Part shown: positions 1 to 64,000 of the stretch, one piece after another
Numbering within the stretch: position 1 is the first letter of the stretch
Layout of the letters: every line of letters starts with the position of its first letter
Source of the DNA: Nitrospinaceae bacterium
Lineage (GTDB): Bacteria > Nitrospinota > Nitrospinia > Nitrospinales > Nitrospinaceae
Direction: 5' to 3'
Length of the DNA: 64,000 nt
Assembly: GCA_965223665.1 (NCBI GenBank)
Contig: OZ245011.1
Location: 1,536,001 to 1,600,000, forward strand
Notes under the pieces: model-generated
What the model was told of the DNA's origin: nothing
The model's database searches: none
What the model saw: the letters and a program-made list of their open reading frames with translations, nothing else
Made by a program: the position numbers and the translations under genes

Positions 1-7
1 ACCCCGA

Positions 8-637
8 ATGCAGAGAACCCTACTGGAACTGGGCTTTCTGCCGGCTGCCTATATTCCAGCAATGGTATTTTGCGATGTGGAGAGGATCGATGTCGTTCGT
101 ATGGTTTTAATTCGTGGGGTACTCGACACGGATCAAGTCAACGTTATACCTGAGATCCAGCCCATCGCCGAAAGTGTGCTTCAAGCTTTTACCTTGCAAT
201 CGGTGGACCCTGTAATTTCCGAAGCGGCAGAAACAATTTCTCTGTTTCAAGGATTGGGCCCGGAGCAGACACAACTTTTGGCCGGGTTATGTCGGTCGAA
301 GCGATATAAAGAAGGTGACCCACTTTTTGTTCAGGGCAGAAAAGCCGAAGAGATGTTCCTGGTCCTGGAAGGACGTATTTCGATTAATGCGGATGTTCCG
401 CCTCGGCAAATTGGTTTTATTCAGCCGGGGGAATCTGTCGGAGAACGTGCACTTTTGACCGGTGAGCAACATGCCGCCACAGCAACCGCGGAGTCCAATG
501 CCCTTGTGGCCGTGCTAACCCGTAATGATTTGACCAACCTGATTCGTCAACGACCTGATATTGGTCTCGTGTTATACCGGAATCTTGCAATTGGTTTAGG
601 AAAAAAACTACTTCGCACGGATGCCCTGACAAGCTGA
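8..637 (+). CDS. cyclic nucleotide-binding (cNMP/Crp-like) domain protein, probably 5'-truncated by the window edge
   Basis: C-terminal cNMP-binding signature (LF.QG...MFLVLEGRI...GESVGERALL...HAATATA); the frame is open back to the window start. Confidence 0.8.
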   Translation: MQRTLLELGFLPAAYIPAMVFCDVERIDVVRMVLIRGVLDTDQVNVIPEIQPIAESVLQAFTLQSVDPVISEAAETISLFQGLGPEQTQLLAGLCRSKRYKEGDPLFVQGRKAEEMFLVLEGRISINADVPPRQIGFIQPGESVGERALLTGEQHAATATAESNALVAVLTRNDLTNLIRQRPDIGLVLYRNLAIGLGKKLLRTDALTS

Positions 638-771
638 ATTGAGAACGGCAAAATACCCGCGATTCGACCCAAAGCGGATATTTATTAAATTTCAAAAAAT
701 AACCGATAGATACTATGAAGTTCATCCCAATCAGAAAGAAACCTTTGCATAACCAAAGATTCTGGTGAAAC

Positions 772-2442
772 ATGATTGAAGCCCATTACCTCGTAGACAT
801 TCTGATACTGCTGGCGGCAGCCATTACCTGTGTTCCCCTTTTTCAACGGATGGGATTTGGATCGGTGCTTGGCTATCTGGTTGCTGGTATCGTTATCGGT
901 CCCTGGGGATTTGGGTTCATTGACCAAATTGAAGAAATTCAGGGGATCGCCGAATTTGGCGTCATTTTTCTGCTGTTCATTATTGGCATAGAACTCAAGC
1001 CGAAACGTCTGTGGGCCATGCGGCGAATGGTGTTCGGTCTTGGTACCGCACAAGTGATAGTCACCGGAGGGGCGATCATGGGTTTGGCTTTGCTTTTCGG
1101 ACAGTCGCACCGGACTTCCATGATCATCGGTTTTGGTTTGGCGCTCTCATCCACAGCATTTGGTCTTCAGATACTGACCGACCGCGGTGAACTGGGAAAA
1201 AGCCACGGTCACACGGCCCTCTCCATACTTCTGCTGCAGGACTTGGCGGTTGTGCCCTTATTGGCACTGGTATCTCTACTTTCTGAAGAGACCACGTTAC
1301 TTCAGGGGATAGAATTTGCGATTTTGGAGGCCGTACTTGTTATCCTGATCGTCATCCTTGTTGGCAGATTTTTACTTTCTCCCGCCCTGCGAGTGGTGGC
1401 CACCAGCCGGACAGCGGAATTATTTACGGCAGCTGCCTTGTTCACGGTGCTGGGTACCGCATGGCTTATGGAGGAAGTGGGCCTGTCCCTGGCGTTGGGG
1501 GCCTTTCTTGCAGGACTGATGGTGGCGGACTCTCAGTACCGGCACCAGGTCATTGCCGATATTCAGCCGTTTCGCGGCATCTTGTTGGGTTTGTTTTTCA
1601 TGGGTGTTGGAATGTCCCTCGATTTCAGCCTGATGGTAGGGAACATCCTTGAAATTGCCGGAATAGTATTGGGATTGCTATTGATCAAGTCAGTAATTCT
1701 ATGGGGTTTGTGTCGGTCAATGGGAGTAAATAAGTCCGATGCCACGCGAGTCTCTCTTTTACTTTCGCAGAGTGGAGAGTTCGGTTTTGTAATTTTCGGG
1801 CTGGCCGCGTTTGGCGGGGTATTGAACCACGATCTTTTTCAATTCCTTTCACTGGTGATAGTGCTGACCATGATCACCACACCCGGGATGGTGAACCTGG
1901 GTGAATATATCAGCAGGGGGTCCACACTAGCGGGGGATGGACACGATGTCAGTACCACACATATTAACGAAGGGCAGCCGCATGTCATTATTGCCGGCTT
2001 CGGTCGTGTGGGCCAACGGGTCGCGAGAATCCTGCAGGCGGCGAATGTACCTTATCTGGCCATCGAAAGTAATGCCGATCGCGTGCTGGAAGGAAGACGG
2101 GAAGGGTTCTCGGTTTTTTACGGGGATGCCAGTCAGGTCAATGTGCTAAAGGCGACCGATGCCGAACGGGCCGGTGCGCTGGTCTGTACCATTGACCAAA
2201 CCGTTCCTGCCATACGGCTGGTCCATATTCTGCGTCACCTTTATCCGGACCTGGCCATTCATGTACGTGGACGTGACCGGCAACACTGCGACCAGTTGTT
2301 GAAGGCAGGGGCAACCGTTGCCGTTTCGGAAACTTTGGAGGCCAGCCTTCAGATCGGCCGCGCGGTTCTTAACTCCGTGGGAACTTTTGATGAAGACACA
2401 ACCGCACTGATCGAATCGTTCCGCACGGAATATTATGGATAG
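772..2442 (+). CDS. kefC: CPA2 family K+/H+ antiporter (KefB/KefC-like) with C-terminal TrkA-N/KTN domain
   Basis: GSVLGYLVAG, ALSSTA, LLLQDLAVVP, LSQSGEFGF motifs; many TM helices; VIIAGFGRVG and YGDAS KTN domain. Confidence 0.88.
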   Translation: MIEAHYLVDILILLAAAITCVPLFQRMGFGSVLGYLVAGIVIGPWGFGFIDQIEEIQGIAEFGVIFLLFIIGIELKPKRLWAMRRMVFGLGTAQVIVTGGAIMGLALLFGQSHRTSMIIGFGLALSSTAFGLQILTDRGELGKSHGHTALSILLLQDLAVVPLLALVSLLSEETTLLQGIEFAILEAVLVILIVILVGRFLLSPALRVVATSRTAELFTAAALFTVLGTAWLMEEVGLSLALGAFLAGLMVADSQYRHQVIADIQPFRGILLGLFFMGVGMSLDFSLMVGNILEIAGIVLGLLLIKSVILWGLCRSMGVNKSDATRVSLLLSQSGEFGFVIFGLAAFGGVLNHDLFQFLSLVIVLTMITTPGMVNLGEYISRGSTLAGDGHDVSTTHINEGQPHVIIAGFGRVGQRVARILQAANVPYLAIESNADRVLEGRREGFSVFYGDASQVNVLKATDAERAGALVCTIDQTVPAIRLVHILRHLYPDLAIHVRGRDRQHCDQLLKAGATVAVSETLEASLQIGRAVLNSVGTFDEDTTALIESFRTEYYG

Positions 2443-2531
2443 GTAAGCAAACGCGCGGGTTTTGGGGATCCGTGTCTGCTTACGACCCCAAGCGAACAAT
2501 CAACAAAAAATAGCTTCACAAAAACTGACGA

Positions 2532-3038
2532 GTGATCATGGTTTTCATCGAAAATAATAAAATTTGGAGTGAAAGCATGACAAATCGCAGATTGGAATAT
2601 TGGTTTTTACAGATTCCCGGATGGCTGCTACTTGTCTACCTCATATACGCACAGGCGATCCCAGCTTTTGATTATCAACTTGGGGTTCGGATGGGCACAC
2701 AGGAACCCGCTCATCTGATTACTGAAGTAGGGGCGGCTTTCTGGTTCGGCTTCGCATTCTCCGATCTCGTTGTCTACATTCCCCTACTGGCGGCAGGGTT
2801 GTTCGGTTATTGGCGAAATTATTTGTGGGGTCGAGTCATTCTTGGAGCCGCCCTTGGCATTACAATCTACTGGCCTGTCGTCGCCCTTGCCACCGTCGTC
2901 GACGCTAGAGATGCGTCAGGGTGGGATCTAGATGAGACTCAATACTGGGTCGTCCTGCCAATAATCGTCCTGTGGGCACTCTGGGGGTTGTGGCAATTGG
3001 CCCGTTCTGCGAGAAACAGCTCCGATGTCAACAACTAG
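2532..3038 (+). CDS. hypothetical integral membrane protein (about 4 TM); ATG at 2577 is a likely start
   Basis: Hydrophobic ORF with several TM-like segments, bounded by hairpin repeats. Confidence 0.65.
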   Translation: MIMVFIENNKIWSESMTNRRLEYWFLQIPGWLLLVYLIYAQAIPAFDYQLGVRMGTQEPAHLITEVGAAFWFGFAFSDLVVYIPLLAAGLFGYWRNYLWGRVILGAALGITIYWPVVALATVVDARDASGWDLDETQYWVVLPIIVLWALWGLWQLARSARNSSDVNN

Positions 3039-3075
3039 CTAAGATGTCCGCTTTACCCGATCACATTCTTGGTCA

Positions 3076-3205
3076 TTAATGCCCCATAAATTCATAGGGT
3101 GAATCCATTACCCTTTCCGTTGCAGTTACTTTTCCCGTCCGGGCCTCTATCTTTAATGGAAATTTTTTTCCCGGATTTTTTACAGAAACAAAAACTCCCA
3201 CTTTT
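3076..3205 (-). repeat. orphan copy of the last ~43 codons of the 4965..5420 gene (direct repeat of 4965..5094)
   Basis: About 130 bp aligned by eye, 3 substitutions, offset 1889 bp. Confidence 0.92.
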
Positions 3206-3314
3206 CAGTTGGTTTCATAAACGAACCATACTTAAACATCAATTTATGTTTAAGTTATTGAATCATGACCTTATACTGAGGAGACAGAACTTATTATTTG
3301 ACATCAGGGATTCT

Positions 3315-4190
3315 ATGAAAATCGAAAATAATGCTTTGGCTTATTTATTCAAATTCACACTTTGCCTACCATTGTTGATAGGGCTTTATTCAATAGCAAT
3401 TGCTGCAGAGGACCCAACCAGCGAGGAATTGAGATCCTTATACAATTTTCATCCTCACACGCTAAATGAGAAGGAAATAGATGAAAAATCTTCCATACTC
3501 GATGTCTTCTGGAATAAGGCAAAGAACAATGATAAAAAATATATCGAGTTATTAAGAGCGGAGCTCAAAAAAACAGACCATGTGCCCTTCTTTTACTTTG
3601 ACGCAGGAAGATTGTTGTTAGTTTTATCTGGAACTCCATCTGACAAGAAACTTTTTCTCCAGGGAATGCGCCATGTAAATTTAAGAGATCTTCAAACTAC
3701 AGATTATTTAAGGATAATACACAAATTGGCAGTAGAAGGTTTCGATACCTCCGATGCGGCCCTCAAAATACTGCAATATCCCAAGTTTAAAGCCTTCATA
3801 CCTCAGCACTTTTTAAAACTTGAGCAAGATTTTTCGTTAATTTATATGCTGTTCCCTTTAGAAGACAAACTATTTATAGAAAAGGTTATCTCGGCCTTGT
3901 TTCAGGAAAAAAACGAAGTATCCCAAAAATCATTGATGCTGGTTTTGTGGTACACAACAACAGAGATAGGATGGGCAGCTCTTCGAAAAGTAGCAAGGGA
4001 TAAAAGATTCTCGATTGAAAACAAAAAGTACGCGGAGGAACTTCTTTCAAGGATACAACATGCCAGTTTATTCAGTTTAAGCTCTTACGATTCCCTAAAG
4101 AAGAAAAGAAGGCATTCTCTAAGAAGAATTAGTGATGAGGCGTTGTATGAGTTCGACGATTACACACGTGACCTTCTTTCAAAGAAATAA
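3315..4190 (+). CDS. hypothetical exported alpha-helical protein
   Basis: ATG at 3315 gives a signal-peptide-like N-terminus (..LLIGLYSIAIA-AE); the longer ORF extension to 3099 runs through the duplicated repeat. Confidence 0.7.
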   Translation: MKIENNALAYLFKFTLCLPLLIGLYSIAIAAEDPTSEELRSLYNFHPHTLNEKEIDEKSSILDVFWNKAKNNDKKYIELLRAELKKTDHVPFFYFDAGRLLLVLSGTPSDKKLFLQGMRHVNLRDLQTTDYLRIIHKLAVEGFDTSDAALKILQYPKFKAFIPQHFLKLEQDFSLIYMLFPLEDKLFIEKVISALFQEKNEVSQKSLMLVLWYTTTEIGWAALRKVARDKRFSIENKKYAEELLSRIQHASLFSLSSYDSLKKKRRHSLRRISDEALYEFDDYTRDLLSKK

Positions 4191-4242
4191 CAGTCACTGA
4201 CAATAAAACACATTATTTAATAAACTCGAATCCCTCGAAACC

Positions 4243-4926
4243 ATGAACATTCGCGCTTCCAAAAAACGCATTGCCCTTGCGTGGTATTTAGACTTTTTAC
4301 TTTTCATGGTTTTCTGGAGTCTACTCAATCATTTTCTATTTGCAGACAAAGACCTTCCTTTTTGGATGGCCTTAGTCACTTTCATTGTCATTGAATGGGT
4401 ATGCATTAAAATTTTTGGTTCCATCGGAATGCAATTTCTCAGCATTGATGAAAACCAACGGGTTGATGCCAATATCCAAAATAGAGAAAACTGGTTAACT
4501 ATATTTCTAGGAGTAATTTTAGTTCTTGATGGCACAAAAAGCCTTGTGCGTTGGATGGACTTCCCGGTCAATTGGCCATTTTTCGGAGCGCTTCCTGATC
4601 CAAAAACACAAATTGTAATAAATATTCTGGCTGGGTGCTGGTTTATCGCCACAGGTTATTTTTTCTTGAAACTGAGGCCGGAAAGCATTTGGCTGGGGTT
4701 TATTACTGTCATTTGCGTATTGGTTTCCTCAGTTCTTAGTTGGTCGTTATGGGATGAAACAGCGGCCAAAATGGTTGTTGCCCGAAGAGAGCTTCAAGGC
4801 TTACCGGTCAGAGAGGGTGAAATAGAGTTCTTTCAAGGTTTAATGCCGGAAGGTATAATTGTGGCCACAGTTATTTTTGGCCTGGGAATATTATTTTCAC
4901 GCAAAAGATTTAAAAAACTTCCCTAG
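4243..4926 (+). CDS. hypothetical membrane protein (RDD-like N-terminus)
   Basis: ASKKRIALAWYLD start resembles RDD family; about 6 TM segments. Confidence 0.65.
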   Translation: MNIRASKKRIALAWYLDFLLFMVFWSLLNHFLFADKDLPFWMALVTFIVIEWVCIKIFGSIGMQFLSIDENQRVDANIQNRENWLTIFLGVILVLDGTKSLVRWMDFPVNWPFFGALPDPKTQIVINILAGCWFIATGYFFLKLRPESIWLGFITVICVLVSSVLSWSLWDETAAKMVVARRELQGLPVREGEIEFFQGLMPEGIIVATVIFGLGILFSRKRFKKLP

Positions 4927-4964
4927 CCCAATATTCGCTTTACGACCGATTTCATTCCATGTCC

Positions 4965-5420
4965 TTAATGCCCCATAAATTCATAGGGTGAATCCATTAC
5001 CCTTTCCGTTGCAGTTACTTTTCCCGCCCGGGCCTCTATCTTTAATGGAAATTTTTTTCCCGGATTTTTTACAGAAACTAAAGCTCCCACTTTTTCATTT
5101 TCTTTTAAATAGGGAATCGTAACATCGACGGGAGCGCTGCCTGGATCATTGATCCTCATCAATTCATAGTTTATGTATTTAACGGAATACAACTCTCCCG
5201 CATTGATAAATATTTTCAGGGAAATGTTTTCCAAATCCCGGTTTCCGTTATTCGTTATCCAGCAATTGAAAAAGTCTACGGGTTCGCCTTCCCGCAAAAC
5301 GGAGTTTGTATGGTGCATCACATACTGCAGGGAAAGACGCTCTTTAAACAGGCCCCAAATAATGATAAGTCCAGCGATCCCAAGCGCCACATATAAGAAA
5401 TTTAATATATAATCGGGCAT
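4965..5420 (-). CDS. hypothetical protein with N-terminal TM anchor and beta-rich domain
   Basis: 151-aa ORF, ITNNGNRDLENI Ig-like strand pattern. Confidence 0.7.
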   Translation of the reverse strand: MPDYILNFLYVALGIAGLIIIWGLFKERLSLQYVMHHTNSVLREGEPVDFFNCWITNNGNRDLENISLKIFINAGELYSVKYINYELMRINDPGSAPVDVTIPYLKENEKVGALVSVKNPGKKFPLKIEARAGKVTATERVMDSPYEFMGH

Positions 5421-5541
5421 AAACGGCTAACCTAAGTGGATTGACTCCGGTTAGTTATACCATAAATGCCTGTCCAATTTTGGCCAAAAACGACTTTTTT
5501 CCTGGGTAAGGCACCTTGTGTGGCGGAAGGCTCAATGCATC

Positions 5542-5937
5542 CTATTCGCTCTCAACTTCCTTATATTCCACCGATTTCGATACAATACAATGTCGCTTGG
5601 CGCCTTCCGCCCAATCTTCATCTTCGATAATTTCAATGACGACATCCTTTGGGTCAATACTGTTGCAACATTTACGCACCCTATCAAAGGCTTCTTTTCC
5701 TCCTAAATGTATTGTGGCCGAATCCATATACACCGGCAATTCCAAATAGACCACATCCTGAAACACCAGCTCAAAGTCTGACCAGGAACTCGCATCGCGT
5801 CCCGCTCTCAGAATCAGCTTATCCCCCATGAAGTGCCACATGACCAGATCCGTAGGCATCCGCGACCGGACTTGATCCATAAATGTCTCAAGACTTTGGT
5901 TACTACTTTTTTCTGGTGGGTTGTTTTCCATAGTCAC
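5542..5937 (-). CDS. hypothetical acidic protein
   Basis: 131-aa ORF with protein-like composition, no recognised motif. Confidence 0.6.
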   Translation of the reverse strand: MTMENNPPEKSSNQSLETFMDQVRSRMPTDLVMWHFMGDKLILRAGRDASSWSDFELVFQDVVYLELPVYMDSATIHLGGKEAFDRVRKCCNSIDPKDVVIEIIEDEDWAEGAKRHCIVSKSVEYKEVESE

Positions 5938-6056
5938 CCAAACGGTTAGAAAAACTCAAAAAAGTGTGGGAAAAAATTGAGGAACATTATATCAACTTCA
6001 TCCTGGATAAGTTAAGATTAATTAAGTGATTTTGACGAGGAGTTAGAGGGGGTAAA

Positions 6057-9000
6057 ATGAAATTTTATATTCCACTGGAGAAATCCAATAAACTGAAAAC
6101 AGGGTTACGTCTGATACTGCTTGTTGTCATTCTACTTTGTGGGCATCTAACTCTTTCCGTTGCAGGACCTCCTTCCAACAATCCGGAAGTCGCCCCTCAA
6201 AACATCATCTGCGACCAGGCTCCCTGGAACAGAAAGGACGACCTGGACCAACGTGCCGAGGGAATTCGAAAGGCAAGCGAGTGGGCCTCGCCGACGTCCA
6301 ACCCTGACTACCCGATAAGCAAGCTCTCCGGCGTATGGAAATTCCAACTGGAAGACCTTGCCTCTGGCGGCGGAACTGCCAATGAGGGGCGCTTGGTTTT
6401 CTATCAAGACAAGCCAGGCCAAACCAATGCAAAATGGCTCGTCAGTGGAAAACGATGGGGACACCAAACCATCACGAAGGAAAAACCGCATGACATCCCT
6501 CCGGGCTTTATCAATGTAACGGCCAGCGGGAACTTCAAGATACCACAACCCCAGCACTATCCATTTCCGGAAATCTCAGCGCGCTTCGACCCCGCCAACC
6601 CGGACAATTTCACCGGTACCTGGTCACTTATCTGGAGAGGCAAAACGTTTAAGACCGGTAAAGCGACTTTCACGCGCATTGTACCGAAAATCACCAAAGT
6701 AAAATATATATCGACTCTAAAGCATGAGGTCGGGGCCGATGAAATCGGGTGCGCCGCACCCAAATACAGGGGATGGGGGAAAGGCAACAATATGCCGGGA
6801 AACCGGCCCACCTTTAATGTAGAAATTTACGGTGAAAATTTTTTCTGGCATGCAGAGAAACACTACAAGATTTTTATTGACCCGGAAACCGGCCTGCAAG
6901 TCACCTCCGGTTATCCAAAAGTCATTTTTGCTCGCAATCCCAATGGCAAACCGGATCTCTCAAAAGTCGTTGGCCTGCTCGTGAATTTCACGATCTGGTC
7001 CCAATCCAAATGGGGACCAAAAAGATTTTTCGTAGAAGGCCAGCCCATCACTTTTGACTTTTATGTTAAGCCTCAATATTACTATCAGGTGAATCCCGTC
7101 GATCTGCAACTCATCGAAGGACATTTTCCGGAAAAGCCTTTCGTCAACCAGCCCACCAACGTAGGGTTTCGGCTGGTCTATCTACCCGGTCATAAGGCAA
7201 AACACACCGAACTCGACCTGGAGTTTCTGGATGCCAAAGATTTCAGCCCCGCTCAAGAAATCAAAATTAGAGATAAAGCATGTAAGCTTACAGGCAACGA
7301 AACAGTGCGCTGCTCTTTTGATGAGACCGCGATTGCTGGTTTAGAGGAAATCGAGTTCGAAATTCCCATGCCGGCAGGCGGCCTTCGATGGACGGCCCAA
7401 TGGAAAACCAAAGGGGATGACCCGGATGGACACCTGCGCGTTGGCGTTATTCAACCGGAGCCTTCGCCCCGGATACTGCACACTTTTTCGCTGAGCAACC
7501 AAACCGGCGCCTTTCGACCCCAGACTCGAGATTATCTCTTTCCCTACACAGGCACCGGAGGCGTCCAACAAAAACGTGAAATCATAATATTCGGTAACAA
7601 CCTTCCGCAGAAATTTGGCGACGAAGCGCGGATTCAATCTCTCGATCCGTCCATTTCCTACTTACCTCGCTACGGTACGGCGTACCAAAACCGGTATGAC
7701 GCTGCCTGGGAGGATTTGTCCAAACGGTTCAAAACTCCTGTCCCAAAACTAAAGACCGGACATCAGCTTCTGCTACTGGAAGCGAAAGTTAAGGGGAAGA
7801 TCTTACCGGGTGAGAAATCGCTTAAACTGAATGACGCCACTGCAAGTTGGGACCTTCGGTTTGGCGGACTCAAAGCCAACTTGGAATTTATTCGGGAAGT
7901 CGGGGACCAACCCGCTGAAGTTCTGGATAGCGCCTACGTTCCCGAGCGGGTTCGCATCCGTGTCACCACCTCTTCGCCACTTCCTCTCGATCATATTCCG
8001 CTGATTCTCCATTTGCAGCGCACCAATCGAAATCCGGAGCCATTGAGAATAGCTCGTGGCGAACCTTCTGCGACGACGTTAAATAAAATTTCACTCACAG
8101 CAACTACCACCGCCGGCAACCCCACGGTTTATCTTTCCGAACCGATTCGTATGATTGACAAGGGCAACCCACGTCTCAGCCCTCCACCGCGTCCCGGCGA
8201 CATCCCGGTTGAAATTTTCAACAACAGTCGTGGGCCTGATCAGCTGGCCGTGGAGATCAAACCGAGTTTCGCTAAAAAATCATTTTTGATGCCGATCCTT
8301 CCGGCAAGCGCCGCCCTTCCCATTTCAAGCACTCCCGCGCGGCATCGTTCCGCAAGAGATCCGATTCAAACCTCCGATTACCTCTTTAAAAGCGCGCTCC
8401 AAAGAGCCGCCCAGTGTCGGAAAGATATCAAAGTAGAGAGTTGGGATGCACTTTCCCTGGAGCAGGCCGAAGCCTTTTATAATCTTGTTATCTTCACCCA
8501 TGGCGATCACCTGCGAAGGACGAAAGTCCGGTTTGCCCATCATGCCGCTATGCTCTTGATGCGCGACAGGTTTATCGAACTGTTGAACGACCAAATGTTA
8601 AAAAATAACCAAGTCCTGGGAAGTCAACTCGCCCTTAAAGGATTTATGAAGATCATGCGCCTGGAGATGGATAACGACTCCATTCCCATTAATCGTATAA
8701 AAGTTTCGGCACCTGATGGGTCTATAGTTTCTTATGGAGGGATGCCGCTCTATGAGAACCTGGATTTTCTTGCAAAAAAATTCAACAAGACTCCTCAGGA
8801 GATTGCCAAATGGCGGCTGGCTGCTACTGCGGAGGCGATTGCGCGAATTGGCGGGGCCGCCAGCGAAGCCGCGGCAAAGGCCCGCCAGGTGGACCCCTGC
8901 GATATTGAAGGGTTGCTGAAACTTACGGGGAGAGGATTTGAAGCGGTCCAGTCTCAATTAAAACCGCGCCTGATGCGACTGGTGGAAACGCGAGATCCCG

Positions 9001-10829
9001 GTAACCGGCAAAGGCGACTTTACTGGGAGCCCGACCTCGCCGCACGTTACTGGATCAAAGACGTTGCAAGGGTTCTGAAACGTTTGGAAGCTCAACGGCA
9101 AACTGCTAGAGACGACAACACCCGTTTGACGGTACTATTCAGCATAGTAACAGCTCCGATTATTGCAGGAGGGACATCCATCACCTCTATCCTCCTGACA
9201 GGGGCGAATTTAACCTTGCTTGGTGCAGATACCGCAGGGGAATGGGCGAAGGTGTATGAAAGTAATATCGAACTGGATTTTTCACGGGACGCCGCGGTGG
9301 TGCTTGGCTTTTCGCGCAACCAGGCGGCAGTGAAAAAAGCCGTCACCTGGCAAAACGCTTACAACAAAACACTGTTGGCTCTCGGGTTGGCAACGATCGA
9401 TTTGTTTCAAGTCAAAGAAGCGGTTGCTACCGGATTGTTTCGATCCAAAGAAATATTTCTTAAGGGGCGTTTAAGCGTTCGAAATTTACCGGAAGGTGGT
9501 TTAAGAGCACTGAGCATTCCCGAACAGCGCAACGTGATGATTTTCGCTTTACGCGCCAGAGTGCGCGCATTGACCCAGGGCGCGGAAGCATTGGATCCCC
9601 TGGAACGTCAGGCGCTCCTGCTGATGGATGACGAATTTCGTTCGGCGAAAACAGCCTTGATCCAGGAGACAGATAGTTCGAGAACTCTGGGTTTTGGCGA
9701 TGTACTCCCCTTGCCCCAACCTTTGGGCCCGAAAACCGCAATGGTTCGTTTCGAACCGGTGGATCTCGCCGCCGCAAGAGCCGGCCGTATCCCGGAACCC
9801 GGTTCTGAACCCATTGCCATACAAATGGCCCGCGCCGGAGGGGAACCGGGAAGTTCCAGCACAGTTCTTTCCGGAACTGCACCCCTGTGGCGGCACACCG
9901 GAAATCGCCCGCCACCTTTGGTGGACGACCCACTGGACCTGGCATTATTTAAATCAACCACCATGGAAGAAAGAATTCAAGCGCTGTGGCAAAAAGAAAT
10001 CATCCTGTCGTTAAGAAATCAAGCGGACCGGATCATCATAAAACTGGGAGAAGCCGTGGGCTGGGGATCTTTCAAAGGGGTGTTCGCCCATGATGTTCCC
10101 TGGGAGGAATTTCCCACAGTGGCCAAGTTAGCCTTCGAATCAGGACACGGAAAAGCAGAAGTGATTGGCAAAGCCCTGTTGAAAGAAGTCAATTCCAATA
10201 ATATTGTTCTGCCGCGCGAAGTTTTTCGCGCGGATATTCCGGCGGATGTGGTGGGTCATCAGCGTCACTTTACCCATGTGGCGATTGTTGAACGGCTGGA
10301 AGGCACAGCCAAAGAGATTGTCAAAAATAATCCTGGCGGAGTCATGACTAGAGCCCAACGTGATGTCTATAAGGACGCCCTGGATGACATCAATGATTCG
10401 GGAATCGTCTGGCTGGATTGCAAACGAGACCAGTTCACCTGGGTCGAACGTGACGATCAGCTCAAGCTGGGCATATTAGATTACGGTAATTTTTTTCGCG
10501 TCAAAGGAGGCGATCCGAAACTGGCCCGTGAGATCCAGAACGTGGTGAACGGTCCGATTGACCCGGTCATTAAAGAACTGGAACGCTTGGGACGCTACTC
10601 GCCCGACCTGCGTACTTTCAGTCCTCACAATTTGAATGAGACTTTAAACTCGGTTCGCGCTCGCGGATTGCGATTTGAGTTGATCACCACAAAATATGCC
10701 GACGCCTTCGAAAACCTGGAAGAGTTTGGCATCACCCATATCCGGCAATTTGATTTTGCCCCTGTGGCAGGAGATCAGTTTTCTCAGAAGGCGGCTTATA
10801 TGTTCACTAAAGAAAAACGCCTGAAATAA
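6057..10829 (+). CDS. large secreted multidomain protein with C-terminal protein-kinase-like domain (polymorphic-toxin-like)
   Basis: RBS GAGGGG, signal peptide, hydrophobic central segments, C-terminal GWGSFKGVF / VAK / WLDCKRDQF / ILDYG kinase-like motifs. Confidence 0.75.
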   Translation: MKFYIPLEKSNKLKTGLRLILLVVILLCGHLTLSVAGPPSNNPEVAPQNIICDQAPWNRKDDLDQRAEGIRKASEWASPTSNPDYPISKLSGVWKFQLEDLASGGGTANEGRLVFYQDKPGQTNAKWLVSGKRWGHQTITKEKPHDIPPGFINVTASGNFKIPQPQHYPFPEISARFDPANPDNFTGTWSLIWRGKTFKTGKATFTRIVPKITKVKYISTLKHEVGADEIGCAAPKYRGWGKGNNMPGNRPTFNVEIYGENFFWHAEKHYKIFIDPETGLQVTSGYPKVIFARNPNGKPDLSKVVGLLVNFTIWSQSKWGPKRFFVEGQPITFDFYVKPQYYYQVNPVDLQLIEGHFPEKPFVNQPTNVGFRLVYLPGHKAKHTELDLEFLDAKDFSPAQEIKIRDKACKLTGNETVRCSFDETAIAGLEEIEFEIPMPAGGLRWTAQWKTKGDDPDGHLRVGVIQPEPSPRILHTFSLSNQTGAFRPQTRDYLFPYTGTGGVQQKREIIIFGNNLPQKFGDEARIQSLDPSISYLPRYGTAYQNRYDAAWEDLSKRFKTPVPKLKTGHQLLLLEAKVKGKILPGEKSLKLNDATASWDLRFGGLKANLEFIREVGDQPAEVLDSAYVPERVRIRVTTSSPLPLDHIPLILHLQRTNRNPEPLRIARGEPSATTLNKISLTATTTAGNPTVYLSEPIRMIDKGNPRLSPPPRPGDIPVEIFNNSRGPDQLAVEIKPSFAKKSFLMPILPASAALPISSTPARHRSARDPIQTSDYLFKSALQRAAQCRKDIKVESWDALSLEQAEAFYNLVIFTHGDHLRRTKVRFAHHAAMLLMRDRFIELLNDQMLKNNQVLGSQLALKGFMKIMRLEMDNDSIPINRIKVSAPDGSIVSYGGMPLYENLDFLAKKFNKTPQEIAKWRLAATAEAIARIGGAASEAAAKARQVDPCDIEGLLKLTGRGFEAVQSQLKPRLMRLVETRDPGNRQRRLYWEPDLAARYWIKDVARVLKRLEAQRQTARDDNTRLTVLFSIVTAPIIAGGTSITSILLTGANLTLLGADTAGEWAKVYESNIELDFSRDAAVVLGFSRNQAAVKKAVTWQNAYNKTLLALGLATIDLFQVKEAVATGLFRSKEIFLKGRLSVRNLPEGGLRALSIPEQRNVMIFALRARVRALTQGAEALDPLERQALLLMDDEFRSAKTALIQETDSSRTLGFGDVLPLPQPLGPKTAMVRFEPVDLAAARAGRIPEPGSEPIAIQMARAGGEPGSSSTVLSGTAPLWRHTGNRPPPLVDDPLDLALFKSTTMEERIQALWQKEIILSLRNQADRIIIKLGEAVGWGSFKGVFAHDVPWEEFPTVAKLAFESGHGKAEVIGKALLKEVNSNNIVLPREVFRADIPADVVGHQRHFTHVAIVERLEGTAKEIVKNNPGGVMTRAQRDVYKDALDDINDSGIVWLDCKRDQFTWVERDDQLKLGILDYGNFFRVKGGDPKLAREIQNVVNGPIDPVIKELERLGRYSPDLRTFSPHNLNETLNSVRARGLRFELITTKYADAFENLEEFGITHIRQFDFAPVAGDQFSQKAAYMFTKEKRLK

Positions 10830-10949
10830 AGCCCCCCACGATAGATGCAATAACAACGATTAAAACATAAAGGGAGAGCTGGCGGGCACTTCTGACCGGG
10901 ATTATATTTATTATAGGGGCATTGTTGACTCTTTAATTAAAGGAATCCT

Positions 10950-11414
10950 ATGAAAAAATTTTTATTGTTGATTGGTTTCATCTTTTTAGTCTCTATAGGA
11001 ATACTCAGCACTCCTGCCTTTGCCATTGAATTAACCGATCCTCCCGAATGCCCACAGTCTCGAGAAAACACTCCGAAGGCACCGGATGATTATTACAACA
11101 AAACCAATCCGCTGGAAAAAACCGCAAAGAATATTAAGAAAGGGAAATTGCTCTACATGGTCAGAGCCAAAACGCTTCAGTGTAAACATTGCCATGGACT
11201 AAAGGGAGATGGACTGGGAGGAATGGCTCCCGAAAGTTTTCCCAATCCAAGAAATTTCACGTGCGCCCAAACCATGAAAACCATCCCGGACGGCCAGCTC
11301 TTTTGGGCCATCACTCACGGCGTCCAACATACCTCCATGCCCTCCTACGATAATTTAAAGGAGAGACAAATCTGGCAGTTGGTAATGTACATTCGAGAGT
11401 TTGCCAAGGAATAA
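10950..11414 (+). CDS. periplasmic monoheme cytochrome c
   Basis: Signal peptide, CKHCH heme motif, DGQLFW..SMP distal Met. Confidence 0.9.
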   Translation: MKKFLLLIGFIFLVSIGILSTPAFAIELTDPPECPQSRENTPKAPDDYYNKTNPLEKTAKNIKKGKLLYMVRAKTLQCKHCHGLKGDGLGGMAPESFPNPRNFTCAQTMKTIPDGQLFWAITHGVQHTSMPSYDNLKERQIWQLVMYIREFAKE

Positions 11415-11457
11415 AAATTAGAATAATCCAAATTTTACTGGGACCTGCCCTGCAAGC

Positions 11458-11532
11458 AAAAAGGTTTTGATTTCAAATCCCCTGCTCTTCCCTAAAAACC
11501 TGTTGCCCATCTCGTTTCGGCCCCTTATCCTG
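11458..11532 (+). repeat. 75-bp direct repeat, copy 1 (copy 2 at 14690..14764), containing a sigma70-like promoter
   Basis: 2 mismatches between copies; TTGCCC-17nt-TATCCT inside. Confidence 0.9.
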
Positions 11533-11549
11533 AAAGAGTTGTCAATCTA

Positions 11550-12407
11550 ATGCAAGTCTACACAATTTTTATTCTCAGGCATGAAGGTTTCTCAATGAGC
11601 GAGTTAAATGAACCAGAACAACTTTTAAAAACGTTTATCGCAGCGATAGTCAACCATTCCACTCATGATACGGTTAAAATCTACAGAGAGCTTTATCAAT
11701 TAGGGGAGCCAATAATTCCGGCAATTGAGACACAACTCCTGGGTTACACATGGGAAAACATTGACAATAAAGTCCAGGTAGAAATTCTCTCTACTCTTCT
11801 GAGTTTGGTGAATGACATAAACGAGGAGAGCGCCAGGGAACTCGGAAAAAAAATACAAAATAAAGGCTGTAACGCTGTTGTTAAGGTGAAAATTAAATCG
11901 ATATTAGCTTTTTCATTGAATGATTTCAGAAATTATCAGATACAAGAAGTAGAGATTTACCAATTAAAGAGTCTGGATCATGATTCCAGAATAAAGAATA
12001 AAATGATTTCATGGCTATCAAGTGTCTCTAATGAAGACCTTAAAAAGATCGAACGTCTCTATATTATTCCTGCCGACGCTAAATATAGCGGCACCTACAT
12101 GCCAATGCTTTGCAAAATAATGATCGTTTGGGATTGCTCCTATTCTGAATATAATCCGCTTTCGTATTTTCGATTACTCCGCATCGAACATACTCTTTAT
12201 CATGAAATTGGCCACCATGTTCACCGCCATACTTTTGGACAGCACCCGGAACAGGAGAAAGAAGCAGATCGTTACGCAAAGATATTAATGAGAAAGAACC
12301 ATCCTATTCTATATAGGATTGCTAAAACAGTGAAATGTATTTTTGGATATAGAAAGTCCTATCAGAAGATAAACAACCTCATTATTTCTAGTCACAATGG
12401 GCTCTAA
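11550..12407 (+). CDS. putative zinc metallopeptidase-like protein (HExxH); ATG at 11595 is a possible start
   Basis: TLYHEIGHHVH ... EKEADRYA zincin-type motif. Confidence 0.65.
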   Translation: MQVYTIFILRHEGFSMSELNEPEQLLKTFIAAIVNHSTHDTVKIYRELYQLGEPIIPAIETQLLGYTWENIDNKVQVEILSTLLSLVNDINEESARELGKKIQNKGCNAVVKVKIKSILAFSLNDFRNYQIQEVEIYQLKSLDHDSRIKNKMISWLSSVSNEDLKKIERLYIIPADAKYSGTYMPMLCKIMIVWDCSYSEYNPLSYFRLLRIEHTLYHEIGHHVHRHTFGQHPEQEKEADRYAKILMRKNHPILYRIAKTVKCIFGYRKSYQKINNLIISSHNGL

Positions 12408-12427
12408 TCAGAAAATATAGCTACCTT

Positions 12428-13789
12428 GTGTCAAAAAACGGGCTTACAATGAATACTATGAATTGGTTAAATTTTTTCATCATAATATTGTTCTTGGTAT
12501 TACCTATGGAAGCACTGGGTAACGGGGGTCCAGTGGACTGGACTCGTGCCTCCTCCGCTGGAGACATCCGTCCTCAGCAACAACAAAGCGTGACTCTGAA
12601 TGAGGAGCACTTGAAAATATCACTGCACCTCAAGGAATATACTGTAACCGCTTCATACAAACTGGTTTCAGAAACGTCGAAAAAAGTAAAATTTGGCGTC
12701 CCTATGATTTGGCTGAAATACCAGTTCGAAAATGAAGAAATACCAAAACTTCCTCAAGATTACAAAAAAATAAAACTTCAACTTAATGGGAAAAACGTAG
12801 GTTGCAAACCCAAACTTTCCAAAGAACCAACAGAATTGAGTTCCCACCCGATTCCTGGTTTGTATAACTCAAAACCTGCACCTGTTCCCGCCAGAGCCTG
12901 GTGCCTTGCAGATTTGAATTTCGTTAAGGGAGAAAATGTATTAAAGATGAACTATTCGGCAAGTTATTGGTTTGAGGATTATGAATTTTCCAAAAGCCCC
13001 ATAACGGAATTCAGCTCCCGGGTTCTTTATTATCCATTTTCGCCCGCTGGATTTTGGAAAGGCTTGATTTCAAAAATAAAGATCGAATTGGATCTGGGCC
13101 CTTACAGGCATCTTCAGTCTGTCCATTTATCTCCATTTAAACTTGAAAGTCAAGGGCAACATTTAACAGGAATAGGCAGGAACCTTGACCTGAAGATGAT
13201 ATCGCCTCTCGTTTTGTCACTCAATCCTGATCCTGCCGCAAAAAACCAGCTGATTCACTGGAATTCCCTGAAAGATAAAGATTATTCCAGGATAATGGCG
13301 GAACCAAATGCATCGAGCACCTTAAAAGGCAACTATAGGGCCAAAAACCTTATGGATGGCGACCCGGATACTGCCTGGTGTGAAGGCAAACCTGGCCATG
13401 GCATAGGAGAGTGGGTCGAATTCTATATTCCCAAAGATGCCAAACAATATGTAACCTGCAGGTATTACGGAGTCGCCCTCACGCAGGGATATCTGAAGCA
13501 GCAAACAACGTTCGAAAACAATGGTCGATTAAAGGAGGTCCGCCTCACCGAGTGCGGCGAAGAAGAACCATTTGCCACAGCCCATTTTAATGACACCCAA
13601 AGGCATGATCTTGCAGTTGATGTCATAAAGATCCAAAATTATCAGAATCCACAGGTATTAAGATTTATGAATAAAATAAGAGACGACCAACCTGTCTGTT
13701 TGAGATTAACAATCGATAAAGTTTATAAAGGTAAAAAATTTGAAGACACATGTATTTCCGAGGTGGCGATATTGCTTAATTGTGGTTAA
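12428..13789 (+). CDS. secreted protein with DUF4424-like N-terminus and C-terminal discoidin/NADase-type glycan-binding domain
   Basis: Signal peptide; DGDPDTAWCEG..GIGEW..ENNGRLKE..VYKG..DTCISE pattern. Confidence 0.7.
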   Translation: MSKNGLTMNTMNWLNFFIIILFLVLPMEALGNGGPVDWTRASSAGDIRPQQQQSVTLNEEHLKISLHLKEYTVTASYKLVSETSKKVKFGVPMIWLKYQFENEEIPKLPQDYKKIKLQLNGKNVGCKPKLSKEPTELSSHPIPGLYNSKPAPVPARAWCLADLNFVKGENVLKMNYSASYWFEDYEFSKSPITEFSSRVLYYPFSPAGFWKGLISKIKIELDLGPYRHLQSVHLSPFKLESQGQHLTGIGRNLDLKMISPLVLSLNPDPAAKNQLIHWNSLKDKDYSRIMAEPNASSTLKGNYRAKNLMDGDPDTAWCEGKPGHGIGEWVEFYIPKDAKQYVTCRYYGVALTQGYLKQQTTFENNGRLKEVRLTECGEEEPFATAHFNDTQRHDLAVDVIKIQNYQNPQVLRFMNKIRDDQPVCLRLTIDKVYKGKKFEDTCISEVAILLNCG

Positions 13790-14627
13790 CTTTATGCTGG
13801 TCCTCTCTGCGAATTTCTTATTTGCAGCTGACACTCATTTAAAAGCAAAAATCAACGGCAAGCCTTCCGAAATCATAAATCATACAATTTTTGTCAAATC
13901 AAGTGACCATCTGGAGATATATCTTCACGGTTATAAATCCGGTTTGCCTATAAGGTGGTATTGGGTCGAACCTCAGGCGAGAGATTACAATAATTTTGAA
14001 TACTGCGAAAAGAACCCAGGAGAAACCTGCAGTCAACCAATAGATTATAAAATAAAAGAAATTAAATCGCTTCTTAACCAAAGATATTTCAACTCCACGG
14101 CGATTCTGGAACCAAGAGGTGAAGGCACCTATTTCCTCCAATATAAATTTGAAGATACAAGCCGGGATGAGTCTAAATTCAGTTCGACGGATAAACCCCG
14201 AGGACTGCAGGTTGTGGTCCGGCGCGACGACTCCTATATCGGCTATTTGACCGAATTGAAGGGTCTCCCATTTGTGTATTGGCCAAAGGAATATAAAAGG
14301 AACAAGCACCAAACCGAATCAAGAATAGGAGCTGATTGCGTGGCGTTGGTCATATATGGTCAGAGAAGACTGGGGCGGAAAATTCGTTATTTTGCCCCTT
14401 CCGCCCTCAATAGATACACGATCAAAGTACCAGGAACCAAAGTCAAGCCGGGTGATATCTTACACTTTGGCTTTCAAACGGCGGTTCTAACCAAGGACAC
14501 TCCACCCTTGGGAAGAATAAATGCCTCAGACCTCATCATTCACTCCTACCATGGATTAGTTGAAGAGGTGATCTTCGCTGAACTCTCTTACAAGGCATCA
14601 GATTATTCCATTTTAAGATGGGACTAA
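13740..14627 (+). CDS. hypothetical secreted protein with NlpC/P60-like C-terminal motif; start may be ATG 13794
   Basis: GADCVAL..PGDILHF..IIHS resembles the papain-like amidase fold; catalytic His not clearly placed. Confidence 0.55.
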   Translation: MKTHVFPRWRYCLIVVNFMLVLSANFLFAADTHLKAKINGKPSEIINHTIFVKSSDHLEIYLHGYKSGLPIRWYWVEPQARDYNNFEYCEKNPGETCSQPIDYKIKEIKSLLNQRYFNSTAILEPRGEGTYFLQYKFEDTSRDESKFSSTDKPRGLQVVVRRDDSYIGYLTELKGLPFVYWPKEYKRNKHQTESRIGADCVALVIYGQRRLGRKIRYFAPSALNRYTIKVPGTKVKPGDILHFGFQTAVLTKDTPPLGRINASDLIIHSYHGLVEEVIFAELSYKASDYSILRWD

Positions 14628-14689
14628 GTCCTTTTCAATATTCGCCAATCCTATTAATTGATGCGAAGTTTGCATATATTCCTCCGCAG

Positions 14690-14764
14690 AAAAAGGTTTT
14701 GATTTCAAATCCCCTACTCTTCCCTAAAAACCTGTTGCCCATCCCGTTTCGGCCCCTTATCCTG
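14690..14764 (+). repeat. 75-bp direct repeat, copy 2, likely promoter of the 14793 gene
   Basis: Matches 11458..11532. Confidence 0.9.
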
Positions 14765-14792
14765 TATAAAAGAAATTTTTTTGGAGTTTTAA

Positions 14793-16427
14793 ATGGGATT
14801 TGCGTTTCTCTGGCTGGAAACGTTGGCAACTGCACTTCTTCTGGTTTCCATTGTTATTTCATTCACTAAACAGATCAAAAAATGGCCAACTCTGGGACCC
14901 ATATTAATTGCATTGCTTCTCGGACTCCTTGGTATTTCTGCAACCGCGTTCTCTGGGATTTTGTTTTTTAAAAACATTCATCCCAAATGGTTATTTCCCT
15001 ATACCCTGTCCTGGACTTTAATCTTTTTTGTCACGTCCATACTTCTCATACGTTGGAGACGAAGTCCAATAGGAGCACCCGGAGCGGCTGCCTGGTCTCG
15101 CTTAAAACTGTTGGGCGGCCTTTTAATCGCAATTGTGCTTCAATGGAACACAATCACGGCTCTGGATAACGCCGCCAAACTGGAATTGGTAGCTGATCAA
15201 ACAAGAATTATGACCCGCGCCAAAACTATTCTTCCCTCCCCTCCAATCAGGGAGCAGGAAGCATCAGAAATTTACGAGCGAGCCTTCCAGGAAATGGGAA
15301 AAATTCCTGAATGGATTGGGAACTCAACCACGAATCCAATTTTTGATCCGGACTTTGATCCATTGAGCGAGCAAGCCCAAAGCCTTTTAGTGGAAAAGAA
15401 AAAAGCTATCCGTCTAATAAAAGAAGCAACCCGGAAACCCTATCTTTACCATCCTTTAGTTTTGACATTTGATATTGAGTTCCCGATTTTCTATAAATTT
15501 AAAAATGGCTCCGAACTATTGGCGCTAGAGGCTCGCTCCTTTGCAAAAAGGGGCAATATGTTGGAGGCTTTAAAAAATATTTCCTGTATAAATCAAATTG
15601 CCAAACACCTGAATCAAACCCCTACTTTGGTAAATGTTTTGATGGCAAGTGCAATTCATACGAAATCCAAAAAATCCCTGGAAATCATACTGGCTGAAAA
15701 ACACGGGGATTCAAAAGTAACTGTCCCATTACCTGTAAAAACAGATCAGCACTTATTGGATGCCTTTCGGGCAGCGATGGTATATGAAGAATCTTTCAGC
15801 GCTTTCGGTACAGCAGATCATTTTGTCAAAAGCGACCCTATTGATGAAAATGAGTCAATCGATGATTTCGAGTCCTTTTATGAATATTATCAATGGAAAT
15901 TTTTTGTAAGCATGTTGTACCGTATTTTTCTATCCCATGAGGACATCGTTTCCCGTGAACAATATTGGAAAGAACTTCATGATTTTTTTAAAAAGCCCTA
16001 TTACGAGACAAAAATAACTTCAGAAGAATGGCAGGAACAAATTCAAAAGAATATTGAATTCGGCTTTATCATGTCTGAGAACGATTCGTCATTTATCAGT
16101 TATTACAAGCGAGTCACAGAACAACAGACACAATTTCTATTGGCGCAATTGGGGCTGGCAACCGCTGCTTACTATTCCCATCATGGGAAATATCCAAATA
16201 CCCTGGAGGCTCTGGCACCCAAATACATCACGGAAATTCCTGTGGATCCTTTCAGCGGGAGCCCATTAAAAATGATCCCTTCAGAAAGCGGGTTGATTCT
16301 ATACGGTGTAGGACCCAATTTAAAGGACGACAAAGGTTCTTCATTTGAATCCGAAACCAAGGAGGGAGATATCGCCTTTTATCTCGGCTCTTCATTCAAA
16401 GCATACCGCCATAAACCTGCCATTTAA
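14793..16427 (+). CDS. membrane-anchored hypothetical protein with pseudopilin(GspG)-like C-terminal motif
   Basis: 4 N-terminal TM; YPNTLEALAPKYITEIPVDPFSG..LYGVGPNLKDD. Confidence 0.7.
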   Translation: MGFAFLWLETLATALLLVSIVISFTKQIKKWPTLGPILIALLLGLLGISATAFSGILFFKNIHPKWLFPYTLSWTLIFFVTSILLIRWRRSPIGAPGAAAWSRLKLLGGLLIAIVLQWNTITALDNAAKLELVADQTRIMTRAKTILPSPPIREQEASEIYERAFQEMGKIPEWIGNSTTNPIFDPDFDPLSEQAQSLLVEKKKAIRLIKEATRKPYLYHPLVLTFDIEFPIFYKFKNGSELLALEARSFAKRGNMLEALKNISCINQIAKHLNQTPTLVNVLMASAIHTKSKKSLEIILAEKHGDSKVTVPLPVKTDQHLLDAFRAAMVYEESFSAFGTADHFVKSDPIDENESIDDFESFYEYYQWKFFVSMLYRIFLSHEDIVSREQYWKELHDFFKKPYYETKITSEEWQEQIQKNIEFGFIMSENDSSFISYYKRVTEQQTQFLLAQLGLATAAYYSHHGKYPNTLEALAPKYITEIPVDPFSGSPLKMIPSESGLILYGVGPNLKDDKGSSFESETKEGDIAFYLGSSFKAYRHKPAI

Positions 16428-16455
16428 AAATTATCAAAGGAGTTGCAGGAAGACA

Positions 16456-16474
16456 GGCCTCGCCGGGCGAGGCC
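16456..16474. terminator. GC-rich hairpin between convergent genes
   Basis: GGCCTCGCC-G-GGCGAGGCC palindrome; no clear U-tract. Confidence 0.4.
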
Positions 16475-16544
16475 GTGCTCCTGATACAATGCGTGTTGAC
16501 TCAATAAACCCTCAATAAAAAATTCCACTTTGAAATAGAATTTT

Positions 16545-17378
16545 CTATTTTCCGTTGACGCAGACAGCGTACGCCGTAAAACTTCTTGTTGAGGAAAAGG
16601 TATTGAACAACATAACCTCCCAACTGGATTTAGTAGAAGGGTATGATCTTCTTGTCCTAAAATAGTTTGTAGGCGAACTAAAACCTCCTCCAGTGACCAC
16701 TTTTCCGGTTGGGCATTCTGCCCTGGCTATTGAAGCACTTCCTGCTGGTACAGAAACAGTAGCAGAGGTAACAATTTCCGTTTCAATACCACTGGGAGGA
16801 ACGGTGTAGGTCACTTCCAGCGTTGGCGGAGTTCCGGTGGACTCTTTCGAATCCATATCAATACCGTTATTCGTTCCACCGGTACGAATGGCGAATCCGT
16901 TGTTTGGAAAGGTGCCATCTATCCAGCCTTGTACTAAAGCGATTCCACTTGCATTCAGTGCGATGGCGGTAGTACCAAAAGTAAACGAAGGAATTGTGCC
17001 CAATGGATTCACGTCTGAGTTTAAATCATTCCAGTTCACTGTGCCTTCAGACCAGGCAATATTCTGAGCATAAATATTATAAGGACCAGAACTGGCATCC
17101 GTATAGTTGAATGTTATGGAAACCCCAGTGACTGTAGCCTCCGCAGGAATGGAAGAAATATCCCATTTAACCATCGTGGCGATTTCCCCGTAGTTTCCAT
17201 TGCCCGGGTCCTGGCTCACGCCATCAGCAATTAAAACATTTTCCGAGCCATAGTTGGTGGTCGGCGAAGTTTCTCTCACATAACTATCCTCCGGATTAGT
17301 AAACGTATCGGTCACCGCAAACGAATTGGAACTCAAACCCAACACTATTAACAATGCGAACAAGTGATATAACCTCAT
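16545..17378 (-). CDS. secreted DNRLRE/CBM96-like domain protein with small Cys-containing C-terminal domain
   Basis: Signal peptide; EDSYV..PTTNYG..WDISSIP..PTLEVTY pattern; C-terminal CPTGKVVTGGG..AYAVC. Confidence 0.72.
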   Translation of the reverse strand: MRLYHLFALLIVLGLSSNSFAVTDTFTNPEDSYVRETSPTTNYGSENVLIADGVSQDPGNGNYGEIATMVKWDISSIPAEATVTGVSITFNYTDASSGPYNIYAQNIAWSEGTVNWNDLNSDVNPLGTIPSFTFGTTAIALNASGIALVQGWIDGTFPNNGFAIRTGGTNNGIDMDSKESTGTPPTLEVTYTVPPSGIETEIVTSATVSVPAGSASIARAECPTGKVVTGGGFSSPTNYFRTRRSYPSTKSSWEVMLFNTFSSTRSFTAYAVCVNGK

Positions 17379-17458
17379 GGAATTCCTCCTTTAATGTAGT
17401 TGATTTGAAAACAACGGGCACATTAGTGCACGGTGAAGGTGAGTTGTCAAGAAATCGG

Positions 17459-18298
17459 TTAATGCAGAGAATTAATTCCAAACTTTTTAGTCATCAGGCG
17501 ATCCAGAATAAATCGTGGGAGTAAAAATTGCATTACCGGCAGGAAAACACTTTGGTTCCCCAGGCGAATGACGGAGGGAGGATTCTCTTTCAGGATTAAA
17601 CGAACCAAATCCCTGGCAAAAATTTTTGTGGGTGTGGCATTGGTTTGTGAAAGTCTGGCCCGTTCCAAAATTTTTTTCCGAATCGATTGGTACCACGAAT
17701 CGGCCTTGAGAACATCAGTAGCTTTTTCGGCGGCGTTTTCGCCAAACTGAGACCGAATCGCACCAGGCTGAACCGTCACCACCTGAATCCCGAAAGGCGA
17801 CAACTCCATTCTTAATGCATCACTCAAGGAATGCACCGCCGCTTTGGAGGCACAATAGGCACCGGCAAAGGGAGAGGAGACCACACCGGAAACGCTTCCG
17901 ACATTGACAATGATCCCGGCTCCATTGTTTCGCATGGAAGGCGCCACCTTTTGGGCTAAGGCCATCGGGGCAACAACATTGGTTTTGAGTTGCAACAGTA
18001 GATCACTCTCTGGAATATCGATGGAGGGACCGATCAAAGCGTATCCCGCGTTATTGATCAGAATATCAATTTTCCCTTCTCGCTCCAGAACGGTCTCAAC
18101 GACACGGTTAATGTCCTCGTTGTTATTGACGTCCAGTGGTTCCACTTCCATTCCCTGGGATTTTAATTCATCCAGCGTTTCAAGCCGCCTCGCCGTGGCA
18201 ACGACACGACACCCTTTCTGATGAAACTCTTCGCAAAGCGCTTTTCCTATTCCCGAGGAACATCCTGTGATCAAGACAATCTTTGAGTCCAATGCCAT
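17459..18298 (-). CDS. short-chain dehydrogenase/reductase
   Basis: TGCSSGIG, NNAG, YCASK motifs. Confidence 0.95.
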   Translation of the reverse strand: MALDSKIVLITGCSSGIGKALCEEFHQKGCRVVATARRLETLDELKSQGMEVEPLDVNNNEDINRVVETVLEREGKIDILINNAGYALIGPSIDIPESDLLLQLKTNVVAPMALAQKVAPSMRNNGAGIIVNVGSVSGVVSSPFAGAYCASKAAVHSLSDALRMELSPFGIQVVTVQPGAIRSQFGENAAEKATDVLKADSWYQSIRKKILERARLSQTNATPTKIFARDLVRLILKENPPSVIRLGNQSVFLPVMQFLLPRFILDRLMTKKFGINSLH

Positions 18299-18404
18299 AA
18301 ACGGCCTCCTCCGTTTGTATTTATTACTGGGAGCAATTTAAAACTTTTCATTCAATGGAGAATAACACGAGACGCAGGCGGAATAAAATCGCCTTGATCT
18401 TAAA

Positions 18405-18639
18405 GAGATCTTTGCATAACAATGGATTTAGAAAAAAACACAACCAATGTAAAATAGGAAACCCATGTTTGCCCTCTTTCCCAACCTGGCGGTTGAGGCG
18501 AAAAGGATTTCCAAAAGTCGATGGATTTAAGAAATCGATAGAACCCATCGAAGATGAAATGCTGGTGGCGGGGCCTTTCCCGCGGTCAGGGGGATTCACC
18601 TTCAGGGGTTTTCAAGTTTTATGACTACGGAAAGGTCTC
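18405..18639. mobile_element. MITE copy (~235 bp), family with GAGACCTTTGCATAA-type terminal inverted repeats
   Basis: Left GAGATCTTTGCATAA, right ..GGAAAGGTCTC; internal ~150 bp shared with 23975-24120; degenerate 9-bp flanks gatcttaaa/gtttttaaa. Confidence 0.75.
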
Positions 18640-18743
18640 GTTTTTAAACTGGGGAATCATTTGGCAGGAACTTTGGGAAGGGGAAGGGCAAGGGCCATCA
18701 CGATAAAGAAACAGACCTCCTGAAAAATTAGTAACGTCAACCT

Positions 18744-18845
18744 TATTCTATTGATCTCGCCTCATGGCGTTAACTTCATTTTTCAAATAGGTTATAATCT
18801 AAAACCAAGTTATCAACTGTTCGCTATCGACCCAAAGCGGACATT
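18744..18845 (+). repeat. ~100-bp direct repeat, copy 1 (copy 2 at 22689..22789), ending in a CGACCCAAAGCGGAC hairpin
   Basis: Near-identical by eye; contains TTAACT-17-TATAAT. Confidence 0.9.
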
Positions 18846-18907
18846 TATAATTCCAGTTTGCGAGTTAACCTTTAAGACATGGGGGAAATTAAACTTTAAA
18901 AAATTAA

Positions 18908-19420
18908 TCAATAATCTGCGTACGATTTGTTAGCAAATTCAGGGTCGAGTTTCACTGCTGCCGCATAGTCCTTTTTGGAGGAATCGGACTCGCCAATTTT
19001 ATAATAACAAAGCCCACGAAAGAAATAGGAACCAGCTCGTTTCCTATCGCTACTGTACTCAATGGCTTTTGTGAAGTCAGCAATACCCTTATCATACTCA
19101 CACTTCATGCCATACACCAAACCTCGATGATGGTAAGCATCGTCGAACTGAGAGTTCCTTTGGATTGCATCATTATACTCTGCGAGAGCTCTATCCAATT
19201 GACCTTTTTCTCTAAAGACATGCCCAAGAACATTGTAGGGGCCAGGATGCGAAGGGTCCAATTTTATACTCCTTTCCAGGTCAATGATTGCATTGACAAA
19301 GTCTCTTTTCACCCAATAGGCTGATCCCCGAATCAAATAATCGCTGGAGCTTCGTGGTTCTAGATTCTTGATAATAGCATCAAAATTTACTTTCTCATTA
19401 GAGGGGCCACTTGAAGGCAT
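18908..19420 (-). CDS. tetratricopeptide repeat protein
   Basis: About four TPR units (AY..RG..Y..AI.DF..AI). Confidence 0.9.
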   Translation of the reverse strand: MPSSGPSNEKVNFDAIIKNLEPRSSSDYLIRGSAYWVKRDFVNAIIDLERSIKLDPSHPGPYNVLGHVFREKGQLDRALAEYNDAIQRNSQFDDAYHHRGLVYGMKCEYDKGIADFTKAIEYSSDRKRAGSYFFRGLCYYKIGESDSSKKDYAAAVKLDPEFANKSYADY

Positions 19421-19672
19421 AAATTTTCTCCTAACATATAAGGTCGCTTAAATTTAAAGAATCTAACAACTCTTTTAGGGTCCTAATTTTGAATTGCATT
19501 AGTAAGTAAAAATCATTTTTCTTTTAAAAACAGCTTAAATCGGTTGTTGTTTACATGGAAGGGCTGTACGCAACTATTGATGCGAACTCCGCCTACTTTT
19601 GTGCGCGGGAAAACTACTAAATAGCTGCATTACCCTCTGCCGCTAAGTTTTAATTGTTCTTAAAATTTTAAT

Positions 19673-20638
19673 TTAGGTTGAAAAGAAATTTTCCTTGATG
19701 TAAGGATCGATTTCTGGCTTTTCATCTACTTTTTTAAAGCTTCCTTTGTTAGCATTCCACCAATTTTTCCAATCCTTAGTGTTTTCCACATGCCCCTCAC
19801 CAAGTATTTTCTTTAAAGAGACACTAGCTAAATATTGAACAACATCATATTTGTCTTCCAAAGCGTTAATTAATGGTTCCACAGCGGCAATGCTATTTAT
19901 TCGACCAAGAACGGAGGCAACTGTACAGCGAATCTTATCTGAGCTATGATCTGAAAGCGCTGCAATCAATGGCTTTAAGGCCGAATGCCCAAATTTTGTT
20001 AAAGAGTTTTCAGCACACCACCGTATATAGTCATCCTCTGCTTCTAAGACTTCTATCAAAGGATAGATCGAACGGATATCACCAATTTCGCCTAAGGCCC
20101 ACGCTGCTGCAGCGTGCTGATCAGCCCGAACAAACTTTGGTTTGTTGATATCCAACAAACTAAGTACCTTTATTAGTAAGTCAACAGCAAGTGGTTCCTT
20201 CTTTTCCCCCAATGCCAAAATTGCAGAATTACAAAGATCAGACGAGCCAAATTTATAAGAAATTTTCACCCACTTCATTAATGGTTGAATAACACGGTTG
20301 TCCTTAATCTTCCTTAAAGCATAAATGGCTCCGTGTGGGTAATAACCTTCTTCCTCGTTTTCGAGAGCACCAATAAAATCAGGTAGTAATTGACGTGCTC
20401 CCTCTGTCTCACCCCAATTTGGACAAACTGCTTCTAATACTTCCTTTGCGCCAAAATATTCGTTCCCATCCTCTTCTTTGAGTAAAAGAATTAGCGTCTG
20501 TAGCAATTCTGGATCACTTATCTTCCCTAAAGATTTTAATGACTCACAAGCACCTCTACGGGCAGACCAGTCACCATGAAGTAAGCGTTCTATTTGTTCT
20601 TTTTGCTTCTTTCTATTGTTGAATAAGTTTGAGAACAT
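19673..20638 (-). CDS. HEAT/PBS-lyase repeat protein
   Basis: Repeated AAWALGEIGD / AVEPLINALED units. Confidence 0.9.
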   Translation of the reverse strand: MFSNLFNNRKKQKEQIERLLHGDWSARRGACESLKSLGKISDPELLQTLILLLKEEDGNEYFGAKEVLEAVCPNWGETEGARQLLPDFIGALENEEEGYYPHGAIYALRKIKDNRVIQPLMKWVKISYKFGSSDLCNSAILALGEKKEPLAVDLLIKVLSLLDINKPKFVRADQHAAAAWALGEIGDIRSIYPLIEVLEAEDDYIRWCAENSLTKFGHSALKPLIAALSDHSSDKIRCTVASVLGRINSIAAVEPLINALEDKYDVVQYLASVSLKKILGEGHVENTKDWKNWWNANKGSFKKVDEKPEIDPYIKENFFST

Positions 20639-20738
20639 TGCCCCCCCTCTTTAGCTTGCAATATACACTAATATGGGGGATTTTGAAGGTGGAATATTTG
20701 TGGGGAATTTTGTTGGCAAAGGATTCTTTAAGAAAATA

Positions 20739-20820
20739 TGACCTGCCCCTGTAAGTTGTACCAAATCTTAAGTTAGAGTTTCTGTCTTGGGTTTAACGGC
20801 ATCCGGAGCCATAGGTACTG
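20739..20820 (-). mobile_element. IS3-family (IS407-group-like) right-end remnant
   Basis: Minus strand reads VPMAPDAVKPKTETLT* then ..GGTACAACTTACAGGGGCAGGTCA, resembling the end of an IS3-family orfB and its right IR; no transposase body. Confidence 0.55.
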
Positions 20821-21043
20821 GGTAAAGGCATCGTTCGAGGGCAAATACATTGGAACTCAACAAGCATCCAAAGATAATTACAAAAAGATAAATAACAAGT
20901 CTTTTCATACAAAGCCTTCACATTGACATTTTTATTTCATTTTCTACCCTCTTAGGTTAATATTGTTGGCCAAAACAGGCAATTGCTTTCATTGTGGGGA
21001 GCACAGACCAAAAGAGTACCTACCTTTTAAAATTTTCAAAGCG

Positions 21044-21085
21044 GAATGTCTGCTTCTGACCGAAAGCGACCCAAAGCGGACATTC
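21044..21085. repeat. best-conserved copy of the TGTCCGCTT..AAGCGGACA hairpin family
   Basis: GAATGTCTGCTT-CTGACCGAAAGCGACCCA-AAGCGGACATTC; related copies at 2473, 3043, 4930, 18818, 22488, 22762, 25174, 26648, 27458. Confidence 0.8.
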
Positions 21086-21150
21086 GCGGTAGTTGCATAG
21101 GGCCGAAGGAAGACCTACAGAAGAGCGTTGGGCGGAATAGAAAATAGGAT

Positions 21151-21223
21151 GCCGATGTAATTCGGTTGGTAGAGCAACTGGTTTGTAATCAGTAGGTCGG
21201 GGGTTTGATTCCTCTCACCGGCT
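21151..21223 (+). tRNA. degenerate tRNA-Thr(TGT), probably a pseudo-tRNA
   Basis: Cloverleaf GCCGATG..CACCGGC-T, anticodon loop TT-TGT-AA; A:C mismatches in acceptor and D stems, T-loop TTTGATT rather than TTCGA, no CCA. Confidence 0.8.
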
Positions 21224-21231
21224 TTAAAAAT

Positions 21232-21263
21232 AAAAGGGCCAGGGATACCCTGGCCCTTTCTTT
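21232..21263. terminator. bidirectional intrinsic terminator
   Basis: AAAGGGCCAGGG-ATA-CCCTGGCCCTTT between the tRNA and the convergent CDS. Confidence 0.8.
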
Positions 21264-21375
21264 AGTTTCAGGTGAATGCAGGCCATACGCGCCTTATACG
21301 CAGTATGGTCTTGCGCTGACAATGGACTGGGCATCGGGTCAGCGCAAGACAATTCCCCAGCAAAATCACCCCGCA

Positions 21376-22224
21376 TTAATGTTCACCGATGTATTTGACG
21401 TGAGGTTCGTCCCGTTCTTCCCTGAGTGCCATGGTAAGTTCCGGCACTTCGGTAAGCCTTTCGTTGATGACGGTCAGCAGGGTTTTGGCCTGGGAAAGGA
21501 ACGCGTCTTTCTCTGCAGGGCCGACTTTACGGTGATACAAGTCTTCGTAACCATTAAGCAACGTCTTGGTTTTGCGGATCAATCCTTCGACTGTCTGGTA
21601 GGAAACCTTGCGTGTGGAAGCTTTTTCAGCTTTCGCTTCGTAATCAAACCAGATATCGATATCCTTTGATACCCGCCCCATTTTGATCCAATATTCCCTG
21701 GCACCTTCTTTGCCTCCACGCTCCTTGATGATGTCGGCAATCATCCTCGCAACCGGGGATTTAGGGATACCGTTCGCGGTCTCGCAAAGGTGGCGCACTG
21801 CCTGGAACACCTTGTTGAGATTACTGTCAATCTGCATACCTTTGTTGGAGAAGGTCCGTACCTCCGGTGACCGTTCGAAGGCGTGCCACATGCCTCCGTC
21901 CCGTTGCAGGAGTAACCTTTTCTCATCCAAAGCACGGAATGTCTGGTGGCAGGATTCCCGATCTTTCACCTTGCCCTGCGGGGCAGAGGCTTCTGTCAGG
22001 AGGGTCTTCCTAAAAGATTCATCCAGAGAAATTTTACTGGGAGTGGTATCTGCTTTAGCCATAAAAGCTTCGCGGGTCATTTCCTTTTTAGAAGTCCGGA
22101 CCCAGGTTTTTTCTTTTTCTGGCATTATATAAGGGGACATTTTGACGGGTCCTTTCAAGGGTTCCGCACCACCCAATGTCACCAATCCAAACAAGAACAA
22201 AACGAAAAAAATCGCCCTTTTCAT
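21376..22224 (-). CDS. hypothetical secreted alpha-helical protein
   Basis: AGGA RBS, signal peptide MKRAIFFVLFLFGLVTLGGA. Confidence 0.8.
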   Translation of the reverse strand: MKRAIFFVLFLFGLVTLGGAEPLKGPVKMSPYIMPEKEKTWVRTSKKEMTREAFMAKADTTPSKISLDESFRKTLLTEASAPQGKVKDRESCHQTFRALDEKRLLLQRDGGMWHAFERSPEVRTFSNKGMQIDSNLNKVFQAVRHLCETANGIPKSPVARMIADIIKERGGKEGAREYWIKMGRVSKDIDIWFDYEAKAEKASTRKVSYQTVEGLIRKTKTLLNGYEDLYHRKVGPAEKDAFLSQAKTLLTVINERLTEVPELTMALREERDEPHVKYIGEH

Positions 22225-22688
22225 AATTCCTTATTCCTTTCTCTAATAGAGTTGGTTTATGAAACCTTATCACATTTCCAACCTGTTTTCACCCTCCACA
22301 GGCCCCATATTGCCCTGCCAAGGTGCTTACGCCATCCAGTGGTCATTGGAAAGTTCTTCGCGGCGATTCCTGGATCAATAAGCCTTTCTTTGTGCGAACC
22401 GCTAATCGCGGTAGGTTCGATCCTACGACTCGGCTCAACGCCAGCGGTTTCCGGTGCGTCCAGTAAGAGTTACCCTTTGCTCTTTTACGCTTTTGGCCGA
22501 TAGCGACATCCACCCTCATGCAAACTGGACTCTCCCCATATGGAATTATGATTGGAAATCTGTTGGAGACAAAGTTACTATTACCAAAGCTCTCAAGGCA
22601 AAAGGCTTCGCAAGATTATCGGTATCAGAGCAGTAAAGACCGCCCCAAGAAAAAAACTGATCTCCAAAAAAATCACTGACCTCACCCC

Positions 22689-22789
22689 TATTCTATTGAT
22701 CTTGCCTCATGGCGTTAACTTCATTTTTCAAATAGGTTATAATTTAAAACCAGTTATCAACTGTTCACTGTCGACCCAAAGCGGACGTT
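22689..22789 (+). repeat. ~100-bp direct repeat, copy 2
   Basis: Matches 18744..18845. Confidence 0.9.
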
Positions 22790-23467
22790 TTGGACGAGGC
22801 GACAATAAATGGAAGTTTAATGAGACTTATTAATATTGATGAAGAAGCACCAGAAGAGTTCTATATTTTTGTAGATCGTTCAAATTTTATAACTGCACAC
22901 AACTTTAGACTCACTAAAAAATTTAGTTCTGGTGCGGCAAATTCATGCAGCATTGATTCAAATTTTGAGAAAAAATATAAAGAAGGTAGTGCCAATTACT
23001 TACCATATAAACTGTGCGAAATAGATACTGTATCGCCGTCACTCTATTTTTTGAGCGCGATAAAAAATTACCGAGTAGAATATGATGCCGAAACTTACCG
23101 AAAACATAACCACCCACTATATCCATCTCGATTATCTGCCATATATGCATTCGGCAGCATGGAAATGTGTAAAAAAGTTTCTGAAAAGTATCATTGGTCA
23201 TTAGACAATATCCACAAATTTCGTTTAAGAAACTGGCCTTTAACCAGGATAGCCAAAGTTAATATGGAGCATGTTTCTTTAGCCCGTCTTGCTTATAAAA
23301 ATTCAGCCATGCTAGAAGAAAGCATTGAATACTTATGGGCTAATTATTGGAGAGGTTCCGGAGAAATTGTTTTTGAATTACCATCAACTAATTTTGAACG
23401 TAAGAAATTCAATTCCGGCGTTATTTGGGAATATCTTATTGAAGGTGTTGTTGAATGCATTGAGTAA
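22790..23467 (+). CDS. DUF2441-like hypothetical protein; start may be ATG 22820
   Basis: E..R...HPLYPSRLSAIYAF and C-terminal WEYLIEG resemble DUF2441; AT-rich. Confidence 0.6.
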   Translation: MDEATINGSLMRLINIDEEAPEEFYIFVDRSNFITAHNFRLTKKFSSGAANSCSIDSNFEKKYKEGSANYLPYKLCEIDTVSPSLYFLSAIKNYRVEYDAETYRKHNHPLYPSRLSAIYAFGSMEMCKKVSEKYHWSLDNIHKFRLRNWPLTRIAKVNMEHVSLARLAYKNSAMLEESIEYLWANYWRGSGEIVFELPSTNFERKKFNSGVIWEYLIEGVVECIE

Positions 23468-23554
23468 AAAGCATAATCGTTATAATAAGTCTCCAATAGA
23501 TTATTAGTTTTTGAGCCAAATTATTAAAATTTGAATTTGTTAAGAAACCCTGAA

Positions 23555-23914
23555 ATGAAACACAAGCCCTCTCAGGATCGAACTGTCTACTCCACCGAAC
23601 ATGGTAAAATGTGTCCCGGCTGTGGCAATCCCGTGAAACAATGCAACTGTCGCAAACAGTCATCGCCCCCCGGTGATGGAAACGTACGCGTCTCCCGTCA
23701 GACCAAGGGCAGAAAAGGAAAAGGGGTCACGTTGATTCAAGGACTCAATATGGATGCGGCGACTCTATCAGCGACGTGCAAGAAGCTCAAGACGATGTTC
23801 GGCACCGGCGGGACGGTCAAAGACGGAGTCATCGAGATCCAGGGCGATCATATTGAGCGCATCCTGGATTATTTGAAGGAACAAGGCGTAAAGGCCAAAC
23901 GGTCTGGCGGGTGA
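23555..23914 (+). CDS. yciH: SUI1/eIF1 family translation initiation factor YciH
   Basis: VYSTE, TKGRKGKGVT, LK..FGTGGTVKDGVIEIQGDH. Confidence 0.93.
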   Translation: MKHKPSQDRTVYSTEHGKMCPGCGNPVKQCNCRKQSSPPGDGNVRVSRQTKGRKGKGVTLIQGLNMDAATLSATCKKLKTMFGTGGTVKDGVIEIQGDHIERILDYLKEQGVKAKRSGG

Positions 23915-23915
23915 A

Positions 23916-24330
23916 GTGGCTTTTGCATAAGAGGAAATTTTAAATAAAACACAAATAATATTAAAAAACGAAATTGATGTTTGCCCTCTTTCCCAACCTA
24001 GCGGTTGAAGCAAAAAGGATTTCCAAAAGTCGATGGATTTAAGAAATCGATGGAACCCATCGAAGATGAAATGTTGGTGGCGGGGTCTTCCCCGTGGTCA
24101 GGGGGATTCACCTTCAGGGATTTTATAAATAAGGAAAAATCCCCCCAGCCCGCAGCGTCACGCTGCACCCGGAATAATTTTTCGTCAGGTTTGTCCAAAT
24201 ATCATTTGTCCACAAACTTTTGAGAATCCTTATTGCATCCAATCGCAGATTGGGGAAAGGGGGAGCGCATGGGTCGCCACTTTAAGTTTATTGTATTTTT
24301 CTTAATAATCTTTCGTTATGCAAAGGTCGC
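23916..24330. mobile_element. MITE copy (~415 bp, longer variant)
   Basis: Left GTGGCTTTTGCATAA, right TTATGCAAAGGTCGC; internal segment shared with 18460-18610. Confidence 0.7.
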
Positions 24331-24413
24331 TTGGTAAAGAAATGAGATTGCCTATCCAAAACTCTTAACCCATTCAACCTGCCTGGGGACTTACCTATAG
24401 ACTACGGATTGAA

Positions 24414-25040
24414 TCACTGGAAATGTAGCGTACAGGATTGGTTTCGGCACACGGCGGATGCGTTAAAGGGATCTACGGGCAAACAGCTTGTGAGGGTCTC
24501 AAAATGTCGTGCCACCGCCTCGTAGCATTGTTGTGAAGTCTTGTTGAGAGCCCTGGAAGTCCCGCAGAAATTGTATGCCGCCACGCAATCCTGATCCTGT
24601 TGACATGCCAGGAATTCTTCAGGCGTCCGCGTGATGATTTTATAAACAATATTCGTAGGCATATCTTTCACCGATCCATACCCGCACGCGGGCAGATGGG
24701 TCTGCATTTGAGGTTTGGGCGAGGCAGGTTTTTTCGGTTTGGGTTTCGGAGCCGTTTGCGTCTGCTGCCTTTCGTGCAACACCTTCAGCATATCGCTCAT
24801 TTTCTTTTCAACCGCAGGCTCATTGTTTTCTCGGGCCCACGCCTGTAATTCCTTGCAGGCTCGGATCGCCTTGGCATCCATTCCTTCCTCAAAATAAAAA
24901 TGTGCCTGCCGCCACAGGTTTTTAGCGAGGGACGACGAAAGTTTGGGAGCGTCATCCGCCAGGGCTTGCGAACTTTCTCCTGCAATGTTCAGCAACATAA
25001 CCACCAGAACCAATACTAAGTATTTTGAAATAGGTTTCAT
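24414..25040 (-). CDS. hypothetical secreted protein with Pro/Lys linker and Cys-rich C-terminal domain
   Basis: Signal peptide; CQQDQDC..C..C..C..C..C disulfide-rich end. Confidence 0.75.
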   Translation of the reverse strand: MKPISKYLVLVLVVMLLNIAGESSQALADDAPKLSSSLAKNLWRQAHFYFEEGMDAKAIRACKELQAWARENNEPAVEKKMSDMLKVLHERQQTQTAPKPKPKKPASPKPQMQTHLPACGYGSVKDMPTNIVYKIITRTPEEFLACQQDQDCVAAYNFCGTSRALNKTSQQCYEAVARHFETLTSCLPVDPFNASAVCRNQSCTLHFQ

Positions 25041-25173
25041 GCTTTAGGTTTCCTTTATTAATCTCAATAACTTCTATATATTTTCAATATATGGACACCG
25101 AACCTATCCATTAATACCATGAAAAATACCCTGCTCAAAATTTTGTTGTAAACCATAGCTACTGATTTTTCCC

Positions 25174-25225
25174 AATATCCGCTTTTGGCGGGCAATCCAT
25201 TTACTTTCGACTCAAATTTGATATT
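25174..25225 (+). repeat. ~52-bp direct repeat (other copy 26648..26699) flanking the ankyrin gene
   Basis: TCCGCTTTTGGC.GGCAA.CCATTTACTTTCGAC.CAAA shared. Confidence 0.8.
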
Positions 25226-25291
25226 TCAATTTAAGTCCTTTTCCGGCATAATAGAAGTCTTCCCTGATATTCAAAAATTAGACAACTGCTT

Positions 25292-26575
25292 ATGAAATCC
25301 ACCTTCGTTATTCGCTCAAATATTTCAGCCATTCTGATTGCAGTCATTGTCGGGATTTTAATTCCTTCCATTTCAACTCAAGCGTCCCCTGAAAAACTGG
25401 TAACCAAGATTAATAATATAGCCTTACTGAAGGCTGCATTTAGGGGCGACGAGGCAAACGTAAAAACTCTGCTGGCAAGGGGCGCCAATGTAAATTTTCA
25501 AAAAAAAGATGATGGGGTGACTGCTTTAATTGTGGCGTCCGAGAAGGGACATTTGTCTGTTGTAAAAAGACTGTTGGCTAATGGAGCCGATGTCAACCTT
25601 CCTGCTTATAATGGGTTTTCAGCGTTGACTCAGGCAAGTTTTAAAGGCCACGAATCTGTAGTACTAGAACTTTTAGAGAAAGGAGCGAAGGTCAATCAAC
25701 AGGCAGACAATGGTGCGACCTCCTTGATTCTGGCATCCGAGAAAGGACATTTTTCCGCTGTAAAGGCCCTGCTTAATCAAGGGGCAAAAGTGGACCTTCA
25801 AGCTAATGATGGAGCAACTGCATTATATGTCGCTTCTCAAAATGGCTATGAACTAATAGCGAAGAAATTACTCGAAAAGAACGCTGATATCAATATCCCA
25901 ATCAAAAACGGAGGAATCCCTTTAATAGTAGCATCACTTTATGGCCATGAGCCAGTAGTGAAGTTGCTCCTGGAGAATAACGCCAAAGTAAATCATCAAG
26001 CTCAAAACGGCGAAACCGCGATATTTTTTGCATCTGAAAATGGACACGCTCAAATAGTGAAGGAATTGATTGCATACGGAGCAGACGTTGATCTAAAAAG
26101 GAAAGATGGAGGGACGGCGTTGATTTGGGCATCATTGAATGGGCACGATGTTGTAGTGAATACATTACTGGAAAATGGTGCCGAAGTTGATCTAACAGAT
26201 GAAGATGGTTCAACGGCCCTTTTAGGGGCGTCGTTACCTGGGCATGAGGCGGTAGTTAAAGCGCTATTGGCAAAAGGTGCTAATGTTAATCATCAAGATA
26301 ATATTGGCGAAACTGCTTTGCTCTGGGCGTCGGGTAATGGACATGAGCCAGTGATAAAAGCCTTACTTAATAAGGGAGCAGATGTTAATCACCAGAACAA
26401 AAAGGGCCAAACCGCTTTAATGGAAGCATCGCGGAGAGGACAGGTGGTGACGGTGCAGACATTGTTAGCAGCGGGCGCCGACGTCAATGCCAAAAACTCT
26501 AACGGAGAATCCGCTCTCAGTTTGGCGAAAACTAAAGCTATCGCCCAACTGCTAAAGGCGACAGGAGCAAAGTGA
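25292..26575 (+). CDS. secreted ankyrin-repeat protein (about 11 repeats)
   Basis: Signal peptide; repeated G.TAL..AS..GH..VV..LL..GADVN. Confidence 0.95.
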   Translation: MKSTFVIRSNISAILIAVIVGILIPSISTQASPEKLVTKINNIALLKAAFRGDEANVKTLLARGANVNFQKKDDGVTALIVASEKGHLSVVKRLLANGADVNLPAYNGFSALTQASFKGHESVVLELLEKGAKVNQQADNGATSLILASEKGHFSAVKALLNQGAKVDLQANDGATALYVASQNGYELIAKKLLEKNADINIPIKNGGIPLIVASLYGHEPVVKLLLENNAKVNHQAQNGETAIFFASENGHAQIVKELIAYGADVDLKRKDGGTALIWASLNGHDVVVNTLLENGAEVDLTDEDGSTALLGASLPGHEAVVKALLAKGANVNHQDNIGETALLWASGNGHEPVIKALLNKGADVNHQNKKGQTALMEASRRGQVVTVQTLLAAGADVNAKNSNGESALSLAKTKAIAQLLKATGAK

Positions 26576-26746
26576 TTCTTTTCCGAAATCCAGGCGGTTT
26601 ATATTGCTGACAACAGAGAAGAATAAAGGTTAGTGAATGGAAAAAATAATTTCCGCTTTTGGCTGGCAACCCATTTACTTTCGACCCAAAGTGGACATTC
26701 CACCTAAGTGTTGCCAGTTGCTCCCGGCTTACATATAATTGCTGAT

Positions 26747-27460
26747 ATGGATAAAAAATACCAGGAACGTCGAAAAGAATTCGAAGCAAAGTTTAAGCCT
26801 GACAATCTCAAACCAGATGGGCGCAAGGAGTTGGTATCACCATCGGGCAACTTTCAATTAACCATTGATACCTACTCCAGAGGCGCTGACAAATGGGATT
26901 ACTCTCGAGGTCGTGTTCGGCGCACTGGGGACGACACCGTGCTGGCAGATATTAAGCGAAACGATGGTCGTTTCTTCCATTCCTGGGTTCAGCATTCCAA
27001 TGGCCATGAATATTTGATTTGCGGTGAAGATTATCAGGGCCAAACGGTGGTAAACCTAAACACAGGTCAGAGAAACGACTTCTTTCCCGAATCCGGGTAT
27101 ACCGGTGGAGGATTCATCTGGACCGGTGCCTTGCCATCTCCGGATTCAACCTTACTTGCCGTCGATGGTTGTTACTGGGCTCATCCCTACGAAGTAGTAT
27201 TTTTTGACTTCACGGAACCTGACTCACTGCCTTACAAAGAACTTTTTCGAGTAAGCGATCTCGATGAATGCGAGGGTTGGATCGACAACAATACTTTTCG
27301 GATGACGCAGGAAATTTATTCTCGAAAAGCTGACAAGGTTCCCTATGATGAGCTGTCCGAGAAAGAACAGAAAGAAATAGACGACAATGAAAACCTTGCT
27401 CTCTACGAGTACCCAGAAGTTCTCGTCACTCGGGAGCAGATACTGCAAGGTAAGGACTGA
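26747..27460 (+). CDS. hypothetical protein
   Basis: ATG 26747 in a 250-aa ORF; protein-like (LAVDGCYWAHPYE); family not named with confidence. Confidence 0.75.
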   Translation: MDKKYQERRKEFEAKFKPDNLKPDGRKELVSPSGNFQLTIDTYSRGADKWDYSRGRVRRTGDDTVLADIKRNDGRFFHSWVQHSNGHEYLICGEDYQGQTVVNLNTGQRNDFFPESGYTGGGFIWTGALPSPDSTLLAVDGCYWAHPYEVVFFDFTEPDSLPYKELFRVSDLDECEGWIDNNTFRMTQEIYSRKADKVPYDELSEKEQKEIDDNENLALYEYPEVLVTREQILQGKD

Positions 27461-27525
27461 CCACTCCCGGCCGGATAGCAGACCCCTTTGTTTTCAAGAC
27501 AAGAGAGACATTACAAAATTCGATT

Positions 27526-28449
27526 CTAGTTTGCCTTTGCAGTTAGTTTAAACAGCCGACCGTCCATGACGAGTAAGCCGAATCCGATTAAGGCCATTCC
27601 CACAAATTCAAGCTTCGTGAATGTTTCGCCTAAAAATGTCACTCCCAGTAGAATTGCTGAAATGGGAATCAGGAAAGTCACCAGCGTCGCGTTCGTCGCA
27701 CCGGCGGAAGCAATGATGCGGAAAAATAAAATAAAGGCGACCACCGTGCTCAAGATGGTCAGGCCCATCATCGCGCCAACGGCTGTTAAAGGTATCGCAG
27801 CCTGTTCCCAGGGACTATCCATCATTATCGCCAGGGGAAGTAAAATCAAAGTGGCCATGGTAACCTGCCCCGTCGCCACCATCAAAGGCGACACGCCCCA
27901 TTCTTTAAAACGGCGAGAGAATACAGAGGCAATCGCATAGGAAATCGAAGCCCCAATCACCGCCAACTGCCCGAGCACAGAACCGGTCATGCCGCTCAAC
28001 GCTTCAGGTCCGATTAAAACAATCGTCCCCAAAATTCCAAAAACGATACCAAATAGTTTTCGCCGCAGGATGGGCTCATCCACTAAAAAAGTTCCTGCGA
28101 CTATCACCGTAAAAAACGGGGTGGTTGCGTTAAAGATAGAAGCCAGGCCGGAGCTGATTTGTGTCTGCCCCCAAACAATCAGGCAAAACGGCAGGGCATT
28201 TCCCACCAAACCCAACACCGCCAAAGCCAACCAGTGCTCTTTGGTTTTGGGTATCGGCAGCTTTTGCACAAAGATGATCCCCCAAAGCATAAGGGACGCC
28301 AGCCCAACTCGGGTTGTGACAATGGTCAATGGAGGAAGATAGTCGACCAAAATTTCTATAAAGAAAAAGGAACCGCCCCATATAACGGATAGAGTGACCA
28401 ACATGCTGATGTCTGCCATACTCATATGCTGATTTATTTTTTCTGCCAT
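27526..28449 (-). CDS. DMT/EamA family transporter
   Basis: 10 TM, IWGGSF, SSGLASIFNATTPFF. Confidence 0.93.
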   Translation of the reverse strand: MAEKINQHMSMADISMLVTLSVIWGGSFFFIEILVDYLPPLTIVTTRVGLASLMLWGIIFVQKLPIPKTKEHWLALAVLGLVGNALPFCLIVWGQTQISSGLASIFNATTPFFTVIVAGTFLVDEPILRRKLFGIVFGILGTIVLIGPEALSGMTGSVLGQLAVIGASISYAIASVFSRRFKEWGVSPLMVATGQVTMATLILLPLAIMMDSPWEQAAIPLTAVGAMMGLTILSTVVAFILFFRIIASAGATNATLVTFLIPISAILLGVTFLGETFTKLEFVGMALIGFGLLVMDGRLFKLTAKAN

Positions 28450-28459
28450 GTTTTATCGA

Positions 28460-28822
28460 TTAAAGCTCATGCTCTTCCACAATGAAGGCGGAAGATCGGG
28501 AGTGGTCGATGAATTTTTTTTCATCTTCCAAAAGTGCGGCGCTTAATTGTTGTCCCTCCGGTGAACTCATGGCTTCCAAAAGATCGGCTTCCGATTCAAA
28601 CCACACCTCGGCGACGCCATCAAATTCCGGCTGCATGCCTCGCGAGTTTCGAAGCCCTTCGTTTAACGGCGTGTCCAGGGTAAGCGATTGCACATACTTT
28701 TTAGCCCGCATCGCCGCCGCGTTTTTCATAAAGAAAGGACCGTGGCTGTTCACCCAGTAATCTTTAAACTGCTCGCGAGTCATATCTGACCGCCGGTGCA
28801 GACACATCACAAACTTGATCAT
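28460..28822 (-). CDS. EthD domain protein
   Basis: MTREQF..YW...HG..FDGVAEVWFES..DE..FID. Confidence 0.88.
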   Translation of the reverse strand: MIKFVMCLHRRSDMTREQFKDYWVNSHGPFFMKNAAAMRAKKYVQSLTLDTPLNEGLRNSRGMQPEFDGVAEVWFESEADLLEAMSSPEGQQLSAALLEDEKKFIDHSRSSAFIVEEHEL

Positions 28823-29020
28823 CTCAGTAATCTCCTTTACTCAGCGCCAACGTCGGTTCAGGTTAGGGGCACGTTCGGCAGGTGATTCGGTTGGCACAAA
28901 GACTGTTTAACATCGCCGAAACTCTGCAACATCTTCCCATGATTTTTGTAGAGATTCAATGACTGTTCAGGAGGGAAATAAAACTTCAGGCGGCCATAAA
29001 TAGGGACCACTCCTTCAGTT

Positions 29021-32000
29021 CTAGACTTTAATCAGGTTAATTTGGGTATTGGAAAAAGAAGAACTTCCTCCAATAGGATCGGTGAGGCAGGTCGCCGTGT
29101 TGTATGCATCCAGTCGCATGACGGCATTCGGGCAGGTTCCCAGTCCACGATCAGGGTCTCCAGGAATAGTTTCGTTATCAATCTTTACATCCCGTGCCCC
29201 ATAGGCCCAGTGGCCATAATGAAACGAAACCGCAATCACTCCCGGGCGTAAGCCTTCCACCACCTGTAACGAACTTTCTACAGGCAGGTCGGCTGCATAA
29301 GGCTCCAATGGCCAGGTCCCCTTCGGATTAGTCGCAGATACCAATTTGACTCGGTCTCCATTTTTCCAACCCCGTTGTTTCGCATCCTGGCTGTTGATCA
29401 GGACTTGATTTTCCGGATTCACGGACACATGACACCAGGATTGTGAGTTGGTTCTGGAGTTTCCGCCGGTAATCGATTTGTACGTGATTAATGAAAATGG
29501 AAATTGATCCTCCGGGTCCTGAACAAGGGAGCCGTCGCTATGCAACGCCGGTTCGTATCTCGGCAGACCTTCAAAGTGTTTTCCGGTGATACTGTTTTTA
29601 GTGGTTGCGATATCTTCCACATAAAAATTGAGAAGCTTGCCAAAGCGATGGTTCATGTAGTCCCCCTGATAAGCATCCTCGAAGGACTCAAACCGACCGC
29701 CCCGATTGAGAACGTAAACCATTTTATTCCATAAGTCAGGTTGTACCGCTGCCTTCCATTTCTCGGCATCGAAAACCGATGCAGGCAGATGTCTTCGGGC
29801 CTGGAGAAAAATATCAAGTTCTTCCGCATTCGCGTCGGGCACTGGAGTTCCCAGCATAGCGATATTGGCCACCAACTTTAAATAAAAATCTTCCGGTCGC
29901 GTCAGTTTAATATCGGGTCCAAATCCATTGCGGCCGAATCCCGGCATTCCCAGTTTATCGGCAATGGCCAGCATGATGGCTTCCATGGAAACCGGCATTT
30001 TCTCTCCCGCCACTTCGACTTCTTCGGAAAAAGGAGGCGCCGCGGGTTGCCGAATGCCGGAAGTTTTCACCGAAGGCTGCGGGTTGTCGAACGGCATTCC
30101 CCAGCGCTCGAAAAAACTGAGGTCGGGAAAAACATAATCGGCAAACACCGTCGTTTCACCCAGGATCACATCATCCGCCACCACCAGAGGAATGATGGAA
30201 GGATCTTTTAAAATCCGCAGAAACTCGCCGCCACCCGGGCTGGAATATGCGGGAGTTCCTTTATGAATCCACAGGCATTTCAACGGGTAGGGATATTTCG
30301 CCTCAGCAGACGGAATAATTTCGTGATACACATCATGAGTGAACGGATACCACGGCCGCTTCGCGGGATACCCATGTTCTTTAATAAGAGTGGAATCCTC
30401 GTAACGCACTCTTTCGCGAGTGATCGGCACGCCAAATTTGCTGAGACTTCCCGGGTTCATTCCCTTTTTCATATCGTAAGGTTGTTCCGCCTTACCTCCC
30501 ATGGCATTCCAATGACCACCGCCATCGGACATTCCCCCTTTCCAATCCTGGTTGCCTATCAGCAGGTTGAGAGAGAGGATCGCCTTTTCGGCGTTATAGC
30601 CGTTGGTCGTTTGCCCCGCACCTCGGTAGCGATCGATACCCGCTTTTTTTCCATGACTCGTAAATTCATCAGCGAGTTGGATGATGTCATTGACTTTTAT
30701 CCCTGCCAGTTGTGCATATTCCTCAAGGGATTTTTCCTGAGAGCTTTCACGTAAAATAGTGAACACACTTTTAACCGGGATTCCCTGGATCGACTGATCG
30801 ACTTCTAAAATTCCATGGTCCACCGCTTCACTGGATTGCGGCCCCTTCCCTGTCATCACCACACGCATTCCGGGTGACAGTCCAATATCTTCTGTACGTA
30901 AAAATTTGCGTGTGTCCAGTCGCACTAAATTTGTCGCATCACAATACGTTGGTTCTTGATCTTTTTGTGCCGCGGCCTGGTTCGCATTCTCAAGATACTT
31001 CCGGTCGTAGCGTTTATTTTCAATCATCCACCGCATCATTCCCAGTGCCAGAGCAATGTCCTGACCCGGTTTGACCGGAACCCATTTCCAGGATTTGGCT
31101 GCAGTGTGACTGAGGCGCGGATCGATAGTCGCGATCTTCAGTTGACCTTTCTCAATGGCCTCAGTCACCAGATTGGCAATGGCGGTGCATCCGAAATTTG
31201 CTTCAAAGGCACCCGTGCCCCAAAAAATCACGAACTCTGAATTGAGGAAGTCCGGTTTCAAAAGAACCTTTCCTTTTTTCTTAACCGGGTCCCAGGTCGT
31301 TCGCTCCGAGGCACTCCAGTGAGCGCGCCCGCAGATGGAAGTGTGATCCATCCAGTTAATCGAGCCGAACCCTTCATAGGTCCACCGCTGTGAAAAATCC
31401 GCCCGGCCTTTCTGAATGCGTCCTGCCATGAAACAGAATTGATTATTTTTAGGCCCAAGATCCGGATGTTTTGGGTCAATAAGAAGATCCAGATGATCCG
31501 CATGCTTTTTTTGGAATTGTTCAACGGTCAGGGTTCCCTTACGAATGGCTTTAACATCTTCAGTCAAAGCCCTTGCAGTTTCTTTATCCTTCATGACAAA
31601 AATTTCCTTGAGCCCTGTAACCGGCCCTTCCCCAAAAAGATCTCCTCCTTCCACGATTTCATGAATCGCCTGATCAAAGGAAATGGTTTGCCACTCATTA
31701 CTTCCTCTCGGTCCAACTCGCTTGAGAGTTTGCCGAATCCGGTAAGGATCATAATAGGTCTGCACTCCCGCTTGTCCCTTGGGACATAAATGTCCATCGA
31801 CTCTTGCAGATTCAACCGGCTTGGATTCAAAGGGAATGTTTGGCAGAAATGTTTTCGCGGCATAGGGATTGCCGTCGACTTTAACCAGCACCCCATCCTG
31901 AAACTTGGTTTTCATCGGACACCGAATATGACAATTCAGGCAAACTGAATAAATGACATTTTCCGGTTGTGCCAAATCATAGGGTTGAGGAGTTTGGGTA

Positions 32001-32146
32001 GTATCCAGAGACAACAGATCGCCTAACCCGCCGGTTTTCGAACACCCGGCCAGCACCGCTCCACCCGCACTTGCCCAGCCCACCGTTTTCAGGAATTCTC
32101 GCCGGTCCATCTTGTTTCCATTTTTTTTGTTATTTGAAGTTTTCAT
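29021..32146 (-). CDS. ttrA: DMSO-reductase-family molybdopterin catalytic subunit, tetrathionate reductase TtrA-like
   Basis: Tat signal RREFLK plus LAGC lipobox, CLNCHIRC..CPKG Fe-S motif, HTSICG putative Cys ligand, 1041 aa, B-C-A gene order. Confidence 0.75.
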   Translation of the reverse strand: MKTSNNKKNGNKMDRREFLKTVGWASAGGAVLAGCSKTGGLGDLLSLDTTQTPQPYDLAQPENVIYSVCLNCHIRCPMKTKFQDGVLVKVDGNPYAAKTFLPNIPFESKPVESARVDGHLCPKGQAGVQTYYDPYRIRQTLKRVGPRGSNEWQTISFDQAIHEIVEGGDLFGEGPVTGLKEIFVMKDKETARALTEDVKAIRKGTLTVEQFQKKHADHLDLLIDPKHPDLGPKNNQFCFMAGRIQKGRADFSQRWTYEGFGSINWMDHTSICGRAHWSASERTTWDPVKKKGKVLLKPDFLNSEFVIFWGTGAFEANFGCTAIANLVTEAIEKGQLKIATIDPRLSHTAAKSWKWVPVKPGQDIALALGMMRWMIENKRYDRKYLENANQAAAQKDQEPTYCDATNLVRLDTRKFLRTEDIGLSPGMRVVMTGKGPQSSEAVDHGILEVDQSIQGIPVKSVFTILRESSQEKSLEEYAQLAGIKVNDIIQLADEFTSHGKKAGIDRYRGAGQTTNGYNAEKAILSLNLLIGNQDWKGGMSDGGGHWNAMGGKAEQPYDMKKGMNPGSLSKFGVPITRERVRYEDSTLIKEHGYPAKRPWYPFTHDVYHEIIPSAEAKYPYPLKCLWIHKGTPAYSSPGGGEFLRILKDPSIIPLVVADDVILGETTVFADYVFPDLSFFERWGMPFDNPQPSVKTSGIRQPAAPPFSEEVEVAGEKMPVSMEAIMLAIADKLGMPGFGRNGFGPDIKLTRPEDFYLKLVANIAMLGTPVPDANAEELDIFLQARRHLPASVFDAEKWKAAVQPDLWNKMVYVLNRGGRFESFEDAYQGDYMNHRFGKLLNFYVEDIATTKNSITGKHFEGLPRYEPALHSDGSLVQDPEDQFPFSLITYKSITGGNSRTNSQSWCHVSVNPENQVLINSQDAKQRGWKNGDRVKLVSATNPKGTWPLEPYAADLPVESSLQVVEGLRPGVIAVSFHYGHWAYGARDVKIDNETIPGDPDRGLGTCPNAVMRLDAYNTATCLTDPIGGSSSFSNTQINLIKV

Positions 32147-32164
32147 ACAATACCCAATCGCTGA

Positions 32165-33316
32165 TCATTCATTTAAAGACCCGACCGAAATCCATTTGCC
32201 AAAAAACTCGTTTAACACCATGAAAGCTAAAACGAACAGCGCCAACAGGCCCAGGACCACCACGGTTTCCAAAAGGTTGGGCCACATTCCGGAAGCAGCA
32301 AGCCGGCTGCCATGATAAATGGTTTCCATGTCATTCAGCTTTGGCACCGCTGAAGCAGGAATCAATGCATACATTCGGCTGACAAAAACTCCCCCCAGAA
32401 CCGACCCCCCTGCCAGGGAAAAATAGGTGGGCCATTGATTAGGTTTTCCCAGCCCTCCTAAAACCATGGGAATAAAAATGAGAAGTCCGACCTGCCCTGC
32501 TAAGAACATCCAACTATGATCACCCCATAAAATGTGAGAGGTCGATTCATTCCTGATCATTTCCTCGAAAACAAAAACGATATAGATCCCCACCGCGAGT
32601 AAAAGAGACAGGATTAAGTTTCGCGCCACTTTTAAATAATTTGCACTGTGTTTGCTATAGGCGCTGTAAAGAACCAGTCCCATGGCCAACCCGGAAATAA
32701 TTGCCAATCCCCAATAGACAGCAGGTGTCAATTCCCTACTCCATAAATGCTGTGGAAAATAATTGGTGAACACATTGCCCAGGTCCCAGTTCACCCAAAG
32801 AACTAAAATGAATCCCGTCAACCCGACCTGTCGAATGAATTTTTTATTTTCAGAAGTCTCTGATTTCTGCAACAAGTACAGGGCGGACACAATCGCAATC
32901 ATAAGTAAGGGATAAAGCCACGCCAACCGTGCCATGGCCGTGTCCCAATTCGGATACAGATACAGGTTCAATACCTTGAAGGGCTGCCCCAGCTCCAGCC
33001 AGATAAACAGGATTCCCCCTGCCAGGCTGATCAGAGAAACCAGCAGTGCGGGACCTGACACTTCCTTAAATTCTTTTAATCCAAATACCGTGTACAGGCT
33101 GGAGAACAAAACACAGCCTCCGGAAACACCGACCAGAAAACTATAAACCACCACCCAGATCCCCCACGGTTCAAACGCCGTCATCGAAGTCACTTTCAAT
33201 CCTTCCGTCATCCTCCAGAAGGCGCCAACAATCCCCATGAACGAAAGCAGGATTAACACGGAATAACTTAACAATCGTGACGGGCTCATTTCCTTCATGA
33301 CATCCTCATTTATCAT
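32165..33316 (-). CDS. ttrC: NrfD/PsrC-family membrane anchor (TtrC-like)
   Basis: [19 protein letters not shown] motif, multiple TM. Confidence 0.8.
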
Positions 33317-34208
33317 TCAGATAATAGACTCTCGGCTCAGTTCCCAAATCTTCTTTCAATCGCATGACCCGAGGATTTTCAATTAGGGTCGAAACCAGAC
33401 TCTTTGGATTCTCCTTGGGACCGGGACCGAAATAAGTCGCGCCGCCGATGCAAGTCGTCACGCAAGAGGGAAGCATTCCTTCTTCCAGTCGATGCGTACA
33501 AAAATGACACTTGCGAACCACACCGATGGGAGGCTGTCCCGAAGTTCTCTCCCAATGACTGCTGTATTCAGGAGACGGAGAGGTTTCATAAGGCTGTGGT
33601 GAATCAGGACTGTTTGCCGTGTGAGACTCACCAAAATCAAAAGTTCTGGCACCATAAGGGCACGCCTTGATACAGGCACGGCAGCCGATGCACCGGTTGT
33701 AGTCGATCGGCACAATACCATCCTCCTGCTTGTGAGTCGCATTTGTGGGACAAACCGGAACACAGGGCGGATTGTCGCATTGCATGCAGGGACGGGGAAG
33801 AAAATGCCGAGTCACCTGAGGATAGGTTCCCACTTCTTCTTCGAAAACGGGACGGTACACGACACCCGGAGGAAGATGGTTTTCCGCAACACAGGCCACG
33901 GTGCAGGCATGGCAACCAACACACTTTAATAAATCAATCACCATGACCCAGTCCCGGTCTTCCTCCGGTTTTCGCATGGCTTCCTGTAATTCTTTCTGCA
34001 TTCTCAAGAGACGGTTCTCTTTAAACTCAGGAAGATCCGGAAAATTCGGTTGAGAACGAGGTTTAGAAGATTTTGCCAGAACCAGGTTAGGGATCCACAA
34101 CTTCCAGGTGGAAAGAACTCCTAATATCCAGGCACCCAGTTTAAGAAACCCGCGTCTGGAAGGAAAAAATAGATTCTTTCTATTTTTTAATTTTAGCGAG
34201 TTAGACAT
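33306..34208 (-). CDS. ttrB: 4Fe-4S dicluster subunit (TtrB/NrfC-like) with Tat signal
   Basis: [46 protein letters not shown] motifs. Confidence 0.85.
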
Positions 34209-34489
34209 CGGCCTGCCCCTTCCCAAAGTGTTTTAAGCCTTAAAAGGGTGGTTCTTTTAAACCCATTTCCTATATATATAGATACATATATCGGTATTAA
34301 ATTCCCCTTTATTTTGATTTGGGTTTCTAAGCCAAACCCTCGAAGAAGCCCTATAATTCGTAAAATAATTCCTTCCATAAATGATGGTATAATTTGCGCA
34401 AACCCCTAAAATATTCTGATGCAAAGCAGTCATAAATTCACTCAAACTAAACCCTCTTTGCCTCAGAAAAAAATTTTGGTAAGCGATAG

Positions 34490-37400
34490 ATGACAGGACG
34501 CACTTTGAAAATCGGCTTAATATTTCTATTCCTTTTATCGTTCGTGTTCCGTCCTCCTGCCTTTGGATTTATAGATATTTTTGGTGATTCCGGGGATATC
34601 AATGAACAGGTGAAAAAACGGTCCGACCGAATTGAAACCCGGCTCAAGGCACTCAATTTTTATAAACGCAGTAAAGATCCCTTAATCGACCCGACCATAA
34701 ATAATAGTTCTATCTATGGCACTTTATATTACGGCTATCCGCGGGAACAGGTGACCAAAAGGCGGAACGGCGGCATCATAAAGGTTTCTCGTCCGCAGTG
34801 GAGAAGTAAACGTGATCCGCAGGGAAAAACAATCTGGAATCGTGAAGGGAAGTTCACCACCAGTTACCGCGTAAACCAGATTCGCATTAGTGAGCAGGAC
34901 CGATCCATCCGCAAAAACGCTGCTCAGCTTTTAGCCAATTACAAGCAGACGAATCGACACTCCCTGGGGAAAACAAGAATTGCCGTCCAATGGAAACTGG
35001 TCGACAAAAAAGTGATCAGAAATGATTTTCACTATGTCTTTCGACCTGTGGCAAAAGAGAAAGTGTATGGAGGAAAACCGGGAGGTATGCTCATCGTTTA
35101 CCAGGACGGTGAAACCACACAATGGATAGGGAAAGCAGATAATTATTCTCTGGGAATTGAGTTAAAAAATCCTCCTCCAAAATATATCGTTGCCTATTTC
35201 GATCTGGACGACAAGCGATCCGTTATAGTGAAAAGCGGAGGAATGAATTTACATCGTGACCTCCACGTTCCGGAAATTCCCACTCCCGACGAAGCGGTGA
35301 TCGATGAGGTCATGGAAGTTCTGGCTTCTGAATTGTCTACCAAAGCATCCCTGGAAGCTTACGATCTCAATCCCCTGTTTAATAAAGGAAACATTTTAAA
35401 CGAAGAATCCCCGGTGGAGTCGCTTCTTTTAGCCAAGGAGGAACGTGACGGCGCCGCTGCGGATGGGGTCAGCCGTCTCCTGATTCGTGGAGATCACGGT
35501 GGAGAAGGAAAGTCCACCTTTCAAGTTGAAGGAGGCAAAGCGAATGGAACCCTGCAACCGCTCTTCAATGGCGAGGCACAAAAGTCGGGGAACAATTACT
35601 ACACCTTCGCCATCTACACTCCCCCGGAAGAACTGGAAGGTGATTCGCCCGACCTGGTGAAGACCAAACCGATTCGCTATCGAAACATAAAAATCACTTC
35701 CAGGTTCACTCCGGAAAAAGGCGGACCCCGCGCCGTGGAAGCCGACAAGGAAATCAGTCTGGTGGCGCCACCGGTGGTATTAATGCACGGAACTTACAGC
35801 ACCCCATCCAAAACCTGGGACGACGGTTATTTAAAACTGGAAGCGGTGACGCCGGAGGAACGTGCCGCGGCTAAAAGTGCCATAAGAAGTCAAACAGACA
35901 TCGGATTTATGGGCGATAATCTCAACATAGATAATTCAACTCTCAAAGCGGCCATCAAAAAAAGGAGAGAACAAGCCTTACAACTCATCGGATCCGACAA
36001 AACCATGAAAGCGGCTCTCGAAGAAAAAGGGTTCATAGTTTTTATGGTGGACTACCAGTTGACCAACGGCCTCGGATTGATCCAGGAAGCACGGCGACCC
36101 AGCCACTTTAAACACAACCGTATGGTCTTATGGGATGAATTCTGGGACAAAGCCAGGCACAGCAAATCGGGAAAACCCAATGGCATCAAAAAGGCTCTGG
36201 AATACTTTCGTGAAAATCTGGATGTCGCAGCCACCCAGGCCGATGTAGTCGGACACAGCATGGGCGGAGTGCTTCCGCGAGTGTACGCTTCCGACGCTTA
36301 CACTAAAGAAGATGCGCGGTACCCCAAGTCGAAACTCACCAACCTTTCCACGCAGGGTTATAGACGGCCGGACAATTATAAAGCGGGAGACATTAATCGC
36401 TTGATCTCTATTTGCAGCACGCATTACGGCAGTGACCTTTCCCACGTCATGGCCGTGCTAAGAAGTGAGGATCTGGCAAACGAAGACCTGGGTATTTTTG
36501 AGCGCATGCGAAAAGAGAAATTAAACTTTGGCTTGAAGTGGTATGCAGGACTAAAGTCCGGAGCGGCCAACGACCAGGTCCCGGAAAGTCATGCATTAAA
36601 ACTGATTGGTCCCACAAAGGTTCCCTCACATGCCGTCGCCTGTGTGGCCAGAGTTCCGGACATCAAGAATCATTTTCACGGCGAGTATCTGCATCAGAAT
36701 GTGGAGCTGATGTATCAACTCTTCAAGTATCCCGGTTTGTTGGAAAAAATATTAAAACTGAAAGACCGGGAGCAGGAAGCGGAATATCTACTGAAGGCCA
36801 TAGAAGAAATCGGTTGGTATACAGAAAAAAATAATCTGATCGATCTGCACAAAATCGATGAATGGGTCAAGGCCAATCAATTTCGTTTCAGCGTTTTTGG
36901 ATTTACCAGAAACGATGCCGTGGTGCGCGTGACCAGTCAATGGGGCGGCATGCCGCCACAGTACCGTTCGACCATCAATGGTCTGGTTCATGGTTACGCT
37001 CCTTTGTATCCGGAAATTCAGGAAAAAGTGGTCGATCTGTTGACCGGTCCATTAACCAATTTTTCTATCAAAGGGTTTTCCAAAGCAGGTGAGCGCCTGC
37101 TGAATAAACCTCCGAACTTTCCTTTGTTGAGCGAGGACCGGTTGGAAGCGATCCGCCGATCCAACATTGTTCCCCGGCACGCATTAGCGATTTCGCAGGT
37201 GGCAAAGGCGCGTAACGAAATCATAATCATTCGCCCCGTCAATCCCGACTCCACGCATTTAATCGCTAAGGGTGCCACCACCAAAAGCATGCATGTTAAA
37301 GGTAAGAGTTCCAACTGGGGACCGCAGAAAGGTTACATCGCCGTGGATCAGGCGTTCAGCAAACTGGCGGAAGAAGGTGATAAAAAAATTAACAAGTACA

Positions 37401-39523
37401 ACTGCGATGTGCGAGACAGCCTGAAAAAGAAAAAAGCCTACCGCAAAGCATTAACTTTTACAGAAGGAGAGACGGAGTATCAGGTCCGTATTTTGAAAAA
37501 TAAGATGGCAGGTCGAAAAAGGCCTTTAGTCGTACTCCGGGACTCGGCGGGAAACTATAAATCCATTAACGATGAAAGTCTTCCAGCCTCAATCAGCGAT
37601 GACAACACACAACCTCTGGAAGTTCTCACGGACACCACCAAGAACGAATACATGACGGCCGATTACGATTTCCTTGCCATCGGAACCAAAAAAGAAAGCG
37701 GACCTGCTGAACTGCATCCTGAAATGGGCAGTGTAACCCCTCTGCAAAAGCGACTTATCGTTTACCTGAACGCGGTGGTCCAGGACAAAGGCGGGTACAC
37801 CGGCGGCAACGTGGTCTGGCACGGACCGGAAAATCAATTCAGTCTATCTCCGGGAGTCGACTACCCCAACACTGCCTTCGAACCCGACGGCGATATCATC
37901 ACCATTGATGAAGGTCCACCGGGAAAAACTCATATGTATGCGAAACGGTATTTTCGAAAAAAAATTGAGGACGGGTGGAACCTGGCCGCCAATCCCCGCT
38001 GGAACTGGGAAGGCAAAGGTACGCCTCATTACCGGGAATTCACCGTAGAACGGGGTTGGCCGGACGAAGACCCTCCAAAAGAAAAACAGGAAGAGGATTT
38101 AACCAAACAATGCAAACCGCTTCCTCCCTGCAAAGTGGCTTTAGCTGATGGCGAAGAAGGACAGCGGACCATTGCGGACCGCGTGAAGTCGGTCAAAGAA
38201 ATGGGAGAAAAAGTCCTTGCACTGAAGAGAAAACTCGACGAAGCCAAAAACAATAAAAGTGAAGTGACCACTTTAGTCACGCTGGGAGTGGCCCAGCAGT
38301 CCCAGTTGGATCAAGCCATCACCCGGTTGCAGCAGGCCGAGGCCGCGTTGAAAAAATCACAACAGTTATTAAAAGTCGGCAAAGAAGCTTTACAAAAAGC
38401 GCGGCAGGCCGCTAGTGGCGAAGAAGGAGGCCAAGCCGATGAAACCGGTTCCGGCCTCGGCTGTTCCTGGGAACCGCCCGATCCTGACGATGGCGACGGG
38501 GACGACCCCAATGATTCCGGTCTGGATGGTTTAGACGAATTGATGGCCAGTCTCAGAGAAACCGATGCGACCCAACCGTTTTCTGAGGACGAGCGCCGCA
38601 TCATGGGCGTTTCTTTACTTAATGAATATTGGCAATCCATCCGGGGAGAAGTTGACCTCAGTCGACTGGACTCTGCAACTCGAGAGCAAATTGCAATTAA
38701 CCAGGCAGCGAATCCACCCAGACCCGTCACTGATAATCTTTCCCCGGAGCAACTCACCGCATTGGTTCAATTGACTCGTGGCATTTTACGAACAAAAATC
38801 GACGATGACATTAAGTACCCGGAAGATCCGGATCGAAACATGGTAAGATTTGAACCACTGTATAAAGATACCAATGAAAGAAAAATGGAGTTGGCCAATG
38901 AGGTGGCGGCCTATCATCTGGGACGGTTACTGGATGTGAACGCACCTTTCTCTGAATTAGTTCGAGACAACCGAGATCCCAGAAAAATTTTAGGCGTGAT
39001 GACGCGCTGGGCCGGCGACGGTAAAAATGAAAAAAGTCTAAGCAAGGACGACACCGACGGTGACCTTAAATCCGGAGAGAACCGCGGACAGTATATTCGC
39101 GATTTGATTTTATCTGCTATTTTAGGAGATCAGGATCGCAAGTTTAATAATTATGTTATTTATAATGGCAAACTTTACTCCATTGACCGCGGGAGTGGCA
39201 CCCCGATAGAACCCACAGCCACCATCGCTTCAACCATGCGCGGTTGGCTGCGAGTTGGCAGAAGATATGAAAATCGTATACGGCCGGGTGAAATTCAAAG
39301 AGACTCTCGCCCGGTGAAGTTGCGGGAAGCGGTCAAGGTGACGGCTCGGGATTTTCAGACCGAATATGAAAAGGTAAAAGGAAAATTAACCAGAGAGAGA
39401 ATACAAAAAGTGGTCGAGGAAGCTTATCTGGACCAATCGGCTGAAACCCAACGGGCCATTGTAGAAACCATGGTCGGTCGCGCTCAGGTATTGGAATCGG
39501 TATTCAAAAATGTTCTACCATAA
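34490..39523 (+). CDS. secreted multi-effector protein: alpha/beta-hydrolase (lipase) + edema-factor/ExoY-like class II nucleotidyl cyclase + HipA-like kinase
   Basis: Signal peptide; LMHGT..GHSMGG..NDAVV..HG; RPVN..TKSMHVKGKSSNWGP..GYIAVDQ..TADYD..VVWHG; NEVAAYHLG..DQDRKFNN..IDRG. Confidence 0.85.
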   Translation: MTGRTLKIGLIFLFLLSFVFRPPAFGFIDIFGDSGDINEQVKKRSDRIETRLKALNFYKRSKDPLIDPTINNSSIYGTLYYGYPREQVTKRRNGGIIKVSRPQWRSKRDPQGKTIWNREGKFTTSYRVNQIRISEQDRSIRKNAAQLLANYKQTNRHSLGKTRIAVQWKLVDKKVIRNDFHYVFRPVAKEKVYGGKPGGMLIVYQDGETTQWIGKADNYSLGIELKNPPPKYIVAYFDLDDKRSVIVKSGGMNLHRDLHVPEIPTPDEAVIDEVMEVLASELSTKASLEAYDLNPLFNKGNILNEESPVESLLLAKEERDGAAADGVSRLLIRGDHGGEGKSTFQVEGGKANGTLQPLFNGEAQKSGNNYYTFAIYTPPEELEGDSPDLVKTKPIRYRNIKITSRFTPEKGGPRAVEADKEISLVAPPVVLMHGTYSTPSKTWDDGYLKLEAVTPEERAAAKSAIRSQTDIGFMGDNLNIDNSTLKAAIKKRREQALQLIGSDKTMKAALEEKGFIVFMVDYQLTNGLGLIQEARRPSHFKHNRMVLWDEFWDKARHSKSGKPNGIKKALEYFRENLDVAATQADVVGHSMGGVLPRVYASDAYTKEDARYPKSKLTNLSTQGYRRPDNYKAGDINRLISICSTHYGSDLSHVMAVLRSEDLANEDLGIFERMRKEKLNFGLKWYAGLKSGAANDQVPESHALKLIGPTKVPSHAVACVARVPDIKNHFHGEYLHQNVELMYQLFKYPGLLEKILKLKDREQEAEYLLKAIEEIGWYTEKNNLIDLHKIDEWVKANQFRFSVFGFTRNDAVVRVTSQWGGMPPQYRSTINGLVHGYAPLYPEIQEKVVDLLTGPLTNFSIKGFSKAGERLLNKPPNFPLLSEDRLEAIRRSNIVPRHALAISQVAKARNEIIIIRPVNPDSTHLIAKGATTKSMHVKGKSSNWGPQKGYIAVDQAFSKLAEEGDKKINKYNCDVRDSLKKKKAYRKALTFTEGETEYQVRILKNKMAGRKRPLVVLRDSAGNYKSINDESLPASISDDNTQPLEVLTDTTKNEYMTADYDFLAIGTKKESGPAELHPEMGSVTPLQKRLIVYLNAVVQDKGGYTGGNVVWHGPENQFSLSPGVDYPNTAFEPDGDIITIDEGPPGKTHMYAKRYFRKKIEDGWNLAANPRWNWEGKGTPHYREFTVERGWPDEDPPKEKQEEDLTKQCKPLPPCKVALADGEEGQRTIADRVKSVKEMGEKVLALKRKLDEAKNNKSEVTTLVTLGVAQQSQLDQAITRLQQAEAALKKSQQLLKVGKEALQKARQAASGEEGGQADETGSGLGCSWEPPDPDDGDGDDPNDSGLDGLDELMASLRETDATQPFSEDERRIMGVSLLNEYWQSIRGEVDLSRLDSATREQIAINQAANPPRPVTDNLSPEQLTALVQLTRGILRTKIDDDIKYPEDPDRNMVRFEPLYKDTNERKMELANEVAAYHLGRLLDVNAPFSELVRDNRDPRKILGVMTRWAGDGKNEKSLSKDDTDGDLKSGENRGQYIRDLILSAILGDQDRKFNNYVIYNGKLYSIDRGSGTPIEPTATIASTMRGWLRVGRRYENRIRPGEIQRDSRPVKLREAVKVTARDFQTEYEKVKGKLTRERIQKVVEEAYLDQSAETQRAIVETMVGRAQVLESVFKNVLP

Positions 39524-39547
39524 AAAACGCAAATCAATGTTATTGAG

Positions 39548-42253
39548 ATGGGAGAAAAAATGAAGAGAGATGTCAAACATTGGCGGTGGTATGTATTGGG
39601 CTGGAGTTTTATTTTTTTATGTGCGCAATTCCCCGGTGCCTCTGTGGACGCGAAAGAGTTGAGTGGGGATGCAAAAAAGATTCTTGAAAATCCTTCCGGA
39701 AATGTAACGCCCTCTGTGCAACAGGAATTGATTGTAGCCTGGAAGCAAGCGACCAAACCCATTCTGGAAGATTTCCTGCCGGGTCTGGGTCATAAATTTT
39801 CATTTCGTGTCAAAAAGCAAACTATTGATGACAAACCCTATCTCTATTTTTCAGCCACTGGAAAAAAAAGAGGCGCCGGGAAGAGCCCCGCTCTAAAAGT
39901 CACCCTGGAAATTTTTCACAAAGGAGGCGATGCCCCTTTAGAGCATAAATACGGTCTCTGGTTTCTGCCTTTGGACATGGGTCCGGAAAAAATTGTGCGG
40001 AAAGATTTTTCTGCAGATCGCGCCGCGTTCAGCACCATGATGGGTGAAGGTATTGAAGCTTTCTATTGGCAAAAAGGGGAAGCCTATGTGGAAGTGCAAA
40101 GTGAAAAAAATGTTCAGTCCGTCGCTGAAAAATTGAATTCTGAACTTAAAGAAAAACAGTTTTATGACATACTCTCGTTTTTAAATAAAACAGAAGGATC
40201 TTCTCTCCCTCCTGTCGTGGCTTCGGTCACTCCCGCTCCCGCAGAACCCGAATCCGCTCCAGTTGAACCTGAACCCACTCCCGCAGAACCCGAATCCGCT
40301 CCAGTTGAACCTGATCCCACTCCGGTTGAACCTGAACCGGCTCCGGAAGATCCTATTACCATAGTCACTCCTTTTGCAGCGCCTCCTTCAAAAAGCAAAT
40401 TGAGCCAGTGGGTTTATAAAGGCTGCTACAAAGATAATGGCCGCCGTGACTTATCCGGATTTCAAATCAGTGAACCGGACATGACCATTGAAAAATGTGT
40501 GCAGCATTGCAGTTCCAGAAACTTCTCCGTTGCTGGAACTCAGTTTGGCACCTGGTGCTTTTGCGGTAACGACTTTGGTCAATATGGTCAGGCAGACAAT
40601 TGCAATATGAATTGTGCAGGAAACTCGTATCAGATTTGCGGAGGCGGTTGGGCAAACAGCATTTATGCTTCCAATTCCACATCCACAACCAAAACTCCAC
40701 CCGCAATTTTCGAAAGCGATGATTCAAAACTTCTATTGCCAAAAGAAAAGATCAAAGGCCTGTACGCCGCCGCAAAAAAAGGTGACCTTCAAAAGGTGAA
40801 AGAATTAATTGCCATCGGCGCAGACCTGGAAGACCCGGGAAAGGATAATGAAACTCCTATCATCGCTGCAACGGATAATGGAAACGCTGAAGTCGTCGAA
40901 GCTCTAATTGCTGCGGGGGCCAATTTAGACGTGAAGGTCGAATACGATTTTCCTTTGCTGGGAATCGCGGTGGATAATGGATACGATCAAATTGTAAAGT
41001 TGCTCGTTGAAGCGGGAGCAAAAATCGAATTTAAAGATGATAAAGGAGCGACGTTTCTGGCGGCAGCCACTTATGGAAACCATGTAGAAGTTTTAAGGTA
41101 CCTGATTCGCCAGGGCGCTGATGTGAATAGCACGAAGCTGTATCGCAAAGATAAAGTTTTAGACGGCACTCCCTTAATGGTTGCGGCCGAAGCAGGCAAA
41201 ATTGTTCCTACCTTAATTTTACTGCAAGCGGGAACCGATCCGAATTATCAGGGAGACAAAGGAAATTCAGCGCTCATGCTTGCCATTGAGCGGGGAAAAA
41301 AGGAAGTGGTAGCGGCACTATTAGCCGCAGGCGCCGACCCTAAAGCGAAAAATGCTGAAGGTAAAAGCGTTCTCGAAATAGCAAGGGACAGAGATAAAAG
41401 TAAAATCATAAAGATGATCGAAGGCGTTTTGGGAATTCCATCCAAAAAAGAAACGGAACCTTTGGCCAAGCCTAATGCGAAAGTGGCTCCCTTCGTGGAC
41501 ACCCGATGGATCGGCGAGTACACCTCCACTCACGGAAAAAAAATGACCTTTCAACCAGAACCCTATACTGACGTTATTGGTCGATACCAATCAGACAATG
41601 GACGGATTGTAGGGAAAGTCGTTGGCCGCAAACTCGATGGCTATTGGGTGGAGCGATGGACCAAAAAGAAATGCAAAACCCAAAAGGATAATAGTTATTA
41701 TTGGGGATGGTTCCGCGTTACCTTTAACGAAGATTTTTCGGCCTACTCCGGGACCTGGGCGTATTGCGAGGACAGTAAAACGGGCGGCAAGTGGGAAGGC
41801 AAAAAACTGAGCTCTGCAATAGGTTCAAAACCGTCGACAAAAACAACGAAACTTCCGGTAGAACCCGAAGAAAAAATAATGAGACCCCCGCCCCTGCCCG
41901 AGAAAAAAGTTTCTCCTTTGATTAATAAACCATGGACCGGCGAATGGACTTCTACTTATGGAAAAAAAATCACCTTTCAACCGGAACCGGAAACTGAAAT
42001 CATCGGTCGGTATAATTCGGATAATGGACGGATTGTAGGGATTGTGATTGGCCATTCCCTGAATGGCTTCTGGGTGGAAAACAGTTCCAATAAGAAATGC
42101 AAAACCAAAAAGGACAACAGTTATTACTGGGGTTGGTTCCGAGTGACTTTTAATCCGGATTACACCACCTACTCAGGAAACTGGGCTTACTGCAACGACG
42201 TTAAAAAGCGCGGCAAGTGGGAAGGCAAACGGCTGGGCATGATAAACAAATGA
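39548..42253 (+). CDS. secreted protein with Pro/Glu linker, WSC domain, ankyrin repeats and a duplicated ~100-aa C-terminal beta domain
   Basis: YKGCYKD..MTIEKC..C..AGTQFG.WCFCG..C...C.G...CGG WSC pattern; about 7 ankyrin repeats; two similar W.GE.TST.GK..YYWGWFRVTF..W.GK units. Confidence 0.85.
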   Translation: MGEKMKRDVKHWRWYVLGWSFIFLCAQFPGASVDAKELSGDAKKILENPSGNVTPSVQQELIVAWKQATKPILEDFLPGLGHKFSFRVKKQTIDDKPYLYFSATGKKRGAGKSPALKVTLEIFHKGGDAPLEHKYGLWFLPLDMGPEKIVRKDFSADRAAFSTMMGEGIEAFYWQKGEAYVEVQSEKNVQSVAEKLNSELKEKQFYDILSFLNKTEGSSLPPVVASVTPAPAEPESAPVEPEPTPAEPESAPVEPDPTPVEPEPAPEDPITIVTPFAAPPSKSKLSQWVYKGCYKDNGRRDLSGFQISEPDMTIEKCVQHCSSRNFSVAGTQFGTWCFCGNDFGQYGQADNCNMNCAGNSYQICGGGWANSIYASNSTSTTKTPPAIFESDDSKLLLPKEKIKGLYAAAKKGDLQKVKELIAIGADLEDPGKDNETPIIAATDNGNAEVVEALIAAGANLDVKVEYDFPLLGIAVDNGYDQIVKLLVEAGAKIEFKDDKGATFLAAATYGNHVEVLRYLIRQGADVNSTKLYRKDKVLDGTPLMVAAEAGKIVPTLILLQAGTDPNYQGDKGNSALMLAIERGKKEVVAALLAAGADPKAKNAEGKSVLEIARDRDKSKIIKMIEGVLGIPSKKETEPLAKPNAKVAPFVDTRWIGEYTSTHGKKMTFQPEPYTDVIGRYQSDNGRIVGKVVGRKLDGYWVERWTKKKCKTQKDNSYYWGWFRVTFNEDFSAYSGTWAYCEDSKTGGKWEGKKLSSAIGSKPSTKTTKLPVEPEEKIMRPPPLPEKKVSPLINKPWTGEWTSTYGKKITFQPEPETEIIGRYNSDNGRIVGIVIGHSLNGFWVENSSNKKCKTKKDNSYYWGWFRVTFNPDYTTYSGNWAYCNDVKKRGKWEGKRLGMINK
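40238..40321 (+). repeat. in-frame 42-bp tandem duplication (PAEPESAPVEP[E/D]PT x2)
   Basis: Visible in both DNA and protein. Confidence 0.85.
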
Positions 42254-42271
42254 TTCTTTAAAGAGAGTTCA

Positions 42272-43681
42272 ATGATGAAAACAAAAACTGGGTTGATAGA
42301 AACGTTAGATCCTGCTCAAAAGGTTATTGCAAATAGAAATCAGGTTAAACGGATCACTGCATTTGGACTTGGGTTGTTTTTAATAATGGGCGGAATGGGT
42401 AACTCCTTAGTATGGGCGGGAGAGTTCCAGTTGCCGGATTGCGAGGGTCTGCAAAAATGGGTAACGAATTTTTCCGACGGTAAATCCATTAAGATAGCCC
42501 CTAAAATAGAAATCAATGAGATTCTCAAGGACGAACTCGTAGAACCTCTGTTTGGGCAATCTATATCCCAATGGAATGACAACAACACCAACGCTGCGAA
42601 ACGCTCGATCAAGGTTTGCCGCAACAAAGCCCATAAGAAGCGAGATAAAGCAACCGTCAAAAAATATAACCAAACCACAAGGGCGATTCTGTCTGCAAAG
42701 GCTCAGTTTAAAAAGCAAAATAAGGTAAGAGAATCCTCCCACAAGAAAGTGAAATGGTTAATTGGAAATAATAAATCACAAGATCCGCACCGCCTGCTGG
42801 AGTTGGCGATGGAAGTTCTTCAAGGGAAGGATGTAAATACCGAGTTGGCAAAAGTTCAATTAAGTTCCACTTATAAACGAAATATTTCGGGATTGAAGTC
42901 TGCTTTAGACTACCTGCCTGCCAACGAAATTGAACTATTGATGAACCAGTTAGCCGAACGGCAATCCAGTCTGAGTGCAGAAATGAAAACCGCTAAGGCT
43001 GAACAAGAAAAGACAAAACAAACTCAAGTACAAGTGCTTACTACACAGAAACGAAGTGCTAATCATAAAGTCTTTCAAAAGTCGAACCAATCCTATGACA
43101 TCGCCGCCCGCCTGGCCGAATTAGTCGTAACCGAAGACGGGAAGTTAACCCTCCGGGGAGTGCGTCCCGGAATCAGTTATACTGAAGCCAAAACTGTGAT
43201 GAAGGAAAAATGGCGTTTTCGACTCGACCCTGGTTCCATTATGGTAAAGTCCTTTTCCCCACCCCGCCAGGACCTGGCAAATTATGTTAATAAGCTGGGC
43301 CGGAACGGAGGGTTGGTTGAAATGAAAACCATGAAAGGCAAAATCGGTCACATCAAGTTCTCGGAGCGCTATACGCTTCCACTTAAAACTCAAGATGTTC
43401 ATACCTGGTTGAACAAACAGCTTGGGAAACCTGAAACAGACGAAGGAAAGCAATCGACATGGAAGGTGGGTCAATCCTTCTTAACCGTCTCCACGAAAAA
43501 TTGGAACGTTGGGAGCAGCGGAAGATATCAAAGTTCTCTTGTAATGAATTTATGGAGCCAGGCTTATACCGATTATCTGGAAAATGCAAAACGTCAGTGT
43601 GCACAAATCAAACAGAAACCGATGAGCGAATTGACCCTTGTCGATCAGGAAGCGTTGGCCATGGATTGCAAGACTCCTTAA
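42272..43681 (+). CDS. hypothetical exported basic protein
   Basis: 469-aa ORF with signal/TM segment, 18 bp after the previous gene (same operon likely). Confidence 0.75.
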   Translation: MMKTKTGLIETLDPAQKVIANRNQVKRITAFGLGLFLIMGGMGNSLVWAGEFQLPDCEGLQKWVTNFSDGKSIKIAPKIEINEILKDELVEPLFGQSISQWNDNNTNAAKRSIKVCRNKAHKKRDKATVKKYNQTTRAILSAKAQFKKQNKVRESSHKKVKWLIGNNKSQDPHRLLELAMEVLQGKDVNTELAKVQLSSTYKRNISGLKSALDYLPANEIELLMNQLAERQSSLSAEMKTAKAEQEKTKQTQVQVLTTQKRSANHKVFQKSNQSYDIAARLAELVVTEDGKLTLRGVRPGISYTEAKTVMKEKWRFRLDPGSIMVKSFSPPRQDLANYVNKLGRNGGLVEMKTMKGKIGHIKFSERYTLPLKTQDVHTWLNKQLGKPETDEGKQSTWKVGQSFLTVSTKNWNVGSSGRYQSSLVMNLWSQAYTDYLENAKRQCAQIKQKPMSELTLVDQEALAMDCKTP

Positions 43682-43779
43682 TTCATCCTGTGGCTTTCCA
43701 TTGATAAATTCGAGCGTGATATAATTTTCCGTTTCAAATTCGATTAAGCAAATTTAGAAAAATTCATCGGGAGTGTCTT

Positions 43780-44193
43780 GTGGCTGAAAAATTATTAGGT
43801 TCGTGCCTGTGTAAAAAAGTTCAATTTGAAATCGAGGGAGACTTCGATCGTTTCTTTCTGTGTCACTGTGATCATTGTCGAAAAGATACCGGATCGGCAC
43901 ATGCAGCCAATTTGTTTTCATCCACGGCAAAGTTCCAATGGATTTCCGGGCAGGATAATATTAAGACTTATATTCCTCCCTCCACCAAACATATCAAAAG
44001 TTTTTGCACCACCTGCGGCTCTGCCATGCCCAACCTGTTAAAACAAGGCAAACTGTTGATGGTTCCCGCAGGAAGTCTGGATAGCAAGTTCTCCATGAAA
44101 CCCACCGCGCATATCTTTGTTTCGGATAAAGCCGACTGGGATGACCACCTGGAAACTGTCCCCACGTTTGAAGAGTACCCGAGCACGTCTTAA
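43780..44193 (+). CDS. GFA/CENP-V family zinc protein
   Basis: GSCLC..CHCDHCRK..FCTTCGS. Confidence 0.92.
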   Translation: MAEKLLGSCLCKKVQFEIEGDFDRFFLCHCDHCRKDTGSAHAANLFSSTAKFQWISGQDNIKTYIPPSTKHIKSFCTTCGSAMPNLLKQGKLLMVPAGSLDSKFSMKPTAHIFVSDKADWDDHLETVPTFEEYPSTS

Positions 44194-44217
44194 AATATTT
44201 AAAATTAAATAGAATTA

Positions 44218-44270
44218 TGTTCGCCCTCTTTCCCAAAAAGGGTCGGGGTGATGCACCTCCAGGGGTTTTC
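44218..44270 (+). repeat. short internal fragment of the MITE family
   Basis: TGTTCGCCCTCTTTCCC..GGGGTGATGCACCTCCAGGGGTTTT. Confidence 0.65.
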
Positions 44271-44457
44271 TGTTAAAAGGAAAAATCTCATCACCAGGCA
44301 ACGCCTGGAAGAAAAATAATTTTGCCTCAAATCATTTGATTGATATAATAACTGGTTATGAAACGAATCTTTATGGTCTTACTATTGGCTGCAGCTTTAA
44401 TGGTGAGATTGGGATGAAATATGCAAGAGTTTCCATCTTTTATAGAAAACAAAAGCC

Positions 44458-45276
44458 ATGAAAAAATATTTGATTGCAATTGCTTCTCTCATTTTCACTT
44501 TAGGTCTGTGGGCATTTTGGTTTGAGCCGGCCTATTTTCGAATTGCCCATTACTCGGTTCATATTCCACAGCTGGCAGATAGATTAGGATATAAAATAGC
44601 GGTCATTTCTGATATTCATACCGGGTCGCCATTTAACTCCCTGGACAAATTGAAAAAAATTGTTGCTCAGACAAACTCCGAAGATCCAGATTTGATACTC
44701 ATCGTTGGCGATTTAGTGATCCATGGGGTTATTGGAGGGAATTTTGTCGAACCCAGCAAAATTGCCCAAGAACTAAAAATATTAAAGGCTAGAGATGGGG
44801 TTTATGGGGTTCTGGGTAATCATGACTGGTGGTATGACGCTAAAGAAGTCAGTTCGGCATTAAAGCAAAATGGAGTAGAGATGCTTGATGAGGCTGTGAA
44901 GATCATCGGGAGCGGAGAAAATTCTTTTTGGCTGATGGGTATTGGAGATTTCTGGGAAGGAAAACCCAACGTTGAGCAAAATCTAAAAAATGTAATTGAC
45001 GATCGCCCCGTCATCGCATTCACTCATAATCCAGATATTTTTCCATCCATCCCGAAAAGAGTTAACCTCACCATCGCAGGGCATACACATGGTGGACAAG
45101 TCTATTTTCCCTTCATCGGGAGGCCAATTGTTCCCTCAAAATACGGTGAAAAATATGCGATAGGACATATTATGGAAAATGGGCACCACCTTTTTGTCTC
45201 ACCGGGTTTGGGGACAAGTATGCTGCCGGTACGTTTTCTTGTTCCACCTGAGGTATCCGTATTAACCGTTCAGTGA
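44458..45276 (+). CDS. metallophosphoesterase (YkuE/YaeI-like)
   Basis: DIH, GD, GNHD, HNPD, GHTHGGQ motifs. Confidence 0.93.
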   Translation: MKKYLIAIASLIFTLGLWAFWFEPAYFRIAHYSVHIPQLADRLGYKIAVISDIHTGSPFNSLDKLKKIVAQTNSEDPDLILIVGDLVIHGVIGGNFVEPSKIAQELKILKARDGVYGVLGNHDWWYDAKEVSSALKQNGVEMLDEAVKIIGSGENSFWLMGIGDFWEGKPNVEQNLKNVIDDRPVIAFTHNPDIFPSIPKRVNLTIAGHTHGGQVYFPFIGRPIVPSKYGEKYAIGHIMENGHHLFVSPGLGTSMLPVRFLVPPEVSVLTVQ

Positions 45277-45437
45277 AGTGAATCGCACTGGTAGAGAATA
45301 TACCTCTTTGATAGTTTGGTAGTTCCATTTTCAAGCTTGGAATTTTTCCATTCTACTTTTTTTCAGAGGATAATCTTTGCTTTACAATGATGTTCGGAAA
45401 TCTTTGGCAGAAAAATCTTCCCAGCCCTCTTCATATA

Positions 45438-45515
45438 AAGCTTTGCATAAGTCAGAAAATATAAAATCCCTGGAGGTGAATCACCCCGACCCTCTTTCCT
45501 AAAGAGTAAGCACAT
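45438..45515 (-). repeat. inverted short copy of the MITE family with one terminal repeat
   Basis: CTTTGCATAA..AAAATCCCTGGAGGTGAATCACCCCGACCCTCTTT. Confidence 0.65.
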
Positions 45516-45742
45516 TAACTTCCAGTTTTTATGTATTCATCTAAAAAAGAACTTGGGAAAAGTTTAATACGATTCTGAGAATACTCAAACTCATGGGGGA
45601 TTAAAGTTGCTCGCGGACGCTGGCCCGTTGCCGCCACGGTGAGTGGGAGGAGAAGGTGAACGGAAGGGCCGCAGATGCTTCCGTTCACCCTGGACTTCAT
45701 CAAAATTAATAGAAGTCCGGTCCAAAGTTTGAAACCTGCGGA

Positions 45743-46027
45743 TCAGGAAGCTGCAAACGTACCCAGGCACTTTTTTAAACTGGAAATACTGCTGGTGTGC
45801 GTTCGGTTAATTTTTATTTTAGATTTCTTCGCTGCGAGTACCGCTTCATTCACCATGTGATGTGAAATGGTATTCGTGAACAAAACAATTCCATGAACTT
45901 TCGACAACCGCTTTTTCATATCCGGAACTCTTTGTCCAAAAAATTTCACCTGGAAGCCCAGTTGTTTCCCGACATTTTCATATTGTCCCTTTAACCGATC
46001 CAGACCACCCAAAATTGCAATGCTCAT
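45743..46027 (-). CDS. DUF2325 family protein
   Basis: MSIAILGG..IVLFTNTISH..AKK..SSISSL; GGAG RBS. Confidence 0.85.
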   Translation of the reverse strand: MSIAILGGLDRLKGQYENVGKQLGFQVKFFGQRVPDMKKRLSKVHGIVLFTNTISHHMVNEAVLAAKKSKIKINRTHTSSISSLKKCLGTFAAS

Positions 46028-46348
46028 TGTTATGTCTCCATTGTTAGTGAAAACTTAAAGGCAATTTGATAGGTGGGAGTTTCAAAATAGCCCAAAGCTG
46101 ATTATAAAAAGGTATGAGTTGCCAAAATCATGACCTGATTTTGGCAACCCATTTTTTAATTAACGAAAAAACCAGAGACCCTCCGCTGGTCTTCTCCATT
46201 CATGAAATTGTTTCCGTTAATTAAAGTTGACGGTTTCTTATGGTTTTTTGAAAGTCGTTTCATTTTGATATTATTTTTAAATTCCTAACGGGGCCCCTCC
46301 CTAACCCCTGCAGGTCGTAATCCGCGAACCCATTGAGAATTTTCTAAT

Positions 46349-46401
46349 GATTTTGAAATTCATTATCAATATCATTTTATAAAAAATTAGATCTAAGTCA
46401 A
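46349..46401 (-). promoter_or_regulatory. sigma70-like promoter (TTGACT-16-TAAAAT) with Fur-box-like site at 46349..46367
   Basis: GATTTTGAAATTCATTATC matches 15/19 of GATAATGATAATCATTATC. Confidence 0.55.
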
Positions 46402-46698
46402 CCCCTTTTTGGAAATTTTTTGTTAAATAATAAAAAAATCGGCTAAGGAGTTTAATTCAACTAAAGAACCCAAGCTTCTTTTGTTATTTCCGCAACTTGA
46501 AATTTCAAAATCCAAAAGTAACCCAGCTAACTTATTGAATTTTTTGTGGTATTTAAGCATTTTAGGGAGCAGATGGTTTTAGTGAGCTAAAAAGAAGTTT
46601 AGCTTTACTCCCTTTCGAGGAAGGGGCTATTCCCAAAAATTATGGATTAACCCATTTCTTATAAATTAAATAATTTCAATTTATCTTTCCGCCTCCCC

Positions 46699-46747
46699 TT
46701 GACAGATTCTGAGTTCTATCTTATTTTTGATAATAATTATCATTATC
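46699..46747 (+). promoter_or_regulatory. sigma70-like promoter (TTGACA-17-TATTTT) with Fur box at 46729..46747
   Basis: GATAATAATTATCATTATC matches 17/19 of the Fur consensus. Confidence 0.7.
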
Positions 46748-46862
46748 AATTGTGGTCTTGGGCAGACCTTTTAGCTTTTCTAGTTGAATCCCTTTTTGCT
46801 TCAGCCTTTAACAAGTCATCTGCCCAATGGGTTCATTAAGAATAATTTTAAGGAGAGTGGAA

Positions 46863-47054
46863 ATGAATAACCAGGCATTTCCTGTCATTTGGGCAGCAGG
46901 TTTTTACATATCTATTCTTATTTATCTTATTTGCTTCACCCTTTTAGTTTTGATTTCTTATCACCTTTGGCGGTTCAAAGAATCTTTAAAACATTATCCG
47001 GAAATCGCCAAAAAGGAAAATGATTCAAATTACGCCTCCCCTGCCAAAAATTAA
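46863..47054 (+). CDS. small single-TM membrane protein
   Basis: AGGAG RBS before ATG 46863; long hydrophobic helix. Confidence 0.6.
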   Translation: MNNQAFPVIWAAGFYISILIYLICFTLLVLISYHLWRFKESLKHYPEIAKKENDSNYASPAKN

Positions 47055-47102
47055 GGCAGGGTGTATTAAAAAATTTTTTAAAGTTTTTCATCGGAGGGGA
47101 AC

Positions 47103-47375
47103 ATGAAAAACTCAACAAGCTTTGCTTTAAAACAAAACTTAATTTGCAAAAAATGCGGACCCCAGGGTTTATTCGTTATTTTAAAAAGAGCCGGTGGCGG
47201 CCTTCTTGTCATTTCATTATTTTTTGTCTTGATCCTGCTCGTCGCCTCCTCCGTTTTAGAGAAAACCTTTGCCGTATCTATGGGAGCCACATTGATTTTT
47301 GCCCTAACGGTTTATGATGTATGGAAACATAATTTTGGACGAACGAAGTGCTCCGCTTGCAAACGCAGCGTATAA
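47103..47375 (+). CDS. small 2-TM protein with two CxxC motifs
   Basis: GGAGG RBS; CKKC ... CSAC flanking two TM helices. Confidence 0.65.
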   Translation: MKNSTSFALKQNLICKKCGPQGLFVILKRAGGGLLVISLFFVLILLVASSVLEKTFAVSMGATLIFALTVYDVWKHNFGRTKCSACKRSV

Positions 47376-47497
47376 CTTACGGCATTTTTTTTGAAGCATA
47401 GGCGGCACAATCTGGAAGTACCTCCCCCTGGGAAGGGTTAGGCCAACTTCGGCCTGCCCTTCCACTGTTTCTTCACTTAACAAATTCAACTATAATA

Positions 47498-48433
47498 ATG
47501 AAAGAAAATTATTTAGACCAAATACTACACTTATTCAAGCTTGTTTCCGGAGACACTTCTGTGAAAATACCCACCGTTGAATTCACACCTCAACAGGAAA
47601 CCCTCTCTGGCATTGAACTGTTAGAGCTGAAATCAGTTTATAAAAGATCTTCCAAACTCAAAGTCGACATGTTCGCGCCGCACCGGGTTCAGTTTCATCA
47701 TTTGATCTACATCACTCAAGGTTCCGGAACTCATTTCATCGATTTCCATGAGTACCCTTTTAAGAAAGGTAATATTATTTTCATCAATCAGCACCAGGTG
47801 CATGCGTTTGATTCTAAAAAACGCCATGAGGGTTTAATGGTTTTATTCACTCAGGAATTTATTGACTCCATTCAAACCAGTATTCGAGTCCCTGTGTTTT
47901 CCGCGGGGTTTTATTCTTCTTCGGTACGGCCTGTCTTAAAAGTAAAGAACGAATTGCAGAAAAGCTGTGAAACTTTACTGTCAGAAATGAAAGTCATCAA
48001 CGGCAAAAAACAATACGATCCTCTGCTTATGCAACTTTTATTCACCTCTCTCATTTTGAAACTGCACCGAGAGCGATCCGATTATAACCACCCTTCCCCC
48101 GGCGAAGTGCGACGGCAACAGTTTGCCCATTTCTTATCTCTGGTAGAAAAACACTTTGTGTCGGTAAGAGATGCGACCGACTACGCCAGGAAAATGGGCA
48201 TCACTTACAAAACACTCAATCAACTCTGCAAACAGGCGACCCGCCAAACCCCCAAGCAACTGATCGATGCCCACACCATCCTGGAAGCCAAACGCCGACT
48301 GGCTATCGAAAACGTTCAGGTGTCTGAACTCGCTTATGACCTGGGATTCGTAGAAGTCAGCAACTTTGTCAAATACTTTAAAAAGCACACCTCTCTCACC
48401 CCCAGCAAATTCAAAGAAACATTAAGCGGTTAG
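47498..48433 (+). CDS. AraC family transcriptional regulator
   Basis: Cupin PHR.QFH N-domain; ELAYDLGF..SNFVKYFKKHT.LTPSKF HTH. Confidence 0.95.
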   Translation: MKENYLDQILHLFKLVSGDTSVKIPTVEFTPQQETLSGIELLELKSVYKRSSKLKVDMFAPHRVQFHHLIYITQGSGTHFIDFHEYPFKKGNIIFINQHQVHAFDSKKRHEGLMVLFTQEFIDSIQTSIRVPVFSAGFYSSSVRPVLKVKNELQKSCETLLSEMKVINGKKQYDPLLMQLLFTSLILKLHRERSDYNHPSPGEVRRQQFAHFLSLVEKHFVSVRDATDYARKMGITYKTLNQLCKQATRQTPKQLIDAHTILEAKRRLAIENVQVSELAYDLGFVEVSNFVKYFKKHTSLTPSKFKETLSG

Positions 48434-48502
48434 ACATTTACCATTTTTTGGATGGGAATGACCTATTCCCTTTTGTGCCACATTGCTATCCTCCTTGAGA
48501 AA

Positions 48503-48739
48503 GAGACCTTTGCATAACAATAAATGTTGAACAAAACACAATAAACTTAAAGAAAAGATCCATGCGTTCCCTCTTTCCCAACCTAGCGGTTGGAAGCAGC
48601 AGACATATTAAAAGAGTTTCGGGAGATAGGGTCTTCACAAAAAATTATCGAGAATGAATTTTACTGGCAGGCGTTGGCCTGCGGGCTAGGGTGATTCACA
48701 TTCAGAGGTTTTATCTTTTCTTACTTACGCAAAGGTCTA
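48503..48739. mobile_element. intact MITE (237 bp) with 9-bp target-site duplication
   Basis: GAGACCTTTGCATAA ... TTACGCAAAGGTCTA; CTTGAGAAA at 48494-48502 and 48740-48748. Confidence 0.88.
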
Positions 48740-48775
48740 CTTGAGAAATATTAATCATCTCACCAGGAGGAACCC

Positions 48776-49552
48776 ATGAGCATTTCAAACAAAGAGAAAG
48801 CGGTGGCACTGCTTAACAGCATTGAATCCGGAGATCCTACACCGGTTTCATACATCAATCCCAATCAATACACTCAGCACAATTTAGCAGTGGCCGATGG
48901 CCTGCAAGGTTTTGGTGAATTAATGAAAGCGTTGCCACCGGGAAGCGCCAAAGTAAACGTTGTGCGTTCGTTTCAGGATGGAGACTTTGTATTCACGCAC
49001 ACGGACTATAATTTTTTCGGACCTAAGGTGGGTTTCGATGTATTTCGTTTTGAAAACGGAAAGATCGTAGAACACTGGGACAACCTAGCAGAAAAAGCAA
49101 GCGCTCCTAATCCCAGCGGTCACACTCAACTAGATGGTCCCACTGAGATTCAGGACATCACCAGTACCGAGTCCAATAAAAATTTGGTTAAGGATTTTCT
49201 GGAAACCATTCTGGTTGAAGGAAAGATGGATCAGTTGGGAAATTTTATTGAAGGCGATAACTATACTCAGCACAACACCGCAATCGCAGATGGATTGTCG
49301 GGATTGAGCCAGGCATTAGAAGCGATGGCAGAACAGGGAATCACCATGTCCTACACGAAAGTTCATAAAGTTCTCGGCGAAGGCAACTTTGTATTGGCAA
49401 TCAGCGAAGGATGCTTCGGAGGAAAATCTACATCTTTCTATGATTTATTCCGAGTGGATCAGGGAAAAATTGTAGAACACTGGGATGTGATTGAACCCAT
49501 TCCTCCGCAAAATGAGTGGAAAAACCAAAACGGAAAATTCGGGAATTTTTAG
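48776..49552 (+). CDS. tandem SnoaL/NTF2-like domain protein
   Basis: Two YTQHN..ADG..F..GKIVEHWD units; AGGAGG RBS. Confidence 0.9.
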   Translation: MSISNKEKAVALLNSIESGDPTPVSYINPNQYTQHNLAVADGLQGFGELMKALPPGSAKVNVVRSFQDGDFVFTHTDYNFFGPKVGFDVFRFENGKIVEHWDNLAEKASAPNPSGHTQLDGPTEIQDITSTESNKNLVKDFLETILVEGKMDQLGNFIEGDNYTQHNTAIADGLSGLSQALEAMAEQGITMSYTKVHKVLGEGNFVLAISEGCFGGKSTSFYDLFRVDQGKIVEHWDVIEPIPPQNEWKNQNGKFGNF

Positions 49553-49670
49553 CGCAACATGAAAGAAAAAATACATAGAGCTTTCTTTTTAGACGAAACT
49601 GTAAAGTTTATAAAACAATCCCCGGGTGTTTGACGCCTGAAAACACCGCGAGAATATAAAGGAGAATCCA

Positions 49671-50237
49671 ATGACACAGCAACATTCATCAAAAACTAAT
49701 AAATGGATAAGGTCCACATGGACTCTGACCGTTGTACTTGTGATTATGACTGCACTGGGCTTCACGGGTTTCGCGGTGGCCCAAAGTTCCGACACAGAGT
49801 TGACCGAAAAAGAGAAGGCCCACCTTGATAATTTCGATGACCTGGATTTCAACGTCTTTACCAACCAGAAGTGGGACGAGCTTGGAAGAAGCCACTCCCA
49901 GGACATTATCGTCCACTGGCCCGATGGGCGCGTGACTACTGGAATCCATCCACACATCGAGGACCTAAAGGCAATGTTCGTCTATGCACCGGACACGCGC
50001 ATTCGGGAACACCCTATCAAAATCGCTTCCGGTAATTGGACAGCCGTGACAGGAACTTTCGAAGGTACCTTCAGCCAACCAATGCCCATCGGCAATGGCA
50101 AGACAATCGCTCCAACGGGTAAGACTTTCAAACTTTCAATGGTAACCATTGGCCGATGGAAAAACGGAACGATGGCAGAGGAGTGGTTGTTTTGGGATAA
50201 CCAGACCTTCATGAAGCAAATCGGACTTGCCAAGTAA
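49671..50237 (+). CDS. SnoaL-like ester cyclase family protein with signal peptide
   Basis: GTF..P..G..IAPTGK.F..W..G...EEWLFWD. Confidence 0.88.
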   Translation: MTQQHSSKTNKWIRSTWTLTVVLVIMTALGFTGFAVAQSSDTELTEKEKAHLDNFDDLDFNVFTNQKWDELGRSHSQDIIVHWPDGRVTTGIHPHIEDLKAMFVYAPDTRIREHPIKIASGNWTAVTGTFEGTFSQPMPIGNGKTIAPTGKTFKLSMVTIGRWKNGTMAEEWLFWDNQTFMKQIGLAK

Positions 50238-50428
50238 GTATGCAATGAAAAACTCAAGGCTTTTGGCTCCTTATTCGAGAAGCCAACGCATGACACTAAA
50301 CGAGCAGGAAAAGTTCATCCATGAATATAAAGAAGATCCTGCCGGTAAAATGACCGATGGGTTAGTGAGCCAATATAATTTTGTTCTAAGTTTTTAACAA
50401 AACCTTAAATCCCGAGAGGATCATTACT

Positions 50429-50992
50429 ATGGAAAATCCAAACGCATCCAACGAATTTGGACCGATAGCAAAATCGTTTCACTGGATTATATTTCTTTTA
50501 TTCCTGTTTCAATTTGGAATTGCCATCGTCATGTATGGCGTCGCCACAGACGACTATTACCCGAAGGAATTATTCATGACCCATAAATCAGTGGGTGTGT
50601 TTCTTTTCTTTTTGGCAGTGGCCCGACTGCTATGGAGAAAACTCAACCCCTTGCCGCCCTGGCCGGATTCCATAACCGAGTTTGAAAAGAAAGCGTTTCA
50701 TTTTCTCGAAATCGGATTGTACACGGTAATGATTGTGATGCCTTTAAGTGGATACATTTTTTCGTTAGCAGGAGGTCACGGTTTTAAATTCTTCGGACTC
50801 TTTGACGTGCCGGATTTAATCGGGAAAAATGAAACGCTATCACTGATTGGAAAATACCTGCACCGAATCACCGCGTTTATCGTGGTGGCGTTTGTCTCTG
50901 CGCATGTTTCCTTAATCCTGCGCCAGCACTGCGATTCCAAAAATAAATACATCGAACGAATGTCATTTTTAAAATCAGAAAACAAAAATTAA
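50429..50992 (+). CDS. cytochrome b561 (CybB/YceJ-like)
   Basis: FHW, HKSVG, H..LY..MPLSG, H..H heme ligands. Confidence 0.9.
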   Translation: MENPNASNEFGPIAKSFHWIIFLLFLFQFGIAIVMYGVATDDYYPKELFMTHKSVGVFLFFLAVARLLWRKLNPLPPWPDSITEFEKKAFHFLEIGLYTVMIVMPLSGYIFSLAGGHGFKFFGLFDVPDLIGKNETLSLIGKYLHRITAFIVVAFVSAHVSLILRQHCDSKNKYIERMSFLKSENKN

Positions 50993-51129
50993 ACAAAAGC
51001 CTATCCAAGGAGTTCCCATAAAAATATCGTGGCCCCGCGAAATAACTTCATTCTTGTAAAATAAAATGAGACCAATCCCCGAAAAGTTCATCTTTATATG
51101 AAGGGGATTTTTGCCAAACTGAAAAGCTT

Positions 51130-51240
51130 GAAAACCCCCTGGAGGTCAATCACCCCAGCCCTCTTTAAAAAGAGGGAGCACATGGATCTCCTAAATATAT
51201 TTTTCTGTGTTCGTTCATCGCTTTCTTAAATGTAAAGCCC
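51130..51240 (-). repeat. degenerate inverted MITE-family copy
   Basis: AAAACCCCCTGGAGGTCAATCACCCCAGCCCTCTTTAAAAAGAGGGAGCACATGGATC. Confidence 0.6.
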
Positions 51241-51304
51241 TCTATTTAAATAGAGGAAGGATGGATTCAAGTACCTTATATATAGAACCAACTCGGGAGC
51301 TATT

Positions 51305-52816
51305 TTGGATAATACAACGGAAACCCTAAGCGAAACCGACAACAGGAGTCCGGAGTTTAACTTCGACAACAGTTACGCCCGCGCCTTTGAGGGCTTTTAT
51401 GTTTCCTGCGAGGCGGACCCGGCGAGTTCTCCGAAACTGTTGCTGTTCAACCGGGCTCTGGCCGAAGAGTTACGACTGGATCCGGATGCGCTCGATTCCG
51501 ATGCCGGCTTGGCGATTTTCTCGGGTAACGCCGTTCCCAACGGCGCCGAACCTTTAGCACAGGCTTATGCCGGTCACCAGTTTGGCGGGTTTGCCCCGCA
51601 ACTGGGAGACGGCCGCGCCCTGCTCCTCGGCGAAGTGATCGATATCAATAATAAACGCCGCGACATTCAGTTGAAAGGGTCAGGCCCCACTCCGTTTTCT
51701 CGAGGTGGCGACGGCAAAGCCGGCCTCGGTCCGGTACTCCGCGAATACATCATTGGTGAGGGCATGCATGCGTTGGGAATTCCCACCACTCGCGCACTGG
51801 CGGCGGTGACCACCGGCGAGAAGGTTTATCGCGAACGCGCTTTTCCCGGAGCCGTGCTCACGCGTGTGGCGGCGAGTCACATTCGCATTGGCACCTTCCA
51901 GTTTTTTGCAGGACGCGGCGGCGTGGAAAAAGTTCGCGCCCTTGCGGAATATTCCATTGCGCGGCACTACCCTGAAATCGCCGATGCGGAAAATCCGTTT
52001 CTGGAACTCTTTAAAGCTGTCGCCAATGCACAGGCAGCCCTGATCGCGAGATGGATGCAGGTCGGTTTCATTCACGGAGTCATGAACACCGACAACATGA
52101 CCATCTCCGGCGAGACGCTTGACTATGGACCCTGCGCGTTTATGGATACGTATCATCCGGGTACCGTGTTCAGTTCCATTGACCGACAGGGACGTTATGC
52201 CTATGCCAACCAGCCGGCCATTTTAGCCTGGAACCTGACGCGACTGGCAGAAACCTTGATCCCGCTGGTGGATCCGAACAAAGAAAAGTCCATCGGAATT
52301 TTGACCGAAGTCATCGAGGGTGTTCAATCGCTCTACGAAAAACACTGGCTGGCGGGAATGCGATCCAAAATCGGTTTAACCACCGAAGACTCCGAAGACA
52401 TGGACCTGGTAAAAGATCTGCTTTGGGTGATGCAGGACGGTGAAGCCGACTTCACACTTTTCTTTCGACGACTTTCGCAAGTGCTGCGAGGTGATTTTGA
52501 TTCCATACATAATAATATGGAACAGGTTGGCGCTCTGGAAGTCTGGACCCGACGCTGGCGAAAACGGTTGCAACAGGAAGGTGCGGATGCAGAGAAAACC
52601 GCCCAAGCTATGGACCGGGTGAACCCGATTTATATTCCACGCAATCATAAAGTTGAAGAAGCGCTGGACGCCGCGGTGGATCATGAAGACCTGATGCCTT
52701 TTACCAAATTACTTGCTGCGGTAAGCTGTCCTTTCGAAGAAGTCGACGGCAACGAAGCCTACGCCAATCCCCCCAAAGTTCCGGACCCCACCTACCAGAC
52801 CTTCTGTGGAACTTAA
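51305..52816 (+). CDS. selO: protein adenylyltransferase SelO (YdiU)
   Basis: YAGHQFG..LGDGRA, QLKGSG.TPFSRGGDG, GFIHGVMNTDN, DYGP, C-terminal TFCGT. Confidence 0.96.
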   Translation: MDNTTETLSETDNRSPEFNFDNSYARAFEGFYVSCEADPASSPKLLLFNRALAEELRLDPDALDSDAGLAIFSGNAVPNGAEPLAQAYAGHQFGGFAPQLGDGRALLLGEVIDINNKRRDIQLKGSGPTPFSRGGDGKAGLGPVLREYIIGEGMHALGIPTTRALAAVTTGEKVYRERAFPGAVLTRVAASHIRIGTFQFFAGRGGVEKVRALAEYSIARHYPEIADAENPFLELFKAVANAQAALIARWMQVGFIHGVMNTDNMTISGETLDYGPCAFMDTYHPGTVFSSIDRQGRYAYANQPAILAWNLTRLAETLIPLVDPNKEKSIGILTEVIEGVQSLYEKHWLAGMRSKIGLTTEDSEDMDLVKDLLWVMQDGEADFTLFFRRLSQVLRGDFDSIHNNMEQVGALEVWTRRWRKRLQQEGADAEKTAQAMDRVNPIYIPRNHKVEEALDAAVDHEDLMPFTKLLAAVSCPFEEVDGNEAYANPPKVPDPTYQTFCGT

Positions 52817-52886
52817 TGGCTGTTTAACTTCCGGCAATTGGGTTAAAATATCCTCGCGACCCTAAACCCTTTAATCAGAAAACAAA

Positions 52887-53300
52887 ATGTTACATTACGT
52901 TCGTGTTCAGAATGGCGGCGCACTGCCGGATATCAGCAACCTCAAACCTTTTAAGGCACTGGTTGTTATTGAAGAAGACATCTCGCCTGAGTGGCAGTCT
53001 CGAGCCTGCAAATGGCTGGTCGATTCAGGCTGTCTTTATATGATGGCCTGGGGAATCGATTGTGGCTCATGGGATGAAATGGTAGATTGGACCAATCTCG
53101 AACAGTGGGATTTTGGAGAGATTCCTAAAGAAGCATTTGTAATGACCACCTGGCATGAGGAACAACCCATTGAGGAAGCTTTTTTCTTTGCCAAACACGC
53201 CGCCGTTCATTCAACGGTTAAGTTGGATAACGTTCTCATATTCCACATTGGAAGGATTGACAAAGAAGCCGAGTTTGAATCTAAATTTTTGAGGGCTTAA
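52887..53300 (+). CDS. hypothetical protein
   Basis: 137-aa ORF, GCLYMMAWG..WDE..VMTTWH conserved-looking motifs. Confidence 0.75.
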   Translation: MLHYVRVQNGGALPDISNLKPFKALVVIEEDISPEWQSRACKWLVDSGCLYMMAWGIDCGSWDEMVDWTNLEQWDFGEIPKEAFVMTTWHEEQPIEEAFFFAKHAAVHSTVKLDNVLIFHIGRIDKEAEFESKFLRA

Positions 53301-53327
53301 AATTTTGTGGGACAAAGGTAAAATCTA

Positions 53328-53600
53328 ATGGGTCTGGATACGGTTGAATTAGTGCTTCGAGTTGAAGAAGAGTTTGACGTTATCATTCCTGATGAGGTTG
53401 CGGAGAAAATTATGACCGTGGGAAACTTTTGTGATGCTGTGATTCGGCTTCGACAAGAAAAATTCGGTGATTCAGTTTCTGATAATACGGACGAAGCAGT
53501 TTTTAAAAAGGTAAAAGAATTTATCATAGACCAACTGGGAGTGGAGCCAGACCTGGTTACGCGAGACGCGCATATAGTTGATGACCTGGGAGCGGACTGA
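53328..53600 (+). CDS. circularly permuted acyl carrier protein-like protein
   Basis: Begins LDTVEL..EEEFD..IPDE.AEKI.TV (ACP C-half) and ends KVKEFII.QLGV....DDLGAD (ACP N-half). Confidence 0.8.
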
Positions 53601-53640
53601 AAAGGTAGCGCACATGAATAAAGAATTGCCAAAATCATGG

Positions 53641-53665
53641 TACCTATATATACTATATATTGGTA
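53641..53665. promoter_or_regulatory. inverted repeat upstream of parDE, putative antitoxin operator
   Basis: TACCTATATA-N5-TATATTGGTA. Confidence 0.5.
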
Positions 53666-53687
53666 TATTACTTTCAGGGAGAGACGC

Positions 53688-53942
53688 ATGGCGAAACATA
53701 CGAGTATTGCTTTGGGCGATCATTTTAACGAGTTTATCGAGGATCAGTTAGCTCGTGGACGTTACGGATCTGCCAGTGAAATGGTTCGGGCTGGTTTGCG
53801 GTTATTGGAAGAGCATGAATCTAAAGTTGAAGCGTTACGTTCAGCGCTGGTCGAAGGAGAAGAAAGCGGACCCGCTAAAAGTTTTGATGCCGATCAATTC
53901 TTGTCTTCGGTGAAGAAAAAGAAAAGAAAAATAAATGGGTGA
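53688..53942 (+). CDS. parD: type II antitoxin ParD (RHH)
   Basis: TSIALGDHF..GRYGSASEMVRAGLRLLEE..LVEGEESG. Confidence 0.93.
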   Translation: MAKHTSIALGDHFNEFIEDQLARGRYGSASEMVRAGLRLLEEHESKVEALRSALVEGEESGPAKSFDADQFLSSVKKKKRKING

Positions 53943-54225
53943 TTATACCCTTCGGCCTAAAGCCAGGCAGGATTTAGAGAAAATCTGGTTTTACACATAT
54001 GAAAACTGGGGCGAAGATCAAGCCGATAGCTATATCTATGATATCGACAAAATGTTTCAAGAGTTGGCAGCCCATCCACAAAAAGGCCTATCCTGTGATG
54101 AAATTAGAGAAGGATACCGCAAACAATTTGTAGGAAAACATGTTATTTTCTATCGATTTTCTAAAAAGGGAATTGAAATCGTCCGCATCCTTCATCAAAG
54201 TATGGATATAGAGCGGCATTTATAA
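53935..54225 (+). CDS. parE: type II toxin, ParE/RelE family
   Basis: A.QDLE.IW.Y..WG..QA..Y..HVIFYR..IVRILHQSMD; overlaps parD. Confidence 0.93.
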   Translation: MGDYTLRPKARQDLEKIWFYTYENWGEDQADSYIYDIDKMFQELAAHPQKGLSCDEIREGYRKQFVGKHVIFYRFSKKGIEIVRILHQSMDIERHL

Positions 54226-54318
54226 ATCACTCTTATTTTACTCAATAACTGGCAATAAAATTTTCACCAGTGCATAGATGAATAATCAGTCATCTTATTT
54301 TAAAAAGAGAAAAATGAA

Positions 54319-54735
54319 ATGAACACAAGGAGTGAAATACATTGGAGTTTCTGGGTCATTGGTGTGGTTACTCTTTTGTTTAATCTAATGGGCGTCCTCA
54401 ATTATTTTATGCAGATGAATGCCGAGTCGCTTGACGCGTTTCCGGAAGTCTATCGCCCGATCATTGAAGGCCGACCGGCGTGGGCCACCGCAGCCTTTGC
54501 GGTCGCGGTTTTTGGTGGAGCTTTGGGCTGCCTTCTGCTTCTTTTTCGCAAGTCGGTTTCGTTTTATGTGTTCATTATTTCTTTCCTGGGCGTGATCCTT
54601 TCCATGATCCATATCTACCGCATCGCCGGGTTGAGTTCATTTGATGTTTGGATGGGAGTCTTGATGCAGTTGATCGTGACTGAATTTTTACTCTGGTATT
54701 CCAAACGAGCCGAGAGAAGGGGCTGGACTCAATAG
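54319..54735 (+). CDS. hypothetical 4-TM membrane protein
   Basis: PAWATAAFAVAVFGG.LG..LLL.RK pattern. Confidence 0.8.
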   Translation: MNTRSEIHWSFWVIGVVTLLFNLMGVLNYFMQMNAESLDAFPEVYRPIIEGRPAWATAAFAVAVFGGALGCLLLLFRKSVSFYVFIISFLGVILSMIHIYRIAGLSSFDVWMGVLMQLIVTEFLLWYSKRAERRGWTQ

Positions 54736-54779
54736 ACCAACCTGAAAATCAATCGCAGGTTTTTTAACCAAGGTGGAGA

Positions 54780-56393
54780 TTAGAAAATTTTCAGCAAGGT
54801 ATCTTGATTTTGGTTATTGTCTTTTTCCTTCTTGAGCAAATACACATCGATAGTTTGCATGAATTGAGTTAAATCGAAAGGTTTTTTGATGTAAGCCTTG
54901 AAACCGGCCTTCATGGCTCTTTTAATTTGCGTTTCCATCGCATTTGCACTGATCGCGATCACCGGGATCCTTTTGGTTTCTTCAAACGCCTTCAGTTTTT
55001 TTAACGCTTCTATTCCGTCCATATCCGGCAAATTGATATCCATTAAAATGAGCTCTGGTAAATGTTTGTGAGCCAGATCAATTCCCTCCTGCGCCTTAGG
55101 GGCCGAGAGCAATGAAATGTCTTCTCTACTTTCCAGAATCTGTTTCACTAAAGTCAGGTTGGCGGGATTGTCTTCTATATAAAGAACCTTATACCGGCCT
55201 TTGTTTTCCTTTAGTTTCGGAAGCATGACCAGGTTTTCTTTTTCTGTGGATCCCTTCTGCAACTCTTTACCCTCCGGGAGTCTAAGGGTAAAAGTACTTC
55301 CCTTCCCTATTACACTTTCCACCTCGATGGATCCATTCATCTTTTCAATTAAACGTTGGGTGATGGTAAGACCAATTCCCGTTCCTTCAATTTCAGTTTG
55401 GTCGCGATCCAACCGGTTAAATGGTTCAAAGATACTTTTGTGCTGTTCCGGAGAAATCCCCATACCGGTGTCCTTGACGGAAATACTCACTTTCCCCTTG
55501 GGGTTTTCCAAGGCATCTAAAGTGATGGATCCGTTTTCACTATTATATTTGATCGCATTAGTAAGCAGATTGAGTAGCACTTGCTTGAGCTTCGTGCGAT
55601 CTGCAAGGGCAAAAAGGTCTCCCTCCAGTTTATTATCCACGGTTATATTGCTTTTCTGCGCCATGGGTAAAACAAGATTAAGAGTCTCTAAAAAGACATC
55701 CGATAAATTAACATTCTCAATGGACAGCGTGATCTGGTTGGATTCAATGCGCGAAAGGTCGAGGACTTCTTCGATAAGCTCTAAAAGATGTTTTCCCCCT
55801 TTGACGATTTCACCTAAACGATTTTCCTGGGAGGGTGATAATGGATCTTTATTATCCTGACCCATGAGCTGGCCAAAACCCAGAATAGCGTTCAACGGGG
55901 TTCGTAATTCATGACTCATTCGAGATAAAAAATCGGACTTCGCCGCGTTGGCTTTTTCCGCCTCTTCCTTTGCAATCAGGATACCTCTTTCAGCAATTTT
56001 CATGCTGGAAATATCCATCGAGTCGGCCCGCACATAAATGAGATCCCCATCAGGATCAAAACAGGGACTGAACGTAGTACGAAACCAAATGACTCTTCCG
56101 TCCACCACAAAATGATACTCTGCCACACTCGTCTCCCCCTTAGTAGCACGATGCATATGTTCCTTAATAATTGCCTGAGTATCTTTGGGCGCAAATGGAG
56201 GAGGAAAGGATTTTCCATAATATTCTTCTATATTTTCTATCTTGAGTGCATTGACACCACACTGGCTCATGAATTGTAATTTTAAATCCGGATCGAAAAA
56301 TTTATGACATATGGGTGAAGACGCAATCATACCTTTTATATTCGGGTCCTCACTTAATGTTTCCAGCAGTATGGGTAAGGTCAGTTTATCCAT
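54780..56393 (-). CDS. cytoplasmic hybrid sensor histidine kinase (PAS-HisKA-HATPase-REC)
   Basis: MSHELRTPLN, NAIKYN, DTGMG, GTGIGL, EDN..MDINLP..KP; no TM. Confidence 0.95.
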   Translation of the reverse strand: MDKLTLPILLETLSEDPNIKGMIASSPICHKFFDPDLKLQFMSQCGVNALKIENIEEYYGKSFPPPFAPKDTQAIIKEHMHRATKGETSVAEYHFVVDGRVIWFRTTFSPCFDPDGDLIYVRADSMDISSMKIAERGILIAKEEAEKANAAKSDFLSRMSHELRTPLNAILGFGQLMGQDNKDPLSPSQENRLGEIVKGGKHLLELIEEVLDLSRIESNQITLSIENVNLSDVFLETLNLVLPMAQKSNITVDNKLEGDLFALADRTKLKQVLLNLLTNAIKYNSENGSITLDALENPKGKVSISVKDTGMGISPEQHKSIFEPFNRLDRDQTEIEGTGIGLTITQRLIEKMNGSIEVESVIGKGSTFTLRLPEGKELQKGSTEKENLVMLPKLKENKGRYKVLYIEDNPANLTLVKQILESREDISLLSAPKAQEGIDLAHKHLPELILMDINLPDMDGIEALKKLKAFEETKRIPVIAISANAMETQIKRAMKAGFKAYIKKPFDLTQFMQTIDVYLLKKEKDNNQNQDTLLKIF

Positions 56394-56796
56394 TATTATT
56401 TCTAAACTCTTTCAGAGTTTTTGGAGTAATAAATTTTTTTCAGGCGTTCCTATATTAATATTATAAACATTACATTCCCAGATAAAACCTTAATTAACAC
56501 TCAGTCTCTCTCCAAAACTATCCACACCCTCAATCTTGAGATAGAGTCGTTGTAAAAGGGGAACTTAAACGGGCAACGCGATAAGTTCTTTTTGAATAAA
56601 AATAAAAGTTTTCAGAAAAAATTAATTTCGGAATATGCCATATTTAGGGTAATTGTGGACCAACCGGTCTTCAAATTTAAATACGTTTTCTCGAAGAGAT
56701 CAGACGTGCAGTAAAAACATTTTCAAACAAGTTCTGTATCTAAACAATTCGAGGAAAATAAATTACCGAGGATTTCTTTGGACAGAAGGTCTTCAT

Positions 56797-56835
56797 AAAA
56801 AAACAAGGGTTACTGCGGTAGACGTAACCCTTGTT
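56797..56835 (-). terminator. intrinsic terminator of repeat gene 1
   Basis: AACAAGGGTTAC-10-GTAACCCTTGTT plus U-tract on the minus strand. Confidence 0.85.
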
Positions 56836-56884
56836 CGGAGAGGAGAGGCTGGAGAATCCGAATCCCCAGTCTCTTTGAGGCCCA

Positions 56885-57589
56885 TCATGAAATGCGGCTC
56901 AATTGATTCCACATACCATGCTCAGATCCGTCTTCTTCAAACAGGTCATTGGTTCGAATTCCGTTGCTGGCAAACTCATTCCACATGCCATGCTCAGAAC
57001 CGTCATCTTCAAATAAATCACCTTTGGTGATTCCGTTATTGGCAAACTCATTCCACATACCGTGCTCGGAACCATCTTCTTCAAACAAGTCACCGGTTTT
57101 AATTCCGTTGCTGGCAAACTCATTCCACATACCATGTTCGGATCCGTCTTCTTCAAATAAATCACCTTTGGTGATTCCGTTGCTGGCGAACTGATTCCAC
57201 ATACCATGTTCGGAACCGTCTTCTTCAAACAGGTCACCGGTTTTAATTCCGTTGCTGGCATATTGATTCCACATGCCGTGTTCGGATCCATCATCTTCAA
57301 ACAAATCTTCGGTGGTTCCTACAGGAACCCCAGTTTTATTCCACATCCCGTGCTCAGAACCGTCTTCTTCGAATAAATCACCAGAGGTGATTTCGTTGCT
57401 GGCATATTGATTCCACATGCCGTGTTCGGATCCATCATCTTCAAAATGATCACCAGTGGTTTCTCCGATAAGTGAGTTGCTTTTGATGTTTAAATTCTTC
57501 TCAATTGCAGGAGCAGCAAAACCGGGTCCTGCTAATAATAAAGTAGTTAATATCCAACTTGTCAGGGTAGTTTTTATTGAGTTATTCAT
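56885..57589 (-). CDS. secreted tandem-repeat protein, 8 x 24-aa FE[D/E]DGSEHGMWN repeats
   Basis: GGAGG RBS, signal peptide ending GFA, 72-nt in-frame repeats, own terminator. Confidence 0.9.
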   Translation of the reverse strand: MNNSIKTTLTSWILTTLLLAGPGFAAPAIEKNLNIKSNSLIGETTGDHFEDDGSEHGMWNQYASNEITSGDLFEEDGSEHGMWNKTGVPVGTTEDLFEDDGSEHGMWNQYASNGIKTGDLFEEDGSEHGMWNQFASNGITKGDLFEEDGSEHGMWNEFASNGIKTGDLFEEDGSEHGMWNEFANNGITKGDLFEDDGSEHGMWNEFASNGIRTNDLFEEDGSEHGMWNQLSRIS

Positions 57590-58049
57590 GATGTGCCTCC
57601 ATCAAATAGTTTATTAATTGTCTAGATATAATATTATACATTTATATAAATTTATCAATAGAAAACCTAGAAAAATTTCAAGATTCTGACAAAATTTTAA
57701 TTGTTTGAAATTAAATGATTTATCGCGTTTTATCCCCAAATTCCCCAGAAATTTTTAAAAAAATAACACAAATTCCTCGATATTTCTCAACAAATATTCC
57801 CAAAATATCTAACTTATAAATTATACAAAAATATTAGAAATGTATAAGTAATTTAATCTGGCTTTTTATCTAAAACCGGAGATTCTTTCCGAAGATAGAG
57901 GGGGTCGAATTGATTCTGTTCGGTAACGCGCCCAATTCTTGGAAGAGGAAAAGGGCTTGTGCCCAGCGGGCCTCGGCCAGGAATCACATGAGTTTCCTTA
58001 ATTGGCAGGTATTCGAAATTCAGAGAAAAAAATTGGAAGAGATAAGACG

Positions 58050-58086
58050 AAAACAAGGGTTACCGCGTTAGCCGTAACCCTTGTTT
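58050..58086 (-). terminator. intrinsic terminator of repeat gene 2
   Basis: Same stem as 56802-56835 with a diverged loop. Confidence 0.8.
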
Positions 58087-58134
58087 GGAAGGAGGAGGCT
58101 GGGTAATCCGAATCCCCAGACTCTTTGAGGCCCA

Positions 58135-59121
58135 TCATGAAATGCGGCTCAGTTGATTCCACATTCCGTGCTCAGATCCATCTTCTTCAAAAAGTTCACC
58201 TTTGGTGATACCGTTGCTGGCAAACTGATTCCACATACCGTGTTCAGATCCGTCATCTTCAAACAAATCTTCGGTGGTTCCTACAGGAACCCCAACTTTA
58301 TTCCACATACCGTGTTCGGAACCGTCTTCTTCAAACAGGTCACCGGTTTTAATTCCGTTGCTGGCAAACTGATTCCACATACCGTGTTCAGATCCGTCAT
58401 CTTCAAACAAATCTTCGGTGGTTCCTACAGGAACCCCAACTTTATTCCACATACCGTGTTCGGAACCGTCCTCTTCAAACAGGTCACCGGTTTTAATTCG
58501 GTTACTGGCGAACTGATTCCACATACCGTGTTCAGATCCGTCATCTTCAAACAAATCTTCGGTGGTTCCTACAGGAACCCCAACTTTATTCCACATACCG
58601 TGTTCGGAACCGTCTTCTTCAAACAGGTCACCGGTTTTAATTCGGTTACTGGCGAACTGATTCCACATACCATGTTCGGAACCGTCATCTTCAAACAAAT
58701 CTTCGGTGGTTCCTACAGGAACCCCAACTTTATTCCACATACCGTGTTCGGAACCGTCTTCTTCAAAATATTCATCCATGATAATTTCGTTACGCGCAAC
58801 CTGATTCCACATGCCGTGTTCGGATCCGTCATCTTCAAACAAATCTTCGGTGGTTCCTACAGGAACCCCAACTTTATTCCACATACCGTGTTCGGAACCG
58901 TCTTCTTCAAAATATTCATCCATGATAATTTCGTTACGCGCAACCTGATTCCACATGCCGTGTTCGGATCCGTCATCTTCAAATCGGTCGCCAGTGGGTT
59001 CCATGATTGGGGGGTCGCCATTAATATTCAAATTTTGATTTTGAGCGGCAAAGCCAACCCCTGAAAAAATTAATAATGCGGTTAACAAACTGAGTTGGGT
59101 TAATCGAATCGCTGTATTCAT
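58135..59121 (-). CDS. secreted tandem-repeat protein, 12 x 24-aa FE[D/E]DGSEHGMWN repeats (paralog)
   Basis: AGGAG RBS, signal peptide ending GFA, same C-terminus QLSRIS. Confidence 0.9.
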   Translation of the reverse strand: MNTAIRLTQLSLLTALLIFSGVGFAAQNQNLNINGDPPIMEPTGDRFEDDGSEHGMWNQVARNEIIMDEYFEEDGSEHGMWNKVGVPVGTTEDLFEDDGSEHGMWNQVARNEIIMDEYFEEDGSEHGMWNKVGVPVGTTEDLFEDDGSEHGMWNQFASNRIKTGDLFEEDGSEHGMWNKVGVPVGTTEDLFEDDGSEHGMWNQFASNRIKTGDLFEEDGSEHGMWNKVGVPVGTTEDLFEDDGSEHGMWNQFASNGIKTGDLFEEDGSEHGMWNKVGVPVGTTEDLFEDDGSEHGMWNQFASNGITKGELFEEDGSEHGMWNQLSRIS

Positions 59122-59586
59122 GATGTGTCTCCTTTATTGACTTTCCATCCTGAGCAGTGGATGGATTTTTAATGGTTTTGTTGGGTAATCTGTATTACCC
59201 CGTTTTCTTGTTATTTTAGAAGCACACGAATCGATTAAGATACTTTATAGTTTCAAACAAATAGTTTAATTTAATTAAATCAAAAACCATCCCCTAAACC
59301 CGCCGGATCCTGCCCGGCACGCGGGCTAACGAATTGTTTTTAAAAAGAATCACCTGATGTATTGTTTGACAACCCACCCAAATCCCTATATCCTTTGTCC
59401 CATAAATCCCATTTCTAATTAATGAATACGAGTGAGATATTCGCTCTCAATCGTAAACTTTCTGTACCAAGGAGCGCATATTCTGAATCCCAAAAACGAT
59501 CAATCCATTCCTGCATTCTAAAATTCAGAATGTAGAAACATTTTTAAATGTGGACGATGAGATCAAGAGAAAAGGAGGGTTGTGTC

Positions 59587-61926
59587 ATGTTAACCAATAA
59601 ATTGAAGGCACTATTATTTACCGGTATTTTGACGATTTTGATTCCTGCTGTCTCTTTTGCCACCCCACCCGATAGACCCATCAGCATCACACCCCAAATA
59701 TTAGAAGATAACCAGATTATAAAATCCGATGAAAAGTATTTTTATTTGCCGGTCCGAGTTTCTACCTTAAACGTGAAACGCGGTGACGTTATATTAAACG
59801 TTATCGTGTATTCCCCCGATCAGCGCAAGCAACGGATCATGGAGAGTATTTCCACCAGCCTGGAAGAAAGAGATGAACAAAAGGAAGGCACCGTGGTGCA
59901 AATTCCCAGATTGCAGAAAGACGGAATCTACCGTATAGAAATCGCCGCGGGGGATCGCAAAGGAGCAATTTATGATCGCGTGGCTCTCTATCAAGTGGTC
60001 GAGAAAAAGGAAGCGCGCATCTACACGCAACGCCAGTGGCGGGACCATAGAAAAAACCTCCGGTTCAATAAATACGAAAAGGCGAAAACGGTTCGGGTGT
60101 TTTCCGGCAACCTCAAGAAGCTTACGGAAGAAGAACTTGAGGAAACCAAGGTCACGGTTATTCGTGACCCGCGTAAAGTCCTGCGGGTGAAAGCGGACAA
60201 TAACCTGGGACTGGACGCCAAGTTCGTTCTGGATTCCAGCGCCAAGGCCTGGCGGGATCGCGATCCGGTAACGTATCGAGGCAGAATTGTTTTCACCGAT
60301 TTTGAAGGAACGGTCAGACCCCTCGTCAATGGAGGCATTTATCTTTACGACGACGACACCTTTGGCGATGAGTTTCTGGGTTCCGTCACCACCAACGGCA
60401 ATGGAGAGTTCAGCTTCAGCGTCAACAACGACGACGGCTTTTTACAGAATGGTCGTGACCTGTACATCAAACTCAAATTAAGAAACACGCGATGGCGGGT
60501 TCATGACGGCGGAGACTATGAATGGGCAACCAGTGTCAGCGACGACCTCAATGAAGGACAGGTGGTCGACATTGGAACCGTCACTCCGGACGACGATATG
60601 GAAGCGGTTCAGATTTTTTCTTTTATGGATCGCGCCTGGCAGCATGTGGTCACTGTGGGTGGGCGAGACCCGGGTTTTGTCAATGTAGACTACCCCGGCG
60701 GCGGGGACTTTTTTGATGGAGAGGTCAACTTATCCGCTTCCACCAACCGCGCCCCGGACATTGCGATTCATGAGTATGGACATTTCCTGCTGGAGTCGGC
60801 GTATCCGGGGGGAGACCCTTCTCCCGGCGGGGCGCATAACTTTGGTGAAATGAATCAGGATCCCCGACTCTCCTGGAGCGAAGGCTGGGCCACGGCATTC
60901 ATGCTGAGTCTGTGCAATGACGGTCAGTACAACTGGGACGAAGGCACCACCGAAGGCGCCGGCGAATGGCCCACCTGTACCAACCAGAACGATTCGGGCG
61001 GCCAGGAGTTGGAACTGTATTCCGGCACGAACCGAACCGGCGAAACTCAGGAAGCCCGCGTGGCCGCTACGTTATTGGACTTAATGGATTCCGACAACGA
61101 TGACAACGGCGGCAATCAGAATCGCGGCAGAGATGACCTGGAAGATGACAACACCGCCAACCGGGTGTCCCTGCACACCATATACAGTGACGTTCTGTGG
61201 GGCGGCGGACACAACAACGCGTTGGAGTTCTGGACTTCCCTGTCGGGAGAAATCAGCGGCAATACCTGGAACGATGCCAATGAAATTTTTCGGTACAACT
61301 GGATGTCCATTTCCGCACCGATCGAAATCAACTGTGTCGCATCGAAAGTGGCTTCCCGGGCGTTCAGGGATTACGACGAAAAAATTAAAAACCTGCGCGC
61401 CTTTCGTAACGAAGGCTTGAAACCTTACGCCATCGGAAGGCAACTGATGCAGTCGTATTACCGTCACAGTCCGGAAATGGCGATCCTGCTGATTAAGGAT
61501 CCCAAAGCCCGGAAGCACGCGGCGCTTTTAATCAGTCATTTTTCGCAACTGGGGAAAGCGTCTCACGATCGAAAGTTGTTTGAGAAAATGGCGGGCAGAG
61601 ACGCTCGGTTCATTCCGGAAAGAATTGGTAAATCCGTGAAAGCGATTTTCAGTTTAATCCAGGAACAAGGCAGTAAAGAACTAAAACGCGATATGATAAA
61701 AGCCCAAAGGCTTTTCCAGAAAGTCGAAAAAATGAAATACTCGGAAGTGATCGACTTCACCAACACGTTGAAGAAAGCCGATGGCATCAGTATCAAACCG
61801 GTCATTCAAGGCAAGTACGCACCAGCCAGCAAAAAAGCCGACTGGAAACTGATCCGCGAAAACCTGCCCAAAGTCATGGGCCGACGCGAGAAAGGAATGA
61901 TTATTAAACGGCAACCAAGAAATTAA
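59587..61926 (+). CDS. secreted zinc metalloprotease (HEYGH..SEG) with CFI-box-CTERM-like domain
   Basis: AGGAGG RBS, signal peptide, IAIHEYGH and WSEGWA; C..S..LRAFRN..L...G..LM..YY..SP.MA. Confidence 0.8.
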   Translation: MLTNKLKALLFTGILTILIPAVSFATPPDRPISITPQILEDNQIIKSDEKYFYLPVRVSTLNVKRGDVILNVIVYSPDQRKQRIMESISTSLEERDEQKEGTVVQIPRLQKDGIYRIEIAAGDRKGAIYDRVALYQVVEKKEARIYTQRQWRDHRKNLRFNKYEKAKTVRVFSGNLKKLTEEELEETKVTVIRDPRKVLRVKADNNLGLDAKFVLDSSAKAWRDRDPVTYRGRIVFTDFEGTVRPLVNGGIYLYDDDTFGDEFLGSVTTNGNGEFSFSVNNDDGFLQNGRDLYIKLKLRNTRWRVHDGGDYEWATSVSDDLNEGQVVDIGTVTPDDDMEAVQIFSFMDRAWQHVVTVGGRDPGFVNVDYPGGGDFFDGEVNLSASTNRAPDIAIHEYGHFLLESAYPGGDPSPGGAHNFGEMNQDPRLSWSEGWATAFMLSLCNDGQYNWDEGTTEGAGEWPTCTNQNDSGGQELELYSGTNRTGETQEARVAATLLDLMDSDNDDNGGNQNRGRDDLEDDNTANRVSLHTIYSDVLWGGGHNNALEFWTSLSGEISGNTWNDANEIFRYNWMSISAPIEINCVASKVASRAFRDYDEKIKNLRAFRNEGLKPYAIGRQLMQSYYRHSPEMAILLIKDPKARKHAALLISHFSQLGKASHDRKLFEKMAGRDARFIPERIGKSVKAIFSLIQEQGSKELKRDMIKAQRLFQKVEKMKYSEVIDFTNTLKKADGISIKPVIQGKYAPASKKADWKLIRENLPKVMGRREKGMIIKRQPRN

Positions 61927-61929
61927 GTT

Positions 61930-62700
61930 TTCCTTTAGAAAAAAAGAAAAGCCGATGTGCACCCTCTTTTTAAAGAGGGCTGGGGTGATTGACAATCGGG
62001 GCTTTTGATAGAAATAAATGGAAAGCTGCGAAAAAAAATTCCCTAGTCCAGCGTCACGCTGGTCCCCTCTTTTCTAAAGAGGGTTAGGGTGATTCACATT
62101 CAGGTGTTTTGAGATGCTTCTATATATAGGGATGATACTTTAGCAGTTGATATAAAAAATTAGACCAATGTGTTCCCCCTTTATGAAGGGGGCTAGGGGG
62201 ATTTTACCACTCTCCGTGGCGGCAACTTTCATTTACGATGATCGGTGGTATGAGCCGAACGCTTAGAACCTTTTCGGAAGGGGGGTCTGCCTTTAGAAAA
62301 AAAAAGCAAAAAAGAATAGCCGATGTACCCCCTCTTTCCCAATCTAGCGATTGGAGGCTGCAGGAATATTTGAACAGTTAGTGACGATAGTGCACTCTCA
62401 AAAAATTATCGAGAATGAAATACTTCTTCCAGGCGTTGCCTGGTGGGGTGATTGACATTCAGGTGTTTTGAGATGCTTCTATATATAGGGATGACACTTT
62501 AGCAGTTGATGTCCAAAAAAAGACGATGCGTCCCCCCTTTGTGAAGGGGGCTAGGGGGATTTTTCCTTCAGGGCCTTTAAATTGAATGGAAAAATTTTTT
62601 GAAGAGTTTCTAAGATTCCCGAAATCGAATCAACTTATCAAAAATTAAAGGTTACCGGCAGGCGTTGGCCTGCGGGCTGGAGGAAGTACGACCTCTCGCC
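61930..62700. repeat. cluster of hairpin/MITE-family repeats with ~360-bp internal duplication
   Basis: 62087-62205 resembles 62447-62562; CCCTCTTT..AAAGAGGG and CCCCCTTT.TGAAGGGGG hairpins. Confidence 0.8.
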
Positions 62701-62726
62701 GAAAAATAAAGAATATCTTAGGACCC

Positions 62727-63506
62727 TTAAGTAAAAATGCCTTTGGATTCCAAAAACTCTGGCGGAATATCTGCATTTTTTCTTCCTACCACTGCAAAAT
62801 AATGAAGCGGTTGCCCATCAATGGATAACCGATGCCGGTACCGCTCGATATGATAAACATCCAGATATTTTGAGAATATCAATTCACGGATTAACATGGA
62901 AAACCCGGTATCATCGCTGGCATCCAGAAAAGTATCCCTTATGTTGAAAGCCACCCATCCTTCGTTGCTAATGATATTGAATGCATTCACGAACGCTTTC
63001 GTTGGAATATCACCAAAACCAAGAGCCGCCACCGTGACCATACAATCGCATTGCCAGGACTCAATCTCTTCTTTCTTTTCTTCACTGAGGCTGCAAAAGT
63101 CTTCAATATAGTAAGCGTCATACACTCCCGGTCTATCACGAATCAGTGCATCGTAAGCTTCCGGAATAATATCCACACCGACTAACCGCGATACGCCATG
63201 TTTTTTAAGTTCTTCGCCCATCATGCCATTGCCTGCGCCCAAATCCAGCACGCGAAGCTCGGTAAAATTATCCGGAGACTGTTTGATAGCCGACGTCAAA
63301 ATAGAGGCCACCTTGTTGGGTGAAATGCATTTGAGGCGATCATAAAATATTTGTTCATACAAACCCGGCACCTGATAAATCTCGTCGTAATCGTGAAACT
63401 TTATTTTTCTTTTTTTGCTGGTGCCATGAAGGTAGAAATAACTTTCATCCTGATTGCTGTCCAAAAGCTCCGTTCGGGGAAACTGCACTCTGTGTCTCTT
63501 GTTCAT
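62727..63506 (-). CDS. class I SAM-dependent methyltransferase
   Basis: VLDLGAGNG, LVGVDI; GAAGGA RBS before ATG 63506. Confidence 0.88.
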   Translation of the reverse strand: MNKRHRVQFPRTELLDSNQDESYFYLHGTSKKRKIKFHDYDEIYQVPGLYEQIFYDRLKCISPNKVASILTSAIKQSPDNFTELRVLDLGAGNGMMGEELKKHGVSRLVGVDIIPEAYDALIRDRPGVYDAYYIEDFCSLSEEKKEEIESWQCDCMVTVAALGFGDIPTKAFVNAFNIISNEGWVAFNIRDTFLDASDDTGFSMLIRELIFSKYLDVYHIERYRHRLSIDGQPLHYFAVVGRKNADIPPEFLESKGIFT

Positions 63507-63949
63507 AAATTCCTTCAAAGGTTGAATATTTTTTGGCTTCACTCCATAGACTCTTCCCACTTCTTAAAAAATTCCCGGAATCACAAGCCAAAAGAACGGA
63601 AAAGGTGGGAATAAATATCTGCTCAAGGCAAAACGCGAGTTTTCTATTCTAGACTAAAAACGGGACCTATGCGAATTTAATTTTGCAGAAATCAAAAATT
63701 CACACAAACAGGTTTTGACCCTAAATATTCTGATGTGCACAACCATTGCAAAACTTATTTAGAAAACAGGCCCGAGTTAGCCCCCATAAGTTCGCACATT
63801 TGCGAGGCAGCCGGCCCCCGGCCGGAGGAAACAGGCTAGCGCCTGAGGCAACTTTCATTTGCGATGACTGACTCGCCGTCAGGGGCAACTGGGATTTTCG
63901 AAAATCTCTGAAGATATGATTCTGAGAAACCTATTGAAAATAAATTCTG

Positions 63950-64000
63950 AGTCCAGCGTCACGCTGGTCCCCTCTTTTCTAAAGAGGGTTAGGATGATTG
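63950..64000 (+). repeat. repeat-family copy truncated by the window end
   Basis: AGTCCAGCGTCACGCTGGTCCCCTCTTTTCTAAAGAGGGTTAGG, identical to 62045-62087. Confidence 0.85.

Follow-up and report, generated by a model that had tools for sequence, protein, structure and literature searches.

The 64-kb stretch of DNA analysed in this study (the window) contains two genes on the minus strand, g1 and g2, that raise the question of why one nine-residue motif, DGSEHGMWN, should be written out twenty times and what the proteins built from it might do. The motif was found 8 times in g1 and 12 times in g2, and all 7 and 11 intervals between the copies were exactly 24 aa. These counts, together with the ORFs, confirmed the original prediction of two paralogous genes made of 8 and 12 exact 24-aa units with an invariant core. 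A degenerate DNA pattern for the core gave 20 matches in the window, all 20 of which fell inside g1 and g2, and each of 100 shuffles was without a match; no further copies of the core were found elsewhere in the 64-kb window.

The gene signals that had been named together with the repeats were all recovered (Table 1), namely a ribosome-binding site in both genes, a Sec-type signal ending in GFA, which was called by eye from the translation of both N-termini, and a shared 3' UTR followed by a terminator stem. Beyond the stop codon, g1 and g2 have about 105 nt in common, and their aligned 3' ends are 82% identical overall. On folding, none of 200 shuffles was as stable as either terminator, and the stem of the g2 terminator is common to g1 and to a short relative from another genome, L001b. 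Both terminators were missed by a consensus terminator scan because their loops exceed the limit of the scan, and were recovered by folding. On this evidence, g1 and g2 are real genes that are paralogous and transcribed separately; their products are probably exported.

Table 1. Positions of the features of g1 and g2 within the window.
Feature	Position	Strand	Description	Basis
g1	56885..57589	-	234-aa exported repeat protein (export probable), 8 units x 24 aa	ORF and 8 cores at exact 24-aa spacing
g1 signal-peptide-like N-terminus	57512..57589	-	aa 1-26, end GPGFA, then A	translation
g1 repeat array	56906..57454	-	8 x 72 nt	period 144, 3.8 copies, 83% matches
g1 ribosome-binding site	57596..57600	-	GGAGG, 6 nt before ATG	sequence
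g1 3' UTR, common to g2	56837..56884	-		alignment
g1 intrinsic terminator	56794..56836	-	13-bp stem and U run	-18.6 kcal/mol, z -4.7
g2	58135..59121	-	328-aa exported repeat protein (export probable), 12 units x 24 aa	ORF and 12 cores at exact 24-aa spacing; relative L001a
g2 signal-peptide-like N-terminus	59044..59121	-	aa 1-26, end GVGFA, then A	translation; kept in relatives
g2 repeat array	58156..58992	-	12 x 72 nt, as 144-nt double units	period 144, 5.8 copies, 94% matches
g2 ribosome-binding site	59128..59133	-	AGGAGA, 6 nt before ATG	sequence; kept in L001a and L001b
g2 upstream region and 5' leader	59122..59281	-	hairpins 59183-59200 and 59143-59166	alignment with L001 genes
g2 3' UTR, common to g1	58087..58134	-		alignment
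g2 intrinsic terminator	58047..58086	-	13-bp stem and U run	-23.0 kcal/mol, z -6.4

The twenty cores are encoded by 11 different 27-nt sequences, in which each of the six variable columns falls on the third position of a codon in the minus-strand frame, a further sign that the genes are real; over the 15-codon block that surrounds the core, the variable columns number 2, 2 and 11 at the first, second and third codon positions. The synonymous variation was as had been claimed, including the codon sets named for Gly (GGT/GGC/GGG/GGA) and His (CAC/CAT). Moreover, pN of the core was 0 across 190 unit pairs, whereas pS was 0.80 within g1 (28 pairs), 0.46 within g2 (66 pairs) and 0.67 between the genes (96 pairs). 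Synonymous sites near saturation combined with zero nonsynonymous change point to strong purifying selection on the peptide, by which, on these sequence counts, the 15-aa block and especially DGSEHGMWN is kept; the earlier view that the peptide is under selection, and is not the result of recent slippage, is borne out. The absolute invariance of the amino acids across 20 old copies further indicates that no residue of the motif can be spared. A 9-aa linker is present in each unit as described, but its supposed free variability did not hold. The linkers fall into a few alternating classes (QFASNGIKT, KVGVPVGTT, QVARNEIIM, EFASNGIKT and others), which gives rise to a 48-aa super-unit and is reflected in the 144-nt period of the longer gene, g2, and the same linkers recur in the relative from another genome.

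Relatives comprised a long form (L001a) and a short form (L001b) in one locus (L001) of a Nitrospinaceae MAG, together with three further short forms, and the repeat family is seen only in few Nitrospinaceae-like genomes. L001a is an orthologue-like relative of g2 (dS about 0.6 and dN about 0.11 over mature residues 27-86), in which Pro replaces His in 3 of 8 units. The short forms carry a C-terminal pseudo-unit, a conserved tail that reads DGTEW(D) and is without His-Gly-Met in 4 of 4 cases. The pattern kept universally across the family is acidic-D-G-S/T-E...W-N/D, and the unit number varies (1, 2, 8 or 12) while the motif is kept.

Scans of g1, g2, L001a and the short forms against Pfam-A and NCBIfam gave no family with any single passing stretch. 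A score of 24.4 bits for A1_Propeptide on g1, against a cut-off of 20.5, came with 0 passing stretches and was rejected as an artefact, since it adds up partial matches of 9 residues that recur in every unit. When PDB sequences were searched with the unit profile, three chains appeared at E 0.37-1.3, which is the level of chance; the ESM Atlas yielded a best score of 0.81 with low recognition and no real match; and in the papers available for searching, the motif strings were absent save for one unrelated chance string. Among 1.84 billion representatives, a profile search recovered only the short form P0001 and a borderline SH3b-like repeat protein, P0002 (E 9.5e-4, 5 stretches), and a near-length search with g1 in a set of 5.8 billion proteins, which is a weak search for long forms, found nothing. 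As a control, the unit profile scored g1, g2 and L001a at E 1e-117 to 1e-186, yet all three are absent from the libraries, which do contain the short forms and P0003, a neighbouring gene from the window's own contig. The negatives from the protein sets are therefore weak for the long forms. Taken with Pfam, NCBIfam, the PDB, the ESM Atlas and the literature, these comparisons support the view that the motif, which was not recognised when it was first noticed, belongs to no described family.

The mature proteins, of 208 aa and 22 kDa (g1) and 302 aa and 32 kDa (g2), consist almost wholly of 24-aa units, have a pI of about 4.1 and contain no Cys. Asp and Glu account for 47 of the 208 and 71 of the 302 residues, the net charge is -0.18 per residue, and every unit has one His, one Met and one Trp. 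The mean hydropathy of 0.39, against a boundary of 0.48, places the chains on the disordered side of the charge/hydropathy relation. AlphaFold2 found no fold in two runs, with a mean pLDDT of 35.7 from the single sequence and 30.2 from a 9-row alignment and no residue reaching 70 in either model; the check by structure prediction, suggested at the outset, returned no confident model. Weak periodic strands were present in the second model. The mature chains are predicted to be intrinsically disordered polyanions.

The reading preferred here, to which we give a probability of roughly 0.3, is that g1 and g2 encode periplasmic disordered polyanions displaying one linear motif many times to bind cations. 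The Sec-like signal would direct export to the periplasm, and possibly beyond, where the chain would present its short linear motif in multivalent form, every unit offering a four-carboxylate cluster (E-E/D-D..E) beside His, Met and Trp. The likeliest ligand would be a metal cation: Cu or some other transition metal, or else Ca/Mg bound at high capacity. In the periplasm the protein might then buffer the metal, store it or hand it over, with a capacity that scales with the number of units. The original prediction had offered an unstructured periplasmic metal sponge as one of its two readings. The unstructured state is likely on the evidence of AlphaFold2 and of charge and hydropathy, whereas the part given to His and Met in metal binding is weakened because His is lost in units of the relatives and metal-homeostasis genes are absent from the adjoining positions; neither in the window nor in L001 do genes for metal resistance or uptake lie beside the repeat genes. 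That His is not universal, being lost in 3 of 8 L001a units and in all four short-form tails, also counts against the preferred reading. Moreover, the invariance of Gly, Trp, Asn and Phe over saturated synonymous divergence exceeds what simple cation binding usually demands, and a partner protein bound specifically, or an enzyme that takes the motif as its substrate, would account for it no less well. If the motif does bind metal, Nitrospinaceae would possess a new type of periplasmic metal buffer, high in capacity and unrelated in sequence to known ones. The Nitrospinaceae are marine nitrite oxidisers, and their metal economy matters for the nitrogen cycle; furthermore, the 9-residue site would in that case be compact enough for direct synthesis and study.

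Precedents for such a role exist. SilE and PcoE are disordered His/Met 'sponges' of the periplasm, the SilE motifs are MxxHxxxxxHxxM and HxxMxxxHxxM, and CusF uses His, Met and Trp (PMC5008109). As SilE and PcoE are portrayed there, g1 and g2 would resemble them in periplasmic export and disorder in the apo state, both of which are predicted for g1 and g2, in repeated His/Met motifs and in a capacity set by the number of motifs. However, no sequence relationship to them was found in Pfam, NCBIfam or the PDB, and g1 and g2 lie outside any sil/pco-type operon. SilE has paired HxxM/MxxH-type motifs in helix-forming segments, whereas the unit of g1 and g2 has a single H-G-M in a carboxylate cluster with an invariant Trp, and in this family His is dispensable in some units of the relatives.

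It is a rather improbable alternative that the proteins are multi-copy peptide precursors, in which the exported chain would be cut between its units to release 8 or 12 near-identical peptides. Each would be about 15-24 residues long, perhaps with a modified Trp, His or Met, and would serve as a signal or a small metallophore. A core identical in 20 of 20 copies with synonymous sites near saturation is the pattern expected if each copy yields the same product, and the existence of several genes with high copy numbers points the same way. Of the multi-core RiPP or signal precursor that had been proposed, the identical cores were observed, but a linked maturase or exporter and a common cleavage site were not found. 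Radical-SAM, P450, MNIO, YcaO, lanthipeptide and peptide-exporter domains were absent, by Pfam, from the 46 ORFs scanned across the window (17 + 29, spanning all 64 kb) and from the four flanking ORFs scanned in L001. The linkers, in at least three classes that are themselves conserved between genomes, have no shared cleavage site flanking each core, and the conserved one-unit short forms with their own tail are not predicted by a precursor that amplifies its copies. RiPPs that bear a Sec signal are reported to exist, namely the bufferins.

The surroundings of g1 and g2 bear on the same alternative. In the window the neighbours are a hybrid histidine kinase downstream, a divergently adjacent, secreted-looking HExxH protein and a ParDE pair, of which the kinase and the HExxH protein would suit a processed and sensed peptide. 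HExxH is invariant in 10 of 10 relatives of that protein. However, its family has 107 matches in many phyla, compared with the handful of genomes in which the repeat family is seen, and the HExxH protein is absent at the equivalent position of L001; there, NrfH- and NrfA-type cytochromes are the divergent neighbours. Upstream, the window locus and L001 have different neighbours, and the L001a locus ends at the stop codon. Multi-core ribosomal peptide precursors, the fungal repeat precursors among them being processed by Kex2, are similar to g1 and g2 in having many identical cores in one chain behind a signal peptide, but g1 and g2 are without a linked maturase or dedicated protease, a common linker cleavage site, or the Cys on which bufferins are based. 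If peptides are nevertheless cut from the chain, this would be a rare case, for bacteria, of a Sec-exported multi-copy peptide precursor.

To the same rather low degree, the proteins may be multivalent scaffolds, each unit of which would be a short linear motif that docks into a folded protein of the periplasm or the cell surface, so that one chain clusters or sequesters many copies of its partner. An invariant motif of 9-15 residues within a disordered chain is what one typically sees in peptide-domain recognition. In the TolB box of colicins A and E9, DG(S/T)GWSSE, a disordered segment docks in the TolB beta-propeller (PMC2821528), and the residues kept in the present family, D-G-S/T-E...W-N/D, resemble it in outline, as does the short-form tail DGTEW. 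A disordered D-G-S/T-x-W segment that acts as a periplasmic docking peptide would be what the two have in common. The likeness extends to only 4-5 residues, however. The main units, DGSEHGMWN, insert three residues between E and W and do not contain the core of the box, whose spacing is matched only by the short-form tail DGTEWD. Furthermore, the box occurs once in the domain of an imported toxin, whereas the motif of g1 and g2 occurs up to 12 times in an endogenous exported protein. No linked candidate partner gene was found in the window locus or in L001. The prediction of a complex between a 48-aa double unit and E. coli TolB, taken as a stand-in, gave no verdict (score 0.00) and weighs neither way.

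Less probable again is a Sec-exported polyprotein comparable to eukaryotic pheromone or neuropeptide precursors, which would be cut extracytoplasmically, and without a cytoplasmic maturase, into up to 12 identical DGSEHGMWN peptides of about 15-24 residues that act as a diffusible signal, perhaps sensed by the downstream hybrid kinase, or as a small Cu-binding peptide; the same low estimate covers, as its alternative, an octarepeat-like Cu(II) site that arose independently. In the prion octarepeat PHGGGWGQ, which is also a precedent for the preferred reading of cation binding, each HGGGW holds one Cu(II) at high occupancy, with His and the backbone amides after it as ligands (PMC2663819). The likeness consists of tandem near-invariant short repeats, a disordered region, the order His-Gly-Trp and a variable number of repeats. 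The octarepeat is eukaryotic and unrelated, whereas the H-G-M-W of g1 and g2 is one residue shorter than HGGGW, contains Met and lies in a strongly acidic unit of 24 aa, and its binding of Cu would be hypothetical. All 20 units of the window contain H-G-M-W, but His is Pro in 3 of 8 L001a units and H-G-M is absent from 4 of 4 short-form tails.

Least likely among these readings is a folded repeat protein, in which 24-aa beta-hairpins would stack as a solenoid or similar fold, perhaps only with Ca2+ or a glycan, in a structural or carbohydrate/cell-wall-binding role, for although the strict period, the conserved Gly, Asn and aromatic positions, the periodic strands of the second model and the borderline likeness to a hairpin of P0002 would suit it, pLDDT was 30-36 throughout, charge and hydropathy lie well on the disordered side, no Pfam repeat family had a passing stretch at E <= 1, and the units of folded solenoids are usually far more divergent. 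Cell-wall-binding and SH3b-type repeats were rejected as an identity for the unit, with no Pfam match at E <= 1 and P0002 as the sole link. The EF-hand has a 12-residue loop that ends in an acidic bidentate residue; an EF-hand or other Ca-binding loop was likewise rejected, as no such Pfam family appeared at E <= 1 and the residue 12 positions past the core Asp is Ala or Gly.

The 160-nt upstream region of g2 can be aligned, each column with its counterpart, to those of both L001 genes. Covariation was found in 0 of 43 pairs, and Rfam gave no match over 56400-59700 at E <= 0.1. By eye, the alignment is more conserved in this region than in the part coding for the signal peptide. That the promoters are separate, and that the leader is conserved between g2 and its relatives, suggests regulated expression.

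In this study, the two minus-strand genes, g1 and g2, were found to encode an exported, probably disordered chain that displays 8 (g1) or 12 (g2) copies of one linear motif, DGSEHGMWN, and it is firmly concluded that every residue of this motif is needed. Both N-termini carried, by eye, a Sec-type signal consisting of a basic n-region and a hydrophobic stretch to GFA, followed by A, and a spacer of approximately 17 residues preceded the first unit. The units (a 15-aa block containing the core plus a 9-aa linker) were exactly 24 aa long, and successive cores lay 24 aa apart in all 18 intervals. A degenerate core DNA pattern gave 20 matches in the window, every one of them within g1 or g2, and none in 100 shuffles; no additional core copy was found elsewhere in the 64-kb window. 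Both proteins ended in MWNQLSRIS. The array of g2 had a period of 144 nt (5.8 copies), and the true super-unit is therefore 48 aa, composed of two alternating block-plus-linker types. The higher match rate of g2 (94%, vs 83% in g1) shows that g2 underwent the younger repeat expansion.

Features of the repeat-protein genes, their flanks and the related locus L001
Feature	Position	Strand	Basis or remark
g1	56885..57589	-	ORF, 234 aa
g2	58135..59121	-	ORF, 328 aa
g1 Shine-Dalgarno-like GGAGG	57596-57600	-	6 nt before start; read from sequence
g2 Shine-Dalgarno-like AGGAGA	59128-59133	-	6 nt before start; read from sequence
g1 3' UTR shared with g2	56837-56884	-	alignment of 3' ends
g2 3' UTR shared with g1	58087-58134	-	alignment of 3' ends
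Conserved upstream region of g2, 160 nt	59122-59281	-	alignment with L001a and L001b upstream regions
Counterparts upstream of L001a and L001b	L001 710-870 and 1339-1500	-	alignment
Two conserved hairpins, g2 upstream region	59183-59200 and 59143-59166	-	predicted pairing
ParD antitoxin / ParE toxin, overlapping genes	53637-54225	+	domain scan
Secreted-looking 792-aa protein, divergent from g2	59548-61926	+	ORF

The 20 cores were encoded by 11 distinct 27-nt versions. All six variable columns of the core fell at third codon positions of the g1/g2 frame, and those of the 15-codon block were distributed 2, 2 and 11 over codon positions 1, 2 and 3; the strand and frame of g1 and g2 are therefore coding, and this third-position variation ruled out the long antisense ORF at 58153..59064 as the coding strand. 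Nei-Gojobori proportions over unit pairs gave a core pN of 0 throughout, with a pS of 0.80 within g1 (28 pairs), 0.46 within g2 (66 pairs) and 0.67 between the genes (96 pairs), and the whole block had a pN of 0.05-0.07 vs a pS of 0.46-0.73. The units are therefore old, and strong purifying selection acts on their peptide, which bears out the original prediction of selection on the peptide and not recent slippage alone. The pS of 0.80 among the g1 cores (56906-57454) was at least that expected from random synonymous codon choice, and one reading would be selection against DNA identity between g1 units, limiting recombination.

The mature chains had a pI of approximately 4.1, and their D plus E residues numbered 47 of 208 for g1 and 71 of 302 for g2; His, Met and Trp each occurred once per unit, and Cys was absent. 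With AlphaFold2, the mean pLDDT was 35.7 for the sequence alone and 30.2 when a 9-row alignment of natural register-shifted segments was supplied; neither model had a residue at 70 or above, and the mean hydropathy (0.39) lay below the charge-dependent boundary of 0.48. These predictions fit either an intrinsically disordered polyanion or a chain that needs a ligand to fold, and agree with the earlier view of an unstructured rather than compact protein. The motif also lay, as had been supposed, outside characterised repeat families: no Pfam or NCBIfam family had a passing stretch, no PDB chain matched below E 0.37, ESM Atlas scores did not exceed 0.81, and motif strings found no description of the family in the literature searched. 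The above-cut-off score of A1_Propeptide was a sum of 9-residue partial matches and was rejected. The repeat family thus matches nothing described; however, exported acidic disordered tandem-repeat proteins already have analogues as a kind, and the family was therefore not taken as categorically new. What makes it of interest is how extremely a motif of 9 residues is constrained, and a synthetic peptide would allow a direct test.

A scan of 185,579 species-representative genomes, a collection evidently without the window's own genome, for two adjacent motif copies (D-G-S and period free) found only one locus, L001, on a 4.0-Mb contig of a Nitrospinaceae MAG. Its long form, L001a (235 aa from MNTAIRF), was g2-like, with dS of approximately 0.6 and dN of approximately 0.11 to g2 over mature residues 27-86; it had 8 units, shared the linker classes and the C-terminus, and showed periods alternating between 24 and 25 aa and Pro in place of His in three of the eight cores. 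The short form L001b, directly upstream, was 83 aa long and combined a single unit with a distinct tail. Among 1.84 billion representative proteins, the unit profile had just two matches, L001b (P0001) and, at borderline level, an SH3b-like repeat protein; a near-length word search with g1 gave no match. In a control at that library size, the profile gave E values of 1e-117 to 1e-186 for g1, g2 and L001a, yet none of the three was returned, and P0003, the gene adjoining the repeat genes on the window's own 4,244,043-nt contig, was present in the library. These libraries thus seem to be without the long repetitive forms, and a lack of matches in them is little guide to long-form abundance. The long forms g1, g2 and L001a were absent from both large libraries, whereas neighbours and short paralogues on their contigs were present; highly repetitive proteins may be under-represented there, which makes negative searches for them weak evidence.

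A search among shorter proteins recovered four short forms: P0110 (two units, 25-kb contig), P0001 (identical to L001b), P0111 (window's own contig, outside the window) and P0112 (32-kb contig). All four ended in the tail IFP(A/S)PD(E/D)EVEDDGTEWD, which aligned with a second unit minus His-Gly-Met. The family thus comprises long forms of 8-12 units and short forms in which a pseudo-unit accompanies 1-2 units. Every unit of every member shared an acidic run, D-G-S/T-E and W-N/D. The family was seen on four contigs, with Nitrospinaceae the sole organism name attached, and as far as could be seen in these searches it is confined to a few Nitrospinaceae-like genomes.

The ligand of the motif would tentatively be a metal cation, bound by the four carboxylates per unit beside His, Met and Trp; this ranked first of four readings, at a probability of roughly 0.3. 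SilE/PcoE and CusF (PMC5008109) and the HGGGW octarepeat (PMC2663819) provide precedents. The metal reading is weakened by the His-to-Pro units, the tail lacking HGM and the absence of metal genes nearby, no metal-resistance domain having been detected in the 46 window ORFs scanned (17 + 29). Cleavage of the chain into many identical peptides fits the invariance pattern well but is unlikely, given that one-unit forms exist and that neither a cleavage site common to the linkers nor a conserved neighbour was seen. The linked maturase or exporter that such a precursor implied did not appear either: radical-SAM, P450, MNIO, YcaO and peptide-exporter domains were absent from the same ORFs. Recognition by a protein partner would be about equally doubtful: the universally kept D-G-S/T-E...W is similar in outline to the disordered TolB box, DG(S/T)GWSSE (PMC2821528), but the likeness spans only 4-5 residues. 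A ligand-induced beta-repeat fold is less probable still, and the remaining probability belongs to explanations not thought of.

Approximately 105 nt 3' of the stop codon were common to g1 and g2 and included a 13-bp stem followed by a U run, with folding energies of -18.6 (g1) and -23.0 (g2) kcal/mol that none of 200 shuffles equalled; both genes therefore have terminators of their own. As they lie 545 nt apart, each is probably also under its own promoter. Furthermore, the 160 nt upstream of g2 aligned nearly base for base with those of both L001 genes, across genomes and paralogues, and by eye were more conserved than the part coding for the signal peptide, while the g1 upstream region differed. 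This pattern points to regulated and separately controlled expression of g1 and g2. The g2 region could be a leader RNA or operator; it included possible pairing over the RBS, none of its 43 predicted pairs covaried, and no Rfam family matched it. Similarity between g1 and g2 was far higher in the 3' UTRs and last units (82% identity overall across the aligned 3' ends) than in the 5' halves (signal and spacer below 50% protein identity by eye), a contrast that suggests gene conversion or a constraint on the 3' end. L001b also carried the terminator stem GGGTTAC/GTAACCC.

Downstream of g1 lay a hybrid histidine kinase (PAS-HisKA-HATPase-REC), a small membrane protein and the ParDE pair. The 792-aa protein divergent from g2 had no Pfam match and a near-threshold CFI-box-CTERM match (37.3 bits vs a cut-off of 40); HEYGH was kept without change in 10 of 10 relatives aligned and was followed by more conserved His and Glu, so that the protein looks like a zinc protease. 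Its family (107 matches at E <= 0.001 among 7999 candidates scored) extended over several phyla, hypothetical wherever named. In L001, read up to the L001a stop codon, the genes divergent from the repeat-protein pair (1996-3802, +) encoded instead NrfH-type (NapC/NirT) and NrfA-type (cytochrome c552, E 2e-143) cytochromes. Given the range of its family, far wider than that of the repeat family, and the different neighbours in L001, the 792-aa protein is no dedicated partner.

Elsewhere in the window, a 1590-aa ORF (6057-10829, +) had no Pfam match, as was the case for 14 of the 29 ORFs scanned in 1-40000, which is therefore rich in orphan genes. Genes for a 1041-aa molybdopterin oxidoreductase, an NrfD-type membrane subunit and a 4Fe-4S subunit formed an operon at 29021-34226 (-). 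An Anthrax_toxA-type domain (Pfam PF03497, E 4e-31) was present in a 1677-aa protein (34490-39523, +), after which came a protein of 901 aa with ankyrin and WSC domains (39548-42253, +); another ankyrin protein was encoded at 25292-26575.
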